Notes under the pieces: model-generated | Database searches by the model: none | Told to the model about the DNA's origin: nothing | The model's input: the letters and a program-made list of their open reading frames with translations, nothing else | Origin: a virus | Lineage: Duplodnaviria > Heunggongvirae > Uroviricota > Caudoviricetes | Reading direction: 5' to 3' (one strand) | Virus record (IMG/VR): IMGVR_UViG_3300045988_150439 | DNA length: 64,000 nucleotides | Made by a program: the position numbers and the translations under genes | In this document: positions 1-64,000 of the stretch, one piece after another | How positions within the stretch are numbered: position 1 is the stretch's first letter | Layout: each line of letters opens with the position of its first letter

Positions 1-216
1 TGTGCATTATCAAATTGTGTACGGCATATCACCGTACTTGTAATATAGAGGTCATTGTTACTTTTTTCAACAGGCAAATACAAGCAATGATTGCCAATTG
101 TTAACCACAACCTACCATTTTACCTTTACACCGCAGCCGTAGGCATTTAGGCTATATCACATATAAGAAAACAAGTTGTTTCAGACGATAATTATATACG
201 CAAAGGGAACTCTCCA

Positions 217-885
217 ATGACCAAGATCTTTGTGGTTGGCGGCACAAAGGGCGGGCCTGGCAAATCCACCGTTGCCCAGCAAATTGCCGTTTGCCTGAAA
301 GTCAAAAAGAAGAAGAAGGTTTATATCACTGATATAGATATTCAGCGCACGACAACAAGCTGGTGTGAAGACCGTCGACAGAACGAAGATCTTGAGCTGA
401 TTCCTTTTGCATACGTTCAGGATGACATCATTAAGCACCTAAAATCGCTTCAGGGTAGAGCTGAGTTTGTAGTGGTAGATGCTGGTGGCTTCGACTCCGA
501 AATTCAGCGACAAGCGATGCTGATGGCTGACGTTATCATTATCCCGCTGCGTCCTAAGCGTCGTGATTTGAAATCTTTACGTGACATCGATCCTATTATC
601 GACAATGTTCGCAATGTAAACGATAAAGTGAAGGTCCGCGCGGTCATGAACCAGTGCCCGGCTTTGCCATCACAAGTGTCTCGCATTCTGGCGGCTAAAG
701 AGATTGTTGAGACGTTTGGAATCGAGTCTGCGCCAGTCAATCTATATAACCGCAACGTCTATGATGATGCGGAAGAGTCTGGTCGTTCTATCTTTGAAAT
801 GACCGGTAGCGAGCGCGACAAAAAGGCGGAAGCCGAGTTTGAAGAATTTGTAGATTATCTGTTGAGTCTGGAGGAAGAAGAATAA
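217..885 (+). CDS. parA: ParA/MinD-family partition ATPase
   Basis: Deviant Walker A near the N-terminus (VGGTKGGPGKST); 222 aa, typical of small type Ib ParA; followed immediately by a small partner gene. Confidence 0.65.
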   Translation: MTKIFVVGGTKGGPGKSTVAQQIAVCLKVKKKKKVYITDIDIQRTTTSWCEDRRQNEDLELIPFAYVQDDIIKHLKSLQGRAEFVVVDAGGFDSEIQRQAMLMADVIIIPLRPKRRDLKSLRDIDPIIDNVRNVNDKVKVRAVMNQCPALPSQVSRILAAKEIVETFGIESAPVNLYNRNVYDDAEESGRSIFEMTGSERDKKAEAEFEEFVDYLLSLEEEE

Positions 886-1244
886 TGTCCATGAAAATGG
901 GTGACCTAGCAAAGCGCAAAGAGCCTGATGCACCGGCTAAGAACACAACTCCTTTGCGCCAACCAGTCAGACCACAGGGACGCCCGACTCGTGGCAAAGA
1001 GAAAATTAAAAGCCGCACAATGTCACTGGAAGACGAATACTTCGAACTGCTGGAGATGATGAAGTTCATCCCTCGCTTCGAGAAGTTCACTCGTTCTGAC
1101 GTGATTCGAGCAGCCATTTTCCATCTGGCAGAGAAGTCACCGCAGGAAATCGAGGACATCGTGAAGCTTAACGAGGCGATCACAGCTGCCGACGTTACGA
1201 TGCGTACCGATGAAATTAAACGAGAGTTGATGAAGAAAGGTTGA
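885..1244 (+). CDS. small partition partner protein (ParG/RHH-like), putative
   Basis: 119 aa ORF whose start overlaps the parA stop (ATGA); basic N-terminus and helical C-terminus consistent with a centromere-binding partner. No motif-level proof. Confidence 0.35.
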   Translation: MSMKMGDLAKRKEPDAPAKNTTPLRQPVRPQGRPTRGKEKIKSRTMSLEDEYFELLEMMKFIPRFEKFTRSDVIRAAIFHLAEKSPQEIEDIVKLNEAITAADVTMRTDEIKRELMKKG

Positions 1245-1286
1245 TTATATTGGGCGTTTGTTACGCCCAATATATGAATTAAAGGA

Positions 1287-2990
1287 TTGATACTAATGGA
1301 ATCGATAGAATCATTTCTAAAAAATTTTCTAGTTTCAGATCATCGGGTTGCCGTCATAAAAGGAGATTGGGGCGTTGGTAAAACTCATTATTGGAATAGT
1401 TTTTATACTAAGCATTCTGAAGGATTAGATTTTAATGCATATTCGTATGTTTCTTTGTTTGGGGTTAACTCTATTGGTGATATTAAAAAAACTCTTTATC
1501 ATTGTGCCACACCAATTAATGAAAAGAAATATAAAGAACTAATTTTATCTGAAACGGATCGAACTATGATTCGTTATAGAAATGGGTTTTGGGGATGGTT
1601 GAAATACAACTCCTTGTCAAAATTTTTAATACATTTCGGAAAGAACGATTTTTTTGGGTTCAAAACAGATAACCTGCTGTCATCTCTTGAGTATAAATTT
1701 GTTAATAATTATTTGGTTTGTATTGATGATGTTGAAAGAAAAGGTAATTCGCTAGAAGTTAAAGAAATTATGGGGGTAATTGATGAATTAGCAAGAAGAA
1801 AAGGTTGCAAAGTTGTTCTAATTTTAAATGAAGATAATTTACATGATGAAACTGCAAAAAAACAGTTTTTAGAGTACAGAGAAAAAGTAATTGATGTCGA
1901 AATAAAATACGATCCTACGCCTGAGAAGAACTTACGTAAAGTTTTTTATGAAACTGATTCTGATTTTCTTTTGTTAAAAGTCTTAGCAAATGACTTAGGC
2001 ATTAAAAATATCCGTATATTAAATAAAATAAAAACATCTCTGGTTAATCTTAGGAATGAGCTAAGCTTGGCAGAGGATAAGGTTAGAGAAAGTTTTATCA
2101 ATAGATTGGTTCTGTTTTCAGTGGTTTACTATTCTGGTGTTCCAGGTGTTGATTATGCCTTGTTTAAAGAATCAATTAAAAACATACATGTATTTGATTA
2201 CATGTTAGATGATAAAAAGGATGATTCTGTATATTCATTTATTAATAGTCTTGATATTATTTATGAACGAGCGGAAATTGCTTTCGATGATGACATAGAT
2301 TTTTATCTCAAGAATGGTTATCTTTCTACTGAAAGCAATATTCGAGGTATAATAGAAGAAAAAAATAAACAATATAAAGAACACAAGGCTTTATGTGAGG
2401 TTAACAATGTTTGGGATATTTTTAGTGACTCATTCAAGGACAATGAATCTGAGTTTATTTCTAAGATAAAATGTGTAATTAACGACAATCTTTCACACAT
2501 ACCTGTTGCTCACTTCATAGGCTTGATTGATATCTTAAATAGATTGTTGATTGATTGTGATAGTTATATAGAGGCATATGCAGATGCCTTTGTTAGCCAA
2601 GATGATGCTTATACTGCTTTTCGGAATTTGTATGTAGAGATATTTGGTAACGAAAAGTTAGGTCTGCTAATTCAAAAAAAATTGATGGATAAGAAGCCTG
2701 AAGAGACTAATTTAGAGAATGTTTTATACAAAATAATTGAAGGCAAATTTAATCATAGTGACATAGCATATCTTAACAGTTTCTCTGAAGATGATTATTT
2801 AAAGTGGATATTATCCCGCAATCAGGATGCTTTGGATTTAGTGAGAAAGGGGTTGCTCAGATTCAAAAGTATGCAAGAACTAACAGAAGAACAGCAAAAA
2901 ATCACGAATAAAGCAATAGGTGCATTAACGAAACTGGCCTCTAGATCAAGTCTTAACAAACTACGTGTGAGCAGATTGCTTAATAATTAA
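1287..2990 (+). CDS. KAP-family P-loop NTPase
   Basis: Walker A GDWGVGKTHYW near the N-terminus, 567 aa, strongly AT-rich relative to neighbours; domain order matches the KAP NTPase family (PifA-like). Confidence 0.55.
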   Translation: MILMESIESFLKNFLVSDHRVAVIKGDWGVGKTHYWNSFYTKHSEGLDFNAYSYVSLFGVNSIGDIKKTLYHCATPINEKKYKELILSETDRTMIRYRNGFWGWLKYNSLSKFLIHFGKNDFFGFKTDNLLSSLEYKFVNNYLVCIDDVERKGNSLEVKEIMGVIDELARRKGCKVVLILNEDNLHDETAKKQFLEYREKVIDVEIKYDPTPEKNLRKVFYETDSDFLLLKVLANDLGIKNIRILNKIKTSLVNLRNELSLAEDKVRESFINRLVLFSVVYYSGVPGVDYALFKESIKNIHVFDYMLDDKKDDSVYSFINSLDIIYERAEIAFDDDIDFYLKNGYLSTESNIRGIIEEKNKQYKEHKALCEVNNVWDIFSDSFKDNESEFISKIKCVINDNLSHIPVAHFIGLIDILNRLLIDCDSYIEAYADAFVSQDDAYTAFRNLYVEIFGNEKLGLLIQKKLMDKKPEETNLENVLYKIIEGKFNHSDIAYLNSFSEDDYLKWILSRNQDALDLVRKGLLRFKSMQELTEEQQKITNKAIGALTKLASRSSLNKLRVSRLLNN

Positions 2991-2998
2991 GTATTCAT

Positions 2999-3053
2999 GA
3001 CCTGTTTCTGTATATAAATAATAAGTAACTTATTAAATATACGGAAGCAGGTC
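2999..3053. repeat. 55-bp nested palindrome / hairpin directly after the KAP NTPase stop
   Basis: Arms gacctgtttctgtatat / atatacggaagcaggtc flank an AT-rich loop that itself contains the perfect palindrome aataagtAacttatt; a second copy lies at 53263-53324. Confidence 0.55.
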
Positions 3054-3159
3054 TTTCAAAAGATACCCACCAGAACAACTCCCTTCCGTTTCCACTTCCA
3101 AAAACTGCCACCAATCGCTATCATCAGCTCATTGTGATAAGTAAGTAACTACCTACCAG

Positions 3160-3909
3160 GTGAGCCACATGAGCCAAATCTTTTTCGACACCATCGACAA
3201 CGACCAGTACGACTTCATGACAGAGTGGAATACCGCTGTTATGGATAAGTGGGTTGCTGAAAACATTGGTTTGTCGCGCTGCAAAGACGAGGCTGAACTC
3301 TTCGATACGAAGTGGTTTGATTACCGCGACATGCATCCTCTTATGGCCACCTGTCTGTTTACGGAGGCATACAAACGTCAGTACTCAAATATCATGCTGA
3401 CGCACGGTCGCGAACACTTTGAAACAGCTCCGTTCACCACCGGGTTAAAACGCCTGCCTTATCAGGAGTTGTCGACTGCCAATAAAACGTCGCTATGGAA
3501 AGCACGCCAGTTTGCTGACCGCTATTGCTGCTCATACGACTACTTTATCTCCACCGTTCTTTCCGCAGCTGCACGACGTCTGTGGGACAAGCTGCCTCGC
3601 CCACAGCATTTGTGGCAGCCAGAACTGATTGAGATATTTGAAGAGAAATTAGCCAGACGCGCAACAACCCGTCTGGATGACTCTCTGGTTAGCTTTAAGC
3701 ATATAGGAGACATGCAGTTCAACCCGATCCAGGAAAGCTATTTTGAGTGGATTCTGGAGCGTTTACGCACCATCCCCCGCAGCAAGCGCATACGCGCAAT
3801 TTTCTCCGCTATCTGGCTAATGGAAATCGTTCCAGAGCGCCTTATTTCCGCCCACTTTCCAGAAGAACTGGAAGAAGCACGGCGGTTTATTGATCCCCTA
3901 TCCAATTAA
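3160..3909 (+). CDS. hypothetical protein
   Basis: 249 aa ORF in the coding strand of the block; GTG at 3160 or ATG at 3169; preceded by a taagta-type palindromic motif at 3135-3158. Confidence 0.45.
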   Translation: MSHMSQIFFDTIDNDQYDFMTEWNTAVMDKWVAENIGLSRCKDEAELFDTKWFDYRDMHPLMATCLFTEAYKRQYSNIMLTHGREHFETAPFTTGLKRLPYQELSTANKTSLWKARQFADRYCCSYDYFISTVLSAAARRLWDKLPRPQHLWQPELIEIFEEKLARRATTRLDDSLVSFKHIGDMQFNPIQESYFEWILERLRTIPRSKRIRAIFSAIWLMEIVPERLISAHFPEELEEARRFIDPLSN

Positions 3910-3952
3910 CTAATACTAGAAAACAATTTGTTTAAAAAACAAAGGAAAGCAC

Positions 3953-5293
3953 ATGACCGAACTTTGCCATACAGGACGCGGGCTGTCCGAAGAGTTTGAT
4001 GAAGATTTCCAGAACAGACTGACGGCATATTTTTGTCGTGATCACGAGTTTCTTACTCGTGCGGGAGATCTGGTTGTGCCTAGCCAATTTGCCAATGCGG
4101 CCAATGCCATATTGGTTAATATGGTTTCGGGCTATTACCGTATGTACAAGAGCGCGCCCTCTTCATCTGCAATTCTGGATATGCTTAAGCGTGCGAAACG
4201 CGATAAGACTATCCGTGAGGAACTATTCGCCGATGTTGTTGCTGCGTTTAAGCGCATCCTTGCAGAAAAATTGTCCGATACCTCGTACATGGTTGACCAG
4301 GTATCAACCTTCGCAAAAAGCGTAGCGTTTGATGATGCTCTGATTAAGGCTGCTGAACTGAAAGAGAAGGGCGACTTTCAGGGGGCGATGGCAATCATGG
4401 CCAAGGTTCAGCAGATTGGATCGAACGAAGCGACCGGAATCTATGACTACTACACCTCAGCAAGTGAGCGACTGAAAGCGCGTGAATATGAGGCCTCAGA
4501 GGAGTATGTGCCAAACAGTATTACAACTGGACTCCCTCTTCTCGATAGGTTGCTGTACCAAAAAGGCTGGGCAAAGCGCGAAATGGTGCTCTTCATGGGG
4601 TTCGCTAAATCCGGTAAATCGACCGCAATGGGTGAGTTTTCCATAAACGCAACGCTTGCTGGCTACAATGTTCTGTATCTCTCGCTGGAGGTTCACACCA
4701 CCATTTTATCCGACCGTTTTGACGCAAGATTGTCGGAGACAGAAATGTCCAAGCTGGTGGAACGGCGCGATGAGGTTCATCGTAAGTTGGCAGAGTTGGG
4801 AGCCACGAAGGGGATTGGTAGTTTGTGGGTGGTTGAGCGTCCGTCAGGAAGTATATCACCGGCAGATCTGGATCGTATGCTCAACAGCATGAAAGCCAAT
4901 GGCATGGTGCCTGACATGGTTGTTGTCGACTACGCAGATTTGATGCGTGCCAGTTATGACCTTCGTGATGATCGCGCCAACATTCGTAGTATCTACACCG
5001 ATTTGCGTGCTCTTTATGACAAGCATAACGTTGCTGGGATCACGGCATCGCAGACAAACCGTGAAGGTGGCGCGTCAGAAGTTGCCACAATGATGCACGC
5101 TGCCGACAACATCGAAAAAGTACGTATTGCTGACCTGGTAATAACGATCAACAAAACCGAAGAAGAAGAAGCGAAAGGAGAGGCTCGTCTCTACTTTGCT
5201 GGTTCACGTAACCAGCAGGGAGGGATCAGCATTCGCGTTAAACAAAACCTCGAACAAATGCGCTTCATTGAGCGAATCTTAGACGTTACCTAA
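3953..5293 (+). CDS. DnaB/gp41-like replicative DNA helicase
   Basis: C-terminal RecA-fold with Walker A GFAKSGKST and Walker B-like MVVVDYADLM; sits directly upstream of a primase-like gene. Confidence 0.6.
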   Translation: MTELCHTGRGLSEEFDEDFQNRLTAYFCRDHEFLTRAGDLVVPSQFANAANAILVNMVSGYYRMYKSAPSSSAILDMLKRAKRDKTIREELFADVVAAFKRILAEKLSDTSYMVDQVSTFAKSVAFDDALIKAAELKEKGDFQGAMAIMAKVQQIGSNEATGIYDYYTSASERLKAREYEASEEYVPNSITTGLPLLDRLLYQKGWAKREMVLFMGFAKSGKSTAMGEFSINATLAGYNVLYLSLEVHTTILSDRFDARLSETEMSKLVERRDEVHRKLAELGATKGIGSLWVVERPSGSISPADLDRMLNSMKANGMVPDMVVVDYADLMRASYDLRDDRANIRSIYTDLRALYDKHNVAGITASQTNREGGASEVATMMHAADNIEKVRIADLVITINKTEEEEAKGEARLYFAGSRNQQGGISIRVKQNLEQMRFIERILDVT

Positions 5294-5302
5294 AAAATAA
5301 GC

Positions 5303-6553
5303 GTGGAGAACACCTCCACGCTTGATTCATTTGTGAAACAACTTTTCTTTTGCCAAACCACAAAAGAAAAACACATGAGCCTTTATGTTATATCAACATT
5401 TAGGTTGGTCACAATATTGCCTATTAAAAGTGGAATTATCGTGAGCGAGCTGAAAGAGCTAATTACCGAATTAGATTTTGAACAATGGTTGGACACTGAA
5501 GGTATCGTTTATCGACGTGGAGGCGTGAGTGCTCGCGGTCGTGAAGTGAATATCAAGGAGTGTCCGGTATGCGGCAGCTCCAACTGGAAGGTATATTTCA
5601 ATCTGACCAGTGGTGTGGGTAAATGTTTCGCTGGCGACCATCCTGAAGAAATACAATTTAATAAGCTGGTGTTCCTCAAGCACTACAGCGGTAAATCACG
5701 GCGACAGTTCGAAGAATATGTGCAGAACGCCCTTCTTTCTCAGGGTTGGGCACCAAAGAAAGAAGAGATAGTGCTTGCAAGCACAGTCGAGTTAGAGGGG
5801 CCACTTGCACTCCCTCGTCATTACGAACTTCCTATAGATGGCCGTCTTCCAGACTATCTGGTTGAACGAAACATATCGCCTGAAATGGCAAAGTATTTTG
5901 ACCTACGATACTGCGTCGAAGGTAAGCACGCCTATGTAGATCCGTATACAGATCAGGTTAAAGGACAGATATTCGATATGCGAATACTGATACCGGTTTA
6001 CGATCTGGATGGGGTAATGAAGACATTTCAGGGACGAGACATTACCGGTACAGCAGAACGCCGCTACCTCTTTCCTATGCAGCTTCCAGCTTCAGGTAAA
6101 TTTCTCTACAACGGCCATAATGCAGTCGGCAAACAGACTGTAGTTGTCTGTGAGGGTGCGTTCGATGTTATGGGGGTCAAACGAGCTATTTTCGACGAAG
6201 AAACATTACGTGATTACGTGGAGCCAATAGGAACGTTCGGGATGCATCTATCTGGCAACACCACTCAGGATGCAGAAGATCAGTTGGGCGCGTTCCTGAC
6301 GCTCAAAGCGCGTGGATTACGTAATGTGATCATGATGTGGGATAGTGAAAAGCAAGCTATACGTAATACGATGGCCGCAGCCAGGCGACTGACCAGTATT
6401 GGTCTTAATGTCAAAGTGGCGTGTTTGGGCGAGGAAGGACTCGACCCGGGCGATGCAACGCCAGAGCAAATCATCAAAGCCTATTATCGGGCAAAACCGT
6501 ATACCAAGCAGTTGGAGTTACAAAGCAAGGTTTTGGGCATTAAGGCTCTATGA
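5303..6553 (+). CDS. DNA primase (zinc-binding plus TOPRIM), putative
   Basis: CPVCGSSNW...GKCFAG cysteine cluster followed by a TOPRIM-like VVVCEGAFDVMG acidic motif; adjacent to the helicase. Confidence 0.5.
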   Translation: MENTSTLDSFVKQLFFCQTTKEKHMSLYVISTFRLVTILPIKSGIIVSELKELITELDFEQWLDTEGIVYRRGGVSARGREVNIKECPVCGSSNWKVYFNLTSGVGKCFAGDHPEEIQFNKLVFLKHYSGKSRRQFEEYVQNALLSQGWAPKKEEIVLASTVELEGPLALPRHYELPIDGRLPDYLVERNISPEMAKYFDLRYCVEGKHAYVDPYTDQVKGQIFDMRILIPVYDLDGVMKTFQGRDITGTAERRYLFPMQLPASGKFLYNGHNAVGKQTVVVCEGAFDVMGVKRAIFDEETLRDYVEPIGTFGMHLSGNTTQDAEDQLGAFLTLKARGLRNVIMMWDSEKQAIRNTMAAARRLTSIGLNVKVACLGEEGLDPGDATPEQIIKAYYRAKPYTKQLELQSKVLGIKAL

Positions 6554-6631
6554 TAACAATCACCTTTAAAATAAGTAGATGATTACTTATCTTTCTGTGA
6601 GAATACTTTCATCTGTTAGCTAGGAGTTGGT

Positions 6632-7408
6632 ATGAAAGACGAAATTCAGAAATTAGCCTGCGACATCATTGATAAAACTGGTTTAGAAATCAGCGAGAGC
6701 AATCGGCTAGACATCATTGAAAAAGCCGTAAAAACAGCAATGGATCATATCGCCACTCGTTTGGTCGAGATCCCGCTACCAGGGCTACCTTATCTGAAAG
6801 TTGAGTTACACGTATGGGGTGAACCTTCTTGTTCACGGCGTTCTGCATTAGTTGTTTTTATTAGCAAAGAAAACCCGCTCAGTCTTAAAGTGCAGGTTGG
6901 TGCATGGATGGATGGAAAAGTGATCTACACAAATACCGTTTTTTGTCTTTCAAACGACGAAACTATTGAAGCGGCCATTCAAGAAGCAGTTCTAGCAATG
7001 CGCAGCAGCGGTTTGATGAAGAATAACTACGAAGAGTACTTGCGTTCGATAAGTGGTGAAAAGACATTATCTCTGAAAGCAGATTTCGTTACCCCGAAAA
7101 ATCTGTTGGAAGTCTTGCTTAATAAAGGGGCTAATGATGCCGTAAATGTAATCAGAGAGAGTGAGTATGCGTCTCTTTGCGACATGTGCAAAAGCCAGTT
7201 GGATCTGGTGCATATCGTTATTGATGCTGGGAAGGCATGTGATGGCGTAATGGCGGAATTTGCTTGGAAGGTGGTCAGGATTGCTAACGAATTACCGATG
7301 ATAGAGCAAGAGGCCAAATCATACGCCACCAATCATGTCACAGAGCTTCTTGTCCCCTATCGCTTAGAAAGCAATCAGCGCAAGATGGTTAGCTGGGGAA
7401 GTTGGTAA
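6632..7408 (+). CDS. hypothetical protein
   Basis: 258 aa ORF with RBS-like aggag upstream; no recognised motif. Confidence 0.45.
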   Translation: MKDEIQKLACDIIDKTGLEISESNRLDIIEKAVKTAMDHIATRLVEIPLPGLPYLKVELHVWGEPSCSRRSALVVFISKENPLSLKVQVGAWMDGKVIYTNTVFCLSNDETIEAAIQEAVLAMRSSGLMKNNYEEYLRSISGEKTLSLKADFVTPKNLLEVLLNKGANDAVNVIRESEYASLCDMCKSQLDLVHIVIDAGKACDGVMAEFAWKVVRIANELPMIEQEAKSYATNHVTELLVPYRLESNQRKMVSWGSW

Positions 7409-7463
7409 TCTCTCCGCGCGTCGTTTTTTACGCAAATAACGATAGGTAAGTACAAGATTATTT

Positions 7464-7946
7464 ATGGCGGTAGTTGTGAAAGCTGATTTGTCAAAAATCC
7501 CTTCTATTTCAGGAAATAACGGTTATTCACTTCGTTGTGAGGAAGTAAAGATAAACGGTGAGTCGGCATATTGCAGCTATTCCGTTTGCCAGCACACCAT
7601 TCTTGCCTTCAAAGAAAACCGTCTTCCTCGAACTTCTTTCCAGTCGTGCGCAACCGCTATTAAAGCAGGCAAATGCAAGGCGTTAAAAATGATGGTTGAA
7701 GAGATTCGTAAAGGAGAATCTCTGTATTTCGAAGATATGACCGCGCTCATTAAGGAGGTTGAAGAACGGAATAAACAAGCCAGAACTATAAAACGAAAAC
7801 GTGACAGTGTAACGATTAATAGCATGGTTAAGAAGAGCACCACATCACAAACAGCGATCACTGACGTGTATGCGGCGTTGCTTGAAGAAACAACAAAAGA
7901 AACACATGAGCAAATCGATCAACATATGGAGGCAAAACAACAATGA
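7464..7946 (+). CDS. hypothetical protein (Cys-rich)
   Basis: 160 aa ORF; start preceded by the gataggtaagtac motif; stop overlaps the ligase start. Confidence 0.4.
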   Translation: MAVVVKADLSKIPSISGNNGYSLRCEEVKINGESAYCSYSVCQHTILAFKENRLPRTSFQSCATAIKAGKCKALKMMVEEIRKGESLYFEDMTALIKEVEERNKQARTIKRKRDSVTINSMVKKSTTSQTAITDVYAALLEETTKETHEQIDQHMEAKQQ

Positions 7947-9265
7947 AAAAGTTGATCGCACTTAAGCATAAGCTGGACGAAATGAAAGCTATGGGAACCA
8001 ATGCAAAAAAAGAGGCATTGGCCAACATGGATGACTTCGAGCAAAGCATGGTTTCATTGATGCTCAACCCTTTCATCCGTTTTGGGGTAAAGAAATACAA
8101 AGTGGCAGAGCCGCTTAGTGAGTCCATCCCAAGTGACGAAAAAGCCATTGATGTACTGAATAAGCTGGCCTCTCGCGAGCTAACGGGGAACGCAGCAATA
8201 GCTGCTGTTGAGTCTATCGTGGCGTCAATGTGCGCCGATGGGCAGGACGTGTTCCGTCGTTTCCTCTTAAAAGACCCGAAAGCAGGTGTTGGGATTAGCC
8301 TATGCAACAAGGTTTTTGAAAATCCCATTCCGAAATTCGAGGTGCAGCTGGCGTCACCGTATAAAGAAAAAGGCGACAAATACCCCTTCAAGCCAAATCC
8401 TAAAGCAAAATGGCCGATGATTGGCAGTCTTAAGCTCGATGGTTTGCGAGTAATTTGTGAGGTTATTGTTGACGAGGAAGAGGTGAACTTCCTTTCTCGT
8501 ACTGGTAATCCAATCACGTCTCTCGATCACCTAAAGCCAGCCATGCTCGAATTAGGCAAACTTTCAGGCCACAAACACATCTTCTTCGATGGTGAAGGAA
8601 CAGCCGGTTCATTTAACCAGTCCGTATCTGCATTGCGCAAAAAGAACGTGCAGGCAATTGGCGCTATTTATCATGTTTTCGACTTCTTCCTACCGGAATG
8701 GCGGGCACAGGCTAAATCCAAAGAGTATGCAAAGACAGGTATGAAGCTGAAAGAGCGCCTGGCTATTCTCGTGGCGTTGTTCAAAAACGATCGCAGTGAA
8801 GGCTACGCACAAGACATTCACCTGCATCCGTTCTATATCATCCATAGCCACGAAGATTTCATCGAACGCTTCATGAAACGCCTGGACGATAACGAAGAAG
8901 GGGAGATGGGCAAAGATCCGAACTCTGTTTACGAGTTTAAACGTACCCGCAGCTGGTGGAAGTTAAAAGACGAAGATTCAGAAGATGGTGAAATTATCGA
9001 CTTTGAGCCGGGCGACCCGGACTCTGGTTTTGCCAACACGCTTGGAAAAATTGTTATTCGCCTTGAAAACGGTGTGATTGTTCGTGCGAGCGGCATTAAG
9101 CATAAATATCTGGACGAGATCTGGAACAACAAAGAGAAGTACCGTGGTCGTATTGTCGAGGTTCATTGTCACGAGAAAACGCCGGATGGCAGCTTACGCC
9201 ACCCACGACTGAAATGGCCGCGTTGCTTACGCGATACAGAAGATCGAATCGGAGATAAAGAATGA
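7943..9265 (+). CDS. ATP-dependent DNA ligase
   Basis: Nucleotidyltransferase motif I KxDGxR present as LKLDGLRVI; size (440 aa) and context fit a phage DNA ligase. Confidence 0.65.
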   Translation: MKKLIALKHKLDEMKAMGTNAKKEALANMDDFEQSMVSLMLNPFIRFGVKKYKVAEPLSESIPSDEKAIDVLNKLASRELTGNAAIAAVESIVASMCADGQDVFRRFLLKDPKAGVGISLCNKVFENPIPKFEVQLASPYKEKGDKYPFKPNPKAKWPMIGSLKLDGLRVICEVIVDEEEVNFLSRTGNPITSLDHLKPAMLELGKLSGHKHIFFDGEGTAGSFNQSVSALRKKNVQAIGAIYHVFDFFLPEWRAQAKSKEYAKTGMKLKERLAILVALFKNDRSEGYAQDIHLHPFYIIHSHEDFIERFMKRLDDNEEGEMGKDPNSVYEFKRTRSWWKLKDEDSEDGEIIDFEPGDPDSGFANTLGKIVIRLENGVIVRASGIKHKYLDEIWNNKEKYRGRIVEVHCHEKTPDGSLRHPRLKWPRCLRDTEDRIGDKE

Positions 9266-9441
9266 TGCTCGGCTGGATGATTGCATTTTTAGCAGTTGGT
9301 TTTTTCATCGGTATTGTGGTGATGTCCAGTTGCATTAATGACTACATTAAAAACGGTGTTATAGAAAGACGCGGTCGCATTTATCGCATTGTAGAAATAA
9401 CCAACACCGTGAAGGAGATTAAGGATGATCGTATTAAGTAA
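9262..9441 (+). CDS. small membrane protein (59 aa)
   Basis: Below the ORF-track cutoff; ATG at 9262 overlaps the ligase stop; one hydrophobic helix then ERRGRIYRIVE, paralogous to the product of 9637-9789. Confidence 0.3.
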   Translation: MMLGWMIAFLAVGFFIGIVVMSSCINDYIKNGVIERRGRIYRIVEITNTVKEIKDDRIK

Positions 9442-9640
9442 ACGGGAGAAGGAAACGCTTCATGAAATCAGTAAGTGGCCGGAGTTCCCTGAGTACTGGA
9501 AGCCTAAAACGCGAGCTAAGTTAGAGCGTTTAGGGTTGGTTGCAAACGTTTCTGAAACGTGGTGTTCGGCCAACTACCAGTTAACTGATAAAGGGAAAGT
9601 ATTGCTACAGCAATTAGTAGAATCAGGAGCGTTAAAATGA
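9425..9640 (+). CDS. hypothetical small protein
   Basis: 71 aa ORF overlapping neighbours by a few bases (operon-like packing). Confidence 0.3.
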   Translation: MIVLSKREKETLHEISKWPEFPEYWKPKTRAKLERLGLVANVSETWCSANYQLTDKGKVLLQQLVESGALK

Positions 9641-9789
9641 TTCCATACATCTCATTAGCTTTTATGGGTGGCTTCCTTATCGGCTTCGGCATCTGTCGTG
9701 ATTTAATTAAGCAGGAACTTAAAACCAAAACACTGTGCATCGGAAAGCGTGTGTATCGGGTAGTTCATGAAACAAAGGTGAAAAAATGA
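9637..9789 (+). CDS. small membrane protein (50 aa), paralog of 9262-9441
   Basis: MIPYISLAFMGGFLIGFGIC...GKRVYRVVHE; its first 15 nt (atgattccatacatc) recur at 10650 and at the lox-like site at 15356. Confidence 0.3.
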   Translation: MIPYISLAFMGGFLIGFGICRDLIKQELKTKTLCIGKRVYRVVHETKVKK

Positions 9790-10076
9790 GCAATTTAACT
9801 TCTTGGGAATGGTGGTTGGCCACCTATTTCTTAGCGACCGGAGTCGCATTCGCCTTTTACGTAGGTCAGTTAGTCGTAAAACTGTTGCTTATTAAATTTG
9901 CTAGTCATAAACGTATCGATGATGGTCTGTGGCGTCTTGGTACCCTGGTGGAAACTCGCTACGGGCAACTTAAGGAGAACGAAACCATTACTATCCAAGC
10001 GAAACGATTCACTGCCACCATCACAAGAACACCTGATCGTAGAGTGGCCTTGATCAAAAAAGTCACAACCGAATAA
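9786..10076 (+). CDS. small membrane protein
   Basis: 96 aa, N-terminal hydrophobic segment (WWLATYFLATGVAFAFYVGQLVV). Confidence 0.35.
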   Translation: MSNLTSWEWWLATYFLATGVAFAFYVGQLVVKLLLIKFASHKRIDDGLWRLGTLVETRYGQLKENETITIQAKRFTATITRTPDRRVALIKKVTTE

Positions 10077-10466
10077 AAACATGGTGATAAGTATTTACTT
10101 ACTTATCTTTTATGTATAAGATGACTTTGTTTTCGTTGAGACGCGACTGTTTGAACTTAAATACAAGTGCAAACGAAGAAGTCTATCTGGCAGTAGCCTA
10201 ATAAGCCAAACACCAGCGAGGTCAGTTTCCAGCCTCGTTACCGAAATGGGACACACTGAGCGAGTGTGATTGCAGAACGCAGGAGGGAACATTCATGTTC
10301 CCTCCGATGAAGTAACAGAATGGGCGGTTGGTATATTTTCAACTCCATATGACTCCCGGATTCTTAGCCACTGACCGCCCATCCTGTTACGTCATTTTGT
10401 TCAATTATGTCGTTTATACTGGGTTAAAAAGCGGCGACGTAGCCCGGCTGGTATGGTTAGCCAGCA

Positions 10467-10588
10467 CACAACGTTGAGGCCATTACATTTTTATCAATTC
10501 TAAGGTTCTATTCACAGAGATACCGGCGAGCGTTGATATGTAACATGTTGGGCAAACATTCAATCGGAGTAGTGGCCTCAACGTTGTG
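10467..10588 (+). repeat. long-range hairpin element (16-bp perfect inverted repeat enclosing about 90 nt)
   Basis: cacaacgttgaggcca at 10467-10482 is the exact reverse complement of 10573-10588. Confidence 0.5.
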
Positions 10589-10854
10589 AAGACGGGATTG
10601 TTGTGTAGGTTTAACCACTGTTGCCATTGGTGCCTGTTTTCACAACAAATGATTCCATACATCACATTGTATAAATTACAAAGTAGGTGCTGTCCTCAGA
10701 AACATCATCTACTTAAAGATTTTGCCTTCTACTATTGAGCGAAGTCGAAAGCGTCTGGCACTAACGAAAAGTGCAAGTAGCGGTGCGTTTCCTGGCAGAA
10801 ACTAAACCGTCGCGATTGGCACTGTTGAGTAATAAATACTGGCAGTGCTGAATT

Positions 10855-10929
10855 GATGGTGTAGCTCAGCGGTAGAGCAGTTGGCTGTTAACCAACTGGT
10901 CGGTGGTTCGAATCCACCCACCATCGCCA
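10855..10929 (+). tRNA. tRNA-Asn (anticodon GTT)
   Basis: Hand-folded cloverleaf: acceptor gatggtg/caccatc, D-arm gctcagcggtagagc, anticodon loop ctGTTaa, T-arm ggtggttcgaatccacc, encoded CCA. Confidence 0.8.
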
Positions 10930-10932
10930 ATG

Positions 10933-11007
10933 CCGGTTTAGCTCAGTTGGTAGAGCACCTGCCTTGTAAGCAGGATGTCAGCGGTTCGATCCCGTTAACC
11001 GGCACCA
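10933..11007 (+). tRNA. tRNA-Thr (anticodon TGT)
   Basis: Acceptor gccggtt/aaccggc, D-arm gctcagttggtagagc, anticodon stem cctgc/gcagg with loop ctTGTaa, T-loop ttcgatc, encoded CCA. Confidence 0.75.
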
Positions 11008-11026
11008 ACACAACAGGTAAGAGCAT

Positions 11027-11100
11027 TGGGCGAATCGGCGATACTGACCCACAAGCCCGTAAATCGATAGAGTCAGACCAGTGCTCTTACCGTTGTGAGG
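11027..11100 (+). repeat. long-range hairpin element ending in cttaccgttgtga
   Basis: gtaagagcattgg pairs with ccagtgctcttac (one G-U) enclosing about 48 nt; not foldable as a tRNA. Confidence 0.4.
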
Positions 11101-11156
11101 AAGTGCAGCTCTTTGAAGCAACCAGAAGATAAGCATCTGGCTTCACAACACAACGA

Positions 11157-11219
11157 TAAGATCATTACGGTTAATCGTCGTTCATGTGCACAATGACTGG
11201 TCGAAAGGTAGTGATCTTA
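11157..11219 (+). repeat. long-range hairpin element ending in cttaccgttgtga
   Basis: taagatcattac pairs with gtagtgatctta (one G-U); same 3' tail as the element at 11027-11100. Confidence 0.4.
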
Positions 11220-11327
11220 CCGTTGTGATGAATGCACAGGCTGATGTGCCGCAACTACAGTAGTGCGCGCTTTGCGGGGCTTGCTACAACCCTGTGTCGG
11301 AGTTCAGCACCGACCATCACAATAGCT

Positions 11328-11414
11328 GGAGAGTAGGGAGCATGGTGCTCAAGCGGTCTTGAAAACCGTCCCATTGCGCAAGCGATGATGGTTCGATTCC
11401 ATTACTCTCCGCCA
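11328..11414 (+). tRNA. tRNA-Ser (anticodon TGA), long variable arm
   Basis: 87 nt; acceptor ggagagt/actctcc, anticodon loop ctTGAaa, long extra arm, T-loop ttcgatt, encoded CCA. Confidence 0.7.
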
Positions 11415-11417
11415 GAC

Positions 11418-11493
11418 ACAGCGTTGAGCGGTTTGGCCTTTTAATCACCCAGATTAAGACTCCGCTAACATAAACCAGACCGCTCAACGCTGT
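11418..11493 (+). repeat. long-range hairpin element immediately 3' of tRNA-Ser
   Basis: acagcgttgagcggt (11418-11432) is the exact reverse complement of 11479-11493. Confidence 0.45.
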
Positions 11494-11567
11494 GATAGAC
11501 AATTACGGCAGACGTTCTTAACCATAGCTTGCTAACATCCTAGCAACACTTTTTTTCAGCGCAAAAT

Positions 11568-11592
11568 TCAAAGGGGCTTCGGCCCCTTTTCT
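11568..11592. terminator. bidirectional Rho-independent terminator
   Basis: GC hairpin aaaggggcttcggcccctttt with A-run before and T-run after; lies between the tRNA block and the 3' end of the minus-strand gene 11593-12804. Confidence 0.6.
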
Positions 11593-12804
11593 TCAAAAAA
11601 GTTTTATAAATTCATAATTCTGGTCAATTAAGGATTCAATACACACCATGCAAAAATCTACATCGTTAAAATCAGGTGTGTAATATTCATCCTCATAACA
11701 TTCATTTAGACCTTCAATCAATTTTTCTTTAAAAACTCCCCACGTTTCAATATGAACCATTTCCATATAAGGCGCATGTGTATGTACTTGCAATACATCC
11801 CAGGTGTCTATAACCTCGATCCGCGGCTTGCAATTAATTTTTTCTAAATATGCCCTCCCAGAATTGTAAATTTTCGACATTGATGCCCCAAAACCTGATG
11901 GTTGGTAATGAGTGTAAATGTCATAAATTTTTTGTCCTATTCTAGGGAGTTGAGAAGCATTGGATATTTGTGGCGAATGAAAGTATCGCTCTATGGAAGA
12001 AAACGCAGAAACATTAACTAGAGTAATCGTATATGGTGCTAAAGTTCTCTCGTTCAAATTTCTACATAAAATAGCAAACCCATGGCTATTAGTCTTTTCA
12101 CCGTCTGAGGACATTTTTGCCATGCTGGCTTTAATAACATTCAATTTCGAATGTAAACGAGAAGTGGAAGTCGGTTGATTATACATTTCATCATCATACA
12201 AACATATATGAAACCCGCCAAGATGACGAAATGAGAACTTGAGTGCTTCTTCCGCAATAACTAATTTATTAATATCTAAAGGAGTAAGTGATACGTTACC
12301 TTGTAAATCATAGCAAGGTTCTAAACATAGAAAGTTTTTCTTCTGCCACACAATCATATTAAAAATAAAGTGTCTAACCAAAGGTGGCCAGTCAGGTGAT
12401 ATAAGTACATTGGTAATATCTCCATCAGACAAGTATGACAAGTAACTTTTTAGTTCCGCAGCATATGCCACTAGCTCAGTTCCAGCTTCCCTTGTTGGTG
12501 TTGAAAAATTTTTTAACTCAATAAGAACTAAGGATTCATTCTCTGTTGAATAAGCAACGACATCAGGTCTTAATATCTCAGATTTTGTTGCTGAGATATT
12601 TTCATCATCTGTCATTAAATGTAACAATGTTATATTCTTTAAACAAAACTGATAACTCTCCTTAATTTTTTTCTCTTCGGGTCTTTTCGGATTAAATTCA
12701 TTTAATTTATCAATATTGATGATTGAATTATATAATCCATCTTGATCAGATAATTTGTCAATTATCCAATTTTGCATTTCCTTTTCGCTTAAAAATATTG
12801 ACAC
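11593..12804 (-). CDS. PD-(D/E)xK nuclease-like protein, putative (second gene of an AT-rich two-gene module)
   Basis: 403 aa; N-terminal region carries a PD-x14-ExK arrangement (RPDVVAYSTENESLVLIELK); GTG start with GGAG RBS; strongly AT-rich; 26 bp downstream of its partner. Confidence 0.4.
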   Translation of the reverse strand: MSIFLSEKEMQNWIIDKLSDQDGLYNSIINIDKLNEFNPKRPEEKKIKESYQFCLKNITLLHLMTDDENISATKSEILRPDVVAYSTENESLVLIELKNFSTPTREAGTELVAYAAELKSYLSYLSDGDITNVLISPDWPPLVRHFIFNMIVWQKKNFLCLEPCYDLQGNVSLTPLDINKLVIAEEALKFSFRHLGGFHICLYDDEMYNQPTSTSRLHSKLNVIKASMAKMSSDGEKTNSHGFAILCRNLNERTLAPYTITLVNVSAFSSIERYFHSPQISNASQLPRIGQKIYDIYTHYQPSGFGASMSKIYNSGRAYLEKINCKPRIEVIDTWDVLQVHTHAPYMEMVHIETWGVFKEKLIEGLNECYEDEYYTPDFNDVDFCMVCIESLIDQNYEFIKLF

Positions 12805-12830
12805 TAATTAGGCTCCCGTTAAACCAAAAA

Positions 12831-13652
12831 TTAAAAATCTTGCTTTACTTTATCCATAGTCAGAATTTTGCTAATAATTGAAGATTCAAATCCATCTAAA
12901 CCTGAGAGAAAGTTAATTAGCTTTTGGATATGTTGTTCTTTAGGTATAAGTATATATTTTATATCATTGAACTCAAAATCAATGCCAAACTTTGAAAATT
13001 TTGAGCTAATTTTTGCTTTGTCATCAGAAGTGATAACACGCTCCAAACTCAGACTAGGCCATAAATCACCAATAAAAGGAGCTGGCACATAACGCCACTC
13101 TTTCTCGTCTGCATATATATAATTCTCTATTGTTTTATTATCTTTTCGCTCTAGCTTGCCTCTGTAATTTTTCATATAACGCAGTAAATTATATAGATCA
13201 GAATATTCTGCTTTCAATTTCTCAAACTCTATTCTGTTTTTGGTATCTAAATTTCCTCTAGCCTTCCAAAGCGGCACCAACTTTTTTTTAATAAGTCGAA
13301 TTCTGGCATTGTATTTAGAAAATATTTCACTGCTCTTATTCATATATAGAACTGGGTGTAGACCTTTCTTTTCCGCCCAAGACTTAGTTAGCCCAAGACC
13401 GAATTCCCCATATTTTCCGCTATGATCTCTGATTTGTGATAGTTTTATGTCACAAAACGATACCATTGGTACTGCAAACCTCCTGCGTCCCCCGACTCCT
13501 CTTATTTCCTCGCGAGCAAGAAATGGTTTAAAATATTTCTCAGCCAATATGCTATAGAAAGCATCTTCGTTTTTTGTAAAATGAAACAACGTGGTTGGAT
13601 GAAGACTATAAACAGATTCAACATTCGCATCAGGATTTTCAAGGATAGTCAT
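12831..13652 (-). CDS. Abi-like hypothetical protein (first gene of the AT-rich two-gene module)
   Basis: 273 aa from the ATG at 13652 (RBS aaggtg); AT-rich, Lys-rich; gene sizes and order resemble two-gene abortive-infection modules such as AbiGi/AbiGii, but this is an unverified recollection. Confidence 0.35.
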   Translation of the reverse strand: MTILENPDANVESVYSLHPTTLFHFTKNEDAFYSILAEKYFKPFLAREEIRGVGGRRRFAVPMVSFCDIKLSQIRDHSGKYGEFGLGLTKSWAEKKGLHPVLYMNKSSEIFSKYNARIRLIKKKLVPLWKARGNLDTKNRIEFEKLKAEYSDLYNLLRYMKNYRGKLERKDNKTIENYIYADEKEWRYVPAPFIGDLWPSLSLERVITSDDKAKISSKFSKFGIDFEFNDIKYILIPKEQHIQKLINFLSGLDGFESSIISKILTMDKVKQDF

Positions 13653-13801
13653 TTTACACCTTGTGGAAAGCCAGTTTAGTTCTGTAAATAGTATCACACG
13701 ACAGGCGGCTATTCTTCTATCAATAAAGGATAGGTAAGCACTTACTTTTTACGCGCGTTAATTGTATAGTTCTTTCGGATACTCACTTGAAAGGACTCAA
13801 T

Positions 13802-13945
13802 ATGGGAAATAAATGTAAACATGCGCGTCGCGCATCTCGTCAGGTGCAGAAGTCAAATCCATACATTCACGAGCACTACCACCTCAGCTCTTTCACTAAC
13901 CGCTACACGTTCCCCAGCGAAGCGCATAACGAGGCAAGGCAATGA
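13802..13945 (+). CDS. small basic protein (47 aa), putative
   Basis: ATG with aagga RBS; stop overlaps the start of the glutaredoxin gene (ATGA), suggesting translational coupling. Confidence 0.25.
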   Translation: MGNKCKHARRASRQVQKSNPYIHEHYHLSSFTNRYTFPSEAHNEARQ

Positions 13946-14187
13946 CGATCACTATCTACGGACGAGATAACTGCTCATACTGCAAACGTGCGGTCGAGCT
14001 GGCGAAGCAACTAAAGGGACATGGCTACGGTGATTATGAGTACATCGACATCACCACTGCCGGTATCGACAAGAAAAAACTAAGTGAAATTGTTGGTAAA
14101 CCGGTAGAGACTATCCCCCAGGTACTGATCGATGGCCAACCGATTGGCGGATACACAGAATTTGCTGCTTTTGCGAGCACTCTGTAA
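13942..14187 (+). CDS. glutaredoxin (NrdH/NrdC-like redoxin)
   Basis: 81 aa with CSYC active-site motif in the thioredoxin-fold position (YGRDNCSYCKRA). Confidence 0.65.
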   Translation: MTITIYGRDNCSYCKRAVELAKQLKGHGYGDYEYIDITTAGIDKKKLSEIVGKPVETIPQVLIDGQPIGGYTEFAAFASTL

Positions 14188-14282
14188 TACAATACGGCTC
14201 CTTTTGGGGCCATTTATTATTTGTAGCTTTCATCAGCACAGCGTACACTTAGTTACGAGCCATTGAGTAGTTAAGAGGTTTT

Positions 14283-14891
14283 ATGCGTTTAGAAAATTGC
14301 CTAGAAGATATGAGTGTCATTAGCAATGCCCTTGCTACTGTGACCTCTAACGCTTCACGCTTTTCAAACGCAAAGCCTACAGCTAAATCTGGGCGTGATT
14401 TTATTGAACCGCGTGGATATCGACGCTTCCGTGGCACGATGAAGCCCTCTGCGAAATTCACAGGATTCAAAACACAAACCTATGTGAGCACTGCGGCTAT
14501 TCCTGTTCAAGAGAACCGCGATGCGGCACAGCTGGCAAAGATTGAAAGCAAGCTCGCAAAATTGACGGCGAAACACGTTCGCTTAGCCCATGCCATCTCT
14601 GGATGGAAAGCGGAAAAGATTCGCAGCAACTTCGGTGAAAGTCGTTACGAAGAACTGAAGAACGTTGACCTGACCATTCGTGGTTTGGAGGGATTCGTTA
14701 ACAAGTTGATTCGCGACTCTGAGCAACCTCATCCATATTTGAAACGCTTGAGCGATTCTGTAACTGAGTATCGTTTAGCTATCTCTGATCTGCTATTGAT
14801 TTTAAATCAGTGTTTTAACGACGTAAACGTCATCGAATCGCAGACTGGCCTCATTGATGAGGACGTCTTCGCCAACTTCTCATTCCATTGA
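14283..14891 (+). CDS. hypothetical protein (possible antitoxin-position partner of the YafO-like gene)
   Basis: 202 aa ORF with aagagg RBS, ending 10 bp before the YafO-like gene; no recognised fold. Confidence 0.4.
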   Translation: MRLENCLEDMSVISNALATVTSNASRFSNAKPTAKSGRDFIEPRGYRRFRGTMKPSAKFTGFKTQTYVSTAAIPVQENRDAAQLAKIESKLAKLTAKHVRLAHAISGWKAEKIRSNFGESRYEELKNVDLTIRGLEGFVNKLIRDSEQPHPYLKRLSDSVTEYRLAISDLLLILNQCFNDVNVIESQTGLIDEDVFANFSFH

Positions 14892-14900
14892 GGTTGAACG

Positions 14901-15311
14901 ATGAAGATCACATGGAACAGTGATAGTTACGCCCAATTTTTAAAGCCGACCTTCGATATAAAGCCTGACTTAGAGATTACGTTACTCAACGATTTCAAGT
15001 CGTTTAAACAAGGCATGTACCCAGCCCTATTCGGCAAAGATGGCCCGTATACGGCTCCTGGTGCTATCGTGTCCTCCCGCGTTTATCACGTTCATCTCTT
15101 GTTCACGAAGCAAGAACGAACCAGCAGCCGCAGCAGATTCAATTGCACAAGCGACCGTGCACTCGTTTACAGTCAACATGCACATTTCCAAGATGTGTAT
15201 AGCCTATTGGCAATCTTCCCTAACAACGCACATCAGTACGCGAAAGATCCAAAAATTATGGTCGATATCGCTGCCTACGCGGCCGCATTTCAAGCTCTCA
15301 CTAACCCTTAA
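14901..15311 (+). CDS. YafO-family toxin-like protein
   Basis: 136 aa; segments FGKDGPY...VYHVHLLF, RALVYSQHAHF and LLAIFPNNAHQYAKD...AAYAAAF parallel E. coli YafO as recalled from memory (not searched). Confidence 0.45.
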   Translation: MKITWNSDSYAQFLKPTFDIKPDLEITLLNDFKSFKQGMYPALFGKDGPYTAPGAIVSSRVYHVHLLFTKQERTSSRSRFNCTSDRALVYSQHAHFQDVYSLLAIFPNNAHQYAKDPKIMVDIAAYAAAFQALTNP

Positions 15312-15353
15312 CAATCATATTAATAACGCCTCAGAATTTAAATTCCTCCCTTA

Positions 15354-15386
15354 AATGATTCCATACCTACTATGTATGGAATCATT
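15354..15386. repeat. lox/FRT-like recombination site candidate (13-bp perfect inverted repeats, 7-bp spacer)
   Basis: aatgattccatac-ctactat-gtatggaatcatt, about 100 bp upstream of the tyrosine recombinase gene. Confidence 0.5.
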
Positions 15387-15484
15387 ACTAAAAATGAGTT
15401 ACTTTGACTCTTGATCCTATAAGAATCTATGCCTAATATACTGTTTACTTATACAGTGTATCGGCGTAACTCGGTGATTGTCAT

Positions 15485-16588
15485 ATGAAAAATAGCTTTG
15501 ACAGAGCACGCGCAGCGGAGAACACCTCAAAAGAGGCGATTGAGTATCTCGAAAGAGCATCTCAAATGCAGGCCGTTATGATCTCGCAGGTTAGCAATGA
15601 CATGAGATTCTCAGACGCATTCATGTTATTCACTCGCTTATCTCTGCTAATAACAAGACGTCGGCCAGAGATCGCTGTTCACTGTATTTTGATACATGTT
15701 TTGCCGCACATTGCTGATGTAAAAGTAAGTGACATTAATAGGTTCATGGTGAACCAACTGGTCAACCCACTAATACTGGATGGCAAAATTGTTATGGGCC
15801 GCCGCGTTTTCTCTCTGATGAAGCAGTTCCTTAGCTGGTGCGCCTTCCAGGGGATGATAGACGTGTCACCGTTAAACGATATGTCACTTAACAAAGTTGC
15901 CGGTGGCGCAAAGCCCACACCTCGCGAGCGGAAGCTGACCGACGCAGAGGTATGGGTGTTCTGGAATATATGGGACTACTTCAATGTGTGTGCTGGTACA
16001 AAATGGGCGGCAAGGCTATGTCTTGTATCCGCAAGACGACCTGATGAAGTACTGCGGGCTAAAAAAAGTGAGTTCAATCTTAAGCGTGGGGTTTGGAATC
16101 AAGGCAAAAGAAACAAGTCAGCACGTGAGCATTCGCTGCCTTTAAGCACATTAATGCGCACATGCATTGAAGAGTTGTTCGAATACGGTAAAGATAGCCA
16201 GTGGCTCGTTCCTTCGAATAAAAAAATCGGGAAAGACCTTCCTATGTCTAAAGTGGCAATAGCCCAGGCATTACGTCGTATTCTGGAACGACCAGAACTG
16301 ATGGAGCTTGAGCCATTTACACCCCGAGATTTGCGCCGTACTGCGCGTAGTTACTTCCCAGCATTAGGCATAAGCCAGGAGGTATCACGTAAAATCATGA
16401 ACCACAGTCTTGAGGGGATAGATCGGGTCTACGACCGGCACGATTATATGGACGAGATGCGAGACGCCTTAGAAAGTTTCTCGACGTACATCGCATCAAT
16501 CGTAGAGCAACCGGATTTAGACGAAATTGACCACAAATTTAAGGGAGATCGTCTATCAACAGAGCTTATTCGTGTAAATTTTTCATAG
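15485..16588 (+). CDS. int: tyrosine recombinase / phage-type integrase
   Basis: C-terminal catalytic region with ARLCLVSARRPDEV (Arg box), TPRDLRRTARSY and NHSLEGIDRVYDRHDY (His/Tyr box); true start may be internal to the listed ORF. Confidence 0.65.
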   Translation: MKNSFDRARAAENTSKEAIEYLERASQMQAVMISQVSNDMRFSDAFMLFTRLSLLITRRRPEIAVHCILIHVLPHIADVKVSDINRFMVNQLVNPLILDGKIVMGRRVFSLMKQFLSWCAFQGMIDVSPLNDMSLNKVAGGAKPTPRERKLTDAEVWVFWNIWDYFNVCAGTKWAARLCLVSARRPDEVLRAKKSEFNLKRGVWNQGKRNKSAREHSLPLSTLMRTCIEELFEYGKDSQWLVPSNKKIGKDLPMSKVAIAQALRRILERPELMELEPFTPRDLRRTARSYFPALGISQEVSRKIMNHSLEGIDRVYDRHDYMDEMRDALESFSTYIASIVEQPDLDEIDHKFKGDRLSTELIRVNFS

Positions 16589-16969
16589 AGACTTTATGGC
16601 CTCAACAACCTTTTGTGATGCGCCTTTCTCTTTACCGAATCGCTCGTTATATGCAGCAAGAACCTGTTTTTCGTCCTCGTTAAGAGGAGCAGTGCCTTCT
16701 TTGTATAAAAATGCTGCGAGTTCGGGTTGACGTTCTTCCAGCACCATCATCATAAGACGACTTGGCTCAATACCCAGTGCCAGCGCCAGCGGACGAACCT
16801 TATCGATAGGCAAAGGAATTTTGCCGCTTTTAATTAAAGAAAGGTTGTTGGCGTTTTTATACCCAATTGTTTTGGCTATCTGGGCCTGGCTCATAGGTGA
16901 GGATTCAATCAACCCTGCGATAAAAGCAGCGTAGCGACTTTCTATAAATTCAATCTTGTTATCAGACAT
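16583..16969 (-). CDS. XRE-family helix-turn-helix transcriptional regulator (repressor-like)
   Basis: HTH segment MSQAQIAKTIGYKNANNLSLIKSGK; same orientation as the recombinase gene's opposite strand, with a 250-bp AT-rich control region upstream of it. Confidence 0.6.
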   Translation of the reverse strand: MSDNKIEFIESRYAAFIAGLIESSPMSQAQIAKTIGYKNANNLSLIKSGKIPLPIDKVRPLALALGIEPSRLMMMVLEERQPELAAFLYKEGTAPLNEDEKQVLAAYNERFGKEKGASQKVVEAIKSL

Positions 16970-17220
16970 GGTTACAACCTTTGCGCGTTCAATTCTCTCT
17001 GGTAAGTGCTTACCGATATTACATCAAAGGTTAGGGTTGTAAAGCTATTATCATTTTTTTCGATAGGCACTTAAAATACCGGTTAAAGGCCATTGCACGG
17101 AGAAAAATTAGCCCAAAATAGGTAAGAAAATCAACTTTCATATGATATGAATGTATTCAGTATTGATACAAATTTTAGTAGTATTCCTTACCATAGTATA
17201 AGTTAGAATGGATTGATTGA

Positions 17221-17433
17221 ATGAAAACCACTATTTCCAGCCTAATCGCTCTTGAGATGGGACACGTACAGAAATTAGCTGATGAGTGTGTAGCTGACAT
17301 CCTCACCGATCTGCCGAATGAGCAGATTCAGGTTGGTGTGAATGACACAACTGGCTTTATATTCGAACTTAACAACAAACGCTTCACGCTTCTCAATACC
17401 GGCTCCTGGTCTTTAGCCGTCAGAATCTGTTAA
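17221..17433 (+). CDS. hypothetical small protein
   Basis: 70 aa ORF followed by hairpin ctgcgcgaa...ttcgcgcag at 17446-17478. Confidence 0.3.
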   Translation: MKTTISSLIALEMGHVQKLADECVADILTDLPNEQIQVGVNDTTGFIFELNNKRFTLLNTGSWSLAVRIC

Positions 17434-17531
17434 CCCCTCTTCTCCCTGCGCGAATGGCTTAGTTCCCTGTTCGCGCAGTGCTACATTAAACAAACTAGTA
17501 AATAATTTGTTTTCATAACAAAGGATTAGCC

Positions 17532-19640
17532 ATGTCTAAAAAACGTTCCATCAAAGAGGTTCAGGACTTCCGTGACAGTGTAAAACGAGTAGTCGCTCTC
17601 CTTTCAGGCAAAAACATCCCTGTTGCAGAACGAGGGGACGACGCTTATGTACGCTATAACGATGATGGAGAGCCAATTCTCGTAAACATCCCATCAATCC
17701 CGGATAACGCAACACCGGCATTGATGAATGCTGTGCGCGGATTTCTCGATCATGAGGTTGCTCACATTTTGTTTACCGATATTCGTGTGTCCAACAAAAT
17801 GAGAGAAAAAGGACGCGTTCCTTCCTGGTCGCTATGGAATGCCTTAGAAGACGTGTTCATCGAGCGAAAAATGGGTCAGGTCTTTAACGGAACAAGACGT
17901 AATCTGATGGCAACTCAGCGCCTTATAATCGAAAAAGTCTTTAAACCAAAGGCTTCAGAGGCTATTGCTTATTGTGGCAAAGATCAGCGCGCGCTTTTTC
18001 TAAACTTCTTTCTCTGTCCGGTTGTAAGAGCCTGGGATGGCCAAGCACCGTTCGTAGATTTCATGGATGAATATTGGCCTGTCATTGAGAAACCAATTTC
18101 ATTATTAAAAGAACATGGTATCGATGTGGCCATGCGTAACATGTCTTGCACCGAGGATTGTGTAAAGGTGGCTGCGACCATAGCTAAGATCCTCAAAGAC
18201 ACTGAAAGTGAAAGCAAAGGTAAGGAGTCAGCTCCGGGAAAAACTTCCGATCCTTCAGACGCTGACCAGACGGATGCCTCTGGAGAAAATAATGAAGATA
18301 ACGAAGATCATGAGACACCCTCAGCGTTAGATAATCACAAATCTATCAAATCAGAATCACACAGTAAGCACAAACATGATAATAACGACAGTGATGATTC
18401 AGATAATTCTGAATCATCAGAAACAATATTCAATGATACAGAAAATGATAAAGAGGTATCAGATTCTGATGCTTCTGATAACGCGGCGTCAGAATCATTA
18501 ACCGCTGACCACGAAAAAAGAAAAACGACAGAAGACGGCTCTTCAGATATTCCAACTCCGTCAAAAATGAGTCTGGAAGAGGCTTTAGAGGTGCTGGATA
18601 GCATAGAAGATGAAGTCGGAGGCATGACAGAAGATGCTCTATCCGAAACGATTAAAAGCGAGTTAACAGAAAGCTCGAAAAGCGAATACAGGCCATACAA
18701 TCGCTCATACGACTTCATCGGCTCGATTGATCAGGCAGAAGCCCATATCAAACGGCTTATTAAAACATTCTCCGATATTGATTTAGGTGGATATCCAATC
18801 AGCCGTTATCGCATCGTTCCTGAAGGCAACCAACTCTTCGACAAATATATTGAAAAGCACCTTTCGTCAGGTGTTTCGTCGACGCTGGCAAAAGACCTGG
18901 AACGTGCAATAGCAAGCAGAAACAGAGTTCAGTTTATACCTGGCCAGCGTCGGGGGCGCATTCATGGTTCAAGTATCTACAGATTAACAATGAATGATGA
19001 TCGCGTGTTTCGTAAAAAAGAAGAATCTAAAGCCGTTAACGCCTGTGTTCAACAAGTGATTGATTTATCGGGTTCAATGAGTGGCGAAACGATAAAACTA
19101 GCTCTTGCAAGTGCATATACCATCGCCGATGCACTTGATCGAATAAATGTTCCCAACATTATCACCGGCTTCACTACATTTGGCAATCATATGGCAGCAG
19201 GAGAACTTAAGGCTATCAAATATGAGTTCTCTCGCTTTGAATCTTTAATGCTACCTATCATCAAAAATTGGAATGAAAAAGCAAATTCTCGCGAAGTTCG
19301 CTCACGTATGGGGTGCGTAGGCTACACATTCCCACTTCTTAATAACGTGGATGGTGAAAGCATAGCCAGCCTTGCATCGTTATTTTCCGGTCGCTTGGAG
19401 GACAGGAAGATCATGCTTGTTCTGAGCGATGGCGAGCCGTGGGCTGTTGGGAGAGGTTTTGACGCTCATTTGCGTTCGGTTGCGAAGCAAATTGAAACGC
19501 AGACTGACATTGATTTGATGGCAATTGGCATCATGACTGACGCACCGGAGAGATTTTACTCAAATCATGCCCTGGTAACGAGCGTTGATAGTCTTGGTTC
19601 ATCTGTAGTTACTGAACTATCTCGTATCATTTTGAAGTAA
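17532..19640 (+). CDS. von Willebrand factor A domain protein (CobT-like), with acidic low-complexity linker
   Basis: 702 aa; MIDAS motif DLSGSMSG in the C-terminal vWA domain; long D/E/S-rich middle region; paired with the downstream AAA ATPase. Confidence 0.55.
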   Translation: MSKKRSIKEVQDFRDSVKRVVALLSGKNIPVAERGDDAYVRYNDDGEPILVNIPSIPDNATPALMNAVRGFLDHEVAHILFTDIRVSNKMREKGRVPSWSLWNALEDVFIERKMGQVFNGTRRNLMATQRLIIEKVFKPKASEAIAYCGKDQRALFLNFFLCPVVRAWDGQAPFVDFMDEYWPVIEKPISLLKEHGIDVAMRNMSCTEDCVKVAATIAKILKDTESESKGKESAPGKTSDPSDADQTDASGENNEDNEDHETPSALDNHKSIKSESHSKHKHDNNDSDDSDNSESSETIFNDTENDKEVSDSDASDNAASESLTADHEKRKTTEDGSSDIPTPSKMSLEEALEVLDSIEDEVGGMTEDALSETIKSELTESSKSEYRPYNRSYDFIGSIDQAEAHIKRLIKTFSDIDLGGYPISRYRIVPEGNQLFDKYIEKHLSSGVSSTLAKDLERAIASRNRVQFIPGQRRGRIHGSSIYRLTMNDDRVFRKKEESKAVNACVQQVIDLSGSMSGETIKLALASAYTIADALDRINVPNIITGFTTFGNHMAAGELKAIKYEFSRFESLMLPIIKNWNEKANSREVRSRMGCVGYTFPLLNNVDGESIASLASLFSGRLEDRKIMLVLSDGEPWAVGRGFDAHLRSVAKQIETQTDIDLMAIGIMTDAPERFYSNHALVTSVDSLGSSVVTELSRIILK

Positions 19641-19735
19641 TTAAAACAGCCTTAAAGATAAGTAACTACTTACCATAGTTAATGGTATATTTATATAAGA
19701 ACTTGAACGCTCATTAGAGAACAAAGGAAAAGCGC

Positions 19736-20971
19736 ATGACTACTACTGCACTGCAAAATGAAAAAAATCATTCTGATTACCTTGTTTGCAAGTGGTGCGG
19801 CAAATCATTTCACTATTTTAAGTCCCATGTAGCCAATGGTAATTGCGAGGGCATTCCTGAGTCAGTAAAAGATGCCGATCCTGACACCGTACTGAAAATG
19901 TACACAACGCAGTTTCCAGATGAACCAACGCTATCGAAAAAGGCACTTGATGCAATTCAAGCTAAACGTGCCGAGCAAAAAAGCGAAATGGCGAAATCTT
20001 CTGGCTTGACCAGTAGCCCAGGCTACACAGGCACAGTTGAGTACAAGACAGATCTGGTCGCAGCTCACGAACTGCTAAACGTAACGGTGGAAGAACTCGG
20101 AACAAAACGTGGGACGCCGCTCATGGTTAGCGTCAACGTCAATACGCCGTATCCAGAGTTCGTTCCAGAAGTGAAGAAGGGCTACGTATATGGCGACTTC
20201 GAACTGATCAAAGATATTTTCATGATGCTTGAACTTGGCATACCTGGCTATTTGTGGGGTCATGCAGGAACAGGCAAATCGTCATTGCCTACACAGCTAT
20301 GTGCTTTGCTCAATCGTCCGTTGATCCGTGCCCAACATACAGCATCAATGGAAGAGGCACATGTTACGGGGCAAATTCTGGCGCGTGATGGCTCTACGTA
20401 TTTCGAACCTGGCTTGCTTGCGCTCGCAATGAAGCATGGCTGGGTTTACCTCGCGGATGAATACGACTTTGCGTTTCCACAAATTCTTGGCGTGTATCAG
20501 CCAGTGCTGGAAGGTGAGGCGTTGGTCATCAAAGAGGCAACTCCAGAATGGCGTCGCATTACTCCGCATGAACGGTTTGCTTTCATTGGCACTGGCAACA
20601 CAAACGGTTCTGGTGATGAAACCGGCTTGTACCAGGGTACAAACATCCAGAACGCCGCGAACTTTTCGCGTTTTGGCATCGTTTCGAATGTGAAATACAT
20701 GAGCAAAGACGCAGAGATCAACATGTTGATAAATGCCGGTATCGTGGATGAATACGCTGAAAAGATGGTTAAGTTTGCCGGTATCGTTCGCGATGGATAC
20801 GAAGAACACCTTATCAGTCAGCCAATTGGCCCTCGTGAACTTTTGTTGTCGGCCAAGATTGGAATGATGCGAGGCGACTTTGTGACAGGTATTGAGCGTT
20901 CTTTCATTAACAAACTCCCTTCAGCTTCTGCACAAGCGGCTCGTGAAGTTGTTCAAAAAATATTTGGTTAA
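19736..20971 (+). CDS. AAA-type ATPase (CobS/MoxR-like)
   Basis: Walker A GHAGTGKSSL and Walker B-like VYLADEYD; 411 aa; immediately follows the vWA protein. Confidence 0.6.
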   Translation: MTTTALQNEKNHSDYLVCKWCGKSFHYFKSHVANGNCEGIPESVKDADPDTVLKMYTTQFPDEPTLSKKALDAIQAKRAEQKSEMAKSSGLTSSPGYTGTVEYKTDLVAAHELLNVTVEELGTKRGTPLMVSVNVNTPYPEFVPEVKKGYVYGDFELIKDIFMMLELGIPGYLWGHAGTGKSSLPTQLCALLNRPLIRAQHTASMEEAHVTGQILARDGSTYFEPGLLALAMKHGWVYLADEYDFAFPQILGVYQPVLEGEALVIKEATPEWRRITPHERFAFIGTGNTNGSGDETGLYQGTNIQNAANFSRFGIVSNVKYMSKDAEINMLINAGIVDEYAEKMVKFAGIVRDGYEEHLISQPIGPRELLLSAKIGMMRGDFVTGIERSFINKLPSASAQAAREVVQKIFG

Positions 20972-21151
20972 TCGTGCGTAAAGGATGTTTCGGCTCTCTT
21001 ATCGCTGCTTCTGAAACTGGCAAGGCTTGTCTGGGGTGTCCAGACAAGCCCGATTGTCACCAATCAGCAAAAGAAGTTGCGATTTCGATGTATGGGAAGT
21101 TCGTAGGCTTCCCCAATGACAAAATCAAAAAAACCAGAAAGGTAAAAACAC

Positions 21152-24100
21152 ATGAAGGCACTGATGGTTCGAACTGACTTCTCACTTGGGGAGTCGGCTC
21201 TAAAAGCAGAAAACGCGGTGAAGATTGCCAGAGAAGCTGGCTACACCGCTGTAATTTCAGCAGATAGCATGAATATTGCAAGTGTTATTCCACTACAACG
21301 TGCCGCTGGTGACGACATGGCGGTTATTTGTGGTGTGAAACTAAACATTGTTGATGATCCCACATACGAGCACCGGGCTAAACTTGCTAAAGAATCTATG
21401 AGATGTATGGAATCATTAGAGCGGGGACGCAACTACTCGTTTACCGCTCTAATTAAAAATGAGCAAGGATATCGCGACATCTGCGAACTAATGACGGCGG
21501 CCAACACACGAGAACAGTTCTACTTTGTACCGCGTCTCTCGCTCGAACAGTTGGTTTCTACATATGCCAAAGGCAACATCATCCTGCTTACTTCCGACAT
21601 CGGTAGCGTGTTCCAACGCAACGATTTTGCAAAAATCATAAGCACACTGATTACAGCGGGTGGAAAAGACAACTTCTATAGTGTGGTTTATCCGCACCCT
21701 ACCCCATTCTACGACCAGATTAACGTCCGGGCGATGAAAGTCGCCAGCGCACTGAAAATAGAGCCAGTAGCGTTTTATCCCGCTTATTACGAATCGATCG
21801 ACGATGCAGACATTAAAGACATTGCGCACATGGTTACGAACAACATCAAAATCGACCAGCCGCATCGTCTGCGTATCCCCCACCAGCGAGATAACGCCAT
21901 CAATGGTCGTCGCCATCTCCTTGAGGCGCTTAAAGCCTTCTCCGTTCGCATGGATGTGCCGGTAACAGCTGCAATGGCCTCAACAACGCAGGACTCCATT
22001 ATCGATGCCTGCACATGGCGCTGGCATGAATTGCCACCAGCACTGCCCAAGATGGCAGACGACGAACCTGCAACGCTGATGAAACTGGCTGTTGAAGGGC
22101 TGCGTAAACGTCTTACCACAAAAGAGTTTGGATACACACCACCTGCTTCTGAGAACAGGGTTTATGTTGAGCGGCTAAAGTACGAAATGGACACGCTGAC
22201 TCGCCTGGGATTCTGTGGTTACTTCCTGATGGTACGCGATCTGATGAATCATAGTCGTGAAACTGGCATTCCCGTTGGGCCTGGTCGTGGTTCCTCTGCC
22301 GGTTCTCTGGTGGCGTGGTGCATAGGCATAACCAACGTCGACCCAATCCGTCACGGTCTTCTGTTTGAGCGTTTCATCAACCCTGAGCGTCTCGACTTGC
22401 CGGATGCGGACTTGGACTTCAGCCAGGCACGTCGCCATGAGGTGATCGAGTATCTGAATGAACGCTACGGCGAAGATTACGTTGCAGGCATTCCGAACTT
22501 CACCTATCTGGGCGCGGCATCTGCGCTGCGTGACACTGCACGTATTTACGGTGTCGATGCTGCGGATATGGCGGTATCCAAAGAGTTCAAGAATATGGAG
22601 GACGACAGCCTGTCTCTGGAAGAGCTGCGCGAGCAACTGGCCAGCCTGGACAAATACGCCACGAAAAACCCGGAAGCGTTCAAAGCGGCGTGTAAGCTGC
22701 AAAGCCTGATGCGTGGTTTTGGTCGTCACGCTGCGGGGATGATCGTCGCTGGCGTTCCATTAGTAGAGCGCACGCCCGTCGAGCTGCGTGGCAATGCTCG
22801 ATGTATTGCGTTCGATAAACGTTACTGCGAGGCGATGGGGCTGATTAAGTTGGACGTTCTCGGTCTGGCAACACTCGATCTTCTGGATAGCGCGAAACGC
22901 TACATCAAAGAGAGCACCGGTGAAGACATCAATCTCGACGCTATCCCACTGGACGATCGCAAGGTTCTGGATGGGTTCGCTGCAGGGTACACGCAGGGCG
23001 TATTCCAGCTGGAGTCCGGCCCCATGCGTAAGCTGCTTAAAGATCTGGGCGGTGGCATCGAGCCAATGAGTTTCAAAACCGTTGTCGCAACTACCGCCCT
23101 CTTCCGACCGGGACCGATTCAATCCGGCATGTTGGATGACTATGTTTCCGTTGCGAAAGGATTTATGACGCCTACATCACTACATCCTGTCTTGGATGAA
23201 CTGACCTCTGAAACAAATGGAGTGATTCTCTATCAGGAACAAACGATGAACGCAACAAGGCTTCTTGCTGGTTTCACAATGGCTGAGGCGGATGGTGTGC
23301 GTTCAGCAATCGGTAAGAAGAACATGGAAAAGATGAGGAGCATGGGTGAGAAATTTGTCATTCAGGCTCAAGCTGGGTGGATCGACGTAGAGCTTGAAAA
23401 TGGCGCAATACAACGGATTCATCGCGCAGAACATTTTAAATGCGAGGACGGTACTCTGAGGACAGTTGAAGAGGCGTTGGAGCATGGAGTGAAGCTGCCA
23501 ATGCCAGTTGTGCGCGTTACAACGTCACATCCGGGTCTGTCTGAGACGAAGGCAAAAGAGATATGGACTGCATTTGAGAAAAACGGAGCCTATCAGTTCA
23601 ATAAATCACACTCCGTTGCTTATTCTTTAATCAGTTATCAGTCTATGTGGCTAAAGACGCACTACCCTGCTGAGTTCTTCGCAGCTGCGCTCACCATTCT
23701 GGGCGAGGATAAGCATCAGGGGCTGGTGAAGGATGCGCTGACCTATGGCATTCGCGTATTGCCACCAGACGTTAATGTGTCATCTAACCGAATTGAGATC
23801 CGCACACTCGAAGACGGCAGTCAGGCACTGTATGCGCCATTCTCTGCTGTGAAAGGCTGTTCTGAAAATGGTTGTCAGGCAATTATGCGTGCGCGTGAGA
23901 AAGTTGGTGGCAAATTCGAGTCAGTGGCACAATTCGATGAAGCGGTCGAGAAGCGTGCATGTAACAGTCGTGTACGCGAGTCGCTTCATAAAGTAGGGGC
24001 TTTTGCGTCAATTGAGCCAGGCAGTCTGCCAGCAACTGATCCTGAACGACTGCGCGACCAGGCTGAGCTGATGGGCAATCTCATCATTGACGCTGTTAAA

Positions 24101-24670
24101 GCATCACGTCCGTTCGAAATGAATCCTAAGCGTTCTGCCGAAATCAACGTACTCATGACACGTATGGCGGTTGAAATGGGCTTGGGTGAGGAGTTGATAC
24201 GCCCGACTATTGGTATTAAACCCAAAATCATGATCATTCTGGACAATGCGAACGGCAATGACGCTCGTACCGGCTACTTCATGGAGAACGGATACGACGA
24301 CTTTAAGGCAAAACTACTGACAGTTGGAGATCTGCGCATGGGCGATCTTTATGTCACGGGTGTTTGTAAGAAGGTTAAGGACAAAGAGAAAGACTATACC
24401 AAAGACGAGATAGGCCAGTTCACAGACTTTATGCGGGAAGAAATTAATCTTGTACGACCAACCTACATTTTGACGTGTGGTAGTCGTTCAACCGCACTAT
24501 TTAACAATAAGAGTAAACCATCAGATCTGATTGGTCGTAAGGAGTACTTCCCAGAGCTTGATGCAACCGTCTTCTACGGATTTAACCCGAATATCCTGTA
24601 CTTCCGACCGGAAGAAGGAGAGCGACTGGAGGCCATTCTGGCTGATATCGCGGAGACAATAAATAAGTAA
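21152..24670 (+). CDS. dnaE: DNA polymerase III alpha subunit (DnaE-like replicative polymerase)
   Basis: 1172 aa; conserved Pol III alpha core segments (GCSENGCQAI..., FNKSHSVAYSLISYQSMWLKTHYPAEFFAA); the N-terminal PHP-like region lacks the usual His cluster. Confidence 0.7.
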   Translation: MKALMVRTDFSLGESALKAENAVKIAREAGYTAVISADSMNIASVIPLQRAAGDDMAVICGVKLNIVDDPTYEHRAKLAKESMRCMESLERGRNYSFTALIKNEQGYRDICELMTAANTREQFYFVPRLSLEQLVSTYAKGNIILLTSDIGSVFQRNDFAKIISTLITAGGKDNFYSVVYPHPTPFYDQINVRAMKVASALKIEPVAFYPAYYESIDDADIKDIAHMVTNNIKIDQPHRLRIPHQRDNAINGRRHLLEALKAFSVRMDVPVTAAMASTTQDSIIDACTWRWHELPPALPKMADDEPATLMKLAVEGLRKRLTTKEFGYTPPASENRVYVERLKYEMDTLTRLGFCGYFLMVRDLMNHSRETGIPVGPGRGSSAGSLVAWCIGITNVDPIRHGLLFERFINPERLDLPDADLDFSQARRHEVIEYLNERYGEDYVAGIPNFTYLGAASALRDTARIYGVDAADMAVSKEFKNMEDDSLSLEELREQLASLDKYATKNPEAFKAACKLQSLMRGFGRHAAGMIVAGVPLVERTPVELRGNARCIAFDKRYCEAMGLIKLDVLGLATLDLLDSAKRYIKESTGEDINLDAIPLDDRKVLDGFAAGYTQGVFQLESGPMRKLLKDLGGGIEPMSFKTVVATTALFRPGPIQSGMLDDYVSVAKGFMTPTSLHPVLDELTSETNGVILYQEQTMNATRLLAGFTMAEADGVRSAIGKKNMEKMRSMGEKFVIQAQAGWIDVELENGAIQRIHRAEHFKCEDGTLRTVEEALEHGVKLPMPVVRVTTSHPGLSETKAKEIWTAFEKNGAYQFNKSHSVAYSLISYQSMWLKTHYPAEFFAAALTILGEDKHQGLVKDALTYGIRVLPPDVNVSSNRIEIRTLEDGSQALYAPFSAVKGCSENGCQAIMRAREKVGGKFESVAQFDEAVEKRACNSRVRESLHKVGAFASIEPGSLPATDPERLRDQAELMGNLIIDAVKASRPFEMNPKRSAEINVLMTRMAVEMGLGEELIRPTIGIKPKIMIILDNANGNDARTGYFMENGYDDFKAKLLTVGDLRMGDLYVTGVCKKVKDKEKDYTKDEIGQFTDFMREEINLVRPTYILTCGSRSTALFNNKSKPSDLIGRKEYFPELDATVFYGFNPNILYFRPEEGERLEAILADIAETINK

Positions 24671-24675
24671 TAAAG

Positions 24676-24700
24676 AAAACCCGCCTGTTGGCGGGTTTAT
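24676..24700 (+). terminator. Rho-independent terminator after the polymerase gene
   Basis: acccgcc-tgtt-ggcgggt hairpin followed by a T-rich tract. Confidence 0.7.
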
Positions 24701-24973
24701 AAAGAATTATGGCGCTTGTTGAGGAAGTCACTCCTCTTACGCACTTTGTTTTGCCATGCCGGCAGTTAGCTTCTGCCTTTGACTATTCATGCGGCAACCC
24801 CGCATTTCGCCACAATGGGCAATTCACTTTTATGGAATAAACTGGCCGTTGTGTCGATTTAATTAGCATGGCCTTACCATGCTAATTTATTCAACTTGTA
24901 AAATCCTACAAATCTATCCACTCAGGCTTACACCGTCTTCGTTATTGTAGAAATGAGGATCATCAGCGTTGAA

Positions 24974-25189
24974 TCAGCTTAGAGCAACGACATTTGCTGC
25001 TGCTGGGCCTTTAGCCCCATTCTCGATAGAGAATTCGACCTGCTGGCCTTCTTCCAAAGTGCGGAAATTATTACTCTGAATTGCCGAAAAATGTACAAAA
25101 ACATCTTTACTGCCATCAGCAGGAGAAATAAAGCCAAAGCCTTTATCAGAGTTAAACCATTTTACTAAACCAGTCATTTTATTAGACAT
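24974..25189 (-). CDS. CspA-family cold-shock protein (CspB/CspG/CspI-like)
   Basis: [38 protein letters not shown]... matches E. coli cold-shock proteins almost residue for residue; start taken at the internal ATG (25189) with RBS; long 5' leader upstream. Confidence 0.85.
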
Positions 25190-25518
25190 AGATACTACCT
25201 TCTTAATTTTGTGAGCCACATAGTGCGGCGAGAATTTGATCTGTATAGATTGGGACTTACTTAGGCACTTAAGGAGGAGACTCACGAAGAAGGGAAATCA
25301 GAAGATAACACTGAACTGAGACTGCTTTACTAAAACTGCTTACATAAGGTCTGTCTTGCAAACCAACGATGCTATTAACGCATACCCCTTCTTTTCATGC
25401 AACCTTTATTTTTCAAAGATAACTAATTTTTGTCACCATTGGTTTAGTAAACGTTAACGAACCAGACGATGCCAGACACCTTTACAGAGAACAGATGCCC
25501 GCCAATTGGCGGGCATCA

Positions 25519-26082
25519 TTATGCGCATTTCGCAATATCTTTGCGGCGTTTAATCAGTTTCTCCGCAATTTGCTCTATTTCGTTGAAATCTTTCGAGACG
25601 CTGTTTCGAAGCGCCAGATTCCATTTACTCAAAGTTCGGGCATTTTGGACAATTTGATCGCCCTCTTTAAGTCGTCCGTTATTCATGAGCCATTCAGCCA
25701 CATCAGCCCAATCCCAGAGAGGAGACTGGCCTTTTATGCGTTGTACAGGGCAAGGGAAGTCGCCGCTTCCGCGCTTACCGTCTTTGAGCAACGCCACTGC
25801 CTGGCGAGACAGGTCTGTCAGTTCCGCGATATCGCTTAAGCCCACAAGAGCCGAGTCGACGGATTCAACAATTGCACCGATACCGGCTGATTCAATATTG
25901 TCGACCGCAGATGCGATAGCTGCATCAAGTGATTGTGCTTCGCGGTCAAATTCTACATAGACGGAGTTTCCATATGCGCAAATTAGCGCATCGTCACAGC
26001 CGTTTTGGTACAGCGCGTCTTCCAGTCCTTCCGTCTCATACGATACGCCTGAGAGCGTCAGAGTGAAGTTATAAAGCGCCAT
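25519..26082 (-). CDS. hypothetical protein with probable C-terminal HTH
   Basis: 187 aa from the ATG at 26082 (aaggaaa RBS); LSDIAELTDLSRQAVALL resembles an HTH; downstream partner of the small Cys/His gene. Confidence 0.4.
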   Translation of the reverse strand: MALYNFTLTLSGVSYETEGLEDALYQNGCDDALICAYGNSVYVEFDREAQSLDAAIASAVDNIESAGIGAIVESVDSALVGLSDIAELTDLSRQAVALLKDGKRGSGDFPCPVQRIKGQSPLWDWADVAEWLMNNGRLKEGDQIVQNARTLSKWNLALRNSVSKDFNEIEQIAEKLIKRRKDIAKCA

Positions 26083-26142
26083 AGTTTTCCTTTGAAGATA
26101 GTTGGACAGTTTCTGCAAAAGGCGGCTAATGCCGCCTTGAAA

Positions 26143-26367
26143 TCATTTACAACGATCAACCATTCGTTTGATCTGTTTGGCATGGTTTTCGGGATTACCC
26201 GGAGTCGACCATACGCTCATTTGGTGAGTTTTGTGTTCACCTTCTGGATTACCGCATCGCAGTCTGCAAAAACAATGTGCAGCACCACCAGCTGCTACCC
26301 AGATCCAGCCTTTACTTAATGCATAGTCAATGGCTGCTTGAATATGCTTATTCGGATGTTGCTTCAT
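26143..26367 (-). CDS. small Cys/His-containing protein (74 aa), possible toxin-like or zinc-binding
   Basis: ggagg RBS; AHCFCRLRCGNPEGEH cluster; first gene of a two-gene minus-strand unit. Confidence 0.4.
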   Translation of the reverse strand: MKQHPNKHIQAAIDYALSKGWIWVAAGGAAHCFCRLRCGNPEGEHKTHQMSVWSTPGNPENHAKQIKRMVDRCK

Positions 26368-26621
26368 TCGCCTCCGATAATAGTATTCTATTCACAGTGT
26401 TGACATCTGTCAACGGCGACTGAATTTCATCCGTTCATGCCACACCCCCATCCATCTCATGTATGTGACCTAAAGATGGTCAGCACAGCTTACCAAAATA
26501 AGACAACTAATTATCTTCGGTGATCTCAATATTTTCCCCTGAACAAAGTTGACATGACGCCATAAACCCGTTCTCTGTTTGATATAATTGATACAGATTT
26601 TATAAGTAGGAACCTATTAGA

Positions 26622-27053
26622 GTGAACACTGATATTTTTTCTAAAATCATGGCCGATCTGGAGTTCGACCGCGACAACCTTGAGGAAGTATGGCGTAAAC
26701 AGCCACGGCTTTTAATGGAGTATGGGTCAAAACTAGCGCAGGCAGATCGAGATGTCGCAGAGGCAAAACTTAACCTTGAAGCTGTTGAAGCAAAGCTATA
26801 CGACACAGAGCGTAAGAACTTGAGTATGAACGGCATTAAGTTCAACGAGTCTGTACTGGACGCTAAGGTTAAAACAAACCCACAGTATCTGTCTAAACGG
26901 CAGAAGTTGGATGAAGCACGGCACATAGCAGACATATACAAACATGCTGTCGCCGCCTTTTCGCATCGCCGAGACATGATCGTTCAGGCGTCAAAGATGG
27001 CCATCGTTGAATTAGAGCGATTAGGCTCTGAACGCTTTATTACTCCCCGTTGA
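26622..27053 (+). CDS. hypothetical protein
   Basis: 143 aa, GTG start (alternative ATG at 26649); helical and charged. Confidence 0.4.
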   Translation: MNTDIFSKIMADLEFDRDNLEEVWRKQPRLLMEYGSKLAQADRDVAEAKLNLEAVEAKLYDTERKNLSMNGIKFNESVLDAKVKTNPQYLSKRQKLDEARHIADIYKHAVAAFSHRRDMIVQASKMAIVELERLGSERFITPR

Positions 27054-27170
27054 TTTTTGATAGATAATAAGTAAGTACTGATCTATCATTTAACAGCTCG
27101 AAAGAGCCACGAATGAACGAAAGCCCAACGCGCATAGCGCCATCGGCCAAATCACAACAAGGAGAAACAC

Positions 27171-28199
27171 ATGTCTAAGACATTACTTGATTTGCTTAAC
27201 AAAACTCGTGAAGACATTGCCGCCAAACGTGGCAACAACGTTGATCTGACTCGCTTAAAAGACGGCGTCAACTATATCCGCATCTTCCCGAATAAAGACG
27301 ACCCAAACGGTAAGTTCTTCCAGACTTTCGGTATGCACTACGTTAAGTATCAGAACGAGGAAGGTAAAGAAGCAACCAACGCTTATATTTGTGAGCAACA
27401 TACTCACGGTCGCGCTTGTCAGCTATGCGAAATGGTTATGGAAGGTCGCGCTCGTCACAAGGGTAACAAAGCAATGGAAGAACGCATCGGTCAAATGCGT
27501 GCCACTCCTCGCTACCTGGTCAACGGCATTCTTTCTGCTCGTGAGGATTTCGCAGATGCTGAGAAATGCCAGTTAATCGAGCTGCCGTCTACTGTATTCG
27601 ATGATATCTGCAAAGCAATCACCGAAGACATCGCTGATGATATCGGCAATCCACTGAGCAAAGAGGAAGGCTACGCATTCCTGATTAAACGTACTGGCTC
27701 TGGTCGCGATACCAAATATGACGTCTCGCCTAAGCGTAAAGTCTACAAAGGCGATATCGAAGATAAATTCTGGAACACCCAGCATGATCTGATCGCATAC
27801 GCAAATCAGGCTGATGAAACTCGTCTTCTGTCGACAGTTCGCACTATGGGTCGTCTGATTGGTATCGCTGCACCAACTGCCGCAGCATCTGCACCAGCAA
27901 TTTCCTCAACCGCGAAAACATCGGCTGCGGCACTACCTGGATTTGGCTCTGTCACTGGTCATACAGAAGGAGCGACGGCTGTAGCAACCGCGCACACACC
28001 GGCTTCTGAACCAACCAGTCTGGTTGATGAAGAAATCCTCCGTGCCGTTGAAACTGAATTTAAACCAGAAGCAAGTTCCGCTGCCGTTGCCGTATCAGTC
28101 AAAGAGTCTGAAGCAGTCGCAGCGACATCTGTAGCAACCGCATCTGCGACGGAAGATGAAGGTCTGGATGACCTACTGAGAGAGCTGGACTCTCTGTAA
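27171..28199 (+). CDS. single-stranded DNA-binding protein, T4 gp32-like
   Basis: YIRIFPNKDD...ICEQHTHGRACQLCE parallels the gp32 zinc-binding core; Ala/Ser/Thr-rich linker; acidic C-terminal tail EDEGLDDLLRELDSL. Confidence 0.6.
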   Translation: MSKTLLDLLNKTREDIAAKRGNNVDLTRLKDGVNYIRIFPNKDDPNGKFFQTFGMHYVKYQNEEGKEATNAYICEQHTHGRACQLCEMVMEGRARHKGNKAMEERIGQMRATPRYLVNGILSAREDFADAEKCQLIELPSTVFDDICKAITEDIADDIGNPLSKEEGYAFLIKRTGSGRDTKYDVSPKRKVYKGDIEDKFWNTQHDLIAYANQADETRLLSTVRTMGRLIGIAAPTAAASAPAISSTAKTSAAALPGFGSVTGHTEGATAVATAHTPASEPTSLVDEEILRAVETEFKPEASSAAVAVSVKESEAVAATSVATASATEDEGLDDLLRELDSL

Positions 28200-28216
28200 T
28201 CCCATTACGTGACCAG

Positions 28217-28246
28217 TAAGGCGTCTACGGACGCCTTACTTTTTGG
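28217..28246 (+). terminator. Rho-independent terminator after the SSB gene
   Basis: taaggcgtc-tacg-gacgcctta hairpin followed by cttttt. Confidence 0.65.
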
Positions 28247-28259
28247 AAGGAATGTACCG

Positions 28260-29204
28260 GTGAATTATCTCTTCGTAGATGGCAATAGCCTGGGTTATTA
28301 CCACCAACAATCTGACAAATTGCACAACGGCGAAATGGAAGTTCAGGCTGCTTTCGGCTTTGTTAAGAACGTCCGTCGTTATGCCTCCATCCTCCATGCC
28401 CGACCTATGATTCTTTGGGATGGATTTAGTGACAAGCGTCGCGACTTTTACCCGGACTACAAAGCAAATCGCGACGACGATCCTGATATGAAAAAGATGA
28501 AGGAAGGCTTTGCTGTCCAGAAGCCATACATCCTCAAAATGATGACCGCGCTTGGTGTTAACCAAATCATTGCAAAAGATGCAGAAGCGGATGATCTGGC
28601 CGGACTGCTGGTATCCCGCATGGCACCGCAGCCAACCGTTGAACACATCTATCTATTAACAGGCGATAGCGACTGGCTTCAGTTAGTTCGCGAAAACGTA
28701 AGCTGGGTAAGCCTGCGTGAAGACGCCAAAAACAAGCAGGTTAATTTTGAGCAATTTGCGGAGCTGACAGGATTCGCCACGCCTCGCGCATTTTTGGAAG
28801 CAAAAGCATTACAAGGCGATAACTCGGACAACATTAGCGGTGTTGGTGGCATTGGTGCTGGCGGTGCGAAAGAGCTGCTGCATGAATGGGGAAGTGTCGC
28901 AACGATGGTACGCGGCATCAACGACGGCTCAATCGTGGTTAATAAAGGGCGTCATAAGACCGCCTTCAACAAACTAGCGAAGAATGCCTTCAACGAGAAA
29001 ACAGGCTGTCGAATGCTCGAAGCGTTCAAGAGAAACATCACGCTAATGAACCTGATTGAGACGAAGTTTCCGCCTACCGAAATCGAAACAATCAAAGGCA
29101 ATCGTGACGTGAAAGCATTCGAGCAACTGTGCTACGAGCTGAATTTCCGTTCGTTCCTTGAAGACCTTGAAGTGTTTGTTCTTCCATTCGAAAGGTATTG
29201 CTAA
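28260..29204 (+). CDS. 5'-3' exonuclease / flap endonuclease (FEN family)
   Basis: N-terminal VNYLFVDGNSLGYY and later acidic clusters typical of the family; start placed at the in-frame GTG after the terminator rather than at the track start (28209). Confidence 0.6.
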   Translation: MNYLFVDGNSLGYYHQQSDKLHNGEMEVQAAFGFVKNVRRYASILHARPMILWDGFSDKRRDFYPDYKANRDDDPDMKKMKEGFAVQKPYILKMMTALGVNQIIAKDAEADDLAGLLVSRMAPQPTVEHIYLLTGDSDWLQLVRENVSWVSLREDAKNKQVNFEQFAELTGFATPRAFLEAKALQGDNSDNISGVGGIGAGGAKELLHEWGSVATMVRGINDGSIVVNKGRHKTAFNKLAKNAFNEKTGCRMLEAFKRNITLMNLIETKFPPTEIETIKGNRDVKAFEQLCYELNFRSFLEDLEVFVLPFERYC

Positions 29205-29470
29205 TGCTTAAATCGATTATTAATGGCGCTACAACCACCCCTACCCAACTGGCAAAAGAGATTGTCTTTTATCACGGTGAATACGCTGTCATCGCACTGC
29301 CGTCAATTCTGGGCGCTGCCGGAATGAAAGCGACAGATCGCGAGTTTGGATTAGTCAGCGAGCAGGTCGTAAAAATCCTCGCTCGTGTATCCAGACTCCT
29401 TAATCACGATGCGATTGTATTCGACGAATCCGCCGCTTTAAAACGAATCAACGAAACAAAAGGAGCCTGA
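29198..29470 (+). CDS. hypothetical protein
   Basis: 90 aa ORF between the FEN and RecA genes. Confidence 0.35.
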   Translation: MLMLKSIINGATTTPTQLAKEIVFYHGEYAVIALPSILGAAGMKATDREFGLVSEQVVKILARVSRLLNHDAIVFDESAALKRINETKGA

Positions 29471-29472
29471 TC

Positions 29473-31812
29473 ATGGCAAAAGGAAAATCCGCACTGGCAC
29501 TTGCTCTGAAAAAGAAAATCGGTAGCAACGACGAAATTCAGAAAGTAACTCATTGGATTGACACAGGCTTTCCTCCGTTAAACAAAGCTATTTCCGGTCG
29601 TTACGATGGCGGTTTCCCATGTGGTCGTATCGTAGAAGTATTCGGGCCACCAAGCGCGGGGAAATGTGTTACCGCAGACACCATGCTGCTGACGGAGCGT
29701 GGAATGGTAACAGTGAAAGAGTTGTTTGAGATTGAAGGGTACAAAGCGACATGCACTACTCGCGATGTAGAGCATAACGTTGGACTCATCAATGAAAATG
29801 GCGTGATAGAGAAGACCTCACACCTGACATGGAACAACCGTCGCAAATTCAAGCGTATTAAGCTGGCATCAGGCGGTTATATCGAGGCTACGTTCCGTCA
29901 CCCAATCCGTGTGGTTGACGACTTAGGTAATGTCGTCTGGCGACATGCTGAAAAAATCAGTGTAGGCGACACGATTCCTTCAATGGTTGGCACACATCAA
30001 TTCGGCGATCAGCACCTGGATGCCAATATCGCAAAACTGATGGGCTATTTAATTGCTGACGGATACGTGGCCTCTGAAAATTCAGTGAATTTTTCTAACA
30101 CAGATCCTTTCATCAAGGATGAGTACTACCGCCTCATTTCGCTGGTATCAGACAAGATGCCAGTTACGAGAAAACATAACGGCTCGGAAGACCATGTGCT
30201 GTTTAGCAAAGAGGTGCGTTCGCTGCTTTTTAAAGAATATGGTCTGGAGTATGAGAAAGCTGCTGGCAAGCAGGTTCCGTTGAGTGTGCGTCGCGCCAAT
30301 AGCGAGGCTCAAATTGCATTCCTTCGCGGCTACTTTGAGCTGGAATGCCACGTCAATGATGGTCGCTGCATTGAGGTTGTGAGCGCGAGTGGGCTGCTGC
30401 TACAGCAAATTCGCCTCATGCTCCTGAATCTGGGGATTACGTCAACTATCTCTGAAAAACACGTCGCGGGTTATGAAAATACATATTACCGGCTGTCATT
30501 CAGTGGCTCTAATTACGACCTTTTTCTGTCAACGATTGGTTTCGAATCTCCGGCACGTTTATCAGTGGCAACCAAACGGGACATTGGTTTTGACCGCACT
30601 TACTCAGGCTATGTTCCGCACATCAGCGGCTTAGTGAAATCACTCTACGAGTCGCTCACCAAGACCACCCGTGAAGACTACGCTCTGGTAGACCACGTTA
30701 TTGGCCGCGGCGATCGTGTCGGAATAGACAAACTGCGAGAAATCTATGTCTCCTTCATTGGCAGAAAGAATCGTTTTAACGAGCATCTGTTTGCACAACT
30801 GGCAGCGGTAATTGGCTCTAACTTGTTCTACGACGAAGTCGTGGCTATTGAGGAAGGTGAAGCACCAACGTTCGACGTAGCGATGCCGGAAACACACTCT
30901 TTCTGGTCTAACGGGATTATCAGCCACAACACATTCCTTGCAACAGCAGCGATGATCTCCGCACAGAAACAAGATGGTCTGGCGGTATTCCTCGATCATG
31001 AGAACAGTTTTGACGTTGGCCTGGCTGTAGCCAATGGCCTGAACGCAGATGAGGATGACGGTCAGTGGGTATACAAGCAGCCAGATACCTTCGAAGACTC
31101 TGTAGAGTTGATCGGCACAATACTTAAATTGGTTCGTGATGAAGAGCTTATCCCCGAATCAGCACCTATCTGTATCGTGGCTGACTCTCTTGCGTCTATG
31201 GTTCCGAACTCCAAAGCCGAGAAGTTCGAAAAGATGGCTGAAGGCACTGCCAAAGACAAAGATCAGCTAAACATGAACGACAATACGGCACTGGCTCGTG
31301 CGACGAGTGCGAACTTCCCTACTCTGGCTTTGTGGGCACGCAAATACAACGCCTGCATCATCTTCTTGAATCAGGTTCGCACAAAAATCGGTGTAATGTT
31401 TGGCGACCCTACTACGTCGCCAGGTGGAGATTCACCGAAGTTCTACGCTTCTGTACGTATCCGTCTTGGTGCATCGGTGATGAAGGATGGTAAAGAGAAG
31501 ATCGGCCAGGACGTAGGCGCAGAATGCATCAAAAACAAAGTTGCACCACCGTATGGCAAATGCACCTGGAAATTCTACTTCGATCCTACTCGTGGCCTCG
31601 ACGTTATCGAATCGCTCGTCGAGTACATGCTGGAAGAAGGATACCTGCCAAAGAACGCCAGCGGGCGAGTTGAAATTGGTGACAAGAAATACACCAAATC
31701 GCAGATCGTCGAGATGTATCGGGAGAAGCCATTAGCAGAAATCATTGCTGCGTTACAGACGATAGATGACCGACGAGAGAAGACATCACCAACAGAAGAA
31801 CTAGAAGATTAA
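29473..31812 (+). CDS. recA: RecA-family recombinase interrupted by an intein
   Basis: N-extein ends GRIVEVFGPPSAGK; C-extein begins TFLATAAMISAQKQ and carries ICIVADSLASM, IIFLNQVRTKIGVMFGDPTTSPGG and KFYASVRIRL, all RecA signatures. Confidence 0.8.
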   Translation: MAKGKSALALALKKKIGSNDEIQKVTHWIDTGFPPLNKAISGRYDGGFPCGRIVEVFGPPSAGKCVTADTMLLTERGMVTVKELFEIEGYKATCTTRDVEHNVGLINENGVIEKTSHLTWNNRRKFKRIKLASGGYIEATFRHPIRVVDDLGNVVWRHAEKISVGDTIPSMVGTHQFGDQHLDANIAKLMGYLIADGYVASENSVNFSNTDPFIKDEYYRLISLVSDKMPVTRKHNGSEDHVLFSKEVRSLLFKEYGLEYEKAAGKQVPLSVRRANSEAQIAFLRGYFELECHVNDGRCIEVVSASGLLLQQIRLMLLNLGITSTISEKHVAGYENTYYRLSFSGSNYDLFLSTIGFESPARLSVATKRDIGFDRTYSGYVPHISGLVKSLYESLTKTTREDYALVDHVIGRGDRVGIDKLREIYVSFIGRKNRFNEHLFAQLAAVIGSNLFYDEVVAIEEGEAPTFDVAMPETHSFWSNGIISHNTFLATAAMISAQKQDGLAVFLDHENSFDVGLAVANGLNADEDDGQWVYKQPDTFEDSVELIGTILKLVRDEELIPESAPICIVADSLASMVPNSKAEKFEKMAEGTAKDKDQLNMNDNTALARATSANFPTLALWARKYNACIIFLNQVRTKIGVMFGDPTTSPGGDSPKFYASVRIRLGASVMKDGKEKIGQDVGAECIKNKVAPPYGKCTWKFYFDPTRGLDVIESLVEYMLEEGYLPKNASGRVEIGDKKYTKSQIVEMYREKPLAEIIAALQTIDDRREKTSPTEELED
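29665..30930 (+). mobile_element. intein with LAGLIDADG homing-endonuclease domain, inserted in the RecA P-loop
   Basis: Begins with Cys (CVTADTMLL), ends SHN followed by Thr; two LAGLIDADG-type motifs (LMGYLIADGYV and FLRGYFELECHV); removing the 422 codons restores GPPSAGKT. Confidence 0.75.
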
Positions 31813-31816
31813 TTAT

Positions 31817-31843
31817 CAGGCGTCCAAACGGACGCCTTTTTTG
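31817..31843 (+). terminator. Rho-independent terminator after recA
   Basis: ggcgtcc-aaac-ggacgcc followed by six T. Confidence 0.75.
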
Positions 31844-31905
31844 TATGTTGAAAATGTATAAGCACTTACTTATCATTAGCACACAATAACCACATAGGAA
31901 AACAC

Positions 31906-32106
31906 ATGATCAAACTCTATCTTATGGCAGTAGTTACAGGTCTATCTGTAGTTTTCATCTACTGTTTGCTGGTTCCGTCGCTGATCTCTACTAAAAGCGA
32001 CATTGCCGTAATGCTTGGAATCATCGTTGCTTTTGGCGCTCCTGTGATCGGGTTTATTGCAGGTCGTAAGTTTCTAAAGTCACTCATCAATTCGAAGGAG
32101 AAGTAA
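31906..32106 (+). CDS. small membrane protein (possible NfeD-like partner of the SPFH protein)
   Basis: 66 aa with two hydrophobic segments; ends 4 bp before the SPFH gene. Confidence 0.4.
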   Translation: MIKLYLMAVVTGLSVVFIYCLLVPSLISTKSDIAVMLGIIVAFGAPVIGFIAGRKFLKSLINSKEK

Positions 32107-32109
32107 GTA

Positions 32110-32940
32110 ATGAAGAAAGGTTTACTGGCAGTGATCGTGGCCGCTGTTTGCACAATGGGTCTTACTGGCTGTGATCGCGTGGAGCCTGGATACGTTGGCA
32201 TCAAAGTAAACAAATTAGGTGAAGACAAAGGGATTGGTGAAGTGGTTGGCGTTGGTCGCCAATGGACAGGTCTTAACACCGAACTTTACGTATTCCCGAC
32301 CTTCAAACAAATGAAGACCTACGACGAGCCGTTCACATTCCAGATGAGTGACGGTACTGCTATTGGTCACAAAATTGGCGTTGCGTATCTGGTTAATCGT
32401 GACAAGGTAACGACGGTGTTCCAGACCTATCGCAAAGGCGTAGACGATATCACCGAATCAGATCTGCGTCAGAAAATTGCCGACTCTCTAAACCGTTTGG
32501 CAAGCCGTATGACCACTGACTCATTTATCGACGGTGGTAAGGCACAATTGCTGGACAACGCACTGAAAGATATTCAGAAAGAGATGTCTCCGGTTGGTAT
32601 TGAGGTACTGAGCTTGTCATGGGTTGGAAAGCCTGATTACCCAAAAACCGTCATTGAGTCTATTAACGCCAAAGTAACGGCTAACCAGCGTACTCTGCAA
32701 CGTCAGCAGGAAGTTGAACAACGTAAAGCTGAGGCGAATATGCTACGTGAACAGGCTAATGGTGAAGCTGATGCTATCCGTGCTCGTGCGCAAGCAGAAG
32801 CAGACGCCATTCGTCTGCGCGGTGAAGCTCTGCGTCAAAACCCGAACGTTATGGAGCTGGAAGCCATCAATAAATGGAATGGCCAGTTACCGCAGTACAT
32901 GACTCAAGGGGCTAACACTCCTTTCATTACAGTGAAATAA
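32110..32940 (+). CDS. SPFH/band-7 (prohibitin/stomatin-like) lipoprotein
   Basis: Lipobox LTGC in the signal peptide (MKKGLLAVIVAAVCTMGLTGCD); SPFH-like core and charged coiled-coil C-terminus. Confidence 0.6.
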   Translation: MKKGLLAVIVAAVCTMGLTGCDRVEPGYVGIKVNKLGEDKGIGEVVGVGRQWTGLNTELYVFPTFKQMKTYDEPFTFQMSDGTAIGHKIGVAYLVNRDKVTTVFQTYRKGVDDITESDLRQKIADSLNRLASRMTTDSFIDGGKAQLLDNALKDIQKEMSPVGIEVLSLSWVGKPDYPKTVIESINAKVTANQRTLQRQQEVEQRKAEANMLREQANGEADAIRARAQAEADAIRLRGEALRQNPNVMELEAINKWNGQLPQYMTQGANTPFITVK

Positions 32941-32956
32941 CTCCCCTTAAAAGTTC

Positions 32957-32983
32957 AGGCGTCCAGTTGGACGCCTTTTTTAT
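32957..32983 (+). terminator. Rho-independent terminator, near-identical to the one after recA
   Basis: ggcgtcc-agtt-ggacgcc followed by six T. Confidence 0.75.
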
Positions 32984-33031
32984 CGCAATTATCTTATTAA
33001 GAAAATAATTTGTTTAAAAGGATAAGAAAAC

Positions 33032-33457
33032 ATGACTGCTATTAAGAAACTCTACGATGCCGCAAACGTGGCTCTGGATGTTATTGATGATGAAGTAGCA
33101 AAAGGCTTTCCTGAACCTGATTGGGCGCATCAGCTACGAAACGCTATCGCAGAAATGACCCCACCAGATCCAACCCCCGACGAGACAGACTGGCAGCGAT
33201 TCATCCGTATGTACGCTCAGGAAATAGGCCCAACGCCAACGGCAGAGCAGGCAATGCTGCTGAAATACTTCAAAGAGGCGGGAGAGGATTTACCAATTGA
33301 TGACTCAGCATATTGGTTCCACTGCGCATGGCGTAAGTATGACGTGATATTCACGCAAGGTATGGGAAGCAAAGATATGGTTGTGTGGCATCTACTCCAT
33401 ATAGACACAGCCGTTGACAGAGTTATTGAACAGTTTTTCCCTAAACAAGAAGATTGA
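33032..33457 (+). CDS. hypothetical protein
   Basis: 141 aa; preceded by the gaaaataatttgttt motif and the conserved start context. Confidence 0.45.
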   Translation: MTAIKKLYDAANVALDVIDDEVAKGFPEPDWAHQLRNAIAEMTPPDPTPDETDWQRFIRMYAQEIGPTPTAEQAMLLKYFKEAGEDLPIDDSAYWFHCAWRKYDVIFTQGMGSKDMVVWHLLHIDTAVDRVIEQFFPKQED

Positions 33458-33512
33458 TCGCCTATTCGTAACTAACAAAATAAGTAAACACTAACCACAA
33501 AAGGAAAAACAC

Positions 33513-33788
33513 ATGAGAGTTTTAGTTCGAATCGTTACCAGCACTGTCTATGACGTGTTTCCGCTTTTTATGGTCAAAGCCGATGGCCTTAACGACGAAG
33601 AAACTGACGCGCTTATCCAGCGTATTCTCGTTGAATATACAGGTCATGACGCTGATTCAGTGATGGTTGATGATGATGGTGTTTGTTGGCATAACGGCAA
33701 CTGTTGGTACGTAGAAGAGACTCAACAAATCAGTGATGAAGATGCCGCACATCTTGAGCGTATTTTAAGCATCAGCACTTTTGAGTGA
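33513..33788 (+). CDS. hypothetical protein
   Basis: 91 aa; start context aaaaggaaaaacacATG. Confidence 0.4.
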   Translation: MRVLVRIVTSTVYDVFPLFMVKADGLNDEETDALIQRILVEYTGHDADSVMVDDDGVCWHNGNCWYVEETQQISDEDAAHLERILSISTFE

Positions 33789-34003
33789 GTTTACAGTAAA
33801 ATTTATATAAGTTAGTATCTACCTATCATGAAGATTTTTATTGAATACTTGTTACTCATCGTGTCAATAGCTTTTGTCATCGACTGCATTTTCACTGGTG
33901 TCATTCGTAAAGTCTTTTCCCCGGTGAACGACGTAGTCATAAACGCTTTGGCTATCGTGCTCGTATTTAATTCAGCATTTGATGTAATCAAAGAGGTGGC
34001 AGC

Positions 34004-34339
34004 ATGAAGGCCATCCCATTCGCGCTGTTGTTCCTTTCTTCGATCGTTGTGGCCGACACCACTGTTTATCAGTGTGAAATGTCTGTAGCCGACGTTAAGA
34101 ATGGCTCTCTTACCGACGTCATAAAAGCACCATATGGAGCGATGGTCGTAGACAGCGGCGACCAGTTCTATGTTGTGCGTGACGATCGAGTATTGTCATC
34201 CCCATATCTCACAAACCGTAATGGCAAATTAACCGGCGTCGGAGAAGACCACTTCGTATACAACAAATACAAGGGCTTCTATGGCGTTCACGCTTCTCAG
34301 CAAAGCTACCTTTTCGATGACTGCAAGGAGGTTGGATAA
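34004..34339 (+). CDS. secreted hypothetical protein
   Basis: N-terminal signal peptide MKAIPFALLFLSSIVVA. Confidence 0.45.
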   Translation: MKAIPFALLFLSSIVVADTTVYQCEMSVADVKNGSLTDVIKAPYGAMVVDSGDQFYVVRDDRVLSSPYLTNRNGKLTGVGEDHFVYNKYKGFYGVHASQQSYLFDDCKEVG

Positions 34340-34551
34340 TGGCATTAACACTGGCAGGTCTGGAAATCGAGAAAACAAGCGGATACTGGCGTGCTAAGGG
34401 TTTCAAGCAGCCTGGCGTTCTTGAGCGTCTGGAACGTGAAGATGGGTATATCGTCCACCAGCGGCGTGAATGGCGTATGTACGATCCAGAAACAGGAAAA
34501 CTGACTACAAAAGCCGGAACACTTTGGGGCCTGTTGAAGAAAATACACTAA
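34339..34551 (+). CDS. hypothetical small protein
   Basis: 70 aa ORF overlapping the previous stop. Confidence 0.35.
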   Translation: MALTLAGLEIEKTSGYWRAKGFKQPGVLERLEREDGYIVHQRREWRMYDPETGKLTTKAGTLWGLLKKIH

Positions 34552-34558
34552 TAGCACC

Positions 34559-35036
34559 AACCACTGCGGTGAGTAGCCAGCTCACCGCATTCGTATCAGC
34601 TCATTATCCACTGTGGTCTGCAGTCCTCTCTTCCTACATATCTGCTAACCACTGTAGCGAGTAGACAACCTTTCATTCGTATCAAACAACCACTATGGTG
34701 AGTATTGGAGTGAGATGTCCAGCGAGTATCCACTATGGTGAGTAAGCCTTTGCTGTTTTCAGTGGATATCCACTCGCCACAGTGGATACGCTCAAAGATG
34801 AGGGCGACAACAACCACTATAGACAGTAAATTTTCCAAGATACCCAGTGACCACTAACCTCGCAGCCCTTGTTTCATCAGTGTTAGTGATCACTAACATT
34901 TAATTCAGTATTTGCATTCTACTGCCTACAGTGGTTATCAACAGATAACGATACTCACTATAGTGGATAGCGAATTACAGATATAAGTAAGGCTCACTAC
35001 AGTGGATAGTGAGCCTTACTACTAACTACAGTGGTT
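34559..35036. repeat. iteron array downstream of the rep gene (incA-like control locus)
   Basis: About a dozen copies of CCACTRYRG / CYRYAGTGG in both orientations (e.g. aaccactatggtgagta, ctcactacagtggatag). Confidence 0.6.
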
Positions 35037-35039
35037 GGG

Positions 35040-36095
35040 CTATTTGCGAGTCTTTGCCTTGCGCAACTCTTCGAGAAGCGCCAGTTCTTCTTTACTCAAC
35101 ATGACCATTTTGCCTTCTTTTTCGTCAGGCACAACGTCGATAATGTCATCTTGATTCTCATCTGGGAGGCTATATTCCGTCTCATCATTATCGATTTTTG
35201 TTGATATTTGTGCCTGGCGTAACTTTGGCCGCCTATAGTGGATGACGAAGTAGACCGAGTTTCCGCGCTTAACTTCCGTGTAATCGAGATATCCTATCTC
35301 TCGCAGCTGTTCCATAGCCTTTCTTACCGTCGCATTCTGAGTAATAGTGCGACTTGTCAGATTAAGTCTGGCGCGTAAACGGGCTAGTGATATTGGTGCC
35401 GGATCAGGCGGCAAACTTTCAATAAAAGTATAAAGCGCCTGAGCGGATTCTTTTCTTGAGAGTTCGTTTATAGCCCGGAGTTGCAGAAGAACCTTTTTGT
35501 CGAACTGGTAGAGTTCGAAAATCTTGGGATCTGCTTTCAGTTCGACCGTATCGTGCTTGACACTATATTTTGCCGTTTGCACAAGATGCGTTACGTAAAA
35601 CTCATCAGAGCCTTTGCTACGGAACGAGATGGTATTTGTGGCAATACGGCTTAGCGAACTGTCCAGGCGTTTGCGTAACTTCGCTGATGACCTGGCGGTC
35701 GGAATGCCACACAGCCTTACAAACTCAACGAACGGCAGCGTGACAGTATCGCCAACGACCTTGTGTTTGGCAAACGCGTGGATTATTCCCACCCACGTTT
35801 TAAAGTCGTTATCCATATCAAGCCGAAGGCCAGAGATCCTTATGTCTTCGTACCCTTCGGCTTTTGCCAGAGACAGCTGTTTGAGTTCAGCAGAGGCATC
35901 CATAGAGACCATTTGCCCCTTTCTTCCTCTGGATGTCGATTTCAGCGTCGGAACGAAGAGGCCCAGACGCATCAAAGCAACAGGCTGAACAGTGTTATTA
36001 GTGTTAGGAACCAACGTAACAACTTCGCCTGTCTTTTTATCTGTTTCTGAAAATGCTTCAACGATCGCTATGTTTTTATTGCCGTTTTCGCTCAT
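35040..36095 (-). CDS. repA: RepA-like iteron-binding replication initiator
   Basis: 351 aa minus-strand gene bracketed on both sides by iteron arrays with matching core sequence; assignment is by context, not by a recognised protein motif. Confidence 0.55.
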
Positions 36096-36139
36096 TCCAA
36101 ATGTCTCTTGTTATTCGACGGCTTTGGTGGCCTTTGCTG

Positions 36140-36257
36140 ATTACAGTGGATAGTAGCACTCATCACAGCGGTTATCCTACCGTCTATAGTGGTTTTTCTC
36201 CTCTCTATAGTGGTTGCTTTGCTCCCTATAGTGGATTATTCGCTCTCTATAGTGGAT
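36140..36257. repeat. origin iterons, set A (about 21-bp phasing)
   Basis: gattacagtggatag, cgtctatagtggtt, ctctctatagtggtt, ctccctatagtggatt, ctctctatagtggatat at roughly two-turn spacing. Confidence 0.6.
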
Positions 36258-36367
36258 ATCGATCATGTCTGAAGGCAGATGGCACAACGGTTTGAGGTGG
36301 GCGGGGATCTTATTGGGTCTTTATGGGTCTCTTTGGTTCTCTTTGTGATCTGAATTACTGGATCGGG

Positions 36368-36376
36368 CCTGTGGAT
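36368..36376. promoter_or_regulatory. DnaA box (tgtggataa) within the origin region
   Basis: Exact match to the reverse complement of TTATCCACA; further 8/9 matches at about 36416, 36512 and 36743; flanked by GATC clusters and an AT-rich stretch. Confidence 0.45.
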
Positions 36377-36538
36377 AAAAATCAGAGGATTTCAAGAACA
36401 GGTAACTCTACTCTTCTGTGGATATTTAAGGACATAAGAATCATGACTAAGAGTAGAGTTTAAAATATATCTATGTATATCAGTATGTTAATGAAGAATT
36501 AAGTCATTAAGTTATCCATAAAAGACAATGTGCTCTAC

Positions 36539-36640
36539 TCTCTACAGTGGATATATACAGCTCTCCAGAGTGGTTGTTTTACTCTTCATAGCGGTTATTC
36601 AGCTCTCTACAGAGGTTTCTTTGCTCTCCATAGTGGATGG
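36539..36640. repeat. origin iterons, set B (about 21-bp phasing)
   Basis: ctctctacagtggatat, ctctccagagtggttg, ctcttcatagcggtta, ctctctacagaggttt, ctctccatagtggatgg; followed by a GATC-rich stretch at 36665-36745. Confidence 0.6.
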
Positions 36641-36838
36641 CAACACCCTTTCAGACCAGTAACCGCAACGGCTAGAGGCGATCGGGGATCTCTTTGGATC
36701 TTCTATTTGATCTTACTTGGGATCTCTTATTTGGATCTATCCAGTGGATAACTGGGATAAGTAAAACAGGCAAATGCAGATTAAGGTATGCCTAATGAGT
36801 TATCGTAGCATCGGCCAATAACTACTGAAAAAACGATT

Positions 36839-37483
36839 ATGGATCTAAAACGCACGCGCTGGGTTCGTCGTCTTGAGGACGGCTCCTACACTATCGAATC
36901 AAATTCCAACCTGAATAAGCAGAAGTTACTTTGTGATATCTGCGGTATAGCGGCGAAGTGCCCGATCTACGAAACCAGAATTAAACTTGATAAGGCTGGT
37001 GTGAACTTTCATTTGAATAGTTGTATCAGGTACGTTCCATTGCTCGCATTTCGTAAACCGATCATCGGATTGGATGCGCCCTACTTCAACACACTCCGTT
37101 CAGGAGTAACGTGGCGAGATCGTTTATCACCAGACAAGCTGATTTGCCTCGTATCCGCAGACACAGGGAAAATCATCCGTTTTGGGAAAGTAGACAAGGT
37201 TTACTCAGGCCCAGTTGACGAGATGTTGCGGAAACACAGCCGGTTTAATCACCTCTGCATGGGTGGTGAGAAAATCGAGAAGGTTGAAGAAGTGATCCGC
37301 AAATCCTACGGACACTTCCTGACCAAAGATAGCCTGCTCACTGCAATCTACATCAGACATGTAAAACGTGAGTTCGACCTTGAATACCATAGCGAAGAAG
37401 AACTGAACCTTGTCGATCCACGTCCTAAAGCTGGCGTCATAAGCATAAATGCAGCGCGTAAAAAGCCCACTGACGCGCTGTAA
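36839..37483 (+). CDS. hypothetical protein
   Basis: 214 aa ORF after the origin region. Confidence 0.45.
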   Translation: MDLKRTRWVRRLEDGSYTIESNSNLNKQKLLCDICGIAAKCPIYETRIKLDKAGVNFHLNSCIRYVPLLAFRKPIIGLDAPYFNTLRSGVTWRDRLSPDKLICLVSADTGKIIRFGKVDKVYSGPVDEMLRKHSRFNHLCMGGEKIEKVEEVIRKSYGHFLTKDSLLTAIYIRHVKREFDLEYHSEEELNLVDPRPKAGVISINAARKKPTDAL

Positions 37484-37737
37484 CCCTCCAGATCGTATAT
37501 TGGCGTAGATAGAATCTACGCCCCCTCAAAATAGCTCTCATAGCGTTCTACAGTGATCCTGTCTTATTTTTAGTCATACAGACAAGCAAAGTTGCGCCAC
37601 GATAAATAGGTATATACTTACTTATAAATTTTGTATATTAAGGCGCTCGTTTCATTCCTAACATACCGTTATGCATAGTTGTTTACCTTCTCATTGCTCT
37701 TAAAATTTGTATCAAAATAACCACAAAGGAAAAACAC

Positions 37738-38823
37738 ATGACTTTGCCATACGGCGTCATTTCTGACTGCCACTACCACAAATGGGATGCGTTCTCCACG
37801 ACGAACGCTGAGGGGCTTAACTCCAGACTTGAAATACAGTTGGAAGCAACGAAAGAAGCAGCCATCGCCATGAAGAAGGCCGGTTGTAAGTACATGTTGG
37901 TTGCCGGTGATACATTTCACGTCCGAGGAACTGTGTCCCCTTCTGTTTTGCATTACGTAACTGAAACGTACAAGTGGATTATCAACGAGCTTGATCTGAC
38001 AGTAGTAATGCTGGCCGGTAATCACGATCTTGAAACCAACGATTCAGTATATAGCGCCAACGCAGCAGCATCGCTGAGTTCTATCGGCGTGGTAATCGTA
38101 TGTGGCAAGCGCCCACACTCAATAAAAATTGGTGATGTGACTGTCCACCTGATTAGCTGGCGTAACAATCATGCGGAGCTTATCAGCGATCTGAAAGCAT
38201 TACGTAAGAGCGTAGAAGGTGATAATCATGACGTTGTTATCCATACATCCATTAACAAAGCCATTCCAACAATGCCTGACGTCGGTATCGATGCGCAGGA
38301 GTTAAAGGATATCGGCTTTCGTCTCGTGCTTAGTGGGCATTACCACAACCACAAAGAGGTCATTCCTGGAGTTATCAGTGTCGGTGCACTGACTCATCAA
38401 AATTGGGGAGATGTTGGATCTCTGGCTGGCTACATGATCGTAAACCCGGACGGCAGTTTCAGTCACTACGAAACCAGTGCGCCTAAATTCATTAACCTGG
38501 AAGATGATGTTGCTGATGACCAAATTCGCGGCAACTACGTGCGTTTCCGCGCCGTAATTGAGAACGATGAAGAAGGCATTAAGTACCAGAACATCCTCAA
38601 AACAATGGGTGCAAAAGGTGTCGTGTGCAACTTCATCCGTAAGTCATCAATGATGGAAGGGACAGCCAGCACAACAGAAACCAGCAAAATCGATAGCCTG
38701 GGAGAGTCGGTATCTGCTTATTGCAAGATTGTCCACGATACTGACGGCGGATTTGATCTGAGCAAGTTGGATATTTTGTGTCAGGAAATCCTCACCGAAG
38801 CGGAGAGTTCGGAGGCTGTGTGA
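37738..38823 (+). CDS. sbcD: SbcD/Mre11-family nuclease
   Basis: Calcineurin-like phosphoesterase motifs (VAGDTFH, LAGNHD, GHYH); immediately upstream of the SbcC/Rad50-like gene. Confidence 0.7.
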   Translation: MTLPYGVISDCHYHKWDAFSTTNAEGLNSRLEIQLEATKEAAIAMKKAGCKYMLVAGDTFHVRGTVSPSVLHYVTETYKWIINELDLTVVMLAGNHDLETNDSVYSANAAASLSSIGVVIVCGKRPHSIKIGDVTVHLISWRNNHAELISDLKALRKSVEGDNHDVVIHTSINKAIPTMPDVGIDAQELKDIGFRLVLSGHYHNHKEVIPGVISVGALTHQNWGDVGSLAGYMIVNPDGSFSHYETSAPKFINLEDDVADDQIRGNYVRFRAVIENDEEGIKYQNILKTMGAKGVVCNFIRKSSMMEGTASTTETSKIDSLGESVSAYCKIVHDTDGGFDLSKLDILCQEILTEAESSEAV

Positions 38824-38864
38824 AGCAAAGTCGTTATGGGAGCTTTCGAGACTTTGCCATCACG

Positions 38865-39056
38865 ATGAAAAGACTTGAACGAGGCCAGACGGTGATGTTT
38901 CACAAGCCCTACCCGCCACAAGGAAATCCCGTAGCGTTTTATCTTGGAAGGTTAACAAGAAAAGGCGTATTGAGGCGCAGATCCTTCCCGGCGCATACGG
39001 AGTTCAGATTGAAAGAAGGTCAAAAGCTAACACACGGTATCAAAGGTGTTATATGA
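38865..39056 (+). CDS. hypothetical small protein (63 aa) between sbcD and sbcC
   Basis: In-frame ATG at 38865 within track ORF 38778-39056; stop overlaps the sbcC start (ATGA). Confidence 0.25.
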   Translation: MKRLERGQTVMFHKPYPPQGNPVAFYLGRLTRKGVLRRRSFPAHTEFRLKEGQKLTHGIKGVI

Positions 39057-40969
39057 AGTTTTTAAAGCTCCAGGTTGAGAATTTTATGGCTATCGCCAGC
39101 GCGGAGGTCGAGTTAGATCAGCGTGGTTTAGTGCTCATTCAGGGTGTGAATAGTGATGATAGTTCCGCATCAAGTAATGGCTCTGGAAAGTCAACTCTAA
39201 TGAATAGCCTGATGTGGTGTCTTTATGGCGAAACAGCTCATGGTGTGAAGGGGGACGATGTGTTGTCTACCGACCATGAAAAGAACTGTCGTGTTGCAGT
39301 AACCATCGAGGATGAAGGCAAGAGATACGCAATCATTCGTCACCGTAAACACAAAGAGTTCAAAAATCGTCTTATCGTTCGTGGTGAAGATGGCGATATG
39401 ACGAAAGGCAAAGATGCGCTGACGCAGGAGTTCGTCGAGCGTCTGATCGGTGCATCTAAAGAGGTTTTCATGGCTTCCATCTATGCGAGCCAAGAAGCTA
39501 TGCCAGATCTACCTGGAATGTCCGACAAAAACCTCAAAACCATCGTAGAAGAAGCCGCTGGCGTTGACAGACTGACACGTGCCTACGCTATTGCTCGTGA
39601 ACGAGCTAACGCAGCTGCCGCACGCATGGACGTGGTTAAAACCAAATTGGAGTCGACAATCTCGACCATTGAGGCAACACAGTCAGAAATTGAGTCCGCG
39701 AAAGCTTCCTCTGAATCATGGGAACAAGAGCGTTCTAAACGTTATGACGATGCCCTGGCTGGGCTGGCAAGTGCCGAAGTTGAGTTAACGGAAGTTGAAC
39801 TTGAGATCCGCACTCTTCCCGAACAGATCCGTGATACCGAGAAGGCAATCGAAAGTGAGCGCAAAAAGTTAGCCTCAAAAGAAGAACATGATGCCAAATT
39901 GCTCAAAGTGCGTGGTGCGATAACTGATATTCGGGCAAGCATCAAAGCTACAGAAAATAGTCAGGCTGATGCAATGAGCCGCGCGCGCAATTTTAAGACC
40001 AAAGCAGAAGAGGTTGGTACTAAAGTAGGATCACCATGCCCTACTTGTGGCAAAGCCTACTGCGAAGAAGATCTATCAACGGTGAAGGAGAATTTCATTG
40101 AACAAGCACGTCAGGAAATTGGTCAGGCGAAGACACTTGCAGAGGCAATGGCTAAACACAAAACGAATCTTGAGAAGGCGTTAAGCATTGAGTCTGCCCT
40201 TGTTAAAACGACACCTGATGTAACGGCTATCATTGCCCGGATTGAAGAGCTTACTAAACAACTTTCATCTTTGCGTCATCGTGAGAAGGAGGTTGTTGCT
40301 ATTGAGTCTCTTGTGACTCGTGCTCGTACTGAGGTCGATCGTATATCAAAAGAGATTAATCCGTTTACTGCTCTTATCGCCAGACACGAAGATAACCTGG
40401 TATCCAGTAAGTCTACCTTCAAGTCCTTAAAAGATGAGTTGAAGGCTATTCAGGAACAAACGTTGCTATTGGAAAAAGCTCGTCAGGTCTACTCTCCTGC
40501 CGGGGTGCGTTCTCATATTTTGACGTCTGTTACGCCTTTCCTGAATACACGCACAGCCGAATATCTCAATACGTTGTCTGACGGGAACATTACTGCTGAG
40601 TGGTCGACGATGGATGTCACTAAAAAAGGTGAGTATCGCGACAAATTCAACATTAGTGTGCAGAAGAAAGGTTCAAGTAAGTCGTTCCAAACCCTCTCTG
40701 GTGGTGAGAAGCGGAAGGTTCGCATTGCGTGTTCTTTGGCATTGCAGGATCTGGTTAGTAACCGGGCGAGTAAAAACATCGATTTGTTTATCGGCGACGA
40801 AATTGACGATGCACTCGATACAGCCGGTCTTGAACGCCTCATGGGTATTCTGGAGTCCAAAGCTCGCGAGCGAGGTACTGTGCTGATTATCTCCCATAAA
40901 GAGATGAAGTCATGGTTCAGGGAAACTATTACGCTGGAAGTTAAAGAGGGGCGCAGCTATGTCGTTTAA
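39053..40969 (+). CDS. sbcC: SbcC/Rad50-family ATPase
   Basis: N-terminal Walker A NGSGKST, long coiled coil with central CPTCG zinc hook, C-terminal signature LSGGEKRK and Walker B LFIGDEID. Confidence 0.7.
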   Translation: MKFLKLQVENFMAIASAEVELDQRGLVLIQGVNSDDSSASSNGSGKSTLMNSLMWCLYGETAHGVKGDDVLSTDHEKNCRVAVTIEDEGKRYAIIRHRKHKEFKNRLIVRGEDGDMTKGKDALTQEFVERLIGASKEVFMASIYASQEAMPDLPGMSDKNLKTIVEEAAGVDRLTRAYAIARERANAAAARMDVVKTKLESTISTIEATQSEIESAKASSESWEQERSKRYDDALAGLASAEVELTEVELEIRTLPEQIRDTEKAIESERKKLASKEEHDAKLLKVRGAITDIRASIKATENSQADAMSRARNFKTKAEEVGTKVGSPCPTCGKAYCEEDLSTVKENFIEQARQEIGQAKTLAEAMAKHKTNLEKALSIESALVKTTPDVTAIIARIEELTKQLSSLRHREKEVVAIESLVTRARTEVDRISKEINPFTALIARHEDNLVSSKSTFKSLKDELKAIQEQTLLLEKARQVYSPAGVRSHILTSVTPFLNTRTAEYLNTLSDGNITAEWSTMDVTKKGEYRDKFNISVQKKGSSKSFQTLSGGEKRKVRIACSLALQDLVSNRASKNIDLFIGDEIDDALDTAGLERLMGILESKARERGTVLIISHKEMKSWFRETITLEVKEGRSYVV

Positions 40970-41702
40970 ATTAAGCCGCTCGCAGTTTTTGCAGGTATTT
41001 GCAGTGATGCAGTCGATAAAACTGATCAATGGGCATACTTCCAATGGTGCGGCTCCACGTATTCTGTGGGGCAGCAACAATATTGACGGAGTACAATTCG
41101 CCGCGTTGCTTGGTCTAATATCCGAGACGCCATTGATGCAAAGTTTGAAATCACTACCACCTGGATGTATTGCGCCGATCCTGATTAATCCTTTTGTTGA
41201 GGGGGGATATCTTCCCAACGTCGGGCCTGGGTTTATTGCATCCCATGAAACTGAAGATCTTAACATTAATAGCGAAGGGTTCTTTGGGGGAATGGGTGCG
41301 CATCACTGTATGGCTTTCACGAACCTTATTCGACTTGCCAATAAGCGGGTTGATAGTTTGGCATCGCCAGGTGATGCTTTTACTGGTTTCCTTATCCAAA
41401 GGAGGGATAAAAAGTACAGTGCGGACAAACTACAGTTTGTTGGTAAGTATGGGGAAATGGTGGAAATCGAACTTCAGCTCCCTCATGTTTTAGCAAACGA
41501 TAGTGCAGACAGTCGGAGGCTGTTGGGCATCATGCGTCATTTCATAGCAAGTGGCGTTAAACATGCCGTAGATAAACGTGTCACGCAGGAAAATGAGTAT
41601 TCAGACTTTGCAAACTATCCCCAACCAACGTTGCAAACGGCAGTAGTAACCAATTCGTTGGAGGCGAGATTATTGGAAAACCCTATATGGGGAACATGGT
41701 AA
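40959..41702 (+). CDS. hypothetical protein
   Basis: 247 aa ORF overlapping the sbcC stop. Confidence 0.45.
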   Translation: MSFKLSRSQFLQVFAVMQSIKLINGHTSNGAAPRILWGSNNIDGVQFAALLGLISETPLMQSLKSLPPGCIAPILINPFVEGGYLPNVGPGFIASHETEDLNINSEGFFGGMGAHHCMAFTNLIRLANKRVDSLASPGDAFTGFLIQRRDKKYSADKLQFVGKYGEMVEIELQLPHVLANDSADSRRLLGIMRHFIASGVKHAVDKRVTQENEYSDFANYPQPTLQTAVVTNSLEARLLENPIWGTW

Positions 41703-41711
41703 GGAGACTAT

Positions 41712-42281
41712 ATGAGTAAAAAAATCAGCGTAGTTGGTGTTGATCCCTCAATGAGCAACTTTGGGCTTGCTGTGGGCACTTTAGACCTTGAAACGGACGA
41801 ACTTGAGATTCACGGCCTTACTCTTGTTGAGACTAAAGCGGGGAGTAACAAAAAGACCGTTCGTGTGAACAGTGACGATCTGCGCCGTGCCAGTGAAATA
41901 TGGCGTGTTGCGAAGCCAATCATTGATAAGGCAAATATGGTTTTTTGTGAGCTACCGGTTGGGAGCCAAAACTCTCGTTCGCAGACGTCTTACGGTATTT
42001 GCATCGGTGTACTTGCGTGCGTAGATAAGCCATTGATCCAGGTTACTCCAAACGAAATTAAACATTTTATCGGCAATAAACTTACAACATCGAAAGAAGA
42101 GATTATCCAGTGGGCTACGAAAAAACACCCTAAAGCACCGTGGCTGCGTCGTAAGCAATCTGGACAGGATGTTCTCGTGAACAAAAACGAACATTTGGCT
42201 GATGCGGTGGCTGCCATCCATACCGGTATGCAAACAGATCAGTTTCGCCAGGTGCGCGATGTTCTCAAGTCTCTCATTTGA
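41712..42281 (+). CDS. RuvC-like Holliday-junction resolvase, putative
   Basis: N-terminal VVGVDPSMSNFGLAV (RuvC-type first acidic motif), CELPVGSQ, and C-terminal HLADAVAAIHTG. Confidence 0.5.
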   Translation: MSKKISVVGVDPSMSNFGLAVGTLDLETDELEIHGLTLVETKAGSNKKTVRVNSDDLRRASEIWRVAKPIIDKANMVFCELPVGSQNSRSQTSYGICIGVLACVDKPLIQVTPNEIKHFIGNKLTTSKEEIIQWATKKHPKAPWLRRKQSGQDVLVNKNEHLADAVAAIHTGMQTDQFRQVRDVLKSLI

Positions 42282-42315
42282 TCTCATTGATAGGTAAGTG
42301 CTTATCTATTAATAT

Positions 42316-42346
42316 GGGCCACTAAATATAGTGGCCCTCTTTATTT
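42316..42346 (+). terminator. terminator-like hairpin between the resolvase and nrdA
   Basis: gggccact-aaatat-agtggccc followed by a T-rich tract. Confidence 0.55.
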
Positions 42347-42354
42347 GGTGATAC

Positions 42355-44670
42355 ATGATAAGCATCGTAAAACGTAACGGCCAAACAGAGCCGTTATCCG
42401 AAGATAAATACAACCGCGTCGTAATGTATGGCGTAGAAGACATTCGTGGCGTAAGCGCATCCGCTGTAGCAATGGGAGCTGCGGCCAGCATTTTTGATGG
42501 GATTACCACCAGCCAGTTGCATGAGGCTTTGGTTAAATCTGCCGCTGATTTGATCTCACCAGAAGCACCAAATTACTCACAGGTGGCTGCCCGCCTGAAC
42601 ATTTTTAAAATCCGCAAAGATGCCTTCGGTCGTTACGACTATCCGAACTTCTACCAACACATTGTCAAGAACGTTAACAAGGGCGTTTATGACAAGGATT
42701 TGCTGACACATTATTCATTTGAAGAGATCGAAGAACTCGGCAATTACATTAAGCCTAAACGTGACGATCTTTTTGGCTATGCAGCTACGGTGCAATTGCA
42801 AAGCAAATACCTCGTTCAAAACCGCGTTACTGGTGAGATTCATGAGGGGCCGCAACATATCTATATGCTGGTAGGCATGTGTCTGTTCCAGAATTGGGAA
42901 GACGACTGCGCTGGCAAAACACGTATGGAGATGGTCAAAGGTTTCTATGACGTTACAAGTACGTTCAAACTGTCTCTGCCCACACCAATCATGGCCGGCG
43001 TCCGTACTCCAACCCGTCAGTTCTCCAGTTGTGTGCTGATTGAGTCTGGCGATAGTCTGAAAGGGATTAGTGCAGCTTCAGCCGCAATTATCGACTACGT
43101 TTCACGTCGTGCTGGAATTGGTATTGGTTTTGGCCGTATCCGTGCGCTGGGCAGCGAGATCCGCAATGGTGAAGCCACCCATACCGGAGTTATTCCATTC
43201 CTGAAGCATTTCCAGACGGCTGTTAAATCTTGTTCGCAAGGTGGTGTTCGTGGTGGCGCAGCAACAGCGTTTTACCCGATCTGGCATCTTGAAGTTGAAA
43301 GTCTGCTGGTGGTGAAAAATAACCGTGGTATTGATGAAAACCGCGTTCGCCATCTTGATTACGGCGTCATGAGTAACCGTCTAATGTACCGTCGACTCGT
43401 CAGAAGCGAGAACATCACTCTGTTCAGCCCGCATGATGTGCCTGATATGTACGAAGCCTTCTTCACAGACCAGGATCTGTTTGAAAAGCTGTACCATAAA
43501 TACGAAGCCGATGATTCAATTCGCAAGAAGTCAGTACCTGCCATTGAGCTGTTCTCATCTCTGATGCAGGAACGAGCGTCCACGGGCCGAATTTATATTG
43601 CGAACGTCGATCATATTAACGAGCATGGCGCTTTCATTCCTGCTCTTGCACCTGTTCGCCAGTCAAACCTGTGCATGGAGATCACTCTACCCACTCGTCC
43701 ACTGGCATTTACCGACGACCCGAACGGTGAGATCGCGCTTTGCACTTTATCCGCTTTTAACCTCGGAGCCATCCGTTCACTGGAGTCTCTTAAAGAGGTG
43801 GCGTTCTATGCCGTTGCTGCACTGGATTCGTTACTGGATTATCAAGACTATCCGATGGAGGCAGCCGAAGTGCCAGCCAAAGCTCGCCGTAGCCTGGGAA
43901 TCGGTGTAACCAACTTTGCTTATTACCTGGCAAAGAATGGCGTTCGTTATTCTGATACCGCTGGCAATAAACTGGTGCATGAAACGTTCGAAGCTATCCA
44001 GTATTACCTTCTTGATGCCAGCTGCCGACTTGCTGAAGCAAAAGGTGAGTGTGACTGGTTTGAGCAGACCAAGTACGCAATTGGTCAGTTGCCGATCGAC
44101 CATTATCGTTCTTCATTAGACGAAAGTGGCGAAACCAACTTTGAGTTAAAGATGCCGTGGGAAGAACTGCGTGAACGTATTGCAAAATACGGTCTTCGCA
44201 ACTCCACACTGACGGCACAAATGCCATGCGAGACTTCCAGCCAGATCACTAATTCCACCAACGGCATCGAACCGCCTCGTGGCCCTGTGTCGGTGAAATC
44301 TTCTAAGGACGGCATCGTTAAGATGGTCGTGCCTGAGTTTGAAAAACTGAAGGAACAGTATGAATACCTGTGGGATATGCCGGACAACCGCGGCTATCTG
44401 ACAAAGGTGGCGATCATCCAGAAGTTCTTTGACCAGGCTATTTCAGCCAATACCAACTATGACCCTTCTCGCTTTGAAGGCGATAAAGTCCCAATGATGA
44501 CGCTACTGTCAGATTTGCTTCTCGCCTACAAGATGGGAGTTAAAACGCTTTACTACCACAACACCAGAGATGGTGCAGGAAAGCGTGATGACGACGAAGC
44601 GCAGAATCCACTTACGCAAGCTGTAGCCGTCGAGCCAGAAGATGAGTGCGACGGAGCCTGCAAAATCTGA
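42355..44670 (+). CDS. nrdA: ribonucleoside-diphosphate reductase alpha subunit (class Ia)
   Basis: 771 aa with N-terminal ATP-cone, catalytic-core segments (NLCMEI, PCETSS) and C-terminal CDGACKI redox tail. Confidence 0.85.
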   Translation: MISIVKRNGQTEPLSEDKYNRVVMYGVEDIRGVSASAVAMGAAASIFDGITTSQLHEALVKSAADLISPEAPNYSQVAARLNIFKIRKDAFGRYDYPNFYQHIVKNVNKGVYDKDLLTHYSFEEIEELGNYIKPKRDDLFGYAATVQLQSKYLVQNRVTGEIHEGPQHIYMLVGMCLFQNWEDDCAGKTRMEMVKGFYDVTSTFKLSLPTPIMAGVRTPTRQFSSCVLIESGDSLKGISAASAAIIDYVSRRAGIGIGFGRIRALGSEIRNGEATHTGVIPFLKHFQTAVKSCSQGGVRGGAATAFYPIWHLEVESLLVVKNNRGIDENRVRHLDYGVMSNRLMYRRLVRSENITLFSPHDVPDMYEAFFTDQDLFEKLYHKYEADDSIRKKSVPAIELFSSLMQERASTGRIYIANVDHINEHGAFIPALAPVRQSNLCMEITLPTRPLAFTDDPNGEIALCTLSAFNLGAIRSLESLKEVAFYAVAALDSLLDYQDYPMEAAEVPAKARRSLGIGVTNFAYYLAKNGVRYSDTAGNKLVHETFEAIQYYLLDASCRLAEAKGECDWFEQTKYAIGQLPIDHYRSSLDESGETNFELKMPWEELRERIAKYGLRNSTLTAQMPCETSSQITNSTNGIEPPRGPVSVKSSKDGIVKMVVPEFEKLKEQYEYLWDMPDNRGYLTKVAIIQKFFDQAISANTNYDPSRFEGDKVPMMTLLSDLLLAYKMGVKTLYYHNTRDGAGKRDDDEAQNPLTQAVAVEPEDECDGACKI

Positions 44671-44675
44671 CATAT

Positions 44676-44703
44676 GGTGGGGTATATCCCCACCTTATCT
44701 TTG
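44676..44703 (+). terminator. terminator-like hairpin after nrdA
   Basis: ggtgggg-tatat-ccccacc followed by ttatcttt. Confidence 0.55.
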
Positions 44704-44770
44704 ATTTGTAAGCCTTGTTTAAACACATAAGATAACAACTTGTTTAAACACATCAAAAAAGGAAAAACAC

Positions 44771-45913
44771 ATGTCATATTCAACGTTCCGTTTGGGTGCT
44801 AATGATGCAACCAAAGAGCCTATGTTCCTCGGACAATCTGTCAACGTGGCACGTTACGATCAGCAAAAATACCGTGATTTTGAAAAGTTGATTGAACGTC
44901 AATTGTCTTTCTTCTGGCGGCCGGAAGAAGTTGATATTTCGAGCGATCGTATCGACTTCAACACGAAGCTGCGAGACCACGAACGTCACATTTTTCTGAG
45001 CAATCTCCGTTATCAAACGTTACTCGATTCAGTTCAGGGACGTAGCCCAAATGCAACGCTGCTGCCGCTTATCTCTATTCCTGAACTGGAAACGTGGGTT
45101 GAAACATGGTCTTTCTCTGAGACTATCCATAGCCGCAGCTACACCCACATTATTCGTGGCATGGTGGACGATCCGAGTATTGTTTTTGACGGTATTGTTA
45201 CGGATGAAGAAATCATCAACCGAGCGATCAGTATCTCTGCTGAATATGACAGGCTTTATGGGATGACCTGCGAGCGCCAGTCGTTAGGTGAGAAAGAGTT
45301 TGAACGTCTGTACGTAAATGAATATGGCTGGGAGCCATACCCTTTGCACCGTCAGCTTTTCCGCACGTTGGTGTCCATTAATGCGCTTGAGGCGATCCGT
45401 TTCTATGTAAGTTTTGCATGTACGTTTGCCTTTGGCGAACGGAAGTTGCTTGAGGGTAACACCAAAATTATGCGCTTTATTGCCCGTGATGAAGCTCTGC
45501 ATTGCGAAGGAACTGAACGCATGATCCGCTTCATGCGTACCGGTCGCGAAGGTTTATTGTGGAAAGAGATTGCTGCTGATGAAGAAAACGTCATTTACGA
45601 CACCATGAAATCAGTAGCCGAACAAGAAATGAACTGGGCAGACTATCTCTTCAAAGACGGTTCGATGATTGGTTTAAACGCGGATATTCTGAAGACCTAT
45701 GTAAAATACCGCACCAATCTGGCTATGAATCGTCTTGGCCTGAAGGCTTTATTTCCAGAAGTTACCACAGATCCGCTGGTCTGGATGAACAAGTGGTTGT
45801 TAACCGACACACTGCAAATTGCACCACAAGAGGCAGAGCAAAGCACATATCTGGTAGGTCAGATCGATTCTACCGTGGACAAGGCTTCTCTAAGCCAGTT
45901 TGCAGACCTGTAA
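44771..45913 (+). CDS. nrdB: ribonucleoside-diphosphate reductase beta subunit
   Basis: 380 aa; ferritin-like di-iron fold with EALHCEG-type ligand segments; directly downstream of nrdA. Confidence 0.8.
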
Positions 45914-45990
45914 ACCGATACAAAGCATTATGTGGCCTGGCAACGCTGGGCCACAATGGATCACAAGAATTAAGAAGGAACAAAACTAGC

Positions 45991-46860
45991 ATGAACTTTA
46001 CCAAACTGACTGACCACCTGAAACTTGCCACCGATCGACTCATTGGATTTAAGCCAGAACCATATGAGTTGCATGAAGGCCATGGTGTAGCCACTGAAAG
46101 TATTTACAAGATGGTCGATCAGTTTCATGAACTCTTCCAGCATCCGAGACGCGTTATGCCGACACCAGAGCTGCTTCGTCTCCGTGCAAGCCTGATTCAT
46201 GAAGAAGCTGTAGTGGAAGGTATTCCAGCCGCAATGAATGGGGATATTGAGCAACTGCTGGATGCAATGGCCGACTTTTTATACGTTGGTGTTGGTACGA
46301 TGGTCTCCATCAAAGGTGGTATTTCTACCGGCATGACCTATTACACGCAGGAACAGAGCATTGATCGCTTTATGCAGACAATTTTTGTGCCCGGTAACAC
46401 TGTTTTCGATGATATGGCAATGCCATTTCAGGAAGCTCGTGAGGCGTCATGTATGCTCGAAGAGCTGGCAGATAAACTTGAGAAGAAGACTGTTAAGGAT
46501 TCTGAGCTGATTCAGGAACTGCGCCGTGTAATGAACAAAATCTATGTGGCGTGCATGATGACTTATCGACTGGCTGATTTCCTCGGTATCAATGTCGTCG
46601 AGCTGGTTGGCGAAATTCATCGGTCTAACATGACAAAATTATGGCCTGCTGATGTTGAGGAACGTCGCCAGGCTGTGGCCAACTGCAAATACGACTCTTC
46701 AGATCTGGGATTCCGCCATGCTGATGGCACCGATAAGATGATCGGTTTTCGAATTTCCGATGGAAAGATTCTGAAGTCTCCAACCTATAGTGATGTCGAT
46801 TTATCCTCCTTTGTTGAGCAAGCTAAAGCCTCAGCAATGTATGGAATGATCAAAAAATAA
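45991..46860 (+). CDS. MazG-like NTP pyrophosphohydrolase, putative (tandem all-alpha domains)
   Basis: Start moved to the ATG at 45991 (aaggaa RBS) because the track ORF start lies inside nrdB; two helical segments resemble EExxD-type NTP-PPase motifs (IEQLLDAMADFLYVGVG; ELVGEIHRSN). Confidence 0.4.
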   Translation: MNFTKLTDHLKLATDRLIGFKPEPYELHEGHGVATESIYKMVDQFHELFQHPRRVMPTPELLRLRASLIHEEAVVEGIPAAMNGDIEQLLDAMADFLYVGVGTMVSIKGGISTGMTYYTQEQSIDRFMQTIFVPGNTVFDDMAMPFQEAREASCMLEELADKLEKKTVKDSELIQELRRVMNKIYVACMMTYRLADFLGINVVELVGEIHRSNMTKLWPADVEERRQAVANCKYDSSDLGFRHADGTDKMIGFRISDGKILKSPTYSDVDLSSFVEQAKASAMYGMIKK

Positions 46861-46925
46861 TTGTAGGTAGTTATCTATCTGTGTATATTTAACATGCGTA
46901 ATAAAACTCTGGAATGACTATTCGT

Positions 46926-46954
46926 TTTGGTGGCCTATGGCCACCATTTTTTTA
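46926..46954 (+). terminator. Rho-independent terminator
   Basis: ggtggcc-tat-ggccacc followed by eight T. Confidence 0.75.
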
Positions 46955-47030
46955 TCTGTCTGGTCTTGTTCTCTCAATGAATGTAAACTCACATGATGAA
47001 TAAGTAATTACTTATCTTTGTGAGGTTTTT

Positions 47031-48134
47031 GTGTCACTCCTTTTGAATCGTGAGCATACGAACGGTCAGGTAACAAACGCATCGTATGCAAAAGTTATTG
47101 AGACGGTGCTTAAAAGCGGCGTGCAGGCTGATGATCGCACAGGCACTGGTACTTTAAGCACCTGCTACGTTCCCTCTTATTACATGCTTACTGGTGGGAC
47201 TGTGCCGCTTATTTCTGGAAAGGCGGTAAATCTTAAGCCACTGCTTGTCGAACTTGAGTGGTATCTGAAAGGCACGGGCAACATCCAATTTCTCAAGGAT
47301 AACGGCGTTAAGATTTGGGATGCATGGGCCGATGAGAATGGCGATTTGGGGCCGGTTTACGGTAAGCAGTGGCGTCGATGGGAAGATACCCGCATCGTGA
47401 GCCATAGTGAATATCTGAGCAAGATCGATACTTTCCGTGAACGCGGGTACAAAGTCGAGGGATACCTGGGTATCAGTGAAGATCGCGTAGTGCTATCCCG
47501 TGAAATCGATCAGCTACAGCGTATTGTCGATACACTGCGCACGAACCCTACCGATCGTCGCATCATGCTTAACGCATGGAACGTAGGCGAGCTTGAGGAT
47601 ATGAAACTGCCACCTTGCCACTTTGTCTTCTCTTTGTGGAGTCGTGAGCTGGATTTTGAAACCCGTTTAACGATGGCAACTGACATTGGTCTTCAACACA
47701 GTCGCCTCGGTTACGAGTCTATCTACACCAAGATGCTATACGATCTGGAGATGGACGGCAGTGTTACTGAAGCTGAACTGGATGAACTTGGAATCCCCAA
47801 ACGCATCCTCAACTCCTGCCTCGTACAGCGTAGCGTAGACACTTTTGTTGGTATGCCATTCAATATTGCTGGCTATGGCATTCTCACTCATTTTCTCGCG
47901 AAGATTACGGGTCACATGGCCGGTGCATTTGTGCATTTTGGCTTTGACGTGCATTTGTACAACAACCACATGGAAGGTGTGTGTGAGCTAATGAAACGAC
48001 AAGCTCCAGAGCATTCAGATCCGGTCGTTATTTTCCCTCATGAATGGTCAGAGTTGGATGATTTCAAATGGGACGAGGTTTTAATTCTTGGCTATGACCC
48101 TCTACCGTGGATCAAGGTTCCAGTGGCGGTGTGA
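47031..48134 (+). CDS. thyA: thymidylate synthase, with an internal insertion of roughly 50 aa
   Basis: DRTGTGTLS, IWDAWADENGDLGPVYGKQWRRW, DRRIMLNAWNVGELEDMKLPPCH, FNIAGYG and C-terminal GYDPLPWIKVPVAV closely match E. coli ThyA; GTG start. Confidence 0.85.
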   Translation: MSLLLNREHTNGQVTNASYAKVIETVLKSGVQADDRTGTGTLSTCYVPSYYMLTGGTVPLISGKAVNLKPLLVELEWYLKGTGNIQFLKDNGVKIWDAWADENGDLGPVYGKQWRRWEDTRIVSHSEYLSKIDTFRERGYKVEGYLGISEDRVVLSREIDQLQRIVDTLRTNPTDRRIMLNAWNVGELEDMKLPPCHFVFSLWSRELDFETRLTMATDIGLQHSRLGYESIYTKMLYDLEMDGSVTEAELDELGIPKRILNSCLVQRSVDTFVGMPFNIAGYGILTHFLAKITGHMAGAFVHFGFDVHLYNNHMEGVCELMKRQAPEHSDPVVIFPHEWSELDDFKWDEVLILGYDPLPWIKVPVAV

Positions 48135-48135
48135 T

Positions 48136-48549
48136 ATGGCAAGAGGTATGTATGTCTTATGCGAAATTGAAGGTGTGCTGGCAAATACCAGCCATCGTAA
48201 ATCTGTATCTGACTCGGATGCAGGCCAATTCATTGCCGGTGATGAACTCATTTTCCCCACCAGCCGTATGTTGCGTGGTTTTGCTCGCTCAGGGGCTGAA
48301 GTGGTGCTTATCAGTAGCCGCTCTGAAACTCTTGAAGCGCCCACTAAACGATGGCTGAAAGATTTTGGTGTTGATTACGACTGGCTTCATCTCGTACCGA
48401 ATAGCACCAGTTATGAGAAGCATATTAAGCGCACATTAGCGGAGCATAAAGGCGATCTGCTTATCGCTGCGCTGGTGCACGATCCTCGACTCCGTGCCGC
48501 TTTAGCTGACTCTCATCATAGACCGGTCATCTATGAGGTGAGCAAATGA
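48136..48549 (+). CDS. hypothetical protein
   Basis: 137 aa from the ATG just after the thyA stop; stop overlaps the DHFR start. Confidence 0.4.
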   Translation: MARGMYVLCEIEGVLANTSHRKSVSDSDAGQFIAGDELIFPTSRMLRGFARSGAEVVLISSRSETLEAPTKRWLKDFGVDYDWLHLVPNSTSYEKHIKRTLAEHKGDLLIAALVHDPRLRAALADSHHRPVIYEVSK

Positions 48550-49022
48550 AGATGATAGCTGCTGTTGGCCGTAACTATGAGATCGGCATAGCGAACGAAC
48601 TGCCCTGGCGTTGTTCTACCGATCTGAAGCTATTTAAGAGACTCACCAAAAACGCCACTGTCGTTATGGGGCGTAAAACGATGGAAAGTCTCAAACGCCC
48701 TCTTCCAGAGCGTCATAACCTCGTTTTGACGCGCTCTCATGGCTTTGTACCAAATGGATTCTACCCTGCTGGTGTGGATGATGTGTTGCGATTACCAGAG
48801 CCTGTGTGGGTGATTGGCGGGGAACAAATTTACTCGCTATTCATGCCGCATGTTGAAGAGATTTGGCTCTCCCACATCGGCGTTGATGTGCCAAACGCCG
48901 ATGCATTCTTCCCGGCAAGCATGATGCGTAATTTAGGCTTTGTGCCTGTTGAAACAGTTTTTACCCAACGAGCCAGCGAGGAAGAGCCTGGCTTTTCGCA
49001 GATCGTATACAGAAGGTCGTAA
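48546..49022 (+). CDS. folA: dihydrofolate reductase
   Basis: MIAAVGRNYEIGIANELPWR, VVMGRKTMESL and VWVIGGEQIY are canonical DHFR segments. Confidence 0.8.
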   Translation: MKMIAAVGRNYEIGIANELPWRCSTDLKLFKRLTKNATVVMGRKTMESLKRPLPERHNLVLTRSHGFVPNGFYPAGVDDVLRLPEPVWVIGGEQIYSLFMPHVEEIWLSHIGVDVPNADAFFPASMMRNLGFVPVETVFTQRASEEEPGFSQIVYRRS

Positions 49023-49666
49023 TGGATTACCGGATTGGGATCACTGGTGCTCAGGGCAGTGGGAAAACAACCCTGGCTAAATATATCGACAAACATTACG
49101 GAATCCCTTACGTGGATGCTGGTGTCGGAAGTTTGATGAGCCGCCTCGGTGTTCGAGTAGGTGATTCTATGCCTCTATATGAGCGGCTTCAGATTCAAAT
49201 GGAAATAGCAAAGCATATAGAGCTACTTACGCGTGGTGTTGAAGGCTTTGTTATCGATCGCACACCTGCTGATGTTATGGCCTACACGTTGGATTTGGTC
49301 GGCCATACAAATGAAGATCGGTGTATTGAGTTAGCCCTCGATATCGAAAAGTTTTGCCACAAAACTGCTATTTCAAACTTTAACGCCATTGCTGGCCTAC
49401 GCCCGGGGGTCGCTCTCTCAGAGCGAGATTACTTGCGGTCACAACGAGCATCATTAGACCGTCTGTATGTCGCTCGTATTGATGCGTTGATGTGCGGGGA
49501 ACTGACAAAAATTCACCTGCATCCGCAAAGGGGAGATCTGCAAACCTTCGTCGTTTCCAACCGGTATCGCACAGTTGAAGCAAGAGCCAGATCAGTGATG
49601 AGAATGCTAGATAACGCTGTAGAAAAGATAGAAAACCGGTTCTGTGGCCGAGTGACCGTTCATTAG
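49022..49666 (+). CDS. P-loop NTPase, putative nucleotide kinase
   Basis: Walker A GITGAQGSGKTT at the N-terminus; 214 aa; located in the nucleotide-metabolism cluster. Confidence 0.4.
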   Translation: MDYRIGITGAQGSGKTTLAKYIDKHYGIPYVDAGVGSLMSRLGVRVGDSMPLYERLQIQMEIAKHIELLTRGVEGFVIDRTPADVMAYTLDLVGHTNEDRCIELALDIEKFCHKTAISNFNAIAGLRPGVALSERDYLRSQRASLDRLYVARIDALMCGELTKIHLHPQRGDLQTFVVSNRYRTVEARARSVMRMLDNAVEKIENRFCGRVTVH

Positions 49667-49727
49667 AAATTGTTCGCCTCTTCGACATTGCGACAATAAA
49701 ACTCTCAAAATGGGTTAAGGATAAAAA

Positions 49728-50147
49728 ATGTTTAGTGAAATGTTGCTTGAAGATGAACTGGATCGGAAAACAACAGAGGCTTTGATTCGTGTAGCGGACG
49801 AACATTCCCGGTCGCTTATGAGCGATCGAGAGGCTCGTCTGGCTATTCGTGCCATATTCGAAACTGCGCAGGGGCTTGTTGGTACACAAGTGGGTGAAGC
49901 CATTAACATCGCCATGTCTCAGTTCAGTGAAGGCAGTAAAAAGCCTCTGTTTCCTATGCATTTGATGCTGGCTGGTGGCACGGTGCTTTATATCTCTGTT
50001 TGTCTGGATAGCAACCAAATCAATATTCTCAACACTGTGTCAGGTAAGTGGAAAGATCCGATTGTCTGTGAAACCAGTGAAGAAACTTTGAAAAAAGCGG
50101 CTCAATTTGTACGTAGCGCACTACTTAAGGGCGCTAAGAAGTTGTAA
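49728..50147 (+). CDS. hypothetical protein
   Basis: 139 aa ORF. Confidence 0.4.
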   Translation: MFSEMLLEDELDRKTTEALIRVADEHSRSLMSDREARLAIRAIFETAQGLVGTQVGEAINIAMSQFSEGSKKPLFPMHLMLAGGTVLYISVCLDSNQINILNTVSGKWKDPIVCETSEETLKKAAQFVRSALLKGAKKL

Positions 50148-50156
50148 GGAGTAGTA

Positions 50157-50951
50157 ATGGGACAACCGGTAGACATAACAGGTAAACGTTTTGGAAAGTT
50201 GGTTGCACTTAAATATTCCGGTATTTCAAACAAACAAGGGCGACTTTGGGATTGCATCTGCGATTGCGGCAACACCTGCCTGGTTAGTTACGGGAAGCTA
50301 AATCACGGGGCGACAATATCGTGTGGCTGTGTCTACAACGCACATCGCCGTAGCGTAAAGCCTCATGGTATGAGTAAAACGCCAATTTATCGTATATGGC
50401 TGGGTATGCGGGAACGATGTGAAAAACCAACCCATCACGCCTATAAGTGGTATGGCGGCCGAGGTATCAAAGTCTGCGAGCGGTGGCAAATATTTGAAAA
50501 CTTTTATGCTGACATGGGAGAGCGACCAGAGGGGATGTCTCTTGATCGCAAAGATGTGAATGGTGACTACGAACCTGAAAATTGCAGATGGGCGACTTTT
50601 GAAGAACAGGCCAATAACACGCGTTCAAACTTAATTTTGGAGCATAAGGGGGAAAAGCTGACTCTCTCACAATGGGCTAAAAGAGCCGGGATTCAGACAT
50701 CAACTCTTCACTATCGAATCAAGAAAGGGTGGCCATTAGATCGCGCGCTTAACGCCAGCGTCGACACGTATGCCAACCGAGATAGTAAGCGTCTGATCGA
50801 GTGTCGCGGCAGAACTCAGCGAATTACCGAATGGGCTAGAGAGGTTGGCTTGACTGCGACCATTATATCGCAGCGAATCTTGAGGGGGTGGGATGTTGAA
50901 GCTGCCATCTTCACACCGTCCAAACGACCAGTAAAAGGAGATAAAAAGTGA
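50157..50951 (+). CDS. free-standing homing-endonuclease-like DNA-binding protein (HNH/AP2-like), putative
   Basis: Cys/His cluster CICDCGNTCLVSYGKLNHGATISCGC, AP2-like segment YRIWLGMRERC...YKWYGGRGIKVCERW, and two repeated HTH-like modules (LSQWAKRAGI..., ITEWAREVGL...). Confidence 0.4.
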   Translation: MGQPVDITGKRFGKLVALKYSGISNKQGRLWDCICDCGNTCLVSYGKLNHGATISCGCVYNAHRRSVKPHGMSKTPIYRIWLGMRERCEKPTHHAYKWYGGRGIKVCERWQIFENFYADMGERPEGMSLDRKDVNGDYEPENCRWATFEEQANNTRSNLILEHKGEKLTLSQWAKRAGIQTSTLHYRIKKGWPLDRALNASVDTYANRDSKRLIECRGRTQRITEWAREVGLTATIISQRILRGWDVEAAIFTPSKRPVKGDKK

Positions 50952-51496
50952 TTGCTACAGGGGTGGACATCGAATCAACAGGTCTTGATTTCCTCTCAGG
51001 CCATAAAATCATTGAAATCGCAATGGTGAAGTACGAAATTGAGACACAGACAATGGTTGATAGTTTTGTAATGCGGTTCAACCCGCGTCGCAGTATCGAT
51101 CCGAAAGCGCAAGCGGTACACGGCATCAGTCTTGAAGATTTAGCCGCCGAGCCGTTACTAGCCGATCACGCTTCATCTGTCGCTTCGTATCTCTCTTCTT
51201 CCGATATTTGGATAGCCCACAACGGCGAAGCGTTCGATATTCCGTTTATTAGGCATGAGCTGAAAAGTTACGGTTTTTCGCTTCCAGACATCCCATTGAT
51301 TGACACTCTATTTTCCCTGTGGGCCACAGAAGACGGTAAACGTCCACGCCTTGAAGAGTTGGCCTTCTCTCTTGGCTTTATATACGATCATGCCAAAGCA
51401 CATAGTGCCTTATATGACACAAACTTAATGATGCAATGCTTCTTTAAGGCACGTAATAAGTACGGATTTTTTAAATTACCCTCTGAAATTGTGTAA
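50948..51496 (+). CDS. DnaQ-like 3'-5' exonuclease (DEDDh family)
   Basis: Exo I GVDIESTG, Exo II IAHNGEAFDIPF, Exo III HSALYDT; GTG start with aaggag RBS. Confidence 0.65.
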   Translation: MIATGVDIESTGLDFLSGHKIIEIAMVKYEIETQTMVDSFVMRFNPRRSIDPKAQAVHGISLEDLAAEPLLADHASSVASYLSSSDIWIAHNGEAFDIPFIRHELKSYGFSLPDIPLIDTLFSLWATEDGKRPRLEELAFSLGFIYDHAKAHSALYDTNLMMQCFFKARNKYGFFKLPSEIV

Positions 51497-51499
51497 AAC

Positions 51500-51538
51500 A
51501 AAAGCCTACTTTAAAAAGTTTAAAGTAGGCTTTCTTTT
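51500..51538 (+). terminator. Rho-independent terminator
   Basis: aaagcctacttta...taaagtaggcttt long hairpin followed by cttttaa. Confidence 0.65.
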
Positions 51539-51654
51539 AAAGAACAGTCGCCTTTCAATCATTTCCTGCCTGTATTTAATACTTTTCCGCCTGATAGGTT
51601 TAGTCAAAATGTAGCCATCGAAACGCAAATGTAACCAAACAGAAGGAGACTTAC

Positions 51655-52464
51655 ATGAGTTCGGTTGAAAATGTAATGACAAATTATGATCTGGACGAAC
51701 TGACAGCCATGTTGCAATCACTTGATGAACCGGTAAAAAAAGCTGCACAGGTTGAAAATACTGATGATATTGACGATCTGCTGCTCGGCCTAGATGCTGG
51801 CGTAGCCATGAGTTCTGATGATGTTGCCGAAGAACTGTTCAATGAAGAAAAAGCAGGTGATTTCAGCTCTGCTTTAAATGAGTTGGAGTTAGCGCATGAG
51901 CCTATAAACGTAATTAACGCTGAAAGTGTTGAAGCTGCCGAAAACGAGCCAGAACAATTGGGATTTATTGAGGTTGAAGAGTGTGTTGAGGTTAATGATG
52001 AATTAAAAGTTCAACAGTCAAATGATAGCAACACAAATAAAAAAGCGCGTACTGCAAGAGGTCCTCGTTTTACTCTAAGTGATAAAGATGATGCGTTTTT
52101 CAATAAAGCGGGTTTAGAGAAAGATATTTTTTTAGATGCTTATGAGAACGCGCCTGTCAAAGCAAAGGATAAGATATTAAACCTTCTTAATTGGTTTAGC
52201 GGAGGTCCAGATATTAGTGTTTACACGGTAATTTCCATGAGACACCTTCTCACAGAAAAGAAGGCTACAAGTAATAGTATTAAGATTGCTTTAATGAGCA
52301 ATCCAGAAAAACCGTATCCGCTTAACACTGCGTCAACTCAGGCTGGGCAAATGATGGCTGTATTTCCAGCTACAGGAATTGCTGTTAGAGACGGTGGAAA
52401 TCTAACATTGAACGAAGAATCACCGATCGTTAATAAGTTTGTCGCGGAGTACACTATTGGATGA
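51655..52464 (+). CDS. acidic hypothetical protein
   Basis: 269 aa, strongly D/E-rich N-terminal half. Confidence 0.45.
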   Translation: MSSVENVMTNYDLDELTAMLQSLDEPVKKAAQVENTDDIDDLLLGLDAGVAMSSDDVAEELFNEEKAGDFSSALNELELAHEPINVINAESVEAAENEPEQLGFIEVEECVEVNDELKVQQSNDSNTNKKARTARGPRFTLSDKDDAFFNKAGLEKDIFLDAYENAPVKAKDKILNLLNWFSGGPDISVYTVISMRHLLTEKKATSNSIKIALMSNPEKPYPLNTASTQAGQMMAVFPATGIAVRDGGNLTLNEESPIVNKFVAEYTIG

Positions 52465-52647
52465 CGTTCCCCTACTGAAAATAAAGCCCATAGAGAGCTT
52501 TATAGTGCTGGGTAAGCCAATCACATACCCAGCACCACAAAAACGCGCCAGAGAGCTTCTCGTTTGCATTTCTGGCGCGTTTTATTTGATTGCCAGACAT
52601 AAAATCAAATGCAAAAATAGGTAATCACTTACCTATCGAGAAAGAAG

Positions 52648-53241
52648 ATGATTGCAGCCGAAAAAATCAAACAGCGAAAGCGCGACAACTCTCTTCGTGA
52701 CCTCTGGAGAACACCTGATTGGCTGTTTTCTGCCATTCAACGTTATCTTGGAGTGACATTTGATGTTGACGTTGCCTGCAACAAGGACAACGCAAAGCTG
52801 CCTAATTTCATAGGCATTGAGCGTGATGCTTTGAAATCTGAATGGGGACAGCCAGGTACAATTGCCTTCCTCAATCCACCCTACTCCAAAATCTCCCCCT
52901 GGATTGATGCTGCTATACGTGAGCAGGCTCGCGGAGTTACAACAGTGATGCTAATTCCTCAATCCCTCGATACAAAGTGGTATGAGCGTGCAACAGAGTA
53001 TGCGAATGAGACGATTATTCTGTCTGGTGGCCGCGTAGCGTTTGTCGAGCCTGACGTCAATTTGGGTCAGGTAGAAGTAAACATCAACCCCGGTGGCAGT
53101 ATGCTCGTTGTTTTTCGAGGATTCTGTCAGGACGCTGGGCACTCTATAAGCAAGATCCCTTTGGACGTCATGAAAAGTCTGGGAGGGTATAATCCTGCGA
53201 ATGTGATCAGGAAAAAAAGACCATCAAAGAAGGCTGCTTAG
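52648..53241 (+). CDS. DNA N6-adenine methyltransferase (phage Dam-like)
   Basis: NPPY catalytic motif (FLNPPYSKISPW) and size (197 aa) fit small phage N6A methyltransferases. Confidence 0.6.
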   Translation: MIAAEKIKQRKRDNSLRDLWRTPDWLFSAIQRYLGVTFDVDVACNKDNAKLPNFIGIERDALKSEWGQPGTIAFLNPPYSKISPWIDAAIREQARGVTTVMLIPQSLDTKWYERATEYANETIILSGGRVAFVEPDVNLGQVEVNINPGGSMLVVFRGFCQDAGHSISKIPLDVMKSLGGYNPANVIRKKRPSKKAA

Positions 53242-53262
53242 TTTGCTCTGGCGTCTGTAATT

Positions 53263-53324
53263 AGCCTGCTTCTGTATATATATAAATAACTACATATTAA
53301 TTATTAATATACGGAAGCAGGCTG
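53263..53324. repeat. second copy of the nested palindrome / hairpin seen at 2999-3053
   Basis: Arms agcctgcttctgtatatat / atatacggaagcaggct around an AT-rich loop containing tataaata; followed by gttttgt. Confidence 0.55.
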
Positions 53325-53404
53325 TTTTGTATCAGAGACTCCAGACCTGAACATCACTACAGAATCCACTAGAACCCCTTCCCAGACGCTTTAAAATCGA
53401 TTTT

Positions 53405-53659
53405 ATGAACCACTTTAAGGAAACCAACATGTCATACCCGACTAATGTCGTTGCGCTCGTAGAGAGCGATTTTCTGGCTAAGGCTCGTGAAATGATGAAA
53501 GATCGCGAGCAGGCTTTCAACTTGTACGAATGGGCAATTAAGTGCTTGCATCTTGGGGAGCATCGCGAACTTGTTGAACAGCTTTTAGGTGAGTTGATCA
53601 ACGAGGTGTTTGCCTTGAATGTTCAACTACATGGTCGAGAAAATAATCAATCGAAATGA
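53405..53659 (+). CDS. hypothetical small protein
   Basis: 84 aa ORF (alternative ATG at 53429). Confidence 0.35.
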   Translation: MNHFKETNMSYPTNVVALVESDFLAKAREMMKDREQAFNLYEWAIKCLHLGEHRELVEQLLGELINEVFALNVQLHGRENNQSK

Positions 53660-54241
53660 TAGATAAGTACAAACTATTCATAAAATGAATTGTAAGTGCT
53701 AAGATCTGATAGTTTCCAGTCGTAGACTGGAGACTCGACCTGATGGGTGGGGGTAAGCGTCACTGGCGTCAGGTTTAAAAAAGCTCACTACCAGCGTAGA
53801 ACCGGTGCCGTTTAGGTGTCGGGGAAGGGGGAACCAAAGTGAGCGGAGACAAGGGTCACTTTATGATTGTCGAGTCTGGGGTGTTTCGAGAGGTTGAATC
53901 CAGTACTCCCCTTCATAAAGTGTGGGAAGATCTCGGTTCTGGGGTGCTGTCATCCATAACTTCCCAAGTCTAAGCTGGCAGTAGACTTAGACCATAGCTT
54001 TTCAGGTTATGAAACGACCAGGTTGGTGAGGAATTTTATACTCACCTCCCTGGGAGAGTATTACCTGAAAAGACAACCTCTCACTTCGTTCGAGGTGAAC
54101 TTCACTCACTTCGTTCGTTCAGTTCAGGTTTATAAAAACCTGTTCTGGGAAGTAATTTGTTTATTTTAATAATTATTAACACGCACGCGTGTGCGCACGC
54201 GCGAGGAAAAAATCGGCGCGGCGCTTGATTCAGGAGTTTAT

Positions 54242-54835
54242 ATGACGACGAAGACACCAGCCCGATCGCAAGAAAAAACTCGCAAAAAAGCCAAAAACAA
54301 AAATTCTCCCCGCGCCAATTCCACAACGCCTGTCGTAGAGTTCAATCCCCAGCTTAAAACCGTGAAAATCTTCAGTGATGGCTCTTGCCTTAAAAATCCG
54401 GGTGGCCCGGGCGGTTACGGTATAGTTCTCCAGTATCGTGGTGAGGAACGCGAGTTCTCAGATGGTTTTCATAGCACCACCAATAACCGCATGGAGATGA
54501 TGGGGGCACTTATTGGGCTGGAGCGTTTGAAATATCCATGCAACGTTATTTTGCACTCTGATAGCCAGTATCTGAAAAACGGCATGACACAGTGGATGAA
54601 ATGGTGGAAACGCAATGGATGGGTGACTTCTGACAAAAAACCGGTAAAGAATGTTGATCTGTGGAAGCGTCTGGATGAGGCCGCAAGTCGACATAATGTT
54701 CGCTGGAAGTGGGTTAAAGGTCACGCCGGGCATCGTGAAAATGAAATATGTGATCGACTCGCGAAGATCGCAGCTTTTTCCGCAGCAGATATGCCTCACA
54801 AGAAAGATATTGGTTTTGTTTACAACAAGCAGTAA
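54242..54835 (+). CDS. rnhA: ribonuclease HI
   Basis: [55 protein letters not shown] and [13 protein letters not shown] closely match E. coli RNase HI; start set at the ATG with aggag RBS (track ORF begins at 54191). Confidence 0.85.
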
Positions 54836-54980
54836 GTAAGTGTTTACCTATCATTTTAAATCATGTATCTTATCAGCGTCAGGATGACAATGTGTCGGTA
54901 AGACACAGTTCCAGGATGGAACGAGAAAGGCGGCTGGCAATCGCCAGCCGCAACTCTTTCTGACACTGGATGGAGTCCAC

Positions 54981-55475
54981 ATGGCACGTCAAACCTATTT
55001 CACTTCTGCAACTAAACGTCCTCGTTCACTACGTCAAATTTTGGCCGAATTATTTAGCGGTCGTGTTCTGTCACGTCTTGATGAACTAGAGACTGCCGTT
55101 CGGTTGCTGAATGAACGTTTAGATAAGCAAGCGTCAGTTGTTGCGAACGTGGGGGCGATTGTTACCTCTGGTTCTTCACGCGAAGCGAAAAGTACACGGC
55201 CTTTAGTGAAGGAGAAAAACAACAAGGACAGTTCGAATGGAAAATTTTCAAAGAAAGAGGCTGAAACCAATGGCCTACGTTCTCATTATAGTTTCACTGG
55301 CGACGATAGCCGTTCCAGCCGGCCAGAGCCTTTTGATGCCGGGTTCATCCATCACCACACCTCCGTCGACGACAATTACCACCACTCCAGTAGAGCGTCC
55401 TGTCACTCTGGATGGGATGACGGTGGATGCGATACCTCAAGTTCATCCAGTTACTCAGGATCATGCTGTGACTAA
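54981..55475 (+). CDS. hypothetical protein (C-terminal part doubtful)
   Basis: N-terminal 90 aa look like a real helical protein; the C-terminal third is low-complexity and overlaps a better-supported gene in another frame. Confidence 0.3.
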   Translation: MARQTYFTSATKRPRSLRQILAELFSGRVLSRLDELETAVRLLNERLDKQASVVANVGAIVTSGSSREAKSTRPLVKEKNNKDSSNGKFSKKEAETNGLRSHYSFTGDDSRSSRPEPFDAGFIHHHTSVDDNYHHSSRASCHSGWDDGGCDTSSSSSYSGSCCD

Positions 55476-55488
55476 GGCGGTTGTATGA
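55270..55488 (+). CDS. small membrane-anchored protein
   Basis: ATG with agagg RBS; hydrophobic N-terminus MAYVLIIVSLATIAV then Thr/Pro-rich segment. Confidence 0.3.
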   Translation: MAYVLIIVSLATIAVPAGQSLLMPGSSITTPPSTTITTTPVERPVTLDGMTVDAIPQVHPVTQDHAVTKAVV

Positions 55489-55682
55489 ACTGGTTTTCAA
55501 ATCACTTTGGAAAAACTTGGCTGGCGATTCTGGCTTTCATAGCTCTCATGGCCGCCGGTTGGGTATCGAACATTGTAAAACTCGTTTGCTCTGGTGATCT
55601 CCAGTTTCAGGCTGGTATGACCTTGGCTCGTGTTGTTGGGATTTTTGTTTTTCCAGTCGGTTCGGTACTTGGTTATTTCTGA
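55485..55682 (+). CDS. small membrane protein
   Basis: 65 aa with two hydrophobic segments. Confidence 0.35.
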   Translation: MNWFSNHFGKTWLAILAFIALMAAGWVSNIVKLVCSGDLQFQAGMTLARVVGIFVFPVGSVLGYF

Positions 55683-55775
55683 CGGTTGTTAGTGCATATG
55701 CATTGACCGTCTTTTCGTAAGCAATTCATGTAACTAGAAAACAACTTGTTTTAACAAATAATAAAAGGAAAGCAC

Positions 55776-56201
55776 ATGTTAGGTTTATTCAAAAAGAAAA
55801 CTCGTAAAGCTGTTATCGAGGTCAAAAAAATGGAGAACCGAGATGCGGTTGAAGCCACCGTGTGGGGCGCGTACATGATCTCCTATGCCGATGGCACATG
55901 CGACGCAAAGGAAATTTCCATTCTTGAGAAAACAATTGCAGCTCTGCCTGCGTTTTCTCCGTTTGCTGGTGAGATTGCCCAAATGAGCGCCAATATCCGT
56001 GCTCAATACGAAGCCTCACCGCGCCGCGCTAATGCCCAGGCTTTACGTGAGCTGGCTGATGTGGCCGGGACTAATGATGCAGTAGATGTACTGTGTCTGT
56101 GCCTTGATATTGCCGACCAAGACGGTATTGGCGAACAAGAAGAGCTGGCCCTGAAAAAGATCGCACAGGCGCTTCAGTTGTCACTGGATGCTTATCTCTA
56201 A
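55776..56201 (+). CDS. TerB-like domain protein, putative
   Basis: 141 aa all-helical; segments AYMISYADGTCDAKEISILE and LCLCLDIADQDGIGEQEELALKKIA resemble the TerB/DjlA N-terminal domain pattern. Confidence 0.4.
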   Translation: MLGLFKKKTRKAVIEVKKMENRDAVEATVWGAYMISYADGTCDAKEISILEKTIAALPAFSPFAGEIAQMSANIRAQYEASPRRANAQALRELADVAGTNDAVDVLCLCLDIADQDGIGEQEELALKKIAQALQLSLDAYL

Positions 56202-56359
56202 TGCTTGAGAGATTCCGGCTTGTGACCGTCATTGCTCTTCTGGTGATGGCGGTGTTGGTGGATTTTACGGGAAAGATGATGTCTGTCATTTCTGATGGCG
56301 TCCTCATTGGTCTGGCGATCTACTTCGCTTATCCGCTAGTCCGTAAAGCAACGTGTTAA
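56201..56359 (+). CDS. small membrane protein (52 aa)
   Basis: Below the track cutoff; ATG overlaps the previous stop (TAATG); hydrophobic throughout. Confidence 0.3.
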   Translation: MLERFRLVTVIALLVMAVLVDFTGKMMSVISDGVLIGLAIYFAYPLVRKATC

Positions 56360-56360
56360 T

Positions 56361-56389
56361 GACAAGGGCCAAATGGCCCTTGTGTTTCG
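56361..56389 (+). terminator. Rho-independent terminator
   Basis: acaagggcc-aaat-ggcccttgt followed by gtttcg. Confidence 0.6.
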
Positions 56390-56498
56390 TTGACCGAAAT
56401 AGAGAGTTTGCACCTTTACGTTTAGCTTGCTCCCCTTTTATGCCACATCACAATAAAGCCAATAAGAAAACAACTTGTTTAAGCATTAGGAAAAACAC

Positions 56499-57068
56499 AT
56501 GTGCAAGAAATGCAAAGCGATAGCTGATGAACAAAACGCCTTATTCGAAGAAATGGATGCTAATGAACTGGTCAAAATGTTAGCCATTCTTCGAGGAATA
56601 GAAGACGTTTCCATATTTGAGAGAGTGGTTACAGCACTTAATTTTGAGTCCACCTTTGAAGAGCCAACTCAGGTTGTAGCTTTAGCACATCATTTCGGTG
56701 TTCATTATCTTGCTGAAAAAGAGCGCGCTGATAAGTTGCAGGCGGCTTTGGATATGGTGAGCGAGACTCAACGAACTGATGACACTAACAAGAGTGAGGC
56801 GATTATTGCCAGCAAAGATCGTGAAATTGCTGGGCTTAAATCCTCTCTAACGATGTTGATGTCTGCGTTCAATCTTATGTCTTCTCAGGCGGGTTATAAA
56901 ATGCCATCACTAAACAGTGATGATCCGATGGCCGTTCGTCAGCTTTTGGGAGCAATGGCCGACCAACTCGACGACACAAAGAGTCGGCTTGAAGACATGA
57001 TGCGTGAGTTAAGCCATCGACATAACCTCGCAACACAGCCACACAAAGCCTTTCAAAGCTCTAATTGA
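56499..57068 (+). CDS. hypothetical protein
   Basis: 189 aa; preceded by the gaaaacaacttgttt motif. Confidence 0.45.
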   Translation: MCKKCKAIADEQNALFEEMDANELVKMLAILRGIEDVSIFERVVTALNFESTFEEPTQVVALAHHFGVHYLAEKERADKLQAALDMVSETQRTDDTNKSEAIIASKDREIAGLKSSLTMLMSAFNLMSSQAGYKMPSLNSDDPMAVRQLLGAMADQLDDTKSRLEDMMRELSHRHNLATQPHKAFQSSN

Positions 57069-57123
57069 TCTGATATGGCCGCATGATCGGCCATATTGTG
57101 TTGATAAAAAACAAGGATGAAAA

Positions 57124-57405
57124 ATGGCATACGGTACAGGGATTTACAACAATAAAGGAATTAACGTTACTGGCTTCCTTACTCCTATTTTTTTTCTTGA
57201 TCGATTTACTGCGTCATCAGGCTCTAAGACGTACTCCAATCCGCCACCGGGTAAATCGCTACATGCCGTGTGGTCATTGATGCCTCTTAACAACGACAAC
57301 TACATTAATTTACCTGTTCCAACAGTTACTATTAATGGAAATACGGTTAGTTGGTCAAATTTATATACGGGGCTTGGTTCTTACATATACACATACTGGG
57401 GATAA
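57124..57405 (+). CDS. hypothetical protein (AT-rich, beta-rich)
   Basis: 93 aa with aagga RBS; Asn/Tyr/Thr/Ser-rich. Confidence 0.4.
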   Translation: MAYGTGIYNNKGINVTGFLTPIFFLDRFTASSGSKTYSNPPPGKSLHAVWSLMPLNNDNYINLPVPTVTINGNTVSWSNLYTGLGSYIYTYWG

Positions 57406-57407
57406 TT

Positions 57408-58022
57408 ATGTTCGGGATGTCAATTACACAATCAGATGGAAGTTTGTGGATGAGTCCAGAATTTACTCCGCAAAATCTGATTAATAAAGGGACAATGTCT
57501 ACATCTAAAGGTTCTGTTTTTCAAACATCAATCCCATCAAACAAATCATGCTTTTTCTTCATAAAAAGCAGTAATAAGGCGAACATGATGTTTATTCATG
57601 AGCATAGTAACGGATACAATGCTCTCAGATTGCATCAGGTAAATGGTAGCCCCGGAACAATAACAGTTTATGCTTTTTCTGATATGGTGTTACCACATTC
57701 TGGCTATGGCATTGCCATGTATAACAGCGCAGGCGCAATGGTGTATCACGGTGAGATGATGCCCCTTGATGCGAAACTTATCACTATTTCTGACCCTCAA
57801 TTTACAATAGATATGGGGTATCCATGTGCGGTAATGCCTGCTATGGTTGGGGTATATAACTATAGACGAACCGATTACGACAGACCTGTCTATGTAACAA
57901 TGACAGGTGCAACTGGAAACCAAGTATATAACGGTCAATGGTATTCCGGTAATGTCACATGGGATATTAAGAAGATTTATACAAACAAAATTCTGGTGAT
58001 AAATACCTCCAAGTATGATTAG
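57408..58022 (+). CDS. hypothetical protein (AT-rich, beta-rich)
   Basis: 204 aa from the ATG 2 bp after the previous stop; same composition as its neighbour. Confidence 0.4.
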   Translation: MFGMSITQSDGSLWMSPEFTPQNLINKGTMSTSKGSVFQTSIPSNKSCFFFIKSSNKANMMFIHEHSNGYNALRLHQVNGSPGTITVYAFSDMVLPHSGYGIAMYNSAGAMVYHGEMMPLDAKLITISDPQFTIDMGYPCAVMPAMVGVYNYRRTDYDRPVYVTMTGATGNQVYNGQWYSGNVTWDIKKIYTNKILVINTSKYD

Positions 58023-58125
58023 CCAATGCCTTTATTTGAAGGATTGCCTGTTTATTTCTATTTAGTACCTTTTCATTTTTGAAATAATTGCACCATTAAA
58101 CAAATCACTTCTTAATGGTGCAATT

Positions 58126-59811
58126 ATGAATACAGCCCTTTCCATCATCGACGATGCCAACTCAAACACTGCTATCGACTATCGGCAGGAAATGAACGTC
58201 ATCCACGAAATTGTGGCCGAGTGCGAGAAAGAGATCGCCTTCATGTATCAGGTACACGACTTCGTTTATGGCGACGAACGCCACAACATGATTAATCGCC
58301 TGCTGAGACTAAACCATCGACCAGATGAAGATCGCTCGCGTTTAAATCGAGGTTGGTTGGATAAAGTCGATCTGGAATGGGTGAAACAGAATATTTGGGC
58401 CGAGTACTGGAGGAAGGTCACGGACATGACTAACGTTTTGCTGATCATGCCAGCTTCCCGTCGAGATGAGTGGCGCGAGCAGTTTATAGAGGGCAAACAG
58501 GAAGTCATCAAAACTGACAGAACCGGCTACCAGATGAAGGTTAAAGAGTTCGTTGGTGTACCGGAGTTCAAAGCAGAAACGGTCATACCCACGATGCTTA
58601 ATTTGCTGAATGACAGGCACAAATATCTCTCTGAGCGCGTGTATGGCTTGTTTAAGGCGCTGAGTCCTGCGCACAAGACAAATAAGACAAACGGTTTCAG
58701 CGAGCGTCTGATAATCGCTGACTGCATTTCTGATTTCTGGCGGGACAGCGTTAGCGTGAACTATCGCAAAGAGGACTACATCGACGATCTGCGTGTCTTG
58801 CTTCATTTCTTCGCGCACAAAGAATTTATTACCATCAACCGCACTGCTGAGGTGCTATCAGCTGCGTATCGAGCAAACGACTGCCAGACCGGTGACTGGA
58901 TTAACGTCGATGGAAATCTGATGCGCGTGAAGATGTTCAAGAACGGCAACGTTCACTTTGAAATACATCCTGACGTGGCCTGGAAGTTGAATGAGGTGCT
59001 GGCTTACAGTATGCCTGCTGCAATCCCCGCGCCATGCCGAACTGCGCCAAAAACACGGGCACCAAAGCAGTTCGGTTTAATCCAGAAGACGATCTCCGTG
59101 CAGGTTCGCACTGCGCTTCGTGACGGGCGATTGAGCAAAGACAAAGGCGTATGGTACTTCTCTGATTCAGCTCTCCAGAAGTCGCAGGTGGAAGAGCTTG
59201 AGCGCACACTGAGCTTCATTGGCGGCGTGCAGGAGAAAAAGCACTGGCAGTTCCCGTATGACATCGGCCATACGCTAAATACGATTGTGGCTACCGGTTT
59301 AATACCGGATACAAAATCACACCAGTTCTACCCTACCCCACGCTTGATTGCTGAGTACGTTGCCAGAGCCACTGAATTGAAGCCTGGTGAGAAGCTGTTG
59401 GAGCCTCAAGCCGGACGTGGGGATCTTCTGGCCTATATTAACGCCGATCTGGAAGATGTTACCTGCATAGAAATCGCACCTCTCTTCGCTGATATCCTGC
59501 GTGGAAAAGGGTATACGAACACGATTTGCTGCGACTTCATAAAGTGGTCTGAGGACAACGCAGGTTATCAGTTCGACAAAATCGTTATGAACCCGCCGTA
59601 CTCGCTTGGTCGTCATAGAGAGCACACGCTGGCTGCGCTGGGGCATCTGAAAGTCGGCGGGCGTCTTGTAGCAGTATTGCCGGGCACTGCGCCAATACTG
59701 GACTGGATGACGATGGATAATTACGTTTATGCCAGAGGGAAGTCGTTTACCAACGAGTTTGAAGACACAGGGATCACAGTCAGCGTATACGTTTTCAAAC
59801 GCGTTAAATGA
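58126..59811 (+). CDS. N6-adenine DNA methyltransferase with a large N-terminal domain of unknown function
   Basis: C-terminal class I SAM-MTase with motif I LEPQAGRGDL and motif IV NPPYS; about 380 aa N-terminal extension unassigned. Confidence 0.55.
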   Translation: MNTALSIIDDANSNTAIDYRQEMNVIHEIVAECEKEIAFMYQVHDFVYGDERHNMINRLLRLNHRPDEDRSRLNRGWLDKVDLEWVKQNIWAEYWRKVTDMTNVLLIMPASRRDEWREQFIEGKQEVIKTDRTGYQMKVKEFVGVPEFKAETVIPTMLNLLNDRHKYLSERVYGLFKALSPAHKTNKTNGFSERLIIADCISDFWRDSVSVNYRKEDYIDDLRVLLHFFAHKEFITINRTAEVLSAAYRANDCQTGDWINVDGNLMRVKMFKNGNVHFEIHPDVAWKLNEVLAYSMPAAIPAPCRTAPKTRAPKQFGLIQKTISVQVRTALRDGRLSKDKGVWYFSDSALQKSQVEELERTLSFIGGVQEKKHWQFPYDIGHTLNTIVATGLIPDTKSHQFYPTPRLIAEYVARATELKPGEKLLEPQAGRGDLLAYINADLEDVTCIEIAPLFADILRGKGYTNTICCDFIKWSEDNAGYQFDKIVMNPPYSLGRHREHTLAALGHLKVGGRLVAVLPGTAPILDWMTMDNYVYARGKSFTNEFEDTGITVSVYVFKRVK

Positions 59812-59872
59812 TAGGTAAATACTTACTTAATTTGTGTAAGAATGTAGTTACTAAACGATAAGAGAAAAACAC

Positions 59873-60577
59873 ATGAACAACCTCCAGTTAGAGCATTTTA
59901 ACGTCACAGGCCATTCTGATTTTCCTTTCAAGTTTACATTGAAAGGTTATGCAGAGGATGCGGTAGGCCAGATCATTATTGATAAAGGCATCGTTAAGTT
60001 TGAGGGGAATTTTGATGAATCCGCGAAAACATTCATAGACTTCGTTGCCAAACGTTGGAGCGAGCAATGGAAAGACCTGGAAAAGCGCGCTAGTGAGTTT
60101 GATCGGTTCATGGATGCAATGGATACAGCAAAAGAGGCTCTGGCTGCCGGGACTCCGTTAGATCTGGAGTCACTTTTCAACGGCGAAGTGGCATCTGCGA
60201 TGTTCGCTACCATGTTCGCGGGTGAGTTCGTCCGCAGCGGTGCCAAAAATTACCTTGAGCTGGATTACAACGTCCCTGCAATTGGCGATTTCGTCGTTAC
60301 CATCCAACGCAAAGAAGGTAAGACGCCAGGTGAACGCGTCGCAGAACTTGAGGCTGTTGTGGATCAGCGTAACGGAGAGTGTGACCGTTTGATCAACGAG
60401 CTTCATGCACTTCGGGAAGAAAGAATATGCGCGGGTAGCAATACACGTAATGCAGCGGACATCTACTTCCAGTTAGTTGAGGAATGCCAGATTCCACCAG
60501 GTGGCTCTCTTGTCGATTACGTAAGACATTTAATGGCGGAAGTTAGCTCCAGCCATAAAGATGGTGAGGTGCGCTGA
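59873..60577 (+). CDS. hypothetical protein
   Basis: 234 aa; start context aaaaacacATG. Confidence 0.45.
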   Translation: MNNLQLEHFNVTGHSDFPFKFTLKGYAEDAVGQIIIDKGIVKFEGNFDESAKTFIDFVAKRWSEQWKDLEKRASEFDRFMDAMDTAKEALAAGTPLDLESLFNGEVASAMFATMFAGEFVRSGAKNYLELDYNVPAIGDFVVTIQRKEGKTPGERVAELEAVVDQRNGECDRLINELHALREERICAGSNTRNAADIYFQLVEECQIPPGGSLVDYVRHLMAEVSSSHKDGEVR

Positions 60578-60957
60578 TGTTTGGCATTGATGCACAGCGT
60601 ATAGCAGCTTTTGCAAAAAGCCCTCTTGATAATCCCTTGTCTCGTAGTGAGCAAATGGAGCTGGCAAGGCTTTTTCTTCACATTCAAAAACAGGCAGACG
60701 TTTTCAATAACATGCCTGATCAACCTATTCTGGATGGTCACATCCAGATGGTCATTAACAGTCATGAGAAAGGCTGGGCTGCAATCGTCCCCTGCACAAT
60801 TACATACAAGTTGGCGAAAGAGGTTCAAGAGTTTCGAAAAGTCAGCGTCGAATCAGAGTCTACCAAAGCCGCAATAAACACTCTTATTCGCATGGGGTTC
60901 ACATGGGACGGTGGAGCTTACTGGCAAGCACCTCAACCCATTTTATACGGAAATTAG
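60577..60957 (+). CDS. hypothetical protein
   Basis: 126 aa ORF overlapping the previous stop; hairpin ggccat-aagcc-atggcc follows at 60990-61006. Confidence 0.4.
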   Translation: MFGIDAQRIAAFAKSPLDNPLSRSEQMELARLFLHIQKQADVFNNMPDQPILDGHIQMVINSHEKGWAAIVPCTITYKLAKEVQEFRKVSVESESTKAAINTLIRMGFTWDGGAYWQAPQPILYGN

Positions 60958-61774
60958 GCTCTACAAATCCTTCTGCATGAATAAATAAAGGCCATAAGCC
61001 ATGGCCTTAAATAAATTGTTTTCTGCCTTTACTTGTTTGTGAAAATAACCACAATTAGAAAACAACGGAGTTAAGAATGTCTCGCATTTCCGAAGCACAT
61101 ATGTTCGCCGCTGGCGTTCAATAGCGGAAACCGCCATGTACAGGGTCAAACAGTTGTTCGGAGGTTCACTGACGCAGCGTGATTATGACGGTCAGGTTGC
61201 AGAGGCACTGGCTATGGCGCGCCCTGAACAAAATGACAAAGGCAGGTATGCCAGAAAGCGTTCGAGTTGCCTGAAAACCCAACCGGATACAGAGAGGTTC
61301 ACCCGAAATCTGATTTATACAATAAAGCCTCAGAGTGGTCTGGGATGCTTCTTTCGCCACGCCATCCACATTCTGTATTCTGTCCTTATGTTTCCTTCAG
61401 AAGTTACTTTATTGTACTTTGTGGTCGGTGGAGAGGCTAAAACGCTTTCGAGCGTTTCACCTGCATCGAATCGCGCGTACAGCTTGTAATCGGCGGCATT
61501 CGGGTTTGTCGGCTCACTTTTACCATGACTCATTTTTATCATCCTTTGCGATAAGAGCTTAACTCTGCCAGACGCCGGCTGTTGACGCCATAAACGAATT
61601 TTACGTCTAGTGGTAAAGCACCTTAGGGAATCGACACCTCAGGGTTTCAAATCCTAATACATAGTGAAGGTCTTACTCAATACTCGCCTAAACGGAATTA
61701 TTCTTCATCACCGGCAGGGGCTGCTGTGCAGTCGAAGATATTGAGCTTGTACTGTATGCATAAGGTAAAACGCT

Positions 61775-62086
61775 ATGGGCTTCCCTTCTTCTGTGGCGGA
61801 TAGCCATCACCGTGAGGGAATATTGCAGGGTGCATTGCTAGTGGTCGATTCCTCACTTACCCCGGTTGATGGTTCTCTGCTTGTGTGCGCTATGGAGGGG
61901 GAATATCGCGTAAAAAGATACCGGAAGTATCCACGTCAGCATCTGGAGGATTTAAGAACCGGTAAGAAGGAAGCATTGCCAAAGGATGACGATGGATGCA
62001 CGGGCAGCAATGCCGTGTTTGGTGTGATCACTCACATTATCAACGACGCAAGAAGTGGCGAGTTTGATGATTGTCCCGTGATGTAG
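61775..62086 (+). pseudogene. UmuD/LexA-like S24 peptidase remnant (catalytic segment missing)
   Basis: GFPSSVAD, LLVVDSSLTPVDGSLLVCAMEGEYRVKRY and VFGVITHIIN align to UmuD as recalled, but the region containing the active-site Ser motif is absent. Confidence 0.4.
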
Positions 62087-62123
62087 GAGAACTGATTAGG
62101 CGGTGCAATGCACCGCCTTTTTA

Positions 62124-63224
62124 TCACACTGCGCGGAATGCGATCTCTCCAGGTATTACTTCGCCTTGCCAATACATTTGGGCAGCAACGCGATCTGCGA
62201 GGTCACGATAAATAGCCGTAAATTCGCTATCTGGACGACTAATAACGGTTGGTGTTCCGTTATCCAGATCTTCACGAAGTGAGATATGAAGTGGCATTTG
62301 GCCTAACAACAGCGTGTTGTATTTCTCGGCCAGTTTCTGTGCGCCACCGGTGCCAAAAATTGGCTCGTGATGACCGCAGTTACTGCAAATATGCACACTC
62401 ATGTTTTCGACGATACCCAGTACCGGCACTTCGACTTTTTCGAACATCACAATGCCTTTCTTCGCATCGATCAGCGCGATGTCTTGCGGCGTAGTTACCA
62501 CAACCGCACCAGTTACAGGAATGTTCTGCGCCAGCGTCAACTGAATATCACCAGTGCCCGGCGGCATATCGAGAACGAGATAGTCCAGATCAGGCCACAG
62601 TGTTTCTTGCAACATTTGCATCAACGCCTTGCTCGCCATAGGGCCACGCCACACCATCGCGTTGTCGTCAGTGACCAGATAACCAATTGAATTGGTTGCC
62701 AGGCCATGAGACATAATAGGTGCCATGTGAGTACCGTCTGGTGAGGTTGGACGTTGGTTTTCCGCGCCCAGCATGGTTGGAATTGATGGCCCGTAGATAT
62801 CGGCATCAAGAATGCCAACTTTCGCACCTTCAGCGGCTAACGCCAGCGCCAGGTTTACCGCCGTGGAAGATTTACCTACCCCACCCTTGCCTGAGCTGAC
62901 GGCGATAATGTTCTTAACGCCATTAATGCCTGGTTGGTTTTTAACGCGCTTCAGCGTGGCAATGTTGTGAGACAGCTTCCAGTCGATAGCCTTTGCACCA
63001 GTGATACGGAGCAGATCACCACTACATTGCTCTTTCAGGTCTTCAAAAGGCTTATTCCACACGAAAGGCATGATTAGTTCGACATGCAGTGTGTCATCCA
63101 TCAACGCAACATGGTGTAACGCTTTAAGCGTAGTCAGGTTGTGTTTCAGGGTTGGGTGCTGAAAAGTAGCCAGCGTACCGGCTACCATTGCTCTCAGGGC
63201 ATCCGGCGATTTGGACTCGCTCAT
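62124..63224 (-). CDS. apbC: iron-sulfur cluster carrier ATPase ApbC/Mrp (chromosomal)
   Basis: 366 aa; Walker A SGKGGVGKS and CxxC (CSNCGH) motifs; divergent from metG, as in enterobacterial chromosomes. Confidence 0.9.
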   Translation of the reverse strand: MSESKSPDALRAMVAGTLATFQHPTLKHNLTTLKALHHVALMDDTLHVELIMPFVWNKPFEDLKEQCSGDLLRITGAKAIDWKLSHNIATLKRVKNQPGINGVKNIIAVSSGKGGVGKSSTAVNLALALAAEGAKVGILDADIYGPSIPTMLGAENQRPTSPDGTHMAPIMSHGLATNSIGYLVTDDNAMVWRGPMASKALMQMLQETLWPDLDYLVLDMPPGTGDIQLTLAQNIPVTGAVVVTTPQDIALIDAKKGIVMFEKVEVPVLGIVENMSVHICSNCGHHEPIFGTGGAQKLAEKYNTLLLGQMPLHISLREDLDNGTPTVISRPDSEFTAIYRDLADRVAAQMYWQGEVIPGEIAFRAV

Positions 63225-63381
63225 CCCGTCTCCTTTATTTTAATTTGCGCAATTGTCGCCTTGTAGTGTACTCCAGCTACGACATTTAATCATTTATGAG
63301 AAATGCTGTTATCACATGGCAGACATAAGGCCATTTTGTTACTATCAAGCCCCTTTTCACTACAAAGAAGTAATGCCTACT

Positions 63382-64000
63382 ATGACCCAAGTCGCGAAGA
63401 AAATTCTGGTGACGTGCGCGCTGCCGTACGCTAACGGCTCTATCCACCTCGGCCATATGCTGGAGCACATCCAGGCTGATGTCTGGGTTCGTTACCAGCG
63501 AATGCGCGGCCACGAGGTCAACTTCATCTGCGCCGACGATGCCCACGGTACACCGATCATGCTGAAAGCTCAGCAGCTTGGTATCACCCCGGAGCAGATG
63601 ATTGGCGAAATGAGTCAGGAGCATCAGACTGATTTCGCAGGCTTTAATATCAGCTACGACAACTATCACTCGACGCACAGCGAAGAGAACCGTCAGTTGT
63701 CTGAGCTTATCTATACTCGCCTGAAAGAGAACGGTTTTATTAAAAACCGCACCATCTCTCAGTTGTACGACCCGGAAAAAGGTATGTTCCTGCCGGATCG
63801 TTTTGTGAAAGGCACCTGCCCGAAATGTAAAGCGCCAGATCAATACGGCGATAACTGTGAAGTCTGCGGCGCGACCTACAGCCCGACTGAACTGATCGAG
63901 CCGAAATCTGTGGTTTCTGGCGCTACGCCGGTAATGCGTGATTCCGAACACTTCTTCTTTGATCTGCCCTCTTTCAGCGAAATGTTGCAGGCATGGACCC
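63382..64000 (+). CDS. metG: methionyl-tRNA synthetase, 5' portion (runs off the window end)
   Basis: [46 protein letters not shown] (HIGH motif) and zinc knuckle CPKCK...CEVCG. Confidence 0.9.

Follow-up and report, generated by a model that had tools for sequence, protein, structure and literature searches.

Cre of the phage-plasmid P1, acting at loxP, and its relatives in the Dre/rox and VCre/VloxP systems are tyrosine recombinases with lox-type sites. The sfx sites of the Rci shufflon have one conserved arm, a 7-bp spacer and a second arm that is not conserved, while in the TnpI/IRS system extra direct copies of the core-arm motif serve as accessory sites. The C1 repressor of P1 recognizes asymmetric operators, single as well as double, that are scattered over the phage-plasmid. 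In Bacillus subtilis, XerD binds orphan dif-like sites (XDS) in a role other than recombination (PMC11840125, citing Karaboja 2021).

Here we describe a perfect 13-7-13 palindrome beside a tyrosine recombinase gene, accompanied by conserved lone copies of the palindrome arm, in a 64-kb window (the whole stretch of DNA that was analysed) belonging to an Escherichia coli phage-plasmid of the SSU5/pHCM2/pMT1 type. No published description of this recombinase's site was found in the searchable literature. The features are as follows, in window coordinates:

9636..9651 (+), half-site a (AATGATTCCATACATC), overlapping the first five codons, start codon included, of a 50-aa ORF
10648..10663 (+), half-site b, an unpaired stretch in a structured and conserved non-coding region, with tRNA-Asn following about 200 bp downstream
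10931..15331 (no strand), hypervariable cargo slot; in 56 loci, half-site b and the palindrome are 1192-5724 bp apart, with 39 distinct lengths
15332..15337 (+), -10-like hexamer CAGAAT (TAAAAT or CAGATT in relatives), in the arrangement TTAACA-18-CAGAAT
15354..15386 (no strand), perfect 13-7-13 palindrome AATGATTCCATAC-CTACTAT-GTATGGAATCATT, putative core recombination site
15411..15458 (+), promoter-like TTGATC-17-TAATAT with a LexA box TACTGTTTACTTATACAGTG after it, as read from the sequence
15485..16588 (+), tyrosine recombinase, 367 aa, with P4-type catalytic and central domains (PF00589, PF22022)
16088..16102 (-), within the recombinase gene, degenerate remnant of half-site d, reading TTGATTCCAAACCCC in the window
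16583..16969 (-), HTH (XRE-like) regulator gene, convergent with the recombinase gene, phage-plasmid clade only
21402..21417 (-), half-site c, on the antisense strand of the codons for CMESL in dnaE (DnaE ORF of 1172 aa)

The palindrome lies upstream of the recombinase gene, 98 bp separating its end from the ATG at 15485, and its arms, AATGATTCCATAC at 15354-15366 (+) and 15374-15386 (-), together read aatgattccatac-CTACTAT-gtatggaatcatt. With two inverted arms enclosing a short asymmetric spacer, and with its place beside the gene, it has the layout of a Cre/lox-type site, and a sequence-only reading that preceded this analysis had indeed proposed a lox-like site for the adjacent tyrosine recombinase. 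The proposal held up well: a palindrome stands 90-290 bp upstream of the gene in 47/47 genome loci from other species, and the arms change symmetrically between clades, from TGATTCCATAC in phage-plasmids to TGACTCCAGAC in megaplasmids, each change being mirrored in both arms. Among phage-plasmids, 78 loci (nearly all of those examined) have the palindrome upstream of the gene, and the architecture is kept in about 125 loci; the sole exceptions seen are a truncated gene (L074) and a homologue of 27% identity (L080). Wherever a palindrome was found, it is unsplit. The 7-bp spacer is variable, with eight versions among phage-plasmid loci and more in the megaplasmid clade, and its orientation flips between close relatives whose arms are unchanged, a freedom that fits a crossover region with an orientation meaningful only relative to a second copy. 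At a Pantoea megaplasmid locus whose annotation was read, the neighbouring HTH gene is absent and both palindrome and recombinase are present, so the site goes with the recombinase. It is this constant pairing, together with the symmetric, clade-specific arms, that makes the palindrome almost certainly the core site of the adjacent recombinase, as judged from comparative sequence.

The protein matches PF00589 with an E value of 4.7e-10, above the cut-off, as well as PF22022 (recombinase); across 26 recombinase homologues, R185, R284/R285 and Y316/Y321 are invariant and H307 nearly so. It thus has both the catalytic domain and the conserved residues of tyrosine recombinases. The arm-binding domain PF13356 (DUF4102) has no match in it. 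Among the matches listed, this domain is present in distant homologues (26-34% identity) and absent from family members of at least 43% identity, and the enzyme appears to represent a compact enterobacterial subfamily of P4-type recombinases from which the arm-binding domain was lost. Its AF2 model (pLDDT 85) finds its best folds in lambda Int 75-356, Tn1549 Int and Xer. Foldseek matches also include IntI and Cre, those to Cre (E ~1e-2) being weaker than those to lambda Int (E 1e-6), Tn1549 Int, Xer and IntI. A search of PDB sequences returned no match to the recombinase at E<=1. Membership of the Cre sequence family was rejected on these last two grounds.

Where does such a unit live? Among 5426 complete E. 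coli genomes, the element occurs on plasmids in 252 (~4.6%), at 255 places, none of which (0/255) is chromosomal. The plasmid family includes Yersinia pestis pMT1 and Salmonella Typhi pHCM2, and the recombinases of the phage-plasmid clade are 56-100% identical. A sister clade of the recombinase-palindrome unit (45-52%) resides on megaplasmids of Pantoea, Rahnella and Xenorhabdus; these non-phage megaplasmids carry gene and site in one copy, with zero lone copies. The clades also differ in their control elements. Immediately 3' of the TAATAT -10 hexamer, a CTGT-N8-ACAG box at 15441-15456 overlaps the promoter, as in the LexA (SOS) regulon, and this box recurs 54-56 bp past the palindrome in 74/79 phage-plasmid loci vs 0/44 megaplasmid-clade loci.

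Besides the two palindrome arms, a pattern search finds AATGATTCCATAC exactly at 9636-9648 (+), 10648-10660 (+) and 21405-21417 (-). The earlier list of copies was sound on the plus strand, where all are real, and overlooked the minus-strand copy in dnaE. Its claim that the repetition is not expected by chance agrees with a hand calculation for an exact 13-mer on both strands, which gives an expectation of about 0.002 per 64 kb for what are three extra copies. Matches with <=2 mismatches number 7 against a shuffle mean of 2.1, a count reached by 1/100 shuffles in a control that covers this class of matches only. As the same reading had said, the 9636 copy opens a small gene, overlapping the ATG of a 50-codon ORF (9637..9789).

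The lone copies resemble each other more than they resemble the palindrome. They have a 15-16-mer, (A)ATGATTCCATACATC, in common, where the palindrome spacer instead begins CTA or ATA, and they are alike over 15-20 nt among themselves vs 12-13 nt with the palindrome, the identity to its arms covering 11-13 nt. The 15-mer is invariant in lineages whose flanks are 25-30% diverged, synonymous positions and the non-coding region included; in 30 distinct sequences, half-site a is an unchanging block amid variable flanks and synonymous sites. Around copy c, DnaE forms a variable linker, and the CMESL peptide is missing in divergent lineages. Half-site d reads TTGATTCCATACATC in the pHCM2, pMT1 and Klebsiella lineages, and half-sites are retained in Nissabacter and Serratia lineages with recombinases ~60% identical. 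Polarity toward the palindrome is strict over 78 loci: 121/121 left copies lie on the plus strand and 84/84 right copies on the minus strand. Every copy is found within 6 kb on either side of the recombinase gene, and none occurs in the other 47 kb of the closest complete plasmid (111 kb). SSU5 lacks recombinase, HTH gene and palindrome altogether, yet has copies a and c intact and b with one change, a point against the reading favoured below; since SSU5 is 94-96% identical to pHCM2, however, this deletion looks recent. Two features bear on what reads the lone copies. The 11-mer is constant throughout the phage-plasmid clade, which leaves no co-variation to link the orphans with the recombinase in preference to some other reader. 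In the orphans, moreover, ATC past the arm is conserved and the outermost base of the arm is not, a register 2-3 bp off the palindrome arms and therefore a pattern that a plain monomer-binding model does not predict.

To the left of the palindrome, the cargo can be swapped, as previously suggested: 32 different 30-nt left flanks face a single conserved right flank. Homology restarts at 15352-15355 in 7/10 relatives compared with the window, in pMT1 vs pHCM2, and in nearly all E. coli plasmids among the matches listed, the palindrome being the fixed right edge of the slot. About 20 bp to its left, the CAGAAT element has a counterpart that recurs in otherwise unrelated left flanks, and the conserved module actually extends out to this hexamer. 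In the window, the slot holds tRNA-Thr, tRNA-Ser, a 403-aa protein with AbiGi, a glutaredoxin, and a 202-aa protein with YafO; occupants elsewhere are the caf1 operon of Y. pestis pMT1, a chaperone-usher fimbrial operon, Tad2, Acb2/Tad1 and PhoH. Some relatives have ISEcp1-borne beta-lactamase genes (CMY-2, CTX-M) directly upstream of the recombinase-site pair.

Could the recombinase itself have captured this cargo in the manner of an integron, circular cassettes entering at the palindrome and the lone cores being old capture junctions? At least 32 different left flanks do abut the palindrome, with homology restarting at the same few bases in most relatives, and the lone copies, which retain the outer arm and face inward, have the geometry of duplicated sites whose inner arms have decayed. 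One case even fits exactly, the caf island of pMT1 taking the place of the DNA between the position of copy b (10648) and the palindrome edge. We nevertheless consider capture quite improbable. The supposed cassette 9637-10650 is intact in 56/56 loci having both copies, at a spacing of 986-1025 bp. The variable region proposed to begin at 10648 starts, among E. coli relatives, at or after tRNA-Asn (~10931), and neither this breakpoint nor the internal module breakpoints at 11013/11313, 11596, 13931-42 and 14168 carries a core or any shared repeat, as attC-bounded cassettes would. Breakpoints near the palindrome lie at or outside its outer arm edge, or some 30 bp further left past CAGAAT, whereas a recombinase junction is expected in the spacer; the YafO arrangement, moreover, stays collinear across the palindrome in lineages with 22-28% divergence. 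In 194/194 PLSDB plasmids of the SSU5/pHCM2/pMT1 type, both the deletion junction (10648 x palindrome) and the inversion junction (9636 x 21417, a x c) are absent. The loci are collinear, showing no inversion of the Rci/sfx type among isolates, and the megaplasmid unit is single-copy and devoid of lone copies. Insertion scars are impossible for the copies in dnaE and the recombinase gene; more generally, the lone copies occupy orthologous positions, dnaE included, and are for that reason unlike recombination scars. As cassette junctions, the copies at 9636 and 10648 were rejected on these points: the a-b segment never varies, the predicted recombinants are absent, and the copies are conserved in orthologous places.

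Other readers of the motif can be imagined. Pairing between RNAs, in which sense copies a and b in plus-strand transcripts (b within a structured ncRNA) would act as antisense regulators on c and d in the dnaE and recombinase mRNAs, would account for the 15-20 nt shared by the lone copies and for the extra ATC through mutual pairing; copy b does lie unpaired between conserved helices, with compensatory changes and with U-G wobbles that hold for the plus strand alone, and 5/6 variant types are wobble-compatible for their strand, although this proportion is not significant. We hold it unlikely: it leaves the identity of the lone sequence to the recombinase's DNA arms unexplained, a/b and c show no co-variation across lineages beyond the 15 nt, sRNA control rarely involves targets at positions such as +250 (dnaE) and +620 (recombinase gene), no role as a partner is apparent for copy a, and the sRNA promoter and terminator would be putative. 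Alternatively, the HTH repressor might use each lone copy as a single operator and the palindrome as a double operator, a scheme with a precedent in the scattered asymmetric operators of P1 C1 and in keeping with the presence of HTH gene, lone copies and LexA box in the phage-plasmid clade and not at the megaplasmid-clade loci examined. It appears very improbable given that a symmetric-arm palindrome accompanies the recombinase at a megaplasmid locus lacking the HTH gene. The region upstream of the HTH gene has no copy of the 13-mer and bears different palindromes, of the GGTAAG-N2-CTTACC type; the sites lie away from recognisable promoters, and they are only 3-4 in number, all within 12 kb, with none in the plasmid's structural-gene half. 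Finally, the palindrome may be read as the attP of a true integrase inserting into the chromosome, perhaps into a tRNA gene: P4-type integrases are the nearest sequence relatives, tRNA genes border the slot, and there is a match between the arm core GATTCCAT and the T-arm of the tRNA-Ser that the element itself encodes (11390-11403). This is extremely improbable in view of the purely plasmid location at all 255 places in complete E. coli genomes, the missing arm-binding domain of directional integrases and a spacer that differs between close relatives, which would alter the target. A P4-type directional integrase was rejected accordingly, for want of PF13356 and of chromosomal attL/attR, and with the palindrome unsplit in every locus where one was found.

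The reading we favour, and regard as moderately probable when taken as a whole, is that the palindrome is the recombinase's core site, serving recombination between plasmid copies, and that the lone 15-mers are orphan half-sites. Two monomers would bind the 13-bp arms and exchange strands across the 7-bp spacer; because the arm-binding domain is lost, this is probably a simple enzyme resembling Cre/lox or Xer/dif. The element being always extrachromosomal, the main reaction would be one between plasmid copies, most likely between two sites on plasmid or phage multimers, leading to multimer resolution and possibly, once a cell has been infected, to circularisation; we rate integration into the chromosome and capture of cassettes as less likely. 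Binding, cleavage and multimer resolution are predicted here by analogy, with indirect support for the last from the plasmid-only distribution and from the presence of the unit on non-phage megaplasmids. In the phage-plasmid clade, the predicted LexA control suggests that the SOS response or induction is when most of the enzyme is made, a point against this explanation in that a housekeeping resolvase is not usually under SOS control. The module would stay as the slot's right border by its own constraint, while the slot contents turn over by other routes. For the lone 15-mers, our best guess is that single recombinase molecules sit there in a non-recombination job, as XerD does at XDS. More tentatively, and with some doubt, they could be working sites rather than scars, read by the SOS-induced recombinase or by an RNA of the same sequence, and placed as polar half-sites in a ligase operon, a tRNA leader, dnaE and the recombinase's own gene. 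If true, such working half-sites would link a recombination site with the way in which lytic replication is controlled or DNA is organised, and would make a counterpart of XerD/XDS on the scale of a plasmid, one whose polarity is strictly convergent.

The recombinase-site pair is a likely maintenance system of pMT1, pHCM2 and the plasmids found in ~4.6% of complete E. coli genomes. It is also a landmark, the fixed border of a slot carrying the plague F1 capsule operon and a fimbrial operon as well as toxin-antitoxin, abortive-infection and anti-defence genes (Tad2, Acb2). A compact enzyme, a 33-bp site with symmetric arms and a second natural specificity (TGACTCCAGAC arms) make candidate orthogonal lox-like tools. 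And what is the job of a recombinase target away from its recombination site? The conserved polar half-sites, one of them in a tolerant linker of dnaE, pose just this question.

Set against the known systems, the locus shares with integrons (IntI/attI/attC) a recombinase gene and site at one end of a variable array of accessory genes; unlike them, it shows neither attC-like sites nor cores where modules meet, its modules are multi-gene, on both strands and with their own signals, and its recombinase is nearer to the lambda and P4 integrases than to IntI. Integrases of the P4/CP4-57 type (PRK09692-type, PF22022 + PF00589) are the closest sequence relatives and likewise have tRNA genes nearby, yet PF13356 is missing here, a perfect palindrome replaces the tRNA 3' end, and the element is never chromosomal. 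Like Rci/sfx sites, the lone copies have a single conserved arm; the 194 plasmids show, however, no inversion products, and an a-c inversion would disrupt dnaE. The accessory repeats of TnpI stay within ~100 bp of its core; the lone copies are 0.7-6 kb away. The likeness to XerD/XDS, partial lookalikes of the recombination site scattered around it, is an analogy; XDS belong to the chromosomal terminus, whereas the half-sites here span a 12-kb plasmid stretch, and strict convergent polarity is a feature of the latter. Compared with P1, the spacer is 7 bp instead of the 8 bp of loxP, the recombinase is not Cre-like in sequence, and its gene has a LexA box; to our knowledge, P1 has no counterpart of the conserved orphan half-sites. 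As in P1 Cre/loxP, nonetheless, a phage-plasmid recombinase gene stands beside a 13-bp inverted repeat with a short asymmetric spacer, the enzyme has no arm-binding domain, and the role to be expected, by analogy, is multimer resolution or genome circularisation.

The window is an SSU5/pHCM2-type phage-plasmid of E. coli, whose best match by megablast is plasmid p88COLEC-2 (99.5%), and its relatives include the phages Cyrano and CMS-2020a, Klebsiella pJN2-26 and Salmonella SSU5. Genes for a helicase, a primase and a ligase are followed by small ORFs, a 780-bp non-coding stretch and tRNA-Asn, tRNA-Thr and tRNA-Ser. Next comes a cargo made up of a 403-aa protein with AbiGi, a glutaredoxin, and a 202-aa protein with YafO. 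Beyond it lie a perfect 13-7-13 inverted repeat (the palindrome), a tyrosine recombinase gene, a convergent HTH gene with a small ORF, genes for CobT-like and AAA proteins, and finally DnaE. This undescribed recombinase lacks an arm-binding domain and would act between plasmid copies, very probably with the palindrome as its core site. The 13-mer arm, AATGATTCCATAC, also occurs as lone copies (a to d). The features concerned are the following.

9636 (+): exact 13-mer, lone copy a
10648 (+): exact 13-mer, lone copy b
15354-15386: palindrome aatgattccatac-CTACTAT-gtatggaatcatt, perfect, with exact 13-mers at 15354 (+) and 15374 (-); it ends 98 bp before the recombinase ATG
15485..16588 (+): recombinase gene, 367 codons, ATG start
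16088-16102: lone copy d, degenerate in the window
21405-21417 (-): exact 13-mer, lone copy c, inside the 1172-codon dnaE ORF
35040-36095 (-): Rep3-type plasmid initiator, about 20 kb from the palindrome

These exact copies were located by reading the sequence and by pattern search in the window; by our own arithmetic, about 0.002 would be expected by chance. The sequence-only reading had correctly listed the palindrome and the copies at 9636 and 10648, while overlooking the one in dnaE. No copy turns up, even with three mismatches allowed, in the other 47 kb of the closest complete plasmid, so all copies lie within 6 kb on either side of the recombinase gene.

Does the palindrome belong to the recombinase? 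Loci were collected from public records (L001-L016), from an IMG/VR scan with the protein (L017-L080), from species-representative genomes scanned with an alignment (L081-L128) and from exact-protein look-ups (L129-L134). A 13-7-13 inverted repeat stands 90-290 bp upstream of the gene in all 47 analysed genome loci from other species, with arms symmetrical at 11-13 of 13 positions, and 78 phage-plasmid loci carry the exact-arm palindrome; the only exceptions seen to the pairing are L074, with a truncated gene, and L080, a 27% homologue. The arm version TGATTCCATAC is found in every phage-plasmid lineage (Escherichia, Salmonella, Klebsiella, Yersinia, Enterobacter, Kluyvera, Buttiauxella, Nissabacter, Serratia), where the recombinase is 56-100% identical. 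The version TGACTCCAGAC characterizes a sister clade (Pantoea, Erwinia, Rahnella, Ewingella, Xenorhabdus, Photorhabdus, Hafnia, Morganella, Chimaeribacter) with recombinases 45-52% identical, whose loci sit on large plasmids where the replicon type could be judged. Both differences between the clades are mirrored across the two arms. At the Pantoea locus, the one sister-clade locus whose annotation was read, the HTH neighbour is absent and the palindrome present, so the site goes with the recombinase. The spacer keeps a length of 7 bp throughout, its sequence is free (CTACTAT, CTATTAA, CTTACAA, CTAAGGA, CTATAGA, TATATAA), and close relatives carry it in both orientations with respect to the gene (CTACTAT versus ATAGTAG, in PhiR41_1 and L048; CTATTAA versus TTAATAG, in L070 and L083), so that its orientation relative to the rest of the plasmid is not conserved. 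A crossover region flanked by arms that bind protein would be expected to vary and flip in this way. The initial proposal of a lox-like site for the adjoining recombinase is thus supported by the co-occurrence of palindrome and gene and by the mirrored arm changes.

A terminator role finds no T-tract at the palindrome, and a fork-trap or terminus role is unsupported: there is no GC-skew switch at this place, and the distance of the Rep3 initiator means that the palindrome is not opposite the plasmid origin. A literature search with the site sequence matched unrelated primers only. The T-loop/T-stem of the tRNA-Ser encoded by the element itself (TCGATTCCATTAC, 11390-11403) contains a match to the arm core GATTCCAT, and the GACTCC of the sister-clade arm agrees with another common variant of the T-loop, which may hint that the site derived from a tRNA attachment site.

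Other observations concern the surroundings. A second inverted repeat, CTGCGCGAA-N15-TTCGCGCAG, lies directly upstream of the CobT-like gene (17446-17478); its counterpart in pHCM2 and SSU5 is CCTGTACGAACAG-N8-CTGTTCGTACAGG (L015 13975-14010), so position is kept and sequence is not. SSU5 (L008 13912-14077) has neither palindrome, recombinase, HTH regulator nor small ORF, CobT following tRNA-Asn almost directly; no direct repeats were seen at the ends of this deletion, which may bear on the lytic-looking phage behaviour of SSU5. Its use as a natural recombinase-less control for lone-copy decay was dropped, the deletion being too recent. An intein that contains a LAGLIDADG homing-endonuclease domain splits a RecA-like protein (29473-31812, +).

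The cargo slot, a hypervariable region to the left of the palindrome (10931-15331), is real and abuts the recombinase-palindrome module. Homology to relatives resumes at 15352-15355 in seven of ten (L002, L004, L005, L006, L007, L009, L011), the right edge is likewise placed in nearly all listed E. coli plasmids (query match beginning at 153-155), and pMT1 compared with pHCM2 also has it at the palindrome. There are 32 distinct 30-nt left flanks versus one conserved family of right flanks. At about 20-27 bp from the palindrome, many unrelated left flanks share a -10-like CAGAAT, TAAAAT or CAGATT; the end of the conserved module is thus about 30 bp outside the arm rather than within the spacer. 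Glutaredoxin, YafO, palindrome and recombinase run collinear straight across the site in lineages with 22-28% divergence.

It had been suggested that the lone copies are cassette junctions, with breakpoints exactly at the cores. The adjoining slot is there as foreseen, but not the breakpoints at a and b: the a-b spacing is always 986-1025 bp (56 loci), and in E. coli relatives variability begins past tRNA-Asn (about 10931) rather than at b. Between b and the palindrome lie 1192 to 5724 bp, with 39 different lengths, and between the palindrome and c 6000 to 6337 bp. Nor does the core occur at the internal breakpoints (11013/11313, 11596, 13931-42, 14168), and when the junctions predicted for fixed recombinants, b with palindrome (deletion) and a with c (inversion), were built and searched for in PLSDB, none of 194 plasmids had them. 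These results speak against cassette junctions, and an integron-like capture mechanism is not supported. A lineage crossover exactly at the palindrome was also considered and set aside, as the mosaic loci L021 and L053 switch nearby, not cleanly at the site. The single case matching the predicted breakpoints is pMT1, in which a CACAAYAT is kept and the caf1R-caf1M-caf1A-caf1 island takes the place of everything that follows, beginning with base 1 of copy b and reaching to the palindrome edge; both junctions are at the outer edge of the motif, where cutting by the recombinase would not be expected.

As for the contents, this F1 capsule operon fills exactly the slot in pMT1 (L014 6127-11870) and stands in for pHCM2's block of tRNA, PhoH, gp49 and glutaredoxin. 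A second fimbrial-type cargo, a chaperone-usher operon together with IS fragments and a regulator of AraC type, occupies the slot of PhiR41_1 (L009 2586-9001), where the palindrome spacer is flipped. Serratia/Nissabacter-type slots (L132 7043-8784; L133 6575-7153) hold Tad2-like and Acb2/Tad1-hairpin anti-defence genes and an ADP-ribosyl-toxin-like gene, and ISEcp1 with CMY-2 (L011) or CTX-M (L002) is found just upstream in E. coli relatives. In the window, two patches of 31-34% GC (11593-13697 and 1001-3000), versus about 45-47% elsewhere, coincide with the AbiGi module and a KAP-family NTPase gene, as would fit defence cargo acquired recently.

The lone copies are conserved orphan half-sites with a polar layout. 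Copies a, b and c have in common (A)ATGATTCCATACATC, 15-16 nt, which exceeds their match to the palindrome, whose spacer opens with CTA or, read from the opposite side, with ATA. When 24-30 distinct sequences are aligned for each site, this 15-mer is the longest invariant block, both in the coding contexts of a and c, despite varying neighbouring third-codon positions, and in the barely alignable non-coding context of b. The DnaE peptide across c, CMESL, sits in a segment wholly different in the divergent L012 and L078, so the protein does not impose the sequence. Judging by these alignments, the lone copies appear to be under selection as nucleic acid. Copy d (TTGATTCCATACATC, minus strand) lies in the recombinase gene, 692-732 bp to the right of the palindrome, in lineages of pHCM2, pMT1, Klebsiella and Serratia, and the layout is kept in Nissabacter and Serratia elements with recombinases about 60% identical. 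Left of the palindrome the plus strand carries all 121 copies counted in 78 loci, and right of it the minus strand carries all 84, a convergent polarity that is suggestive, not proven, these copies stemming from only 4-5 independent sites. In the sister clade, searched with its own arm, there are no lone copies beyond chance one-mismatch hits. No degenerate second arm was seen by eye beside the lone copies, which makes them true half-sites, and they carry no convincing sigma-70 promoter. In the IMG/VR relative L046 (~6950-6964), a 9-bp in-frame tandem duplication, ACATCTCAT, is next to the dnaE half-site.

What, then, reads these copies? Our best guess is that the recombinase would bind them as monomers, given the 11-13 nt that they share with its arms and the precedent offered by XerD/XDS (PMC11840125). 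The register is however shifted, since the ATC after the arm is conserved and the outermost arm base is not. The arms and lone copies of Klebsiella L012 seemed to co-vary, with GTG in each, but the TTG arms and GTG-type lone copy of L078 contradict this. Within the phage-plasmid clade the core 11-mer is constant, even where recombinases are about 60% identical, which leaves nothing to co-vary, so that this comparison carries no signal either way. Past insertions cannot account for the copies as scars, leaving unexplained both their conservation and their presence inside dnaE and the recombinase gene. Binding by the HTH protein is disfavoured as well, the control region of its own gene having other palindromes and not the motif, and the palindrome being present in Pantoea where that gene is missing.

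It is improbable that the copies act as RNA by pairing. Copies a and b are sense, c and d antisense within plus-strand mRNAs, and b is unpaired within a conserved structured plus-strand RNA whose 19-bp helix shows GC-to-AU and CG-to-UG-to-UA changes; such pairing would nevertheless leave the identity with the DNA arms unexplained. This structured non-coding region (10440-10860, +) lies between a 96-aa gene and tRNA-Asn; its long-range helix, CACAACGTTGAGGCC.../...GGCCTCAACGTTGTG, has compensatory GC-to-AU changes and U-G wobbles valid on the plus strand only, and further small helices are present. Only tRNAs scored above the Rfam threshold, nearby tmRNA-like matches (10071-10252) being sub-threshold.

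Multimer resolution would be the most economical role for the recombinase: the element occurs in 252 of 5426 complete E. coli genomes, at 255 places, all on plasmids and none chromosomal. Between the palindrome and the ATG stands a promoter-like TTGATC-17-TAATAT, directly followed by a LexA box, TACTGTTTACTTATACAGTG, so the gene may be under SOS control; of 79 phage-plasmid loci, 74 have CTGT-N8-ACAG 54-56 bp past the palindrome, versus 0 of 44 in the sister clade. Cyrano is reportedly induced by genotoxic stress (PMC9928086).

The protein family is compact, comprising some 110 clusters with at least 43% identity, enterobacterial wherever the source organism is named. Below 43% there is a sharp drop to 26-34% with classical P4-type integrases, which have PF13356. 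Pfam searches recover the catalytic domain of tyrosine recombinases and, weakly, the central domain of phage integrases, with no arm-binding domain; R185, R284/R285, Y316 and Y321 are invariant, and H307 nearly so. A PDB sequence search gave no match. From this domain content and the fold of its AF2 model (pLDDT 85), it looks like a two-domain recombinase working on a simple symmetric site, the model being closest to lambda Int residues 75-356, then to Tn1549 Int, Xer and IntI, and more weakly to Cre.

Follow-up and report, generated by a model that had tools for sequence, protein, structure and literature searches.

What are the long hairpins that stand among the tRNAs of a phage-plasmid, and what might they do for the transcript that carries them? 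The window, by which we mean the whole stretch of 64,000 nucleotides analysed here, belongs to an SSU5-like phage-plasmid of Escherichia coli; its nearest records are Escherichia phage CMS-2020a and Cyrano, and it is 99.7% identical to a plasmid of E. coli YPE3. Positions 10077–11592, about 1.5 kb, contain no credible open reading frames (ORFs) and form a noncoding stretch with three tRNAs and five long-stem elements. Upstream, on the + strand, lie an ATP-dependent DNA ligase gene and four small ORFs, and downstream, on the − strand, lies an AbiGi-like gene pair. Pfam searches of the ORFs flanking the array recovered ligase, AbiGi, glutaredoxin and YafO domains and no integrase. The features to which the text refers are as follows (z is the fold z-score, R2 is the covariance model described below, and arms are those of the inverted-repeat search).

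10125–10306, + strand: tmRNA-like module, with a tag template and helices at 10217–10237, 10251–10268 and 10282–10305
10307–10395, + strand: hairpin A, 22-nt arms (10307–10328 and 10374–10395); z −5.1; R2 60.0 bits on the + strand vs 27.4 on the − strand
10467–10588, + strand: hairpin B, perfect 20-bp stem (arms 10467–10486 and 10569–10588), 82-nt interior; z −6.8; R2 62.5 bits
10583–10646, + strand: B2, an alternative or next helix that re-uses the 3′ arm of hairpin B (GTTGTGAAGACGGG / CCTGTTTTCACAAC), from the inverted-repeat search; z −3.4
10648–10663, + strand: operator-like repeated motif AATGATTCCATACATC, just 5′ of the tRNA block
10855–10929, + strand: tRNA-Asn (GTT), called by ARAGORN
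10932–11007, + strand: tRNA-Thr (TGT), called by ARAGORN
11009–11098, + strand: hairpin C, arms 11016–11029 and 11078–11091, reaching 11009 and 11098 with one bulged A in the stem; z −5.7; R2 49.4 bits
11099–11148, + strand: CD spacer with a small hairpin, kept in P1 though the interiors of the flanking hairpins differ
11149–11227, + strand: hairpin D (arms 11146–11168 and 11208–11230); z −4.7; R2 49.5 bits
11223–11322, + strand: DS tail module, type T1, closed by TTGTGATG/CATCACAA and overlapping the 3′ arm of hairpin D
11328–11414, + strand: tRNA-Ser (TGA), called by ARAGORN
11417–11494, + strand: hairpin E (arms 11417–11436 and 11475–11494); z −11.1; R2 55.8 bits
11573–11594, + strand: intrinsic-terminator-like hairpin GGGGCTTCGGCCCC followed by a T run, read from the sequence

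The operator-like motif occurs in six copies against 0.84 expected, with an inverted pair at 15354/15371, and the copy at 10648–10663 probably marks a repressor-controlled promoter region. The terminator-like hairpin sits at the end of the noncoding operon; it was found by reading the sequence and was not picked up by our scan.

Structure and orientation of the stems

An earlier note on this DNA had described a tRNA cluster interleaved with at least five long-stem hairpins, and ARAGORN, the inverted-repeat search and the fold z-scores agree that this arrangement is real. Its coordinates were right for hairpins A, B and E, whereas C and D begin about 8–18 nt earlier than it had placed them, at 11009 and 11149, and its stem length of 12–16 bp was too short. 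According to the inverted-repeat search, all five elements have arms of 20–23 nt that are 87–95% complementary, and the stems measure 20–22 bp and enclose 37–82 nt. When the whole window was scanned for stems of 14 bp or more around 25–130 nt, near-perfect long stems were found to cluster at this locus only. Moreover, for each of the five elements folded on the + strand, none of 200 shuffled sequences was as stable (z −4.7 to −11.1). The shared 3′ tails that had been noticed do exist: CTTACCGTTGTGA is present in C and D, CTCAACGTTGTGA in B and CGCTCAACGCTGTGA in E. It had also been observed that the hairpins do not fold as tRNAs, and we reached the same result, since ARAGORN called only Asn, Thr and Ser and the tRNA model RF00005 did not match the interiors even at E ≤ 10.

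Oriented independently by their neighbouring tRNAs, the stems of the family contain 37 G.U pairs versus 8 A.C pairs. Because the G.U pairs fall on the tRNA-sense strand, we conclude that the structure is one of RNA. With a single exception among about 90 copies from 32 loci, R2 scores better on the tRNA strand, and all five copies in the window score higher on the + strand. Free energy, calculated for the window copies alone, gives a mixed strand preference, with A and E slightly better on the − strand.

A single family of RNA stems

The five hairpins are confirmed as copies of one unannotated family of RNA stems of about 20 bp. The family consensus is (C)ACAAC-R-K-T-R-AG on the 5′ side and CT-Y-A-M-Y-GTTGTG-R on the 3′ side, and hairpins B to E have the ends (A)CACA[A/G]C and G[T/C]TGTGA in common. 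Hairpin A, whose base reads GTAACAGAATGGGCGG and whose counterpart in P1 and D6 reads TAACAGGCAAGGGCG, is a divergent member that always comes after the tmRNA-like module. Since a model of the arms only (R1) was unsuited to real sequences owing to their long interiors, we used the full-length model R2, which was built from 27 full-length copies with hairpin C outside the training set. R2 defines the family as a 20-bp helix with a (C)ACAAC-RKTRAG / CTYAMY-GTTGTG base, enclosing 23–93 nt, on the tRNA-sense strand. In the 64-kb window it returned exactly five matches of 49–62 bits (E 1e-12 to 1e-16), with the next best at 12 bits, and on the 32 related loci it returned the 90 or so copies mentioned above, 2–6 of them per P1-like or SSU5-like locus. 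Across the family, stem lengths cluster at 17–24 bp, near-perfectly paired, which is about two helical turns.

Thirty different stems from related phages could be aligned without gaps. In the resulting 21-bp helix, 94% of the cells are paired, a percentage that is partly circular because the stem sequences were gathered through a hairpin filter, versus 35–50% with the 3′ partner columns slid, and changes on both sides were observed in 18 of the 21 stem pairs. The orthologs of hairpin B were found by synteny, independently of the hairpin filter, and they display a GC<->GU<->AU replacement series. Together, the pairing, the two-sided changes and the series in the B orthologs argue that the stem is under selection.

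The interiors also have conserved parts. In hairpin B, the motifs CACAGAG, CATGTTGGG and AATCGG are kept in the Salmonella and Klebsiella orthologs, and in hairpin E the motif AAGACTCCGC is kept in those of Klebsiella; the motifs common to E. coli, Salmonella and Klebsiella are CACAGAG and CATGTTGGG in B, AAGACUCCGC in E and AUCCCGG in A. In addition, a comparison of orthologs revealed small covarying hairpins within the interiors.

Distribution and annotation

Members of the family were found in three settings: P1, P7 and D6; SSU5 and its Klebsiella relatives; and a Pantoea-type lambdoid phage. In the lambdoid setting, single copies lie in the PL-type early-left operon, downstream of the repressor gene, with no tRNAs near. 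Among 185,579 species-representative genomes, true copies were found only in a Pantoea prophage and in one metagenome-assembled genome. The region is present in 776 of 5426 complete E. coli genomes (~14%), and 812 of its 825 places are on plasmids.

The family is unannotated, being unrecognised by Rfam, ARAGORN and PGAP. At the E. coli carriers, PGAP passes over the hairpins and the annotation consists of the tRNAs only, and in P1, P7 and D6 the genes plp and upl, which are probably spurious ORFs, are annotated over the elements on the opposite strand. Whether at the gathering threshold or at E ≤ 10, the 4227 models of Rfam 15 gave no match on A–E other than chance hits to hairpins of miRNA or snoRNA type, and searches at gathering and permissive thresholds of the window, P1, the lambdoid loci and the ~47-kb phage loci likewise left the hairpins unmatched. 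Our literature searches found no description of these hairpins or of a tmRNA-like RNA in P1 or SSU5.

Anatomy of the array and turnover of its modules

In P1-like and SSU5-like phage-plasmid operons, the stems form the divisions between tRNAs, modules that resemble small RNAs and a tmRNA-like tag template. The hairpins begin 0–2 nt 3′ of a tRNA CCA, or otherwise after a small helix followed by CA. In the window, hairpin C starts at Thr+1 and hairpin E at Ser+2; the corresponding offset in P1 is Thr+1, and in Klebsiella the hairpin after tRNA-Asn overlaps the CCA. The spacers are modules as well, a point that the earlier note had missed, along with the membership of the hairpins in a single sequence family and the tmRNA-like tag template just upstream. 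The 3′ arm of each hairpin can alternatively pair with the next downstream CACAAC and thereby close a spacer module, as in the pairing of the C 3′ arm with the D 5′ arm, of TTGTGATG with CATCACAA around DS, and of the A 3′ arm with GACGTAGC; minimum-free-energy folds favour the long hairpins over these alternatives. The tails begin directly at the hairpin 3′ arm. The architecture of the DS tail, whose fold z-score of only −0.5 is not unusual, resembles that of the STnc100-like T2 tails of P1 and lambdoid phages.

The interval between tRNA-Thr and tRNA-Ser is made of units that consist of a hairpin and a tail of about 100 nt. There is no such unit in Cyrano and one in CMS-2020a SCU-107, whereas the window has two hairpins and SCU-175 two different ones. 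The unit count is thus 0, 1 or 2 between plasmids that are 97–99% identical, and the junctions fall in CACAA. In a further variant, a tRNA-Tyr is inserted between Asn and Thr.

A tmRNA-like tag template upstream of hairpin A

At 10169–10204 on the + strand, the sequence GCA AAC GAA GAA GTC TAT CTG GCA GTA GCC TAA TAA can be read as ANEEVYLAVA followed by two stops, with the tag template proper at 10169–10198 and TAA TAA at 10199–10204; the frame has no start codon. The template lies under weak Rfam matches to the tmRNA models RF04321 and RF01850. Tags at the same position read ANDDLMMVAA in P1, ANEDTYLAVA in SSU5 and ANDNQYLAVA in the Klebsiella relatives. A pattern scan recovered the tag in at least 120 viral contigs from three phage lineages, in which 18 nucleotide versions encode 13 conservative tag variants and synonymous changes occur. 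In 75 distinct units from the three lineages, a family hairpin follows the tag 80–135 nt downstream, and in the window the template lies 106 nt upstream of hairpin A. The module thus has the parts that distinguish the mRNA-like region of a tmRNA, namely a resume codon, a frame for a degradation tag and a stop. Downstream of the tag, a pseudoknot is formed with the post-stop helix, and by eye its variants are compensatory (CCGA/UCGG, CCAG/CUGG, CCAA/UUGG and GUCG/CGAC).

ARAGORN at its default settings and Rfam detected no tRNA-like domain, that is, no acceptor with G3.U70, T-arm and CCA, and the Rfam matches of the module are limited to the mRNA-like region. In some of the ~47-kb phages, the resume codon has a promoter about 75 nt on its 5′ side, which leaves no place there for an upstream tRNA-like domain. 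Candidates for permuted tmRNAs in P1, P7, D6 and SSU5, which were obtained with relaxed ARAGORN settings, were rejected: many calls were obvious false positives, and the acceptor pairing competes with a local hairpin.

Possible functions of the hairpins

We tentatively favour, at somewhat below an even chance, the reading that the hairpins are processing or insulating stems that are cut by double-strand RNases and whose caps may persist as small RNAs. The five elements would be transcribed from the + strand within one long noncoding RNA, or within two if the motif at 10648 belongs to a second promoter, and each stem of about 20 bp would fold as soon as it is transcribed. Placed directly between useful RNAs (tRNAs, STnc100-like tails and the tmRNA-like module), the stems could shield their neighbours from misfolding and from scanning by RNase E. 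The two-turn stems would also be substrates for RNase III, and RNase P might cut immediately 3′ of the CCA. The modules would thereby be released from one another with short trailers, which exonucleases would trim to the CCA, and the excised cap (the upper part of the stem with its interior) may survive as a small stable RNA. In its lower part the stem is conserved (CACAAC../..GTTGTG), and this part might in addition provide short repeats for the gain, loss and swap of modules between phages. This scheme takes its start from the observed family membership, RNA-strand structure, position relative to the CCA and turnover of the modules. We infer the cleavage steps, the nucleases and the fate of the caps from the anatomy of the array and from precedents, namely the RNase III sites of T7 and lambda and the removal by RNase P of a hairpin after leuX.

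The earlier note had offered three explanations, namely processing signals, small stable RNAs and decayed tRNA genes, and had proposed a comparison with related elements. The comparison revealed stems that covary and that are kept in the whole set of R2 copies. Processing signals fit well because the stems covary, carry G.U pairs on the sense strand and start 0–2 nt after the CCA; small stable RNAs are compatible with the data; decayed tRNA genes are not supported as a general explanation. An RNase III site needs about 20 bp or more of double-stranded RNA, and the near-perfect stems of 17–24 bp provide it. However, RNase III does not require a conserved sequence, so that processing by itself leaves the conservation of the lower stem unaccounted for, and a very stable hairpin directly after the CCA could hinder rather than help 3′ trimming.

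According to a second reading, each hairpin is the gene of a small stable RNA in which the constant stem serves solely as a scaffold for stability and processing and the variable interior is the functional part, as a base-pairing seed or as a protein or nuclease decoy in phage–host conflict. The conservation or covariation of motifs and small hairpins in the interiors of orthologs suggests that the caps may have a function of their own, and for this reason we keep the small-RNA reading at a minor but appreciable probability. The interiors are wholly different between copies with the same stem, and the ~47-kb phages differ in this respect between similar loci; within the P1-like and SSU5-like groups, however, the interior of the first hairpin is fairly conserved and not diversifying. 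A relationship also exists between the adjacent tails and STnc100/PasD, a family of prophage sRNAs that bind Hfq, and the C4 RNA of P1/P7 and species 1 and 2 of T4 are precedents. A search of the 64-kb window for complementary targets of at least 9–11 nt nevertheless found none, the interior motifs finding only themselves, and there is no match to an Rfam family.

It is unlikely that the elements act as DNA, either as recombination sites or as cassette boundaries, whether in the form of attC-like folded single strands or of short-homology linkers. Such a role would accommodate the AAC...GTT at the stem base, which is like the R″/R′ boxes of attC, the element size of 70–125 bp, the variable module content of near-identical plasmids with its junctions in CACAA, and the occurrence of the same modules in P1-like, SSU5-like and lambdoid phages. 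However, the array is flanked by a ligase, small ORFs, an AbiG-like pair and a glutaredoxin, with no integrase among them, and the P1, SSU5-like and lambdoid carriers have no obvious dedicated recombinase in common. Moreover, ACACAAC and GTTGTGA depart from RYYYAAC and GTTRRRY at one and two positions, respectively, the stems have no extrahelical bases, and the wobble strand is the transcribed tRNA strand.

We consider it distinctly improbable that the hairpins, or those of the A type at least, belong to the structure of an atypical, split system of tmRNA type encoded in the same operon. The tag template obeys tmRNA rules and is followed by a hairpin both in the window and in the 75 units, the pseudoknot downstream of the tag has compensatory variants, and the A-type stems have the form GGGCG(G/C)U...A(C/G)CG(U/C)CC, the third pair being G.U in many of them. 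The copy in the window has G-C at that pair instead, most family hairpins are not beside a tag template, and the tRNA-like domain was not found by default ARAGORN or Rfam. We likewise give little credence to the wider proposal that the noncoding operon of the P1-like, the SSU5-like and a third, ~47-kb group of enterobacterial phages encodes a split or noncanonical trans-translation RNA. This RNA would include a pseudoknot and a tag template of tmRNA grammar, and the long-stem hairpins would be either joints in it or a minihelix that accepts alanine; if this reading were true, the phage could re-tag or rescue stalled host ribosomes, and the other hairpins would be paralogous scaffolds with other cargo.

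Decayed tRNA genes or fragments that keep a complementary leader and trailer are a very improbable origin, for although in the P1c-type copy the long stem carries a perfect T-arm (GAGGGUUCGAAUCCCUA) stacked on it and the E interior (a hairpin and GACUCCGCUA) resembles by eye the T-arm and 3′ acceptor end of the adjacent tRNA-Ser, the tRNA model does not detect the interiors at E ≤ 5–10, most of them have no T-arm, the compensatory evolution of the stems across the family indicates ongoing selection, and copies exist in lambdoid early operons without a nearby tRNA.

Apart from the choice between these readings, annotation has overlooked about 1.2 kb of RNA, strongly structured and under selection, in P1, which is among the best-studied phages. 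The family definition provides a handle on the maturation of tRNA arrays, on the shuffling of RNA modules between unrelated temperate phages and on the role of the tag template. Should the caps or the tag module prove active, phages would have in them new means of acting on host translation or defence.

Comparison with known systems

The module upstream of hairpin A is like tmRNA (ssrA) in its GCA resume codon, in a tag of the form AN[DE][DEN]x[YFM][LM][AV][AV]A followed by UAA, in the A/U-rich context at −6..−1, and in the post-stop helix and pseudoknot. It differs from tmRNA, including the two-piece permuted forms, in the tRNA-like domain, which default ARAGORN and Rfam do not detect in it. 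The phage tmRNA genes listed by Hudson et al. (2014; PMC4131195) are those of mycobacteriophages and Bacillus phage G only, and the P1 RefSeq record should have been among the RefSeq viruses searched in that study.

With STnc100/PasD, an Hfq-binding prophage sRNA family (bioRxiv 10.64898/2026.05.13.724894), the DS tail of the window has in common a GTGAATGC-type opening, a closing helix and the layout of the terminal hairpin. The P1 tail upstream of tciA matches STnc100 (RF02076) at 33.4 bits and the tail of a lambdoid contig (L052) matches it at 29 bits, both below the gathering threshold of 47 and both over model positions 31–147, and the DS tail has no Rfam match, STnc100 included. The long-stem hairpins lie outside that model.

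Two further identities were rejected and a third is unlikely. The Y RNA-like YrlA (RF02553), which combines a Ro-binding stem with a tRNA-like module, gave the sole weak match, at 24 bits against a gathering threshold of 69, and this match spans two real tRNAs. The M3 RNA of phi80, a small hairpin RNA and RNase P substrate, is annotated as an oop homolog and is unrelated. The put antiterminator RNA of HK022 consists of two irregular stem-loops of ~70 nt just downstream of PL/PR and is set apart by its anatomy, as described, from the single perfect 20-bp stem with cargo found here.

The attC sites of integrons are imperfect palindromes of 57–141 bp with R″/R′ boxes RYYYAAC / GTTRRRY, in which extrahelical bases are typical. 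The hairpins are like them in the AAC...GTT base, in the variable centre and in forming an array of the same orientation between short cassettes; they differ in their near-perfect stems, without extrahelical bases, and in a wobble that follows the transcribed strand. The identity was rejected on the box mismatches given above and on the absence of an adjoining IntI.

The C4 RNA of P1/P7 and the species 1 and 2 RNAs of T4 are stable RNAs processed from phage transcripts. Like these and the CI RNA of P4, the hairpins are structured non-tRNA elements with paired ends in or near phage tRNA or immunity transcripts. The known RNAs are released by processing, as is predicted for the hairpins; the hairpins have no sequence or covariance-model similarity to them (Rfam, which presumably includes a C4 model, gave no match), their antisense targets are not evident, and they occur as several paralogous copies per operon.

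The hairpins are also like RNase III processing stems, which are known in the lambda leader, at the T7 R sites and in the stems flanking 16S and 23S rRNA. The hairpins are likewise intergenic, offer about two helical turns of double-stranded RNA and stand exactly between functional RNAs or genes, as such stems do in phage early operons; one copy of the family lies in a lambdoid PL operon, the type of operon in which lambda has its RNase III leader sites. They differ from the T7 R, lambda N-leader and sib stems in that they combine a conserved lower stem with a variable and in part conserved cargo of 25–90 nt and form a multi-copy family, and their cleavage is so far only predicted.

A tmRNA-like module and other features of the RNA family

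The region upstream of hairpin A, a copy of the long-stem RNA family, is matched weakly by tmRNA models and resembles the mRNA-like part of a tmRNA.

10125-10306, tmRNA-like, mRNA-like region
10169-10204, tag frame within it

The tag frame encodes ANEEVYLAVA followed by two stop codons, a start codon is absent, and the frame is followed on its 3′ side by a helix/pseudoknot and then by the family hairpin. The tag region is kept in P1-like, SSU5-like and ~47-kb phages, in which the changes are conservative and synonymous. A tRNA-like domain was sought for the module at 10125-10306, and none was found.

In phage P1 (NC_005856), the annotated plp and upl (69472-70041) lie antisense to the P1 family hairpins c, d and e, as well as to the tails of these hairpins, and these two annotations are probably not genes. 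In E. coli SC418, one spacer of a type I-E CRISPR array (NZ_LR778147.1, 1705873-1705905) is identical (100% over 33 nt) to window 10455-10487, and it spans hairpin B's 5′ arm. In the lambdoid contig with the STnc100-like tail (L052), an unannotated stretch of ~80 nt (4985-5075) lies immediately 3′ of a PL-type promoter and shows 84-92% identity in Yersinia, Salmonella and Klebsiella phages; it may represent a further conserved leader RNA.

Genes flanking the RNA operon and elsewhere in the window

Directly after the RNA operon, a gene pair (11593-13697, minus strand) has been inserted, which is lacking in the closely related phage Cyrano, and a toxin gene lies beyond it.

11593-12804, minus strand, 403-aa partner of the AbiGi-like gene
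12831-13697, minus strand, AbiGi-like gene
14901-15311, plus strand, YafO-family toxin gene

The site following the operon looks like a variable hotspot for defence or addiction. Elsewhere (24949-25367, minus strand), a strong Rfam match (183.9 bits) to the cspA thermoregulator 5′ UTR was obtained, which means that the phage-plasmid has a cspA-like cold-shock gene with its RNA thermosensor.

Candidate regulatory sites

CCACTGTAGCGAGTA-like units are repeated in a cluster at 34649-34789, in both direct and inverted orientation, and may represent iterons or a partition site. Two further motifs exceed their expected frequencies in the window.

10085-10110, 3133, 6579, 7438, 19654, 31862, 32095 and 47004, TTACTTACTTATCTTT
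9636, 10648, 15354/15371 (inverted pair), 21402 and 46836, 16-mer AATGATTCCATACATC

The first occurs eight times (0.46 expected), and at 10085-10110 it forms part of a palindrome, GATAAGTA..TACTTATC, with T's after it. The motif may serve as a promoter, operator or terminator element. The 16-mer occurs six times (0.84 expected), with two of the copies (15354/15371) arranged as a palindromic pair, and one copy lies immediately upstream of the tRNA block. By analogy with the C1 operators of P1, AATGATTCCATACATC looks like a phage repressor operator.

Follow-up and report, generated by a model that had tools for sequence, protein, structure and literature searches.

An AbiGi homologue and a predicted PD-(D/E)xK nuclease as candidate anti-phage cargo in a swap-prone slot of an SSU5-type phage-plasmid

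Results

The cassette and its signals

The window that we analyzed, a stretch of 64,000 nucleotides from a virus of the Caudoviricetes, holds on its minus strand two co-oriented genes that lie 26 bp apart, placed and sized as a preliminary description of this DNA had them. Gene A (12831..13652) encodes 273 aa from an ATG and belongs to the AbiGi family; from a GTG at 13697, an alternative start, the product would be 288 aa long; RefSeq has the 273-aa product. Gene B (11593..12804) encodes 403 aa from a GTG at the position where the aligned homologues have their Met, and its product combines a predicted N-terminal nuclease with a C-terminal alpha+beta domain. The spacer on the same strand (12805..12830) carries a ribosome-binding site, GGGAG at 12813-12817, located 8 nt upstream of the gene B GTG, and since a terminator scan reported no terminator-like hairpin in this spacer, the two genes are likely to be co-transcribed, as judged from the sequence.

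The cassette had also been called AT-rich, and it is: about 34% GC vs. 45% for the backbone (gene A 0.341 and gene B 0.331, with GC3 of 0.285 and 0.272, respectively). When the whole window is taken in 2138-bp windows, mean GC is 0.452 ± 0.032, and the cassette, the second-lowest GC region of the window, lies ~3.6 SD below it. We have counted the similarly low GC of both genes in favor of the explanation preferred below.

Five nucleotides from the gene B stop sits a GC-rich hairpin, GGGGCttcgGCCCC (11573-11588, assigned to neither strand), which lies between an A-run and a T-run and marks the left boundary of the slot described below. It is terminator-like in both directions, as claimed, and folds at -13.2 kcal/mol (z = -1.7 vs. 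shuffles). The further claim that such a terminator bounds the module holds on the 3' side only, where the hairpin is part of the backbone, since it is kept in relatives regardless of cargo; an identical copy is present in a Klebsiella oxytoca locus. Upstream of gene A, the minus-strand region 13653..13786 is the presumed promoter region, in which a scan for consensus promoters found no site; that scan found 8 sites vs. 11.1 expected in shuffled sequence, i.e., no excess. We also considered an RNA antitoxin or ToxI-like repeats and rejected both: in the cassette and its surroundings, Rfam found the backbone tRNAs only, and there are no tandem repeats.

A slot with exchangeable cargo

What kind of element carries these genes? 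The window is near-identical to ~110-kb non-mobilizable, phage-plasmid-type plasmids of Escherichia coli, and SSU5-like phages and plasmids match its flanks only; by these sequence matches, it is an SSU5-type phage-plasmid of E. coli. The pair of AbiGi and gene B occurs in only 19 of the 221 matching E. coli genomes, and the cassette-bearing plasmids (both genes in 18/18 plasmid records with the cassette) are 98.6-99.8% identical over the queried region. A YafO-family toxin is also encoded near the cassette on this element, a low-copy plasmid.

The cassette, extending from 11593 to ~13730, occupies a variable slot with tRNA-Ser on one side and phoH/grxA on the other. On the left, relatives that carry other cargo cease to match at 11590-11592; on the right, where the edge lies at ~13730, the match to their phoH 5' region restarts at 13730-13780. 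The same slot is empty in one relative (L067), holds AbiH in another (L004; PADLOC 6e-27), and in the K. oxytoca locus that shares the hairpin (L003), it holds an AbiGi with 65% identity to gene A and no gene B. Two further relatives carry membrane proteins of 398 aa (L002) and 432 aa (L068) that are 32% identical to one another and unrelated to the cassette genes; kinship of gene B to these proteins was considered and rejected, the comparison having found no relatedness. The slot cargo is interchangeable and AT-rich between conserved flanks, and most relatives have the slot empty or otherwise filled, so that both cassette genes are optional. The cassette lies outside the replication backbone, as the preliminary description had supposed, and is accessory cargo. 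Its companion suggestion, that the neighboring tRNAs hint at tRNA targeting, does not survive: in all relatives the tRNA cluster belongs to the backbone, and it is there whichever cargo the slot holds and also when the slot is empty.

Just past the right edge, where Klebsiella relatives have a full phoH and gp49, the window has a 52-aa ORF (13787..13945, plus strand) without a Pfam match. We read it as a phoH remnant on two grounds: its DNA is homologous to the 5' part of phoH, and RefSeq annotates a partial phoH in relative L002.

The best explanation of this arrangement is that the cassette reached the SSU5-type phage-plasmid by horizontal transfer and sits as cargo in a slot prone to recombination. 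SSU5-group phage-plasmids have been reported with AbiH, PrrC, PD-T4-3, PD-T7-5, and restriction-modification systems (bioRxiv 10.1101/2025.09.12.675607), and the P2 int-att interval and tail region are documented defense hotspots (bioRxiv 10.64898/2026.02.27.708500). The accessory and defense hotspots of P2/P4 and of the SSU5 group likewise combine a fixed slot, conserved flanks, and exchangeable cargo; the papers that we consulted do not single out the tRNA-Ser/phoH slot or report this cargo, and our literature search found no mention of protein accessions WP_001308880 and WP_072644912.

Gene A has an ADP-ribosyltransferase-like fold

The preliminary description had proposed profile searches and structure prediction for both proteins, and for gene A, both were informative. 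It matches Pfam PF10899 at 89.2 bits against a cutoff of 22.4 and the PADLOC AbiGi model over aa 13-273 of 273 (6.8e-47, 158 bits), so that by sequence it is a true AbiGi-family protein, a likeness that goes beyond the similarity in size first remarked on. (RefSeq already annotates it as AbiGi.) Against the NCBIfam equivalog for lactococcal AbiGI, NF042957, it scores 51.2 bits, below the curated cutoff of 300. Its reported Lys richness amounts to 11.7%.

The structural model has an ADP-ribosyltransferase (ART) core fold, with DarT as the best structural match, and by this model, gene A would be a DarT/Tpt1-like ART and a putative enzyme. Among homologues, H24 (13581-13583) and S65 (13458-13460) are each conserved at 90% or more, and both glutamates of E183-x-E185 (13098-13106; all on the minus strand) are invariant. 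By their conservation, these residues are candidates for the tripartite ART signature [H/R]-[Y/S]-[Q/E]xE. By sequence, gene A matched no PDB chain at E<=10. In a published grouping of ART-like families, AbiGi stands with DarT and DUF2971 (PMC12522546).

DarT (the single-stranded DNA thymidine ADP-ribosyltransferase of DarTG) and Tpt1/KptA form the closest ART clade, one directed at nucleic acids. Like them, gene A has a conserved His near its N terminus and an invariant ExE before a beta-strand; unlike them, it carries additional sequence at its C terminus and, at aa 110-157, a large helical insert rich in Lys, and sequence identity is only 10-15%. There is also no macrodomain (DarG-like) partner beside it, in contrast to DarTG.

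The comparison with the lactococcal AbiG system of plasmid pCI750 (AbiGi plus AbiGii) is of a similarly mixed kind. Gene A is an AbiGi homologue and, like AbiGi, leads two co-oriented genes on a mobile element, but its kinship to the lactococcal protein is only distant, its closest relatives being solo genes, and AbiGii is missing here, the downstream protein having a PD-(D/E)xK fold. Lactococcal AbiG is described as an Abi-like system, with the major tail protein as trigger and a mechanism reported to be unknown (PMC12184496, PMC13064643). A 2026 review found no PDB analogue for either AbiGii or lactococcal AbiGi (PMC13064643), and for AbiGi, this counts against the explanation preferred below, as does the lack of toxicity reported for lactococcal AbiGi on expression in E. 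coli (PMC3985639).

Gene B is a predicted nuclease of a family without annotation

Of the 54 homologues of gene B that we found, none has a Pfam domain. In a search of 1.84 billion representatives, the family came to ~458 clusters at E<=1e-3, and its PHROG, phrog_30092, is annotated as function unknown. The AF2 model (pLDDT 92.7) contains a restriction-endonuclease-like alpha/beta core at ~aa 58-165 (12310..12633, minus strand), and on this model, we predict the N-terminal domain to be a PD-(D/E)xK nuclease. The PD-x14-ExK arrangement first noticed in the raw translation is borne out: D81 (12562-12564), E96 (12517-12519), and K98 (12511-12513), in the motif D81-x14-E96-x-K98 (RPDVVAYSTENESLVLIELK), are invariant in 43 homologues with identities to gene B down to 32%. 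After the triad, R105, G108-T109-E110, and Y114 are also invariant. The C-terminal alpha+beta region (~aa 170-403; 11596..12297, minus strand) has its own invariant residues, Y203, D204, G242, F243, P257, E330, W355, and G356.

Profile searches place this protein in no curated Pfam or PADLOC family. Its best curated Pfam match is HSDR_N_2 at 16.7 bits (cutoff 25), and its relatives are similarly sub-threshold; none of the 5027 models in PADLOC-DB 2.0.0 matches it at E<=1, and 10 distant relatives gave no meaningful PADLOC match (only PDC-S02 at E 0.03). In relatives of 700-750 aa, the C-terminal extension has no Pfam or PADLOC domain. The identification of gene B as an AbiGii is ruled out by the lack of any AbiGii match in Pfam or PADLOC at E<=1 together with its recognizable PD-(D/E)xK fold.

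The closest known counterparts of gene B are PD-(D/E)xK nucleases of defense and restriction systems: NucS/EndoMS, the cleavage domains of FokI and N.BspD6I, McrC, Can2/Card1, Shedu SduA, and Hachiman HamA. Like them, gene B has a D...ExK triad; an ExxxY helix follows it, which resembles the QxxxY motif of RecB/NucS-type nucleases. It differs from those nucleases in having the nuclease at its N terminus, followed by a conserved alpha+beta region of ~230 aa without an informative match, and in having no helicase, CARF, ATPase, or methyltransferase partner.

The two genes seldom travel together

Is this pair a unit? Viral, plasmid, and contig look-ups gave us about 40 independent contexts, and the partner never co-occurs in them: 0 of ~20 other gene B contexts and 0 of ~20 other AbiGi contexts have both genes, and an HMM search across all gene B loci found AbiGi in the window-type element only. 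By these contexts, the pair is not a conserved module, and the two-component proposal is not supported in that form.

Gene B is usually the last gene of P2/186-like prophages, co-oriented with and downstream of cI-int, with a start at -4 to +20 nt past the int stop; one identical prophage that bears it was found at four different chromosomal sites. Elsewhere, it occurs in an ICE, after uvrB, and in other islands, and in a P2-like phage contig (L039), it adjoins tail-sheath and tail genes. AbiGi homologues 58-73% identical to gene A are solo: one setting is the end of a prophage, another the position immediately behind a CI/S24 repressor, and a third a defense island with putAbiC, caspase-WD40, and nSTAND. 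Fifteen further viral AbiGi loci have no conserved downstream partner. Defense-type cargo is often nearby (a TIR-like effector, AbiH, a retron-type HNH plus ATPase, putAbiC, or nSTAND), and both gene families are mostly phage- or prophage-borne (PHROG 13416 and 30092). One AbiGi homologue, P0091, is an HNH-AbiGi fusion, i.e., an AbiGi physically joined to a nuclease; the DUF4268 protein encoded downstream of it has no PDB sequence match, and kinship of gene B to it was rejected (hhalign probability 0.1).

Since other prophages carry either gene by itself, the two appear to be separate candidates and not one system, and each would, on these neighborhoods, be self-sufficient outside the window-type element. 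Against independence stand the 26-bp gap without a terminator, the presence of both genes in all 18 plasmid records, and the similar sizes of their clusters at 90% identity or more (210 and 203 sequences); within this lineage, the two may therefore be linked in function.

Discussion

We argue, with modest confidence, that the cassette consists of two independent single-gene candidate anti-phage (or exclusion) effectors that are stacked head-to-tail, probably co-transcribed, in horizontally acquired cargo. Family membership and location make a defense or abortive-infection role the most likely one, and the activities, trigger, and defense phenotype sketched here are what we infer beyond the observed family and fold assignments, motifs, hotspot, and non-co-occurrence. 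In the plasmid state of the element, a single transcript starting upstream of gene A would probably cover both genes. Gene A, taken as an NAD+-using enzyme and not a passive “antitoxin” on account of its modeled DarT/Tpt1-like fold and its conserved H...S...ExE signature, would sense infection and ADP-ribosylate a nucleic acid or protein target, and phage transcription or replication would then be blocked. Gene B would be a metal-dependent PD-(D/E)xK DNA endonuclease whose C-terminal alpha+beta domain gates or targets cleavage; it could act like Type IV enzymes, on foreign or modified DNA that it recognizes, or become active upon infection.

A different reading, which we consider doubtful, joins the two genes into one chimeric two-component system of this lineage, in which AbiGi is sensor, regulator, or first enzyme, the gene B nuclease is the effector in AbiGii's place, and both are needed. 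The co-orientation, the short gap, gene B's own ribosome-binding site, and the lack of a terminator between the genes all suit it, as do the order and sizes, which by the preliminary description parallel abiGi/abiGii (gene B having 403 aa), and the matched cluster sizes. The P0091 fusion shows that an AbiGi-nuclease linkage exists, and functional chimeras assembled from pieces of different systems have been reported at P2/P4 hotspots (bioRxiv 10.64898/2026.02.27.708500). However, none of the other contexts that we examined for either gene has both, and the 65%-identical AbiGi occupies the very same slot without gene B. The joint conservation in 18 plasmids weighs little, since these plasmids are so nearly identical to each other.

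It is still less probable, in our estimation, that the genes have no part in defense and serve instead the element's life cycle or counter-defense, with an ART like T4 Alt/Mod and a nuclease for recombination, for degradation of host DNA, or as a selfish endonuclease. In its favor, host take-over is a role open to phage ARTs, phages or prophages carry most members of both families, and gene B recurs in tandem with an integrase gene. Against this stand the optional nature of the genes, the several unrelated positions of gene B (int-att, tail region, ICE, and chromosomal sites), and the defense-type cargo that is often close by. Moreover, gene B after cI-int and one AbiGi homologue after a CI-like repressor are in positions typical of lysogenic conversion or exclusion.

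We give little credence to a toxin-antitoxin or addiction module that stabilizes the phage-plasmid, with AbiGi as antitoxin and the nuclease as toxin. Pfam and RefSeq do call AbiGi an “antitoxin,” the plasmid is low copy with a YafO-family toxin nearby, and a nuclease is a plausible toxin. Yet a toxin-antitoxin pair is expected to be a conserved unit across lineages, and this one is in the window-type element only: gene B does not need an AbiGi antitoxin, because it is carried without AbiGi in many prophages, an ICE, and chromosomes, and AbiGi likewise occurs alone. The label is itself a prediction, set against an enzyme-like modeled ART fold with a conserved ExE motif, and neither lactococcal AbiGi nor AbiGii is toxic on expression in E. 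coli (PMC3985639).

Finally, there is a long shot, to which we attach the least belief of all: the AbiGi ART could tag phage or cellular DNA with ADP-ribose (as DarT does on thymidine), and the C-terminal domain of gene B could recognize the tag so that the nuclease cleaves, which, if true, would be a modification-dependent restriction logic with the mark written by the element itself. In a weaker form of this thought, gene B alone may be a new single-gene defense family across P2-like prophages, ICEs, and phage-plasmids.

What, then, do two stacked candidate effectors mean for these elements? We expect no major surprise for the field in the cassette. AbiGi genes on enterobacterial mobile elements are usually solo and enzyme-like (ART fold and ExE), which makes the RefSeq “antitoxin” label questionable and suggests that the AbiG mechanism may involve ADP-ribosylation. 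Defense-system finders would likely miss the cassette, because they require AbiGii before AbiG is called, and the gene B family has no model in PADLOC-DB 2.0.0. This family without annotation recurs in recognized defense slots—the P2 int-att interval, the P2 tail-gene region, an ICE, and the SSU5 slot—and is a well-defined candidate for phage challenge. The cassette also marks out one slot in which SSU5-type phage-plasmids readily swap cargo; such elements are common in clinical E. coli, Klebsiella, and Salmonella.

Two genes in one cargo slot

The cassette discussed here (11593 to ~13730, minus strand) consists of an upstream gene, gene A (12831..13652; 273 aa from its ATG, or 288 aa from an alternative upstream GTG), and gene B (11593..12804; 403 aa from a GTG, a start supported by the alignment because homologues begin with 'MSIF...' at the same position). 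The preliminary description of two co-oriented ORFs 26 bp apart, encoding 273 and 403 aa, was correct; in the spacer, the ribosome-binding site GGGAG precedes the gene B GTG by 8 nt, and a terminator scan reported no terminator-like hairpin. The description was also right about composition: GC is 0.341 in gene A and 0.331 in gene B (GC3 0.285 and 0.272), the cassette lies ~3.6 sd below the window mean of 0.452 +/- 0.032 (2138-bp windows, whole sequence), ranking second among the window's AT-rich stretches, and the gene A product, noted as Lys-rich, contains 11.7% Lys. The bidirectional terminator said to bound the cassette exists, as a hairpin (GGGGCttcgGCCCC) with an A-run on one side and a T-run on the other, 5 nt from the gene B stop, but it is not the cassette's own: it is kept in relatives whatever their cargo and is therefore a backbone feature, one that probably terminates both strands, the plus-strand tRNA cluster as well as any minus-strand cargo.

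The sequence on either side of the cassette matches SSU5-like phages, namely Escherichia phages CMS-2020a and Cyrano together with Klebsiella phage-plasmids; homology to relatives ends at 11590-11592 and restarts at ~13730-13780. What lies between these fixed points? In L067 the slot is empty; in L004 it holds AbiH (PADLOC AbiH, 6e-27), in L003 a solo AbiGi with 65% identity to gene A, and in L002 (3196-4392, 398 aa) and L068 (5212-6510, 432 aa) proteins with no relation to either cassette gene. The last two share 32% identity and may represent another uncharacterised exclusion or Abi-type family; the L002 protein has no family in Pfam or PADLOC, and the L068 protein reads as having a hydrophobic N-terminus. 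The slot is a cargo hotspot, and the placement of the cassette outside the replication backbone is thus borne out. Adjacency to tRNA genes, once thought suggestive, is not: they accompany every cargo state, the empty slot included, and are therefore uninformative about cargo.

Matches to the entire 2.5-kb query come from 18 E. coli plasmids, each ~110 kb in size (98.6-99.8% identity; typed IncFIB, non-mobilizable), and a further 590 plasmids match the flanks only. In complete E. coli genomes, the flanks occur in 221 and the cassette, invariably plasmid-borne, in 19. A DefenseFinder survey of SSU5-group phage-plasmids listed AbiH, PrrC, PD-T4-3, PD-T7-5 and RM, with AbiG not reported (bioRxiv 10.1101/2025.09.12.675607); a finder demanding AbiGii would presumably miss this locus.

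Other variation was seen along the element. The tRNA cluster (10855-11414, plus strand; Asn-GTT, Thr-TGT, Ser-TGA) has an extra tRNA-Tyr between Asn and Thr in the close relatives L002, L067 and L068, and an alignment break at 10931-10974 is consistent with a deletion in the window lineage. On the far side of the slot, phoH is seemingly cut to a 52-aa remnant ORF (13787-13945, plus strand) and the gp49-family gene is absent; both genes are intact in Klebsiella relatives, and some E. coli relatives have gp49 and no phoH. Between grxA and the integrase (14283-15311, plus strand), a 202-aa ORF and then a YafO-family toxin (Pfam 7.9e-22) are present also in L001, L003 and L004 and absent from the relatives L067 and L068, where the integrase follows grxA directly; this interval looks like a second variable slot. 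The window's most AT-rich island (GC 0.31-0.34) holds, directly after a ParA-like gene, a gene for a 567-aa protein (1287-2990, plus strand) with a P-loop-like N-terminus (GDWGVGKTH) and a match to PADLOC candidate family PDC-S49 (6.9e-22), probably another defence-type cargo gene.

Gene A, an AbiGi-family gene

Gene A matches Pfam PF10899 (4.5e-25), PADLOC AbiGi over its full length (6.8e-47) and phrog_13416, and is a true member of the AbiGi family; against the NCBIfam equivalog of lactococcal AbiGi it falls short (51 bits, cutoff 300). RefSeq calls its product 'abortive infection system antitoxin AbiGi family protein,' in which “antitoxin” is a predicted role; when tested in E. coli, lactococcal AbiGi and AbiGii both proved non-toxic (PMC3985639). 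The assignment of AbiGi to the ADP-ribosyltransferase (ART) fold was already known, since a 2025 survey lists PF10899 as ART-like, near DarT and DUF2971 (PMC12522546); a 2026 review of lactococcal Abi describes AbiGi and AbiGii as without PDB analogue and calls the mechanism unknown (PMC13064643). In our alignment, conservation is 90% or more at H24 (LFHFT) and S65 (PMVSFCD), and E183-x-E185 (ADEKEWRY) never varies; as we would place the residues, this set fits the ART signature [H/R]-[S/Y]-ExE.

Homologues stand alone on a short contig (73% identity), directly 3' of a CI/S24 repressor (60%) and as a prophage's last gene, adjoining ruvA (58%), and the 71%-identical homologue, also solo, shares an island with putAbiC, caspase-WD40 and nSTAND genes. 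That neighbourhood (L062/L063:1-10822) is defence-island-like, with IS fragments, a Peptidase_C14 (caspase-like)-WD40 gene and a large convergent gene beside the nSTAND/NB-ARC-like ATPase. In 15 further viral loci (30-58% identity), AbiGi had no conserved downstream partner; in one P2-like phage (L051), it sits between tail-fibre-sized and tail-sheath genes.

Gene B, an uncharacterised nuclease family

No curated family claims gene B: its best Pfam match, HSDR_N_2, is sub-threshold (E 0.008), PADLOC and NCBIfam give none, and phrog_30092, which it does match, is of unknown function. Word seeding retrieved 54 homologues of 390-433 aa, every one labelled “hypothetical” and free of Pfam domains. 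When 1.84 billion representatives were searched exhaustively by profile, 458 clusters passed E<=1e-3, in a short form (~400 aa) and a long form (700-750 aa). Long members (P0221-P0318, L022:3959-6070, L043:1-2016) have a C-terminal extension of ~330 aa that matches nothing in Pfam or PADLOC.

The PD-x14-ExK arrangement proposed for this protein is present as D81/E96/K98, invariant in the alignment together with R105, G108, T109, E110 and Y114; the ExxxY helix after ExK resembles the QxxxY motif of RecB/NucS-type nucleases. Comparison of folds scored 11.1 with NucS, 10.2 with N.BspD6I, 8.8 with both FokI and Can2, 8.2 with McrC, 7.4 with SduA and 7.2 with HamA. For the C-terminal half, the only matches are generic alpha+beta domains of ferredoxin-like and dimerisation type; this half has its own invariant set (Y203, D204, G242, F243, P257, E330, W355, G356). 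By fold and motif, gene B belongs to the PD-(D/E)xK superfamily, outside described families and catalogued defence systems.

Away from the window's element, homologues of gene B stand alone. Most often the gene closes a P2/186-like prophage (cI, optional cargo, int, gene B), starting -4 to +20 nt after the int stop; one identical prophage with gene B occurs at four different chromosomal sites, which assigns the gene to the prophage itself. In a P2-like prophage of Kosakonia, the cI/int slot holds a 310-aa gene (L005:3976-4908; PADLOC 'Effector TIR,' 6e-7) and a gene B homologue follows int, making two cargo genes in one lysogeny-side row. A P2-like phage contig (L039) has gene B adjoining tail-sheath and tail genes, which we read as the P2 tail-region cargo slot, the slot type seen for AbiGi in L051; both the tail region and the int-att interval are documented as minor defence hotspots of P2-like phages (bioRxiv 10.64898/2026.02.27.708500). 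Other settings are an ICE (L012), an integrative element with ArdA (L007), Actinobacillus directly 3' of uvrB (L019), Gluconobacter beside a retron-type HNH and ATPase (L021) and, for the long form, Bacillus cereus, where genes for a 'putative phage abortive infection protein' and a reverse transcriptase flank it (L022).

One system or two?

HMMs of both families were searched against all ORFs of every fetched locus, and AbiGi turned up beside gene B in copies of the window's element (L001, L027, L028, L044, L045) and nowhere else, which is evidence against a conserved partnership. Within that lineage the two are always together (18 plasmids; clusters of 210 and 203 sequences), and the 18 plasmids say little because they are so nearly identical. 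Set against the K. oxytoca arrangement, gene B fills the exact interval from the AbiGi stop to the backbone terminator, a layout that could have arisen by gaining a separate cassette or by losing one. The resemblance to AbiGi/AbiGii holds for the first gene, which is AbiGi-family as in lactococcal AbiG, and fails for the second: the test for AbiGii, the partner that defines AbiG, was negative, so the locus is not an AbiG system.

We lean, with some reserve, towards two autonomous single-gene cargo modules that lie stacked in one hotspot, probably on one transcript, and whose activities and phenotypes we infer. Gene A would act as an ART-like effector that depends on NAD+ and stays silent before infection; gene B would be a PD-(D/E)xK DNA endonuclease whose conserved C-terminal domain would limit cutting to foreign DNA or infected cells. 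Lying after cI and int in the same orientation, gene B is read as expressed in lysogens and so as not freely toxic.

The main rival, a chimeric two-gene system specific to the window lineage, draws on the operon-like layout, on reports that hotspots create functional chimeras (bioRxiv 10.64898/2026.02.27.708500) and on an HNH-AbiGi fusion (P0091, L069:5001-6236; 411 aa, HNH aa 46-93, AbiGi ~aa 160-410) within a type I R-M operon (HsdM, AlbA_2/ATPase, HsdS, fusion, DUF4268, AlbA_2/ATPase). The fusion shows an AbiGi domain in physical linkage with a nuclease, at a location like that of defence genes embedded in R-M operons. Adjacency of AbiGi and gene B confined to copies of one element speaks against the chimera, which we consider unlikely. 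A life-cycle or counter-defence role, with no part in defence, seems less probable again, and a toxin-antitoxin or addiction role for the pair quite improbable.

What is new lies in gene B: gene A was already annotated as AbiGi, and gene B is an uncharacterised candidate defence gene of the nuclease type, found in a hotspot of a mobile element. The result corrects a misleading habit of annotation, and it offers, in the gene B family, one clean candidate to test for defence.

Follow-up and report, generated by a model that had tools for sequence, protein, structure and literature searches.

The locus considered here raises a simple question. When a toxin gene of the YafO type is preceded not by the usual yafN but by an uncharacterised reading frame of 202 codons, is the upstream product a novel antitoxin, or is the downstream one a domesticated YafO-like protein? 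The original prediction left this choice open. In our opinion, the first option is preferable, and a probability of about 0.6 can be given to the reading in which the two genes make up a type II toxin-antitoxin module with an antitoxin family that is new and unrelated to YafN and Phd.

The window, that is, the whole analysed stretch of 64,000 nucleotides, comes from an SSU5-like phage-plasmid. Over 3 kb around the pair, identity to Escherichia phage CMS-2020a is 98%, and the flanks are common to phage Cyrano. Thirteen E. coli plasmids, each about 110 kb in size, contain the pair itself (1,029 bp) with 99.5–100% identity. The following features were located around and within it:

10855-11414: three tRNAs
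11593-13697, reverse strand: pair of genes for a 403-aa protein and an AbiGi-like protein
13942-14187: grxA, the gene of the glutaredoxin GrxA
14196..14221, plus strand: terminator-like hairpin GGCTCC-TTTT-GGGGCC with a T-rich tail, after grxA, which sets the pair apart from the upstream gene
14221..14249, plus strand: promoter-like element TTGTAG-17 nt-TACACT, read from the sequence
14273..14278, plus strand: AAGAGG, conserved ribosome-binding site of ORF202
14283-14891, plus strand: ORF202, from an ATG start to a TGA stop, candidate antitoxin of a new family (phrog_13546) with a tail at residues 181-202; ESQTGLIDEDVFANFSFH
14890..14893, plus strand: GAGG, ribosome-binding site of ORF136, overlapping the TGA of ORF202 and lying 7 nt before the ATG
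14901-15311, plus strand: ORF136, YafO-family (PF13957) toxin gene whose product has a predicted RelE/HigB-type (BECR) fold
15485-16588: tyrosine recombinase gene with a PF00589 match, downstream of the pair
beyond the tyrosine recombinase gene, reverse strand: HTH repressor-like gene
after the HTH repressor-like gene: gene of a CobT/VWA protein

This layout agrees with the one predicted. The pair lies ahead of a recombination module, the tyrosine recombinase gene at 15485-16588, and the coordinates of the uncharacterised 202-aa ORF in the place of YafN, said to end 10 bp upstream of the toxin gene, are as given, with nine nucleotides between the TGA of ORF202 and the ATG of ORF136.

The YafO-like nature of the 136-aa product was borne out by an HMM search with the family model. 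ORF136 matched Pfam PF13957 (YafO_toxin) over profile positions 2-100 of 101 with a score of 77.7 bits and an E-value of 7.9e-22, far above chance and above the gathering cutoff of 25 bits, and it was aligned by BLASTP to YafO of E. coli K-12 with 35% identity over 110 residues (E 2e-13). In an alignment of 29 sequences from both YafO subclades, the residues K36, Y50, H63, H65, T83, Y90 and H111 are invariant across the family, and ORF136 keeps every one of them. Its predicted fold is RelE/ParE (BECR), as in the YafO family, which is recognised as a BECR type II toxin family (PF_YafO) with the gene order antitoxin, then toxin (PMC11980606). No solved structure of YafO was found. At the same time, ORF136 scores 57.4 bits against the NCBIfam YafO equivalog NF007377, below its cutoff of 153, and for this reason it is placed in a distinct subclade and not regarded as an orthologue of chromosomal YafO. 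In the alignment ORF136 differs from K-12 YafO by an N-terminal insertion of 9 residues and a missing 3-residue loop. In public records toxins of its subclade bear the PGAP name "type II toxin-antitoxin system YafO family toxin" (about 270 plasmids), and among complete E. coli genomes all 20 of 20 copies of the ORF136-type toxin are located on plasmids.

Growth arrest via mRNA cleavage has been demonstrated for K-12 YafO only; in a global RNA-seq comparison this protein was among the weakest cleavers, and its mechanism, including ribosome dependence, is debated (PMC8546651). As for ORF136, inactivation or "domestication" appears unlikely because the invariant residues are retained and dN/dS against diverged homologues is 0.09–0.17. 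Thus, the second option of the original prediction is disfavoured.

The predicted absence of YafN was confirmed in several ways. ORF202 gave no BLASTP alignment with YafN, an hhalign probability of just 0.13% against a YafN-type profile and no PF02604 match in Pfam, and a tblastn search with three YafN-type antitoxins revealed no YafN-like gene in the 64-kb window. By eye, the tail segment DEDVFANF of ORF202 resembles the YafN-type C-termini DDDFNDF, DELDDF and KDLTEF. Homology or a shared tail motif was rejected in view of the same profile-profile probability, and the likeness is kept only as a lead.

The architecture of ORF202 is characteristic. A conserved helical N-terminal segment (residues 1-28) is followed by a basic, disordered and hypervariable linker (residues 29-75), whose length changes give proteins of 162–217 aa, then by a conserved three-helix bundle (residues 76-180) and a conserved acidic/aromatic tail (residues 181-202) of the form ESQTxxIDxxxFxNF[ST]FH. 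The tail holds the majority of invariant columns, even down at 29% identity. The AlphaFold2 model, whose pLDDT is 62 for the whole protein and about 80 for the bundle, begins with a helix (3-25), continues through a disordered stretch (26-74) into three helices (75-178) and closes with a tail of low confidence, half of the protein being predicted as disordered. Toxin-binding segments of many antitoxins are unstructured when alone. No HTH, RHH, AbrB or Phd domain was detected in ORF202 with Pfam and NCBIfam, the model containing helices and disorder only, and fold searches gave generic helical bundles only.

Searches of Pfam, NCBIfam, PADLOC and PDB sequences for the family of ORF202 gave sub-threshold noise only, while in PHROGs the protein matches phrog_13546 (function unknown) end to end. 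The family comprises 26 clusters at 90% identity, and an exhaustive profile search among 1.84 billion proteins yielded only 11 representatives at 50% identity, all of them belonging to the family of ORF202 itself, with no deeper homology. It is therefore an orphan family, confined to Enterobacterales.

An ORF without any database family or fold relative, with half of its model disordered, might be suspected of being spurious or decaying and of standing beside a solitary YafO-like gene by chance. However, it is conserved over its full length across genera and has an end-to-end PHROGs counterpart, more than 35 loci keep its ribosome-binding site and spacing, and its motifs persist to 29% identity. 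The dN/dS values are 0.19–0.20 overall, 0–0.09 in the N-terminal helix, 0.08–0.26 in the tail and 0.4–0.8 in the linker. Judging by these substitution patterns, ORF202 is a real gene under purifying selection, with the linker alone relaxed. Moreover, in the IMG/VR collection both genes are full length and separated by exactly 9 nt in 26 of 27 loci. Taken together, the motif persistence, the dN/dS of about 0.2 and the intact pairs indicate that the suspicion is effectively refuted, and its probability seems negligible.

Evidence for a functional pair comes from its linkage. In every retrieved locus the toxin subclade and an ORF202 homologue occur together, in both directions of the search, with the ORF202 homologue directly upstream and 9–12 nt between its stop codon and the ATG of the toxin gene. 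This linkage, with near-fixed spacing, extends over more than 35 loci in about 9 unrelated genomic contexts: SSU5-like phage-plasmids of E. coli, Klebsiella, Kluyvera, Enterobacter and Citrobacter, chromosomes of Erwinia, Brenneria and Pluralibacter, and contigs of Samsonia, Pectobacterium and Pantoea. About 270 sequenced SSU5-like phage-plasmids, mostly from clinical Klebsiella, Enterobacter, Citrobacter and E. coli, carry the cassette. In a PLSDB sample both genes were annotated in 60 of 60 records, annotation not implying full length. The two proteins have also diverged together, the partner/toxin identities falling as 92/92, 68/77, 60/71, 50/74, 43/52 and 41/52%.

In the chromosome of Erwinia sp. 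JUb26 the pair lies by itself between the gene of an AsnC-type regulator and the genes of an HNH protein and a short-chain dehydrogenase, and in Pluralibacter it lies between amn and cobW/dksA-like genes. Since these copies stand alone amid housekeeping genes, the pair moves as a unit. A third component was considered and rejected. The genes found downstream of the toxin gene on the reverse strand, a colicin E1 immunity-like gene in Klebsiella and the HNH gene in Erwinia, are unrelated to each other and missing from the window; because the downstream genes vary with the host in this way, the module is limited to two genes.

The canonical YafO clade is preceded by a Phd-type antitoxin of 95–97 aa, with overlapping stop and start codons. 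Because that clade has a Phd-type partner instead, the comparison of loci indicates a clean exchange of antitoxin families, and by gene content the YafO family falls into two clades, one chromosomal and paired with YafN, the other mobile and paired with ORF202.

Expression signals are in agreement with a two-gene unit. The promoter-like element matches the consensus at 8 of 12 positions, one below the scanner threshold of 9, so that the scan did not report it. A similar element, TTGTMG-17 nt-TAMACT, is kept upstream of the cassette, the Erwinia chromosomal copy having TTGTCG-17 nt-TAAACT. No terminator was found between ORF202 and ORF136, and the two genes are probably co-transcribed. The arrangement of a stop codon plus GG, which forms the ribosome-binding site of the toxin gene, is kept in all diverged loci, and this overlap would fit translational coupling of the toxin to ORF202.

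The upstream region contains weak direct repeats only, which are not conserved, and no clear conserved repeat that could serve as an operator. As ORF202 has no recognisable DNA-binding domain and the upstream region no such operator repeat, autoregulation of the kind common to type II modules is unsupported. An RNA antitoxin (type I or III) was also considered and was rejected, as neither an Rfam match nor a tandem repeat was found.

Natural knock-outs provide further information about the pair. In many Klebsiella phage-plasmid contigs the toxin is frameshifted (P0058 and P0059) and its 205-aa partner is intact, in the locus L054 the toxin gene is deleted past codon 4 with the partner intact, and in Acerihabitans both genes are degraded. 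Recurrent loss of the toxin with the partner kept is the pattern to be expected of a harmful downstream gene and a protective upstream one. A 136-aa form of the partner is annotated on 117 contigs. Widespread N-terminal truncation was rejected as its explanation in favour of start-site choice: the frame is open in CP040447.1, and the protein is annotated at full length in pKPHS1. Thus, the novel-antitoxin option of the original prediction is favoured by linkage, co-divergence, mobility as a unit together with a promoter, and toxin loss.

Two records bear against an antitoxin. In the E. coli plasmid CP059990.1 a 3-nt deletion cuts ORF202 short with a stop at codon 122, and a +1/-1 indel pair follows, while the toxin ORF is intact with the polymorphisms L43I and A125T only. 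Five of the six gap positions in the 3.2 kb alignment fall within ORF202, and since the indels cluster there, this record is not to be put down to general errors of assembly. The other record, K. pneumoniae RDAV01000003.1, has lost 2 nt within the linker, which splits ORF202, and its toxin gene too is apparently intact. Both cases could be due to polarity on the coupled toxin, a functional fragment, neutralisation in trans or sequencing error. ORF202 is, besides, bigger than its toxin, which is unusual in antitoxins.

These facts could be accommodated if ORF202 were an obligate co-factor, regulator or adaptor, and ORF136 a YafO-like protein of little or no toxicity. Whatever toxicity remained would be held in check elsewhere, for instance by weak expression or because the chromosomal YafN of the host cross-neutralises it. 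The pair would then serve the phage-plasmid itself, for example in host-takeover RNA processing or in lysis-lysogeny control, and its position next to an integrase gene and an HTH repressor-like gene, as well as the weak and debated cleavage activity of K-12 YafO (PMC8546651), is in line with this. However, the linkage stays strict at chromosomal sites without any phage-plasmid context, which speaks against a function specific to phages; catalysis seems to be retained, given the strong purifying selection on ORF136 and its invariant His, Lys and Tyr residues; and the repeated inactivation of the toxin with the partner kept is as expected of a harmful downstream gene. Cross-neutralisation by YafN is doubtful too, ORF136 being only 35% identical to K-12 YafO. 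We consider such a co-factor role unlikely, and the weight that it still receives comes mainly from the two plasmids and from the lack of the usual antitoxin DNA-binding folds in ORF202.

The surroundings of the pair suggest one more explanation. The pair occupies a variable accessory segment of SSU5-like phage-plasmids, which extends from the tRNA cluster to the integrase and whose content varies among relatives (AbiH in L056, PhoH and gp49 in pJN2-26). In the window, the neighbouring 288-aa gene product matches AbiGi in PADLOC-DB v2. The cassette is patchy among close relatives, being present in some of them and missing from Cyrano and PhiR41_1. In such a segment housing Abi genes, the pair may be a toxin-antitoxin-type abortive-infection system directed against phages or other competitors and not an addiction module. 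ORF202 would then be a sensor-antitoxin: an invader protein would bind it, modify it or trigger its degradation, possibly via the linker, and the YafO-type RNase, once freed, would stop protein synthesis ahead of replication by the invader. A role of BECR toxins as effectors in defence is known (PMC11980606), and the linker, with its dN/dS of 0.4–0.8 and variable length, is the sole fast-evolving part of ORF202. On the other hand, values below 1 mean relaxed constraint, and diversifying selection is not demonstrated by them; neither ORF136 nor ORF202 was matched in PADLOC-DB v2; and the Erwinia and Pluralibacter copies are situated outside defence islands. Defence as the main role is, in our view, unlikely but quite conceivable. 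At the molecular level it overlaps with the type II module and is compatible with it, only the trigger being different.

A bolder version, still more doubtful, is that ORF202 founds a new class of sensor-antitoxins in which the bundle and tail cage the YafO-type RNase and the hypervariable, disordered basic linker is what competing-phage proteins recognise, cleave or modify. If this were true, the cassette would be an uncatalogued abortive-infection system of phage-plasmids against rival phages, and the antitoxin gained by the YafO family would lack a DNA-binding domain and have, as it seems, no origin in any known family.

Returning to the preferred reading, ORF202 and ORF136 would together be a bicistronic type II toxin-antitoxin module that is autonomous and could work as follows. 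ORF136 would be an active YafO-family endoribonuclease with the RelE/ParE (BECR) fold, which in its free form cleaves mRNA and thereby arrests translation. ORF202, presumably made first from the shared transcript, would be its dedicated protein antitoxin, and synthesis of the toxin would be coupled to it through the ribosome-binding site that overlaps the ORF202 stop. Neutralisation would proceed by direct binding. Because conservation concentrates in the C-terminal part of ORF202, the binding element is most likely the helical bundle there together with the tail ...D-E-D-V-F-A-N-F-S-F-H. The idea of tail binding comes from this conservation and from the short likeness to YafN C-termini that profile comparison fails to support. 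The long disordered basic linker would make ORF202 protease-labile. Loss of the SSU5-like phage-plasmid would lead to killing or arrest of the cell by the module (post-segregational killing). In its accessory hotspot beside Abi genes, the module may also act when competing phages infect.

YafO is among the least understood mRNA-interferase toxins of E. coli. The subclade described here gives a second, plasmid-borne YafO system with a different candidate neutraliser, and a comparison of YafN with ORF202 could define the functional surface of the toxin. If the antitoxin reading is true, the ORF202 family would be a case of antitoxin recruitment from outside the classical DNA-binding folds. If the cassette stabilises its elements or excludes phages, it has a bearing on the persistence of phage-plasmids carrying resistance genes and on phage therapy. 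On the practical side, a provisional name could replace the label "hypothetical protein" that the partner of these YafO-family toxins bears, and its start site, which is annotated inconsistently, could be corrected.

Nothing is new about the toxin family, its PGAP annotation, the order of the two genes or partner swapping as a principle. What is new is that the partner stands out as an orphan family of its own, strictly linked to the toxin and characteristic in its architecture, that the YafO subclades are split and that natural genotypes with a bearing on function are on record; no paper on the pair, and none naming or testing the ORF202 family, was found in the literature. In the survey of Leplae et al. 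(2011), the partners of YafO-superfamily toxins were Phd as well as antitoxins proposed through guilt by association only, and YafO was reported on neither plasmids nor phages (PMC3141249). In the SLING survey of E. coli, 13 partner clusters were obtained for YafO_toxin, only 8% of them known (PMC10790755). Exchange of the antitoxin family with the toxin family kept is an established pattern in type II systems (PMC3141249, PMC10790755).

Among known systems, the closest is YafN-YafO of E. coli K-12, encoded in the dinB-yafN-yafO-yafP operon. It shares with the pair a PF13957 toxin (35% identity, with the common K, Y, H-x-H, T, Y and H residues), the order antitoxin, then toxin, and tight spacing. 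Both YafN and ORF202 end in an acidic run followed by hydrophobic-x-x-F, an anecdotal resemblance. The differences are these: YafN is a Phd/YefM-type protein of 97 aa, whereas ORF202 has 202 aa and no sequence or profile similarity to it; the K-12 genes have overlapping stop and start codons in place of a 9-nt spacer; and they belong to the SOS-regulated dinB operon, whereas ORF202-ORF136 is found on phage-plasmids. The BECR ribosome-associated mRNases of HigBA, RelBE and YafQ-DinJ are more distant, their structures being only 7–16% identical to ORF136, and their antitoxins carry HTH or RHH DNA-binding domains, none of which is detectable in ORF202. Phd-Doc of the phage-plasmid P1 resembles the pair as a two-gene cassette on a plasmid-prophage, but its components, a toxin of the Fic/Doc kinase family and an antitoxin of the Phd family, are both unlike ORF136 and ORF202. 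Post-segregational killing is the established role of Phd-Doc in P1 (PMC7969092), and by analogy ORF202-ORF136 could provide the same kind of post-segregational stabilisation to the SSU5-like phage-plasmid.

SSU5-like phage-plasmids have an accessory-gene hotspot between their tRNA cluster and the integrase gene (window ~11400-15480). Its gene content, compared in the window and the related loci L001, L002, L054 and L056, with phage Cyrano and the relative pJN2-26 included, was found to differ from relative to relative.

Gene content of the hotspot
Window: AbiG-like pair, grxA (glutaredoxin gene), toxin pair (ORF202, the candidate antitoxin, and ORF136, the YafO-family toxin)
Cyrano: two hypothetical genes; toxin pair absent
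pJN2-26: PhoH, gp49-like, grxA, toxin pair, colicin E1 immunity-like gene
L056: AbiH upstream

This variable segment is flanked on both sides by copies of the 13-mer AATGATTCCATAC, which occurs five times in the window in exact form against about 0.002 copies expected by chance, and the arrangement of the copies is kept in Cyrano and other relatives independently of cassette content.

Exact copies of the 13-mer and the repeat that they form
9636: copy
10648: copy
15354: copy
15374, minus strand: copy
21405, minus strand: copy
15354-15386: 16-nt inverted repeat made by two copies, in the interval from the toxin stop to the integrase start

Single copies show a longer match, AATGATTCCATACATC[TA]CAT. 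The repeat could be a recombinase site, a repressor site or a cassette boundary.

Within the cassette itself (14283-15311), ORF202 and ORF136 share the same reading frame and are separated by TGA GGT TGA ACG, which contains two stop codons in that frame. ORF136 is overlapped in a different frame by a 104-aa ORF (15040-15354), which is not an independent gene. Its frame is the one read by P0057 and P0063, toxin variants with frameshifts. For the partner gene in Klebsiella relatives (loci L057 and L058; protein P0137), public records are inconsistent on where translation starts: >130 contigs carry annotations of shorter forms (136, 148 and 150 aa), and the full frame of 201-205 aa is open in those relatives, with a good ribosome-binding site.

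In the E. coli plasmid CP059990.1, the ORF202 lesion (L015 2860-2910, corresponding to window 14647-14690) consists of three tightly clustered indels. The short-read contigs L016 and L017, which are independent of each other and come from other samples, both stop exactly at the first base affected in this plasmid, which suggests an assembly-graph branch, that is, one sample with two alleles at this place.

A CobT/VWA-domain protein of 702 aa is encoded at 17532-19640; its long central region is acidic and rich in Ser and Asp, and the protein is variously named a cobalamin or porphyrin biosynthesis protein in related phage-plasmids. Its weak PADLOC match to DrmE (E 2e-4) is probably noise.

Adjoining the toxin cassette region is a further two-gene unit:
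11593-13697, minus strand: pair encoding proteins of 288 and 403 aa

The 288-aa protein is AbiGi-like (Pfam PF10899, E 5e-25; PADLOC AbiGi, E 6.5e-47). The 403-aa protein, for which no AbiGii match was found, shows only a weakly HSDR_N-like N-terminus. The pair may represent an abortive-infection system of the AbiG type whose second component is divergent.
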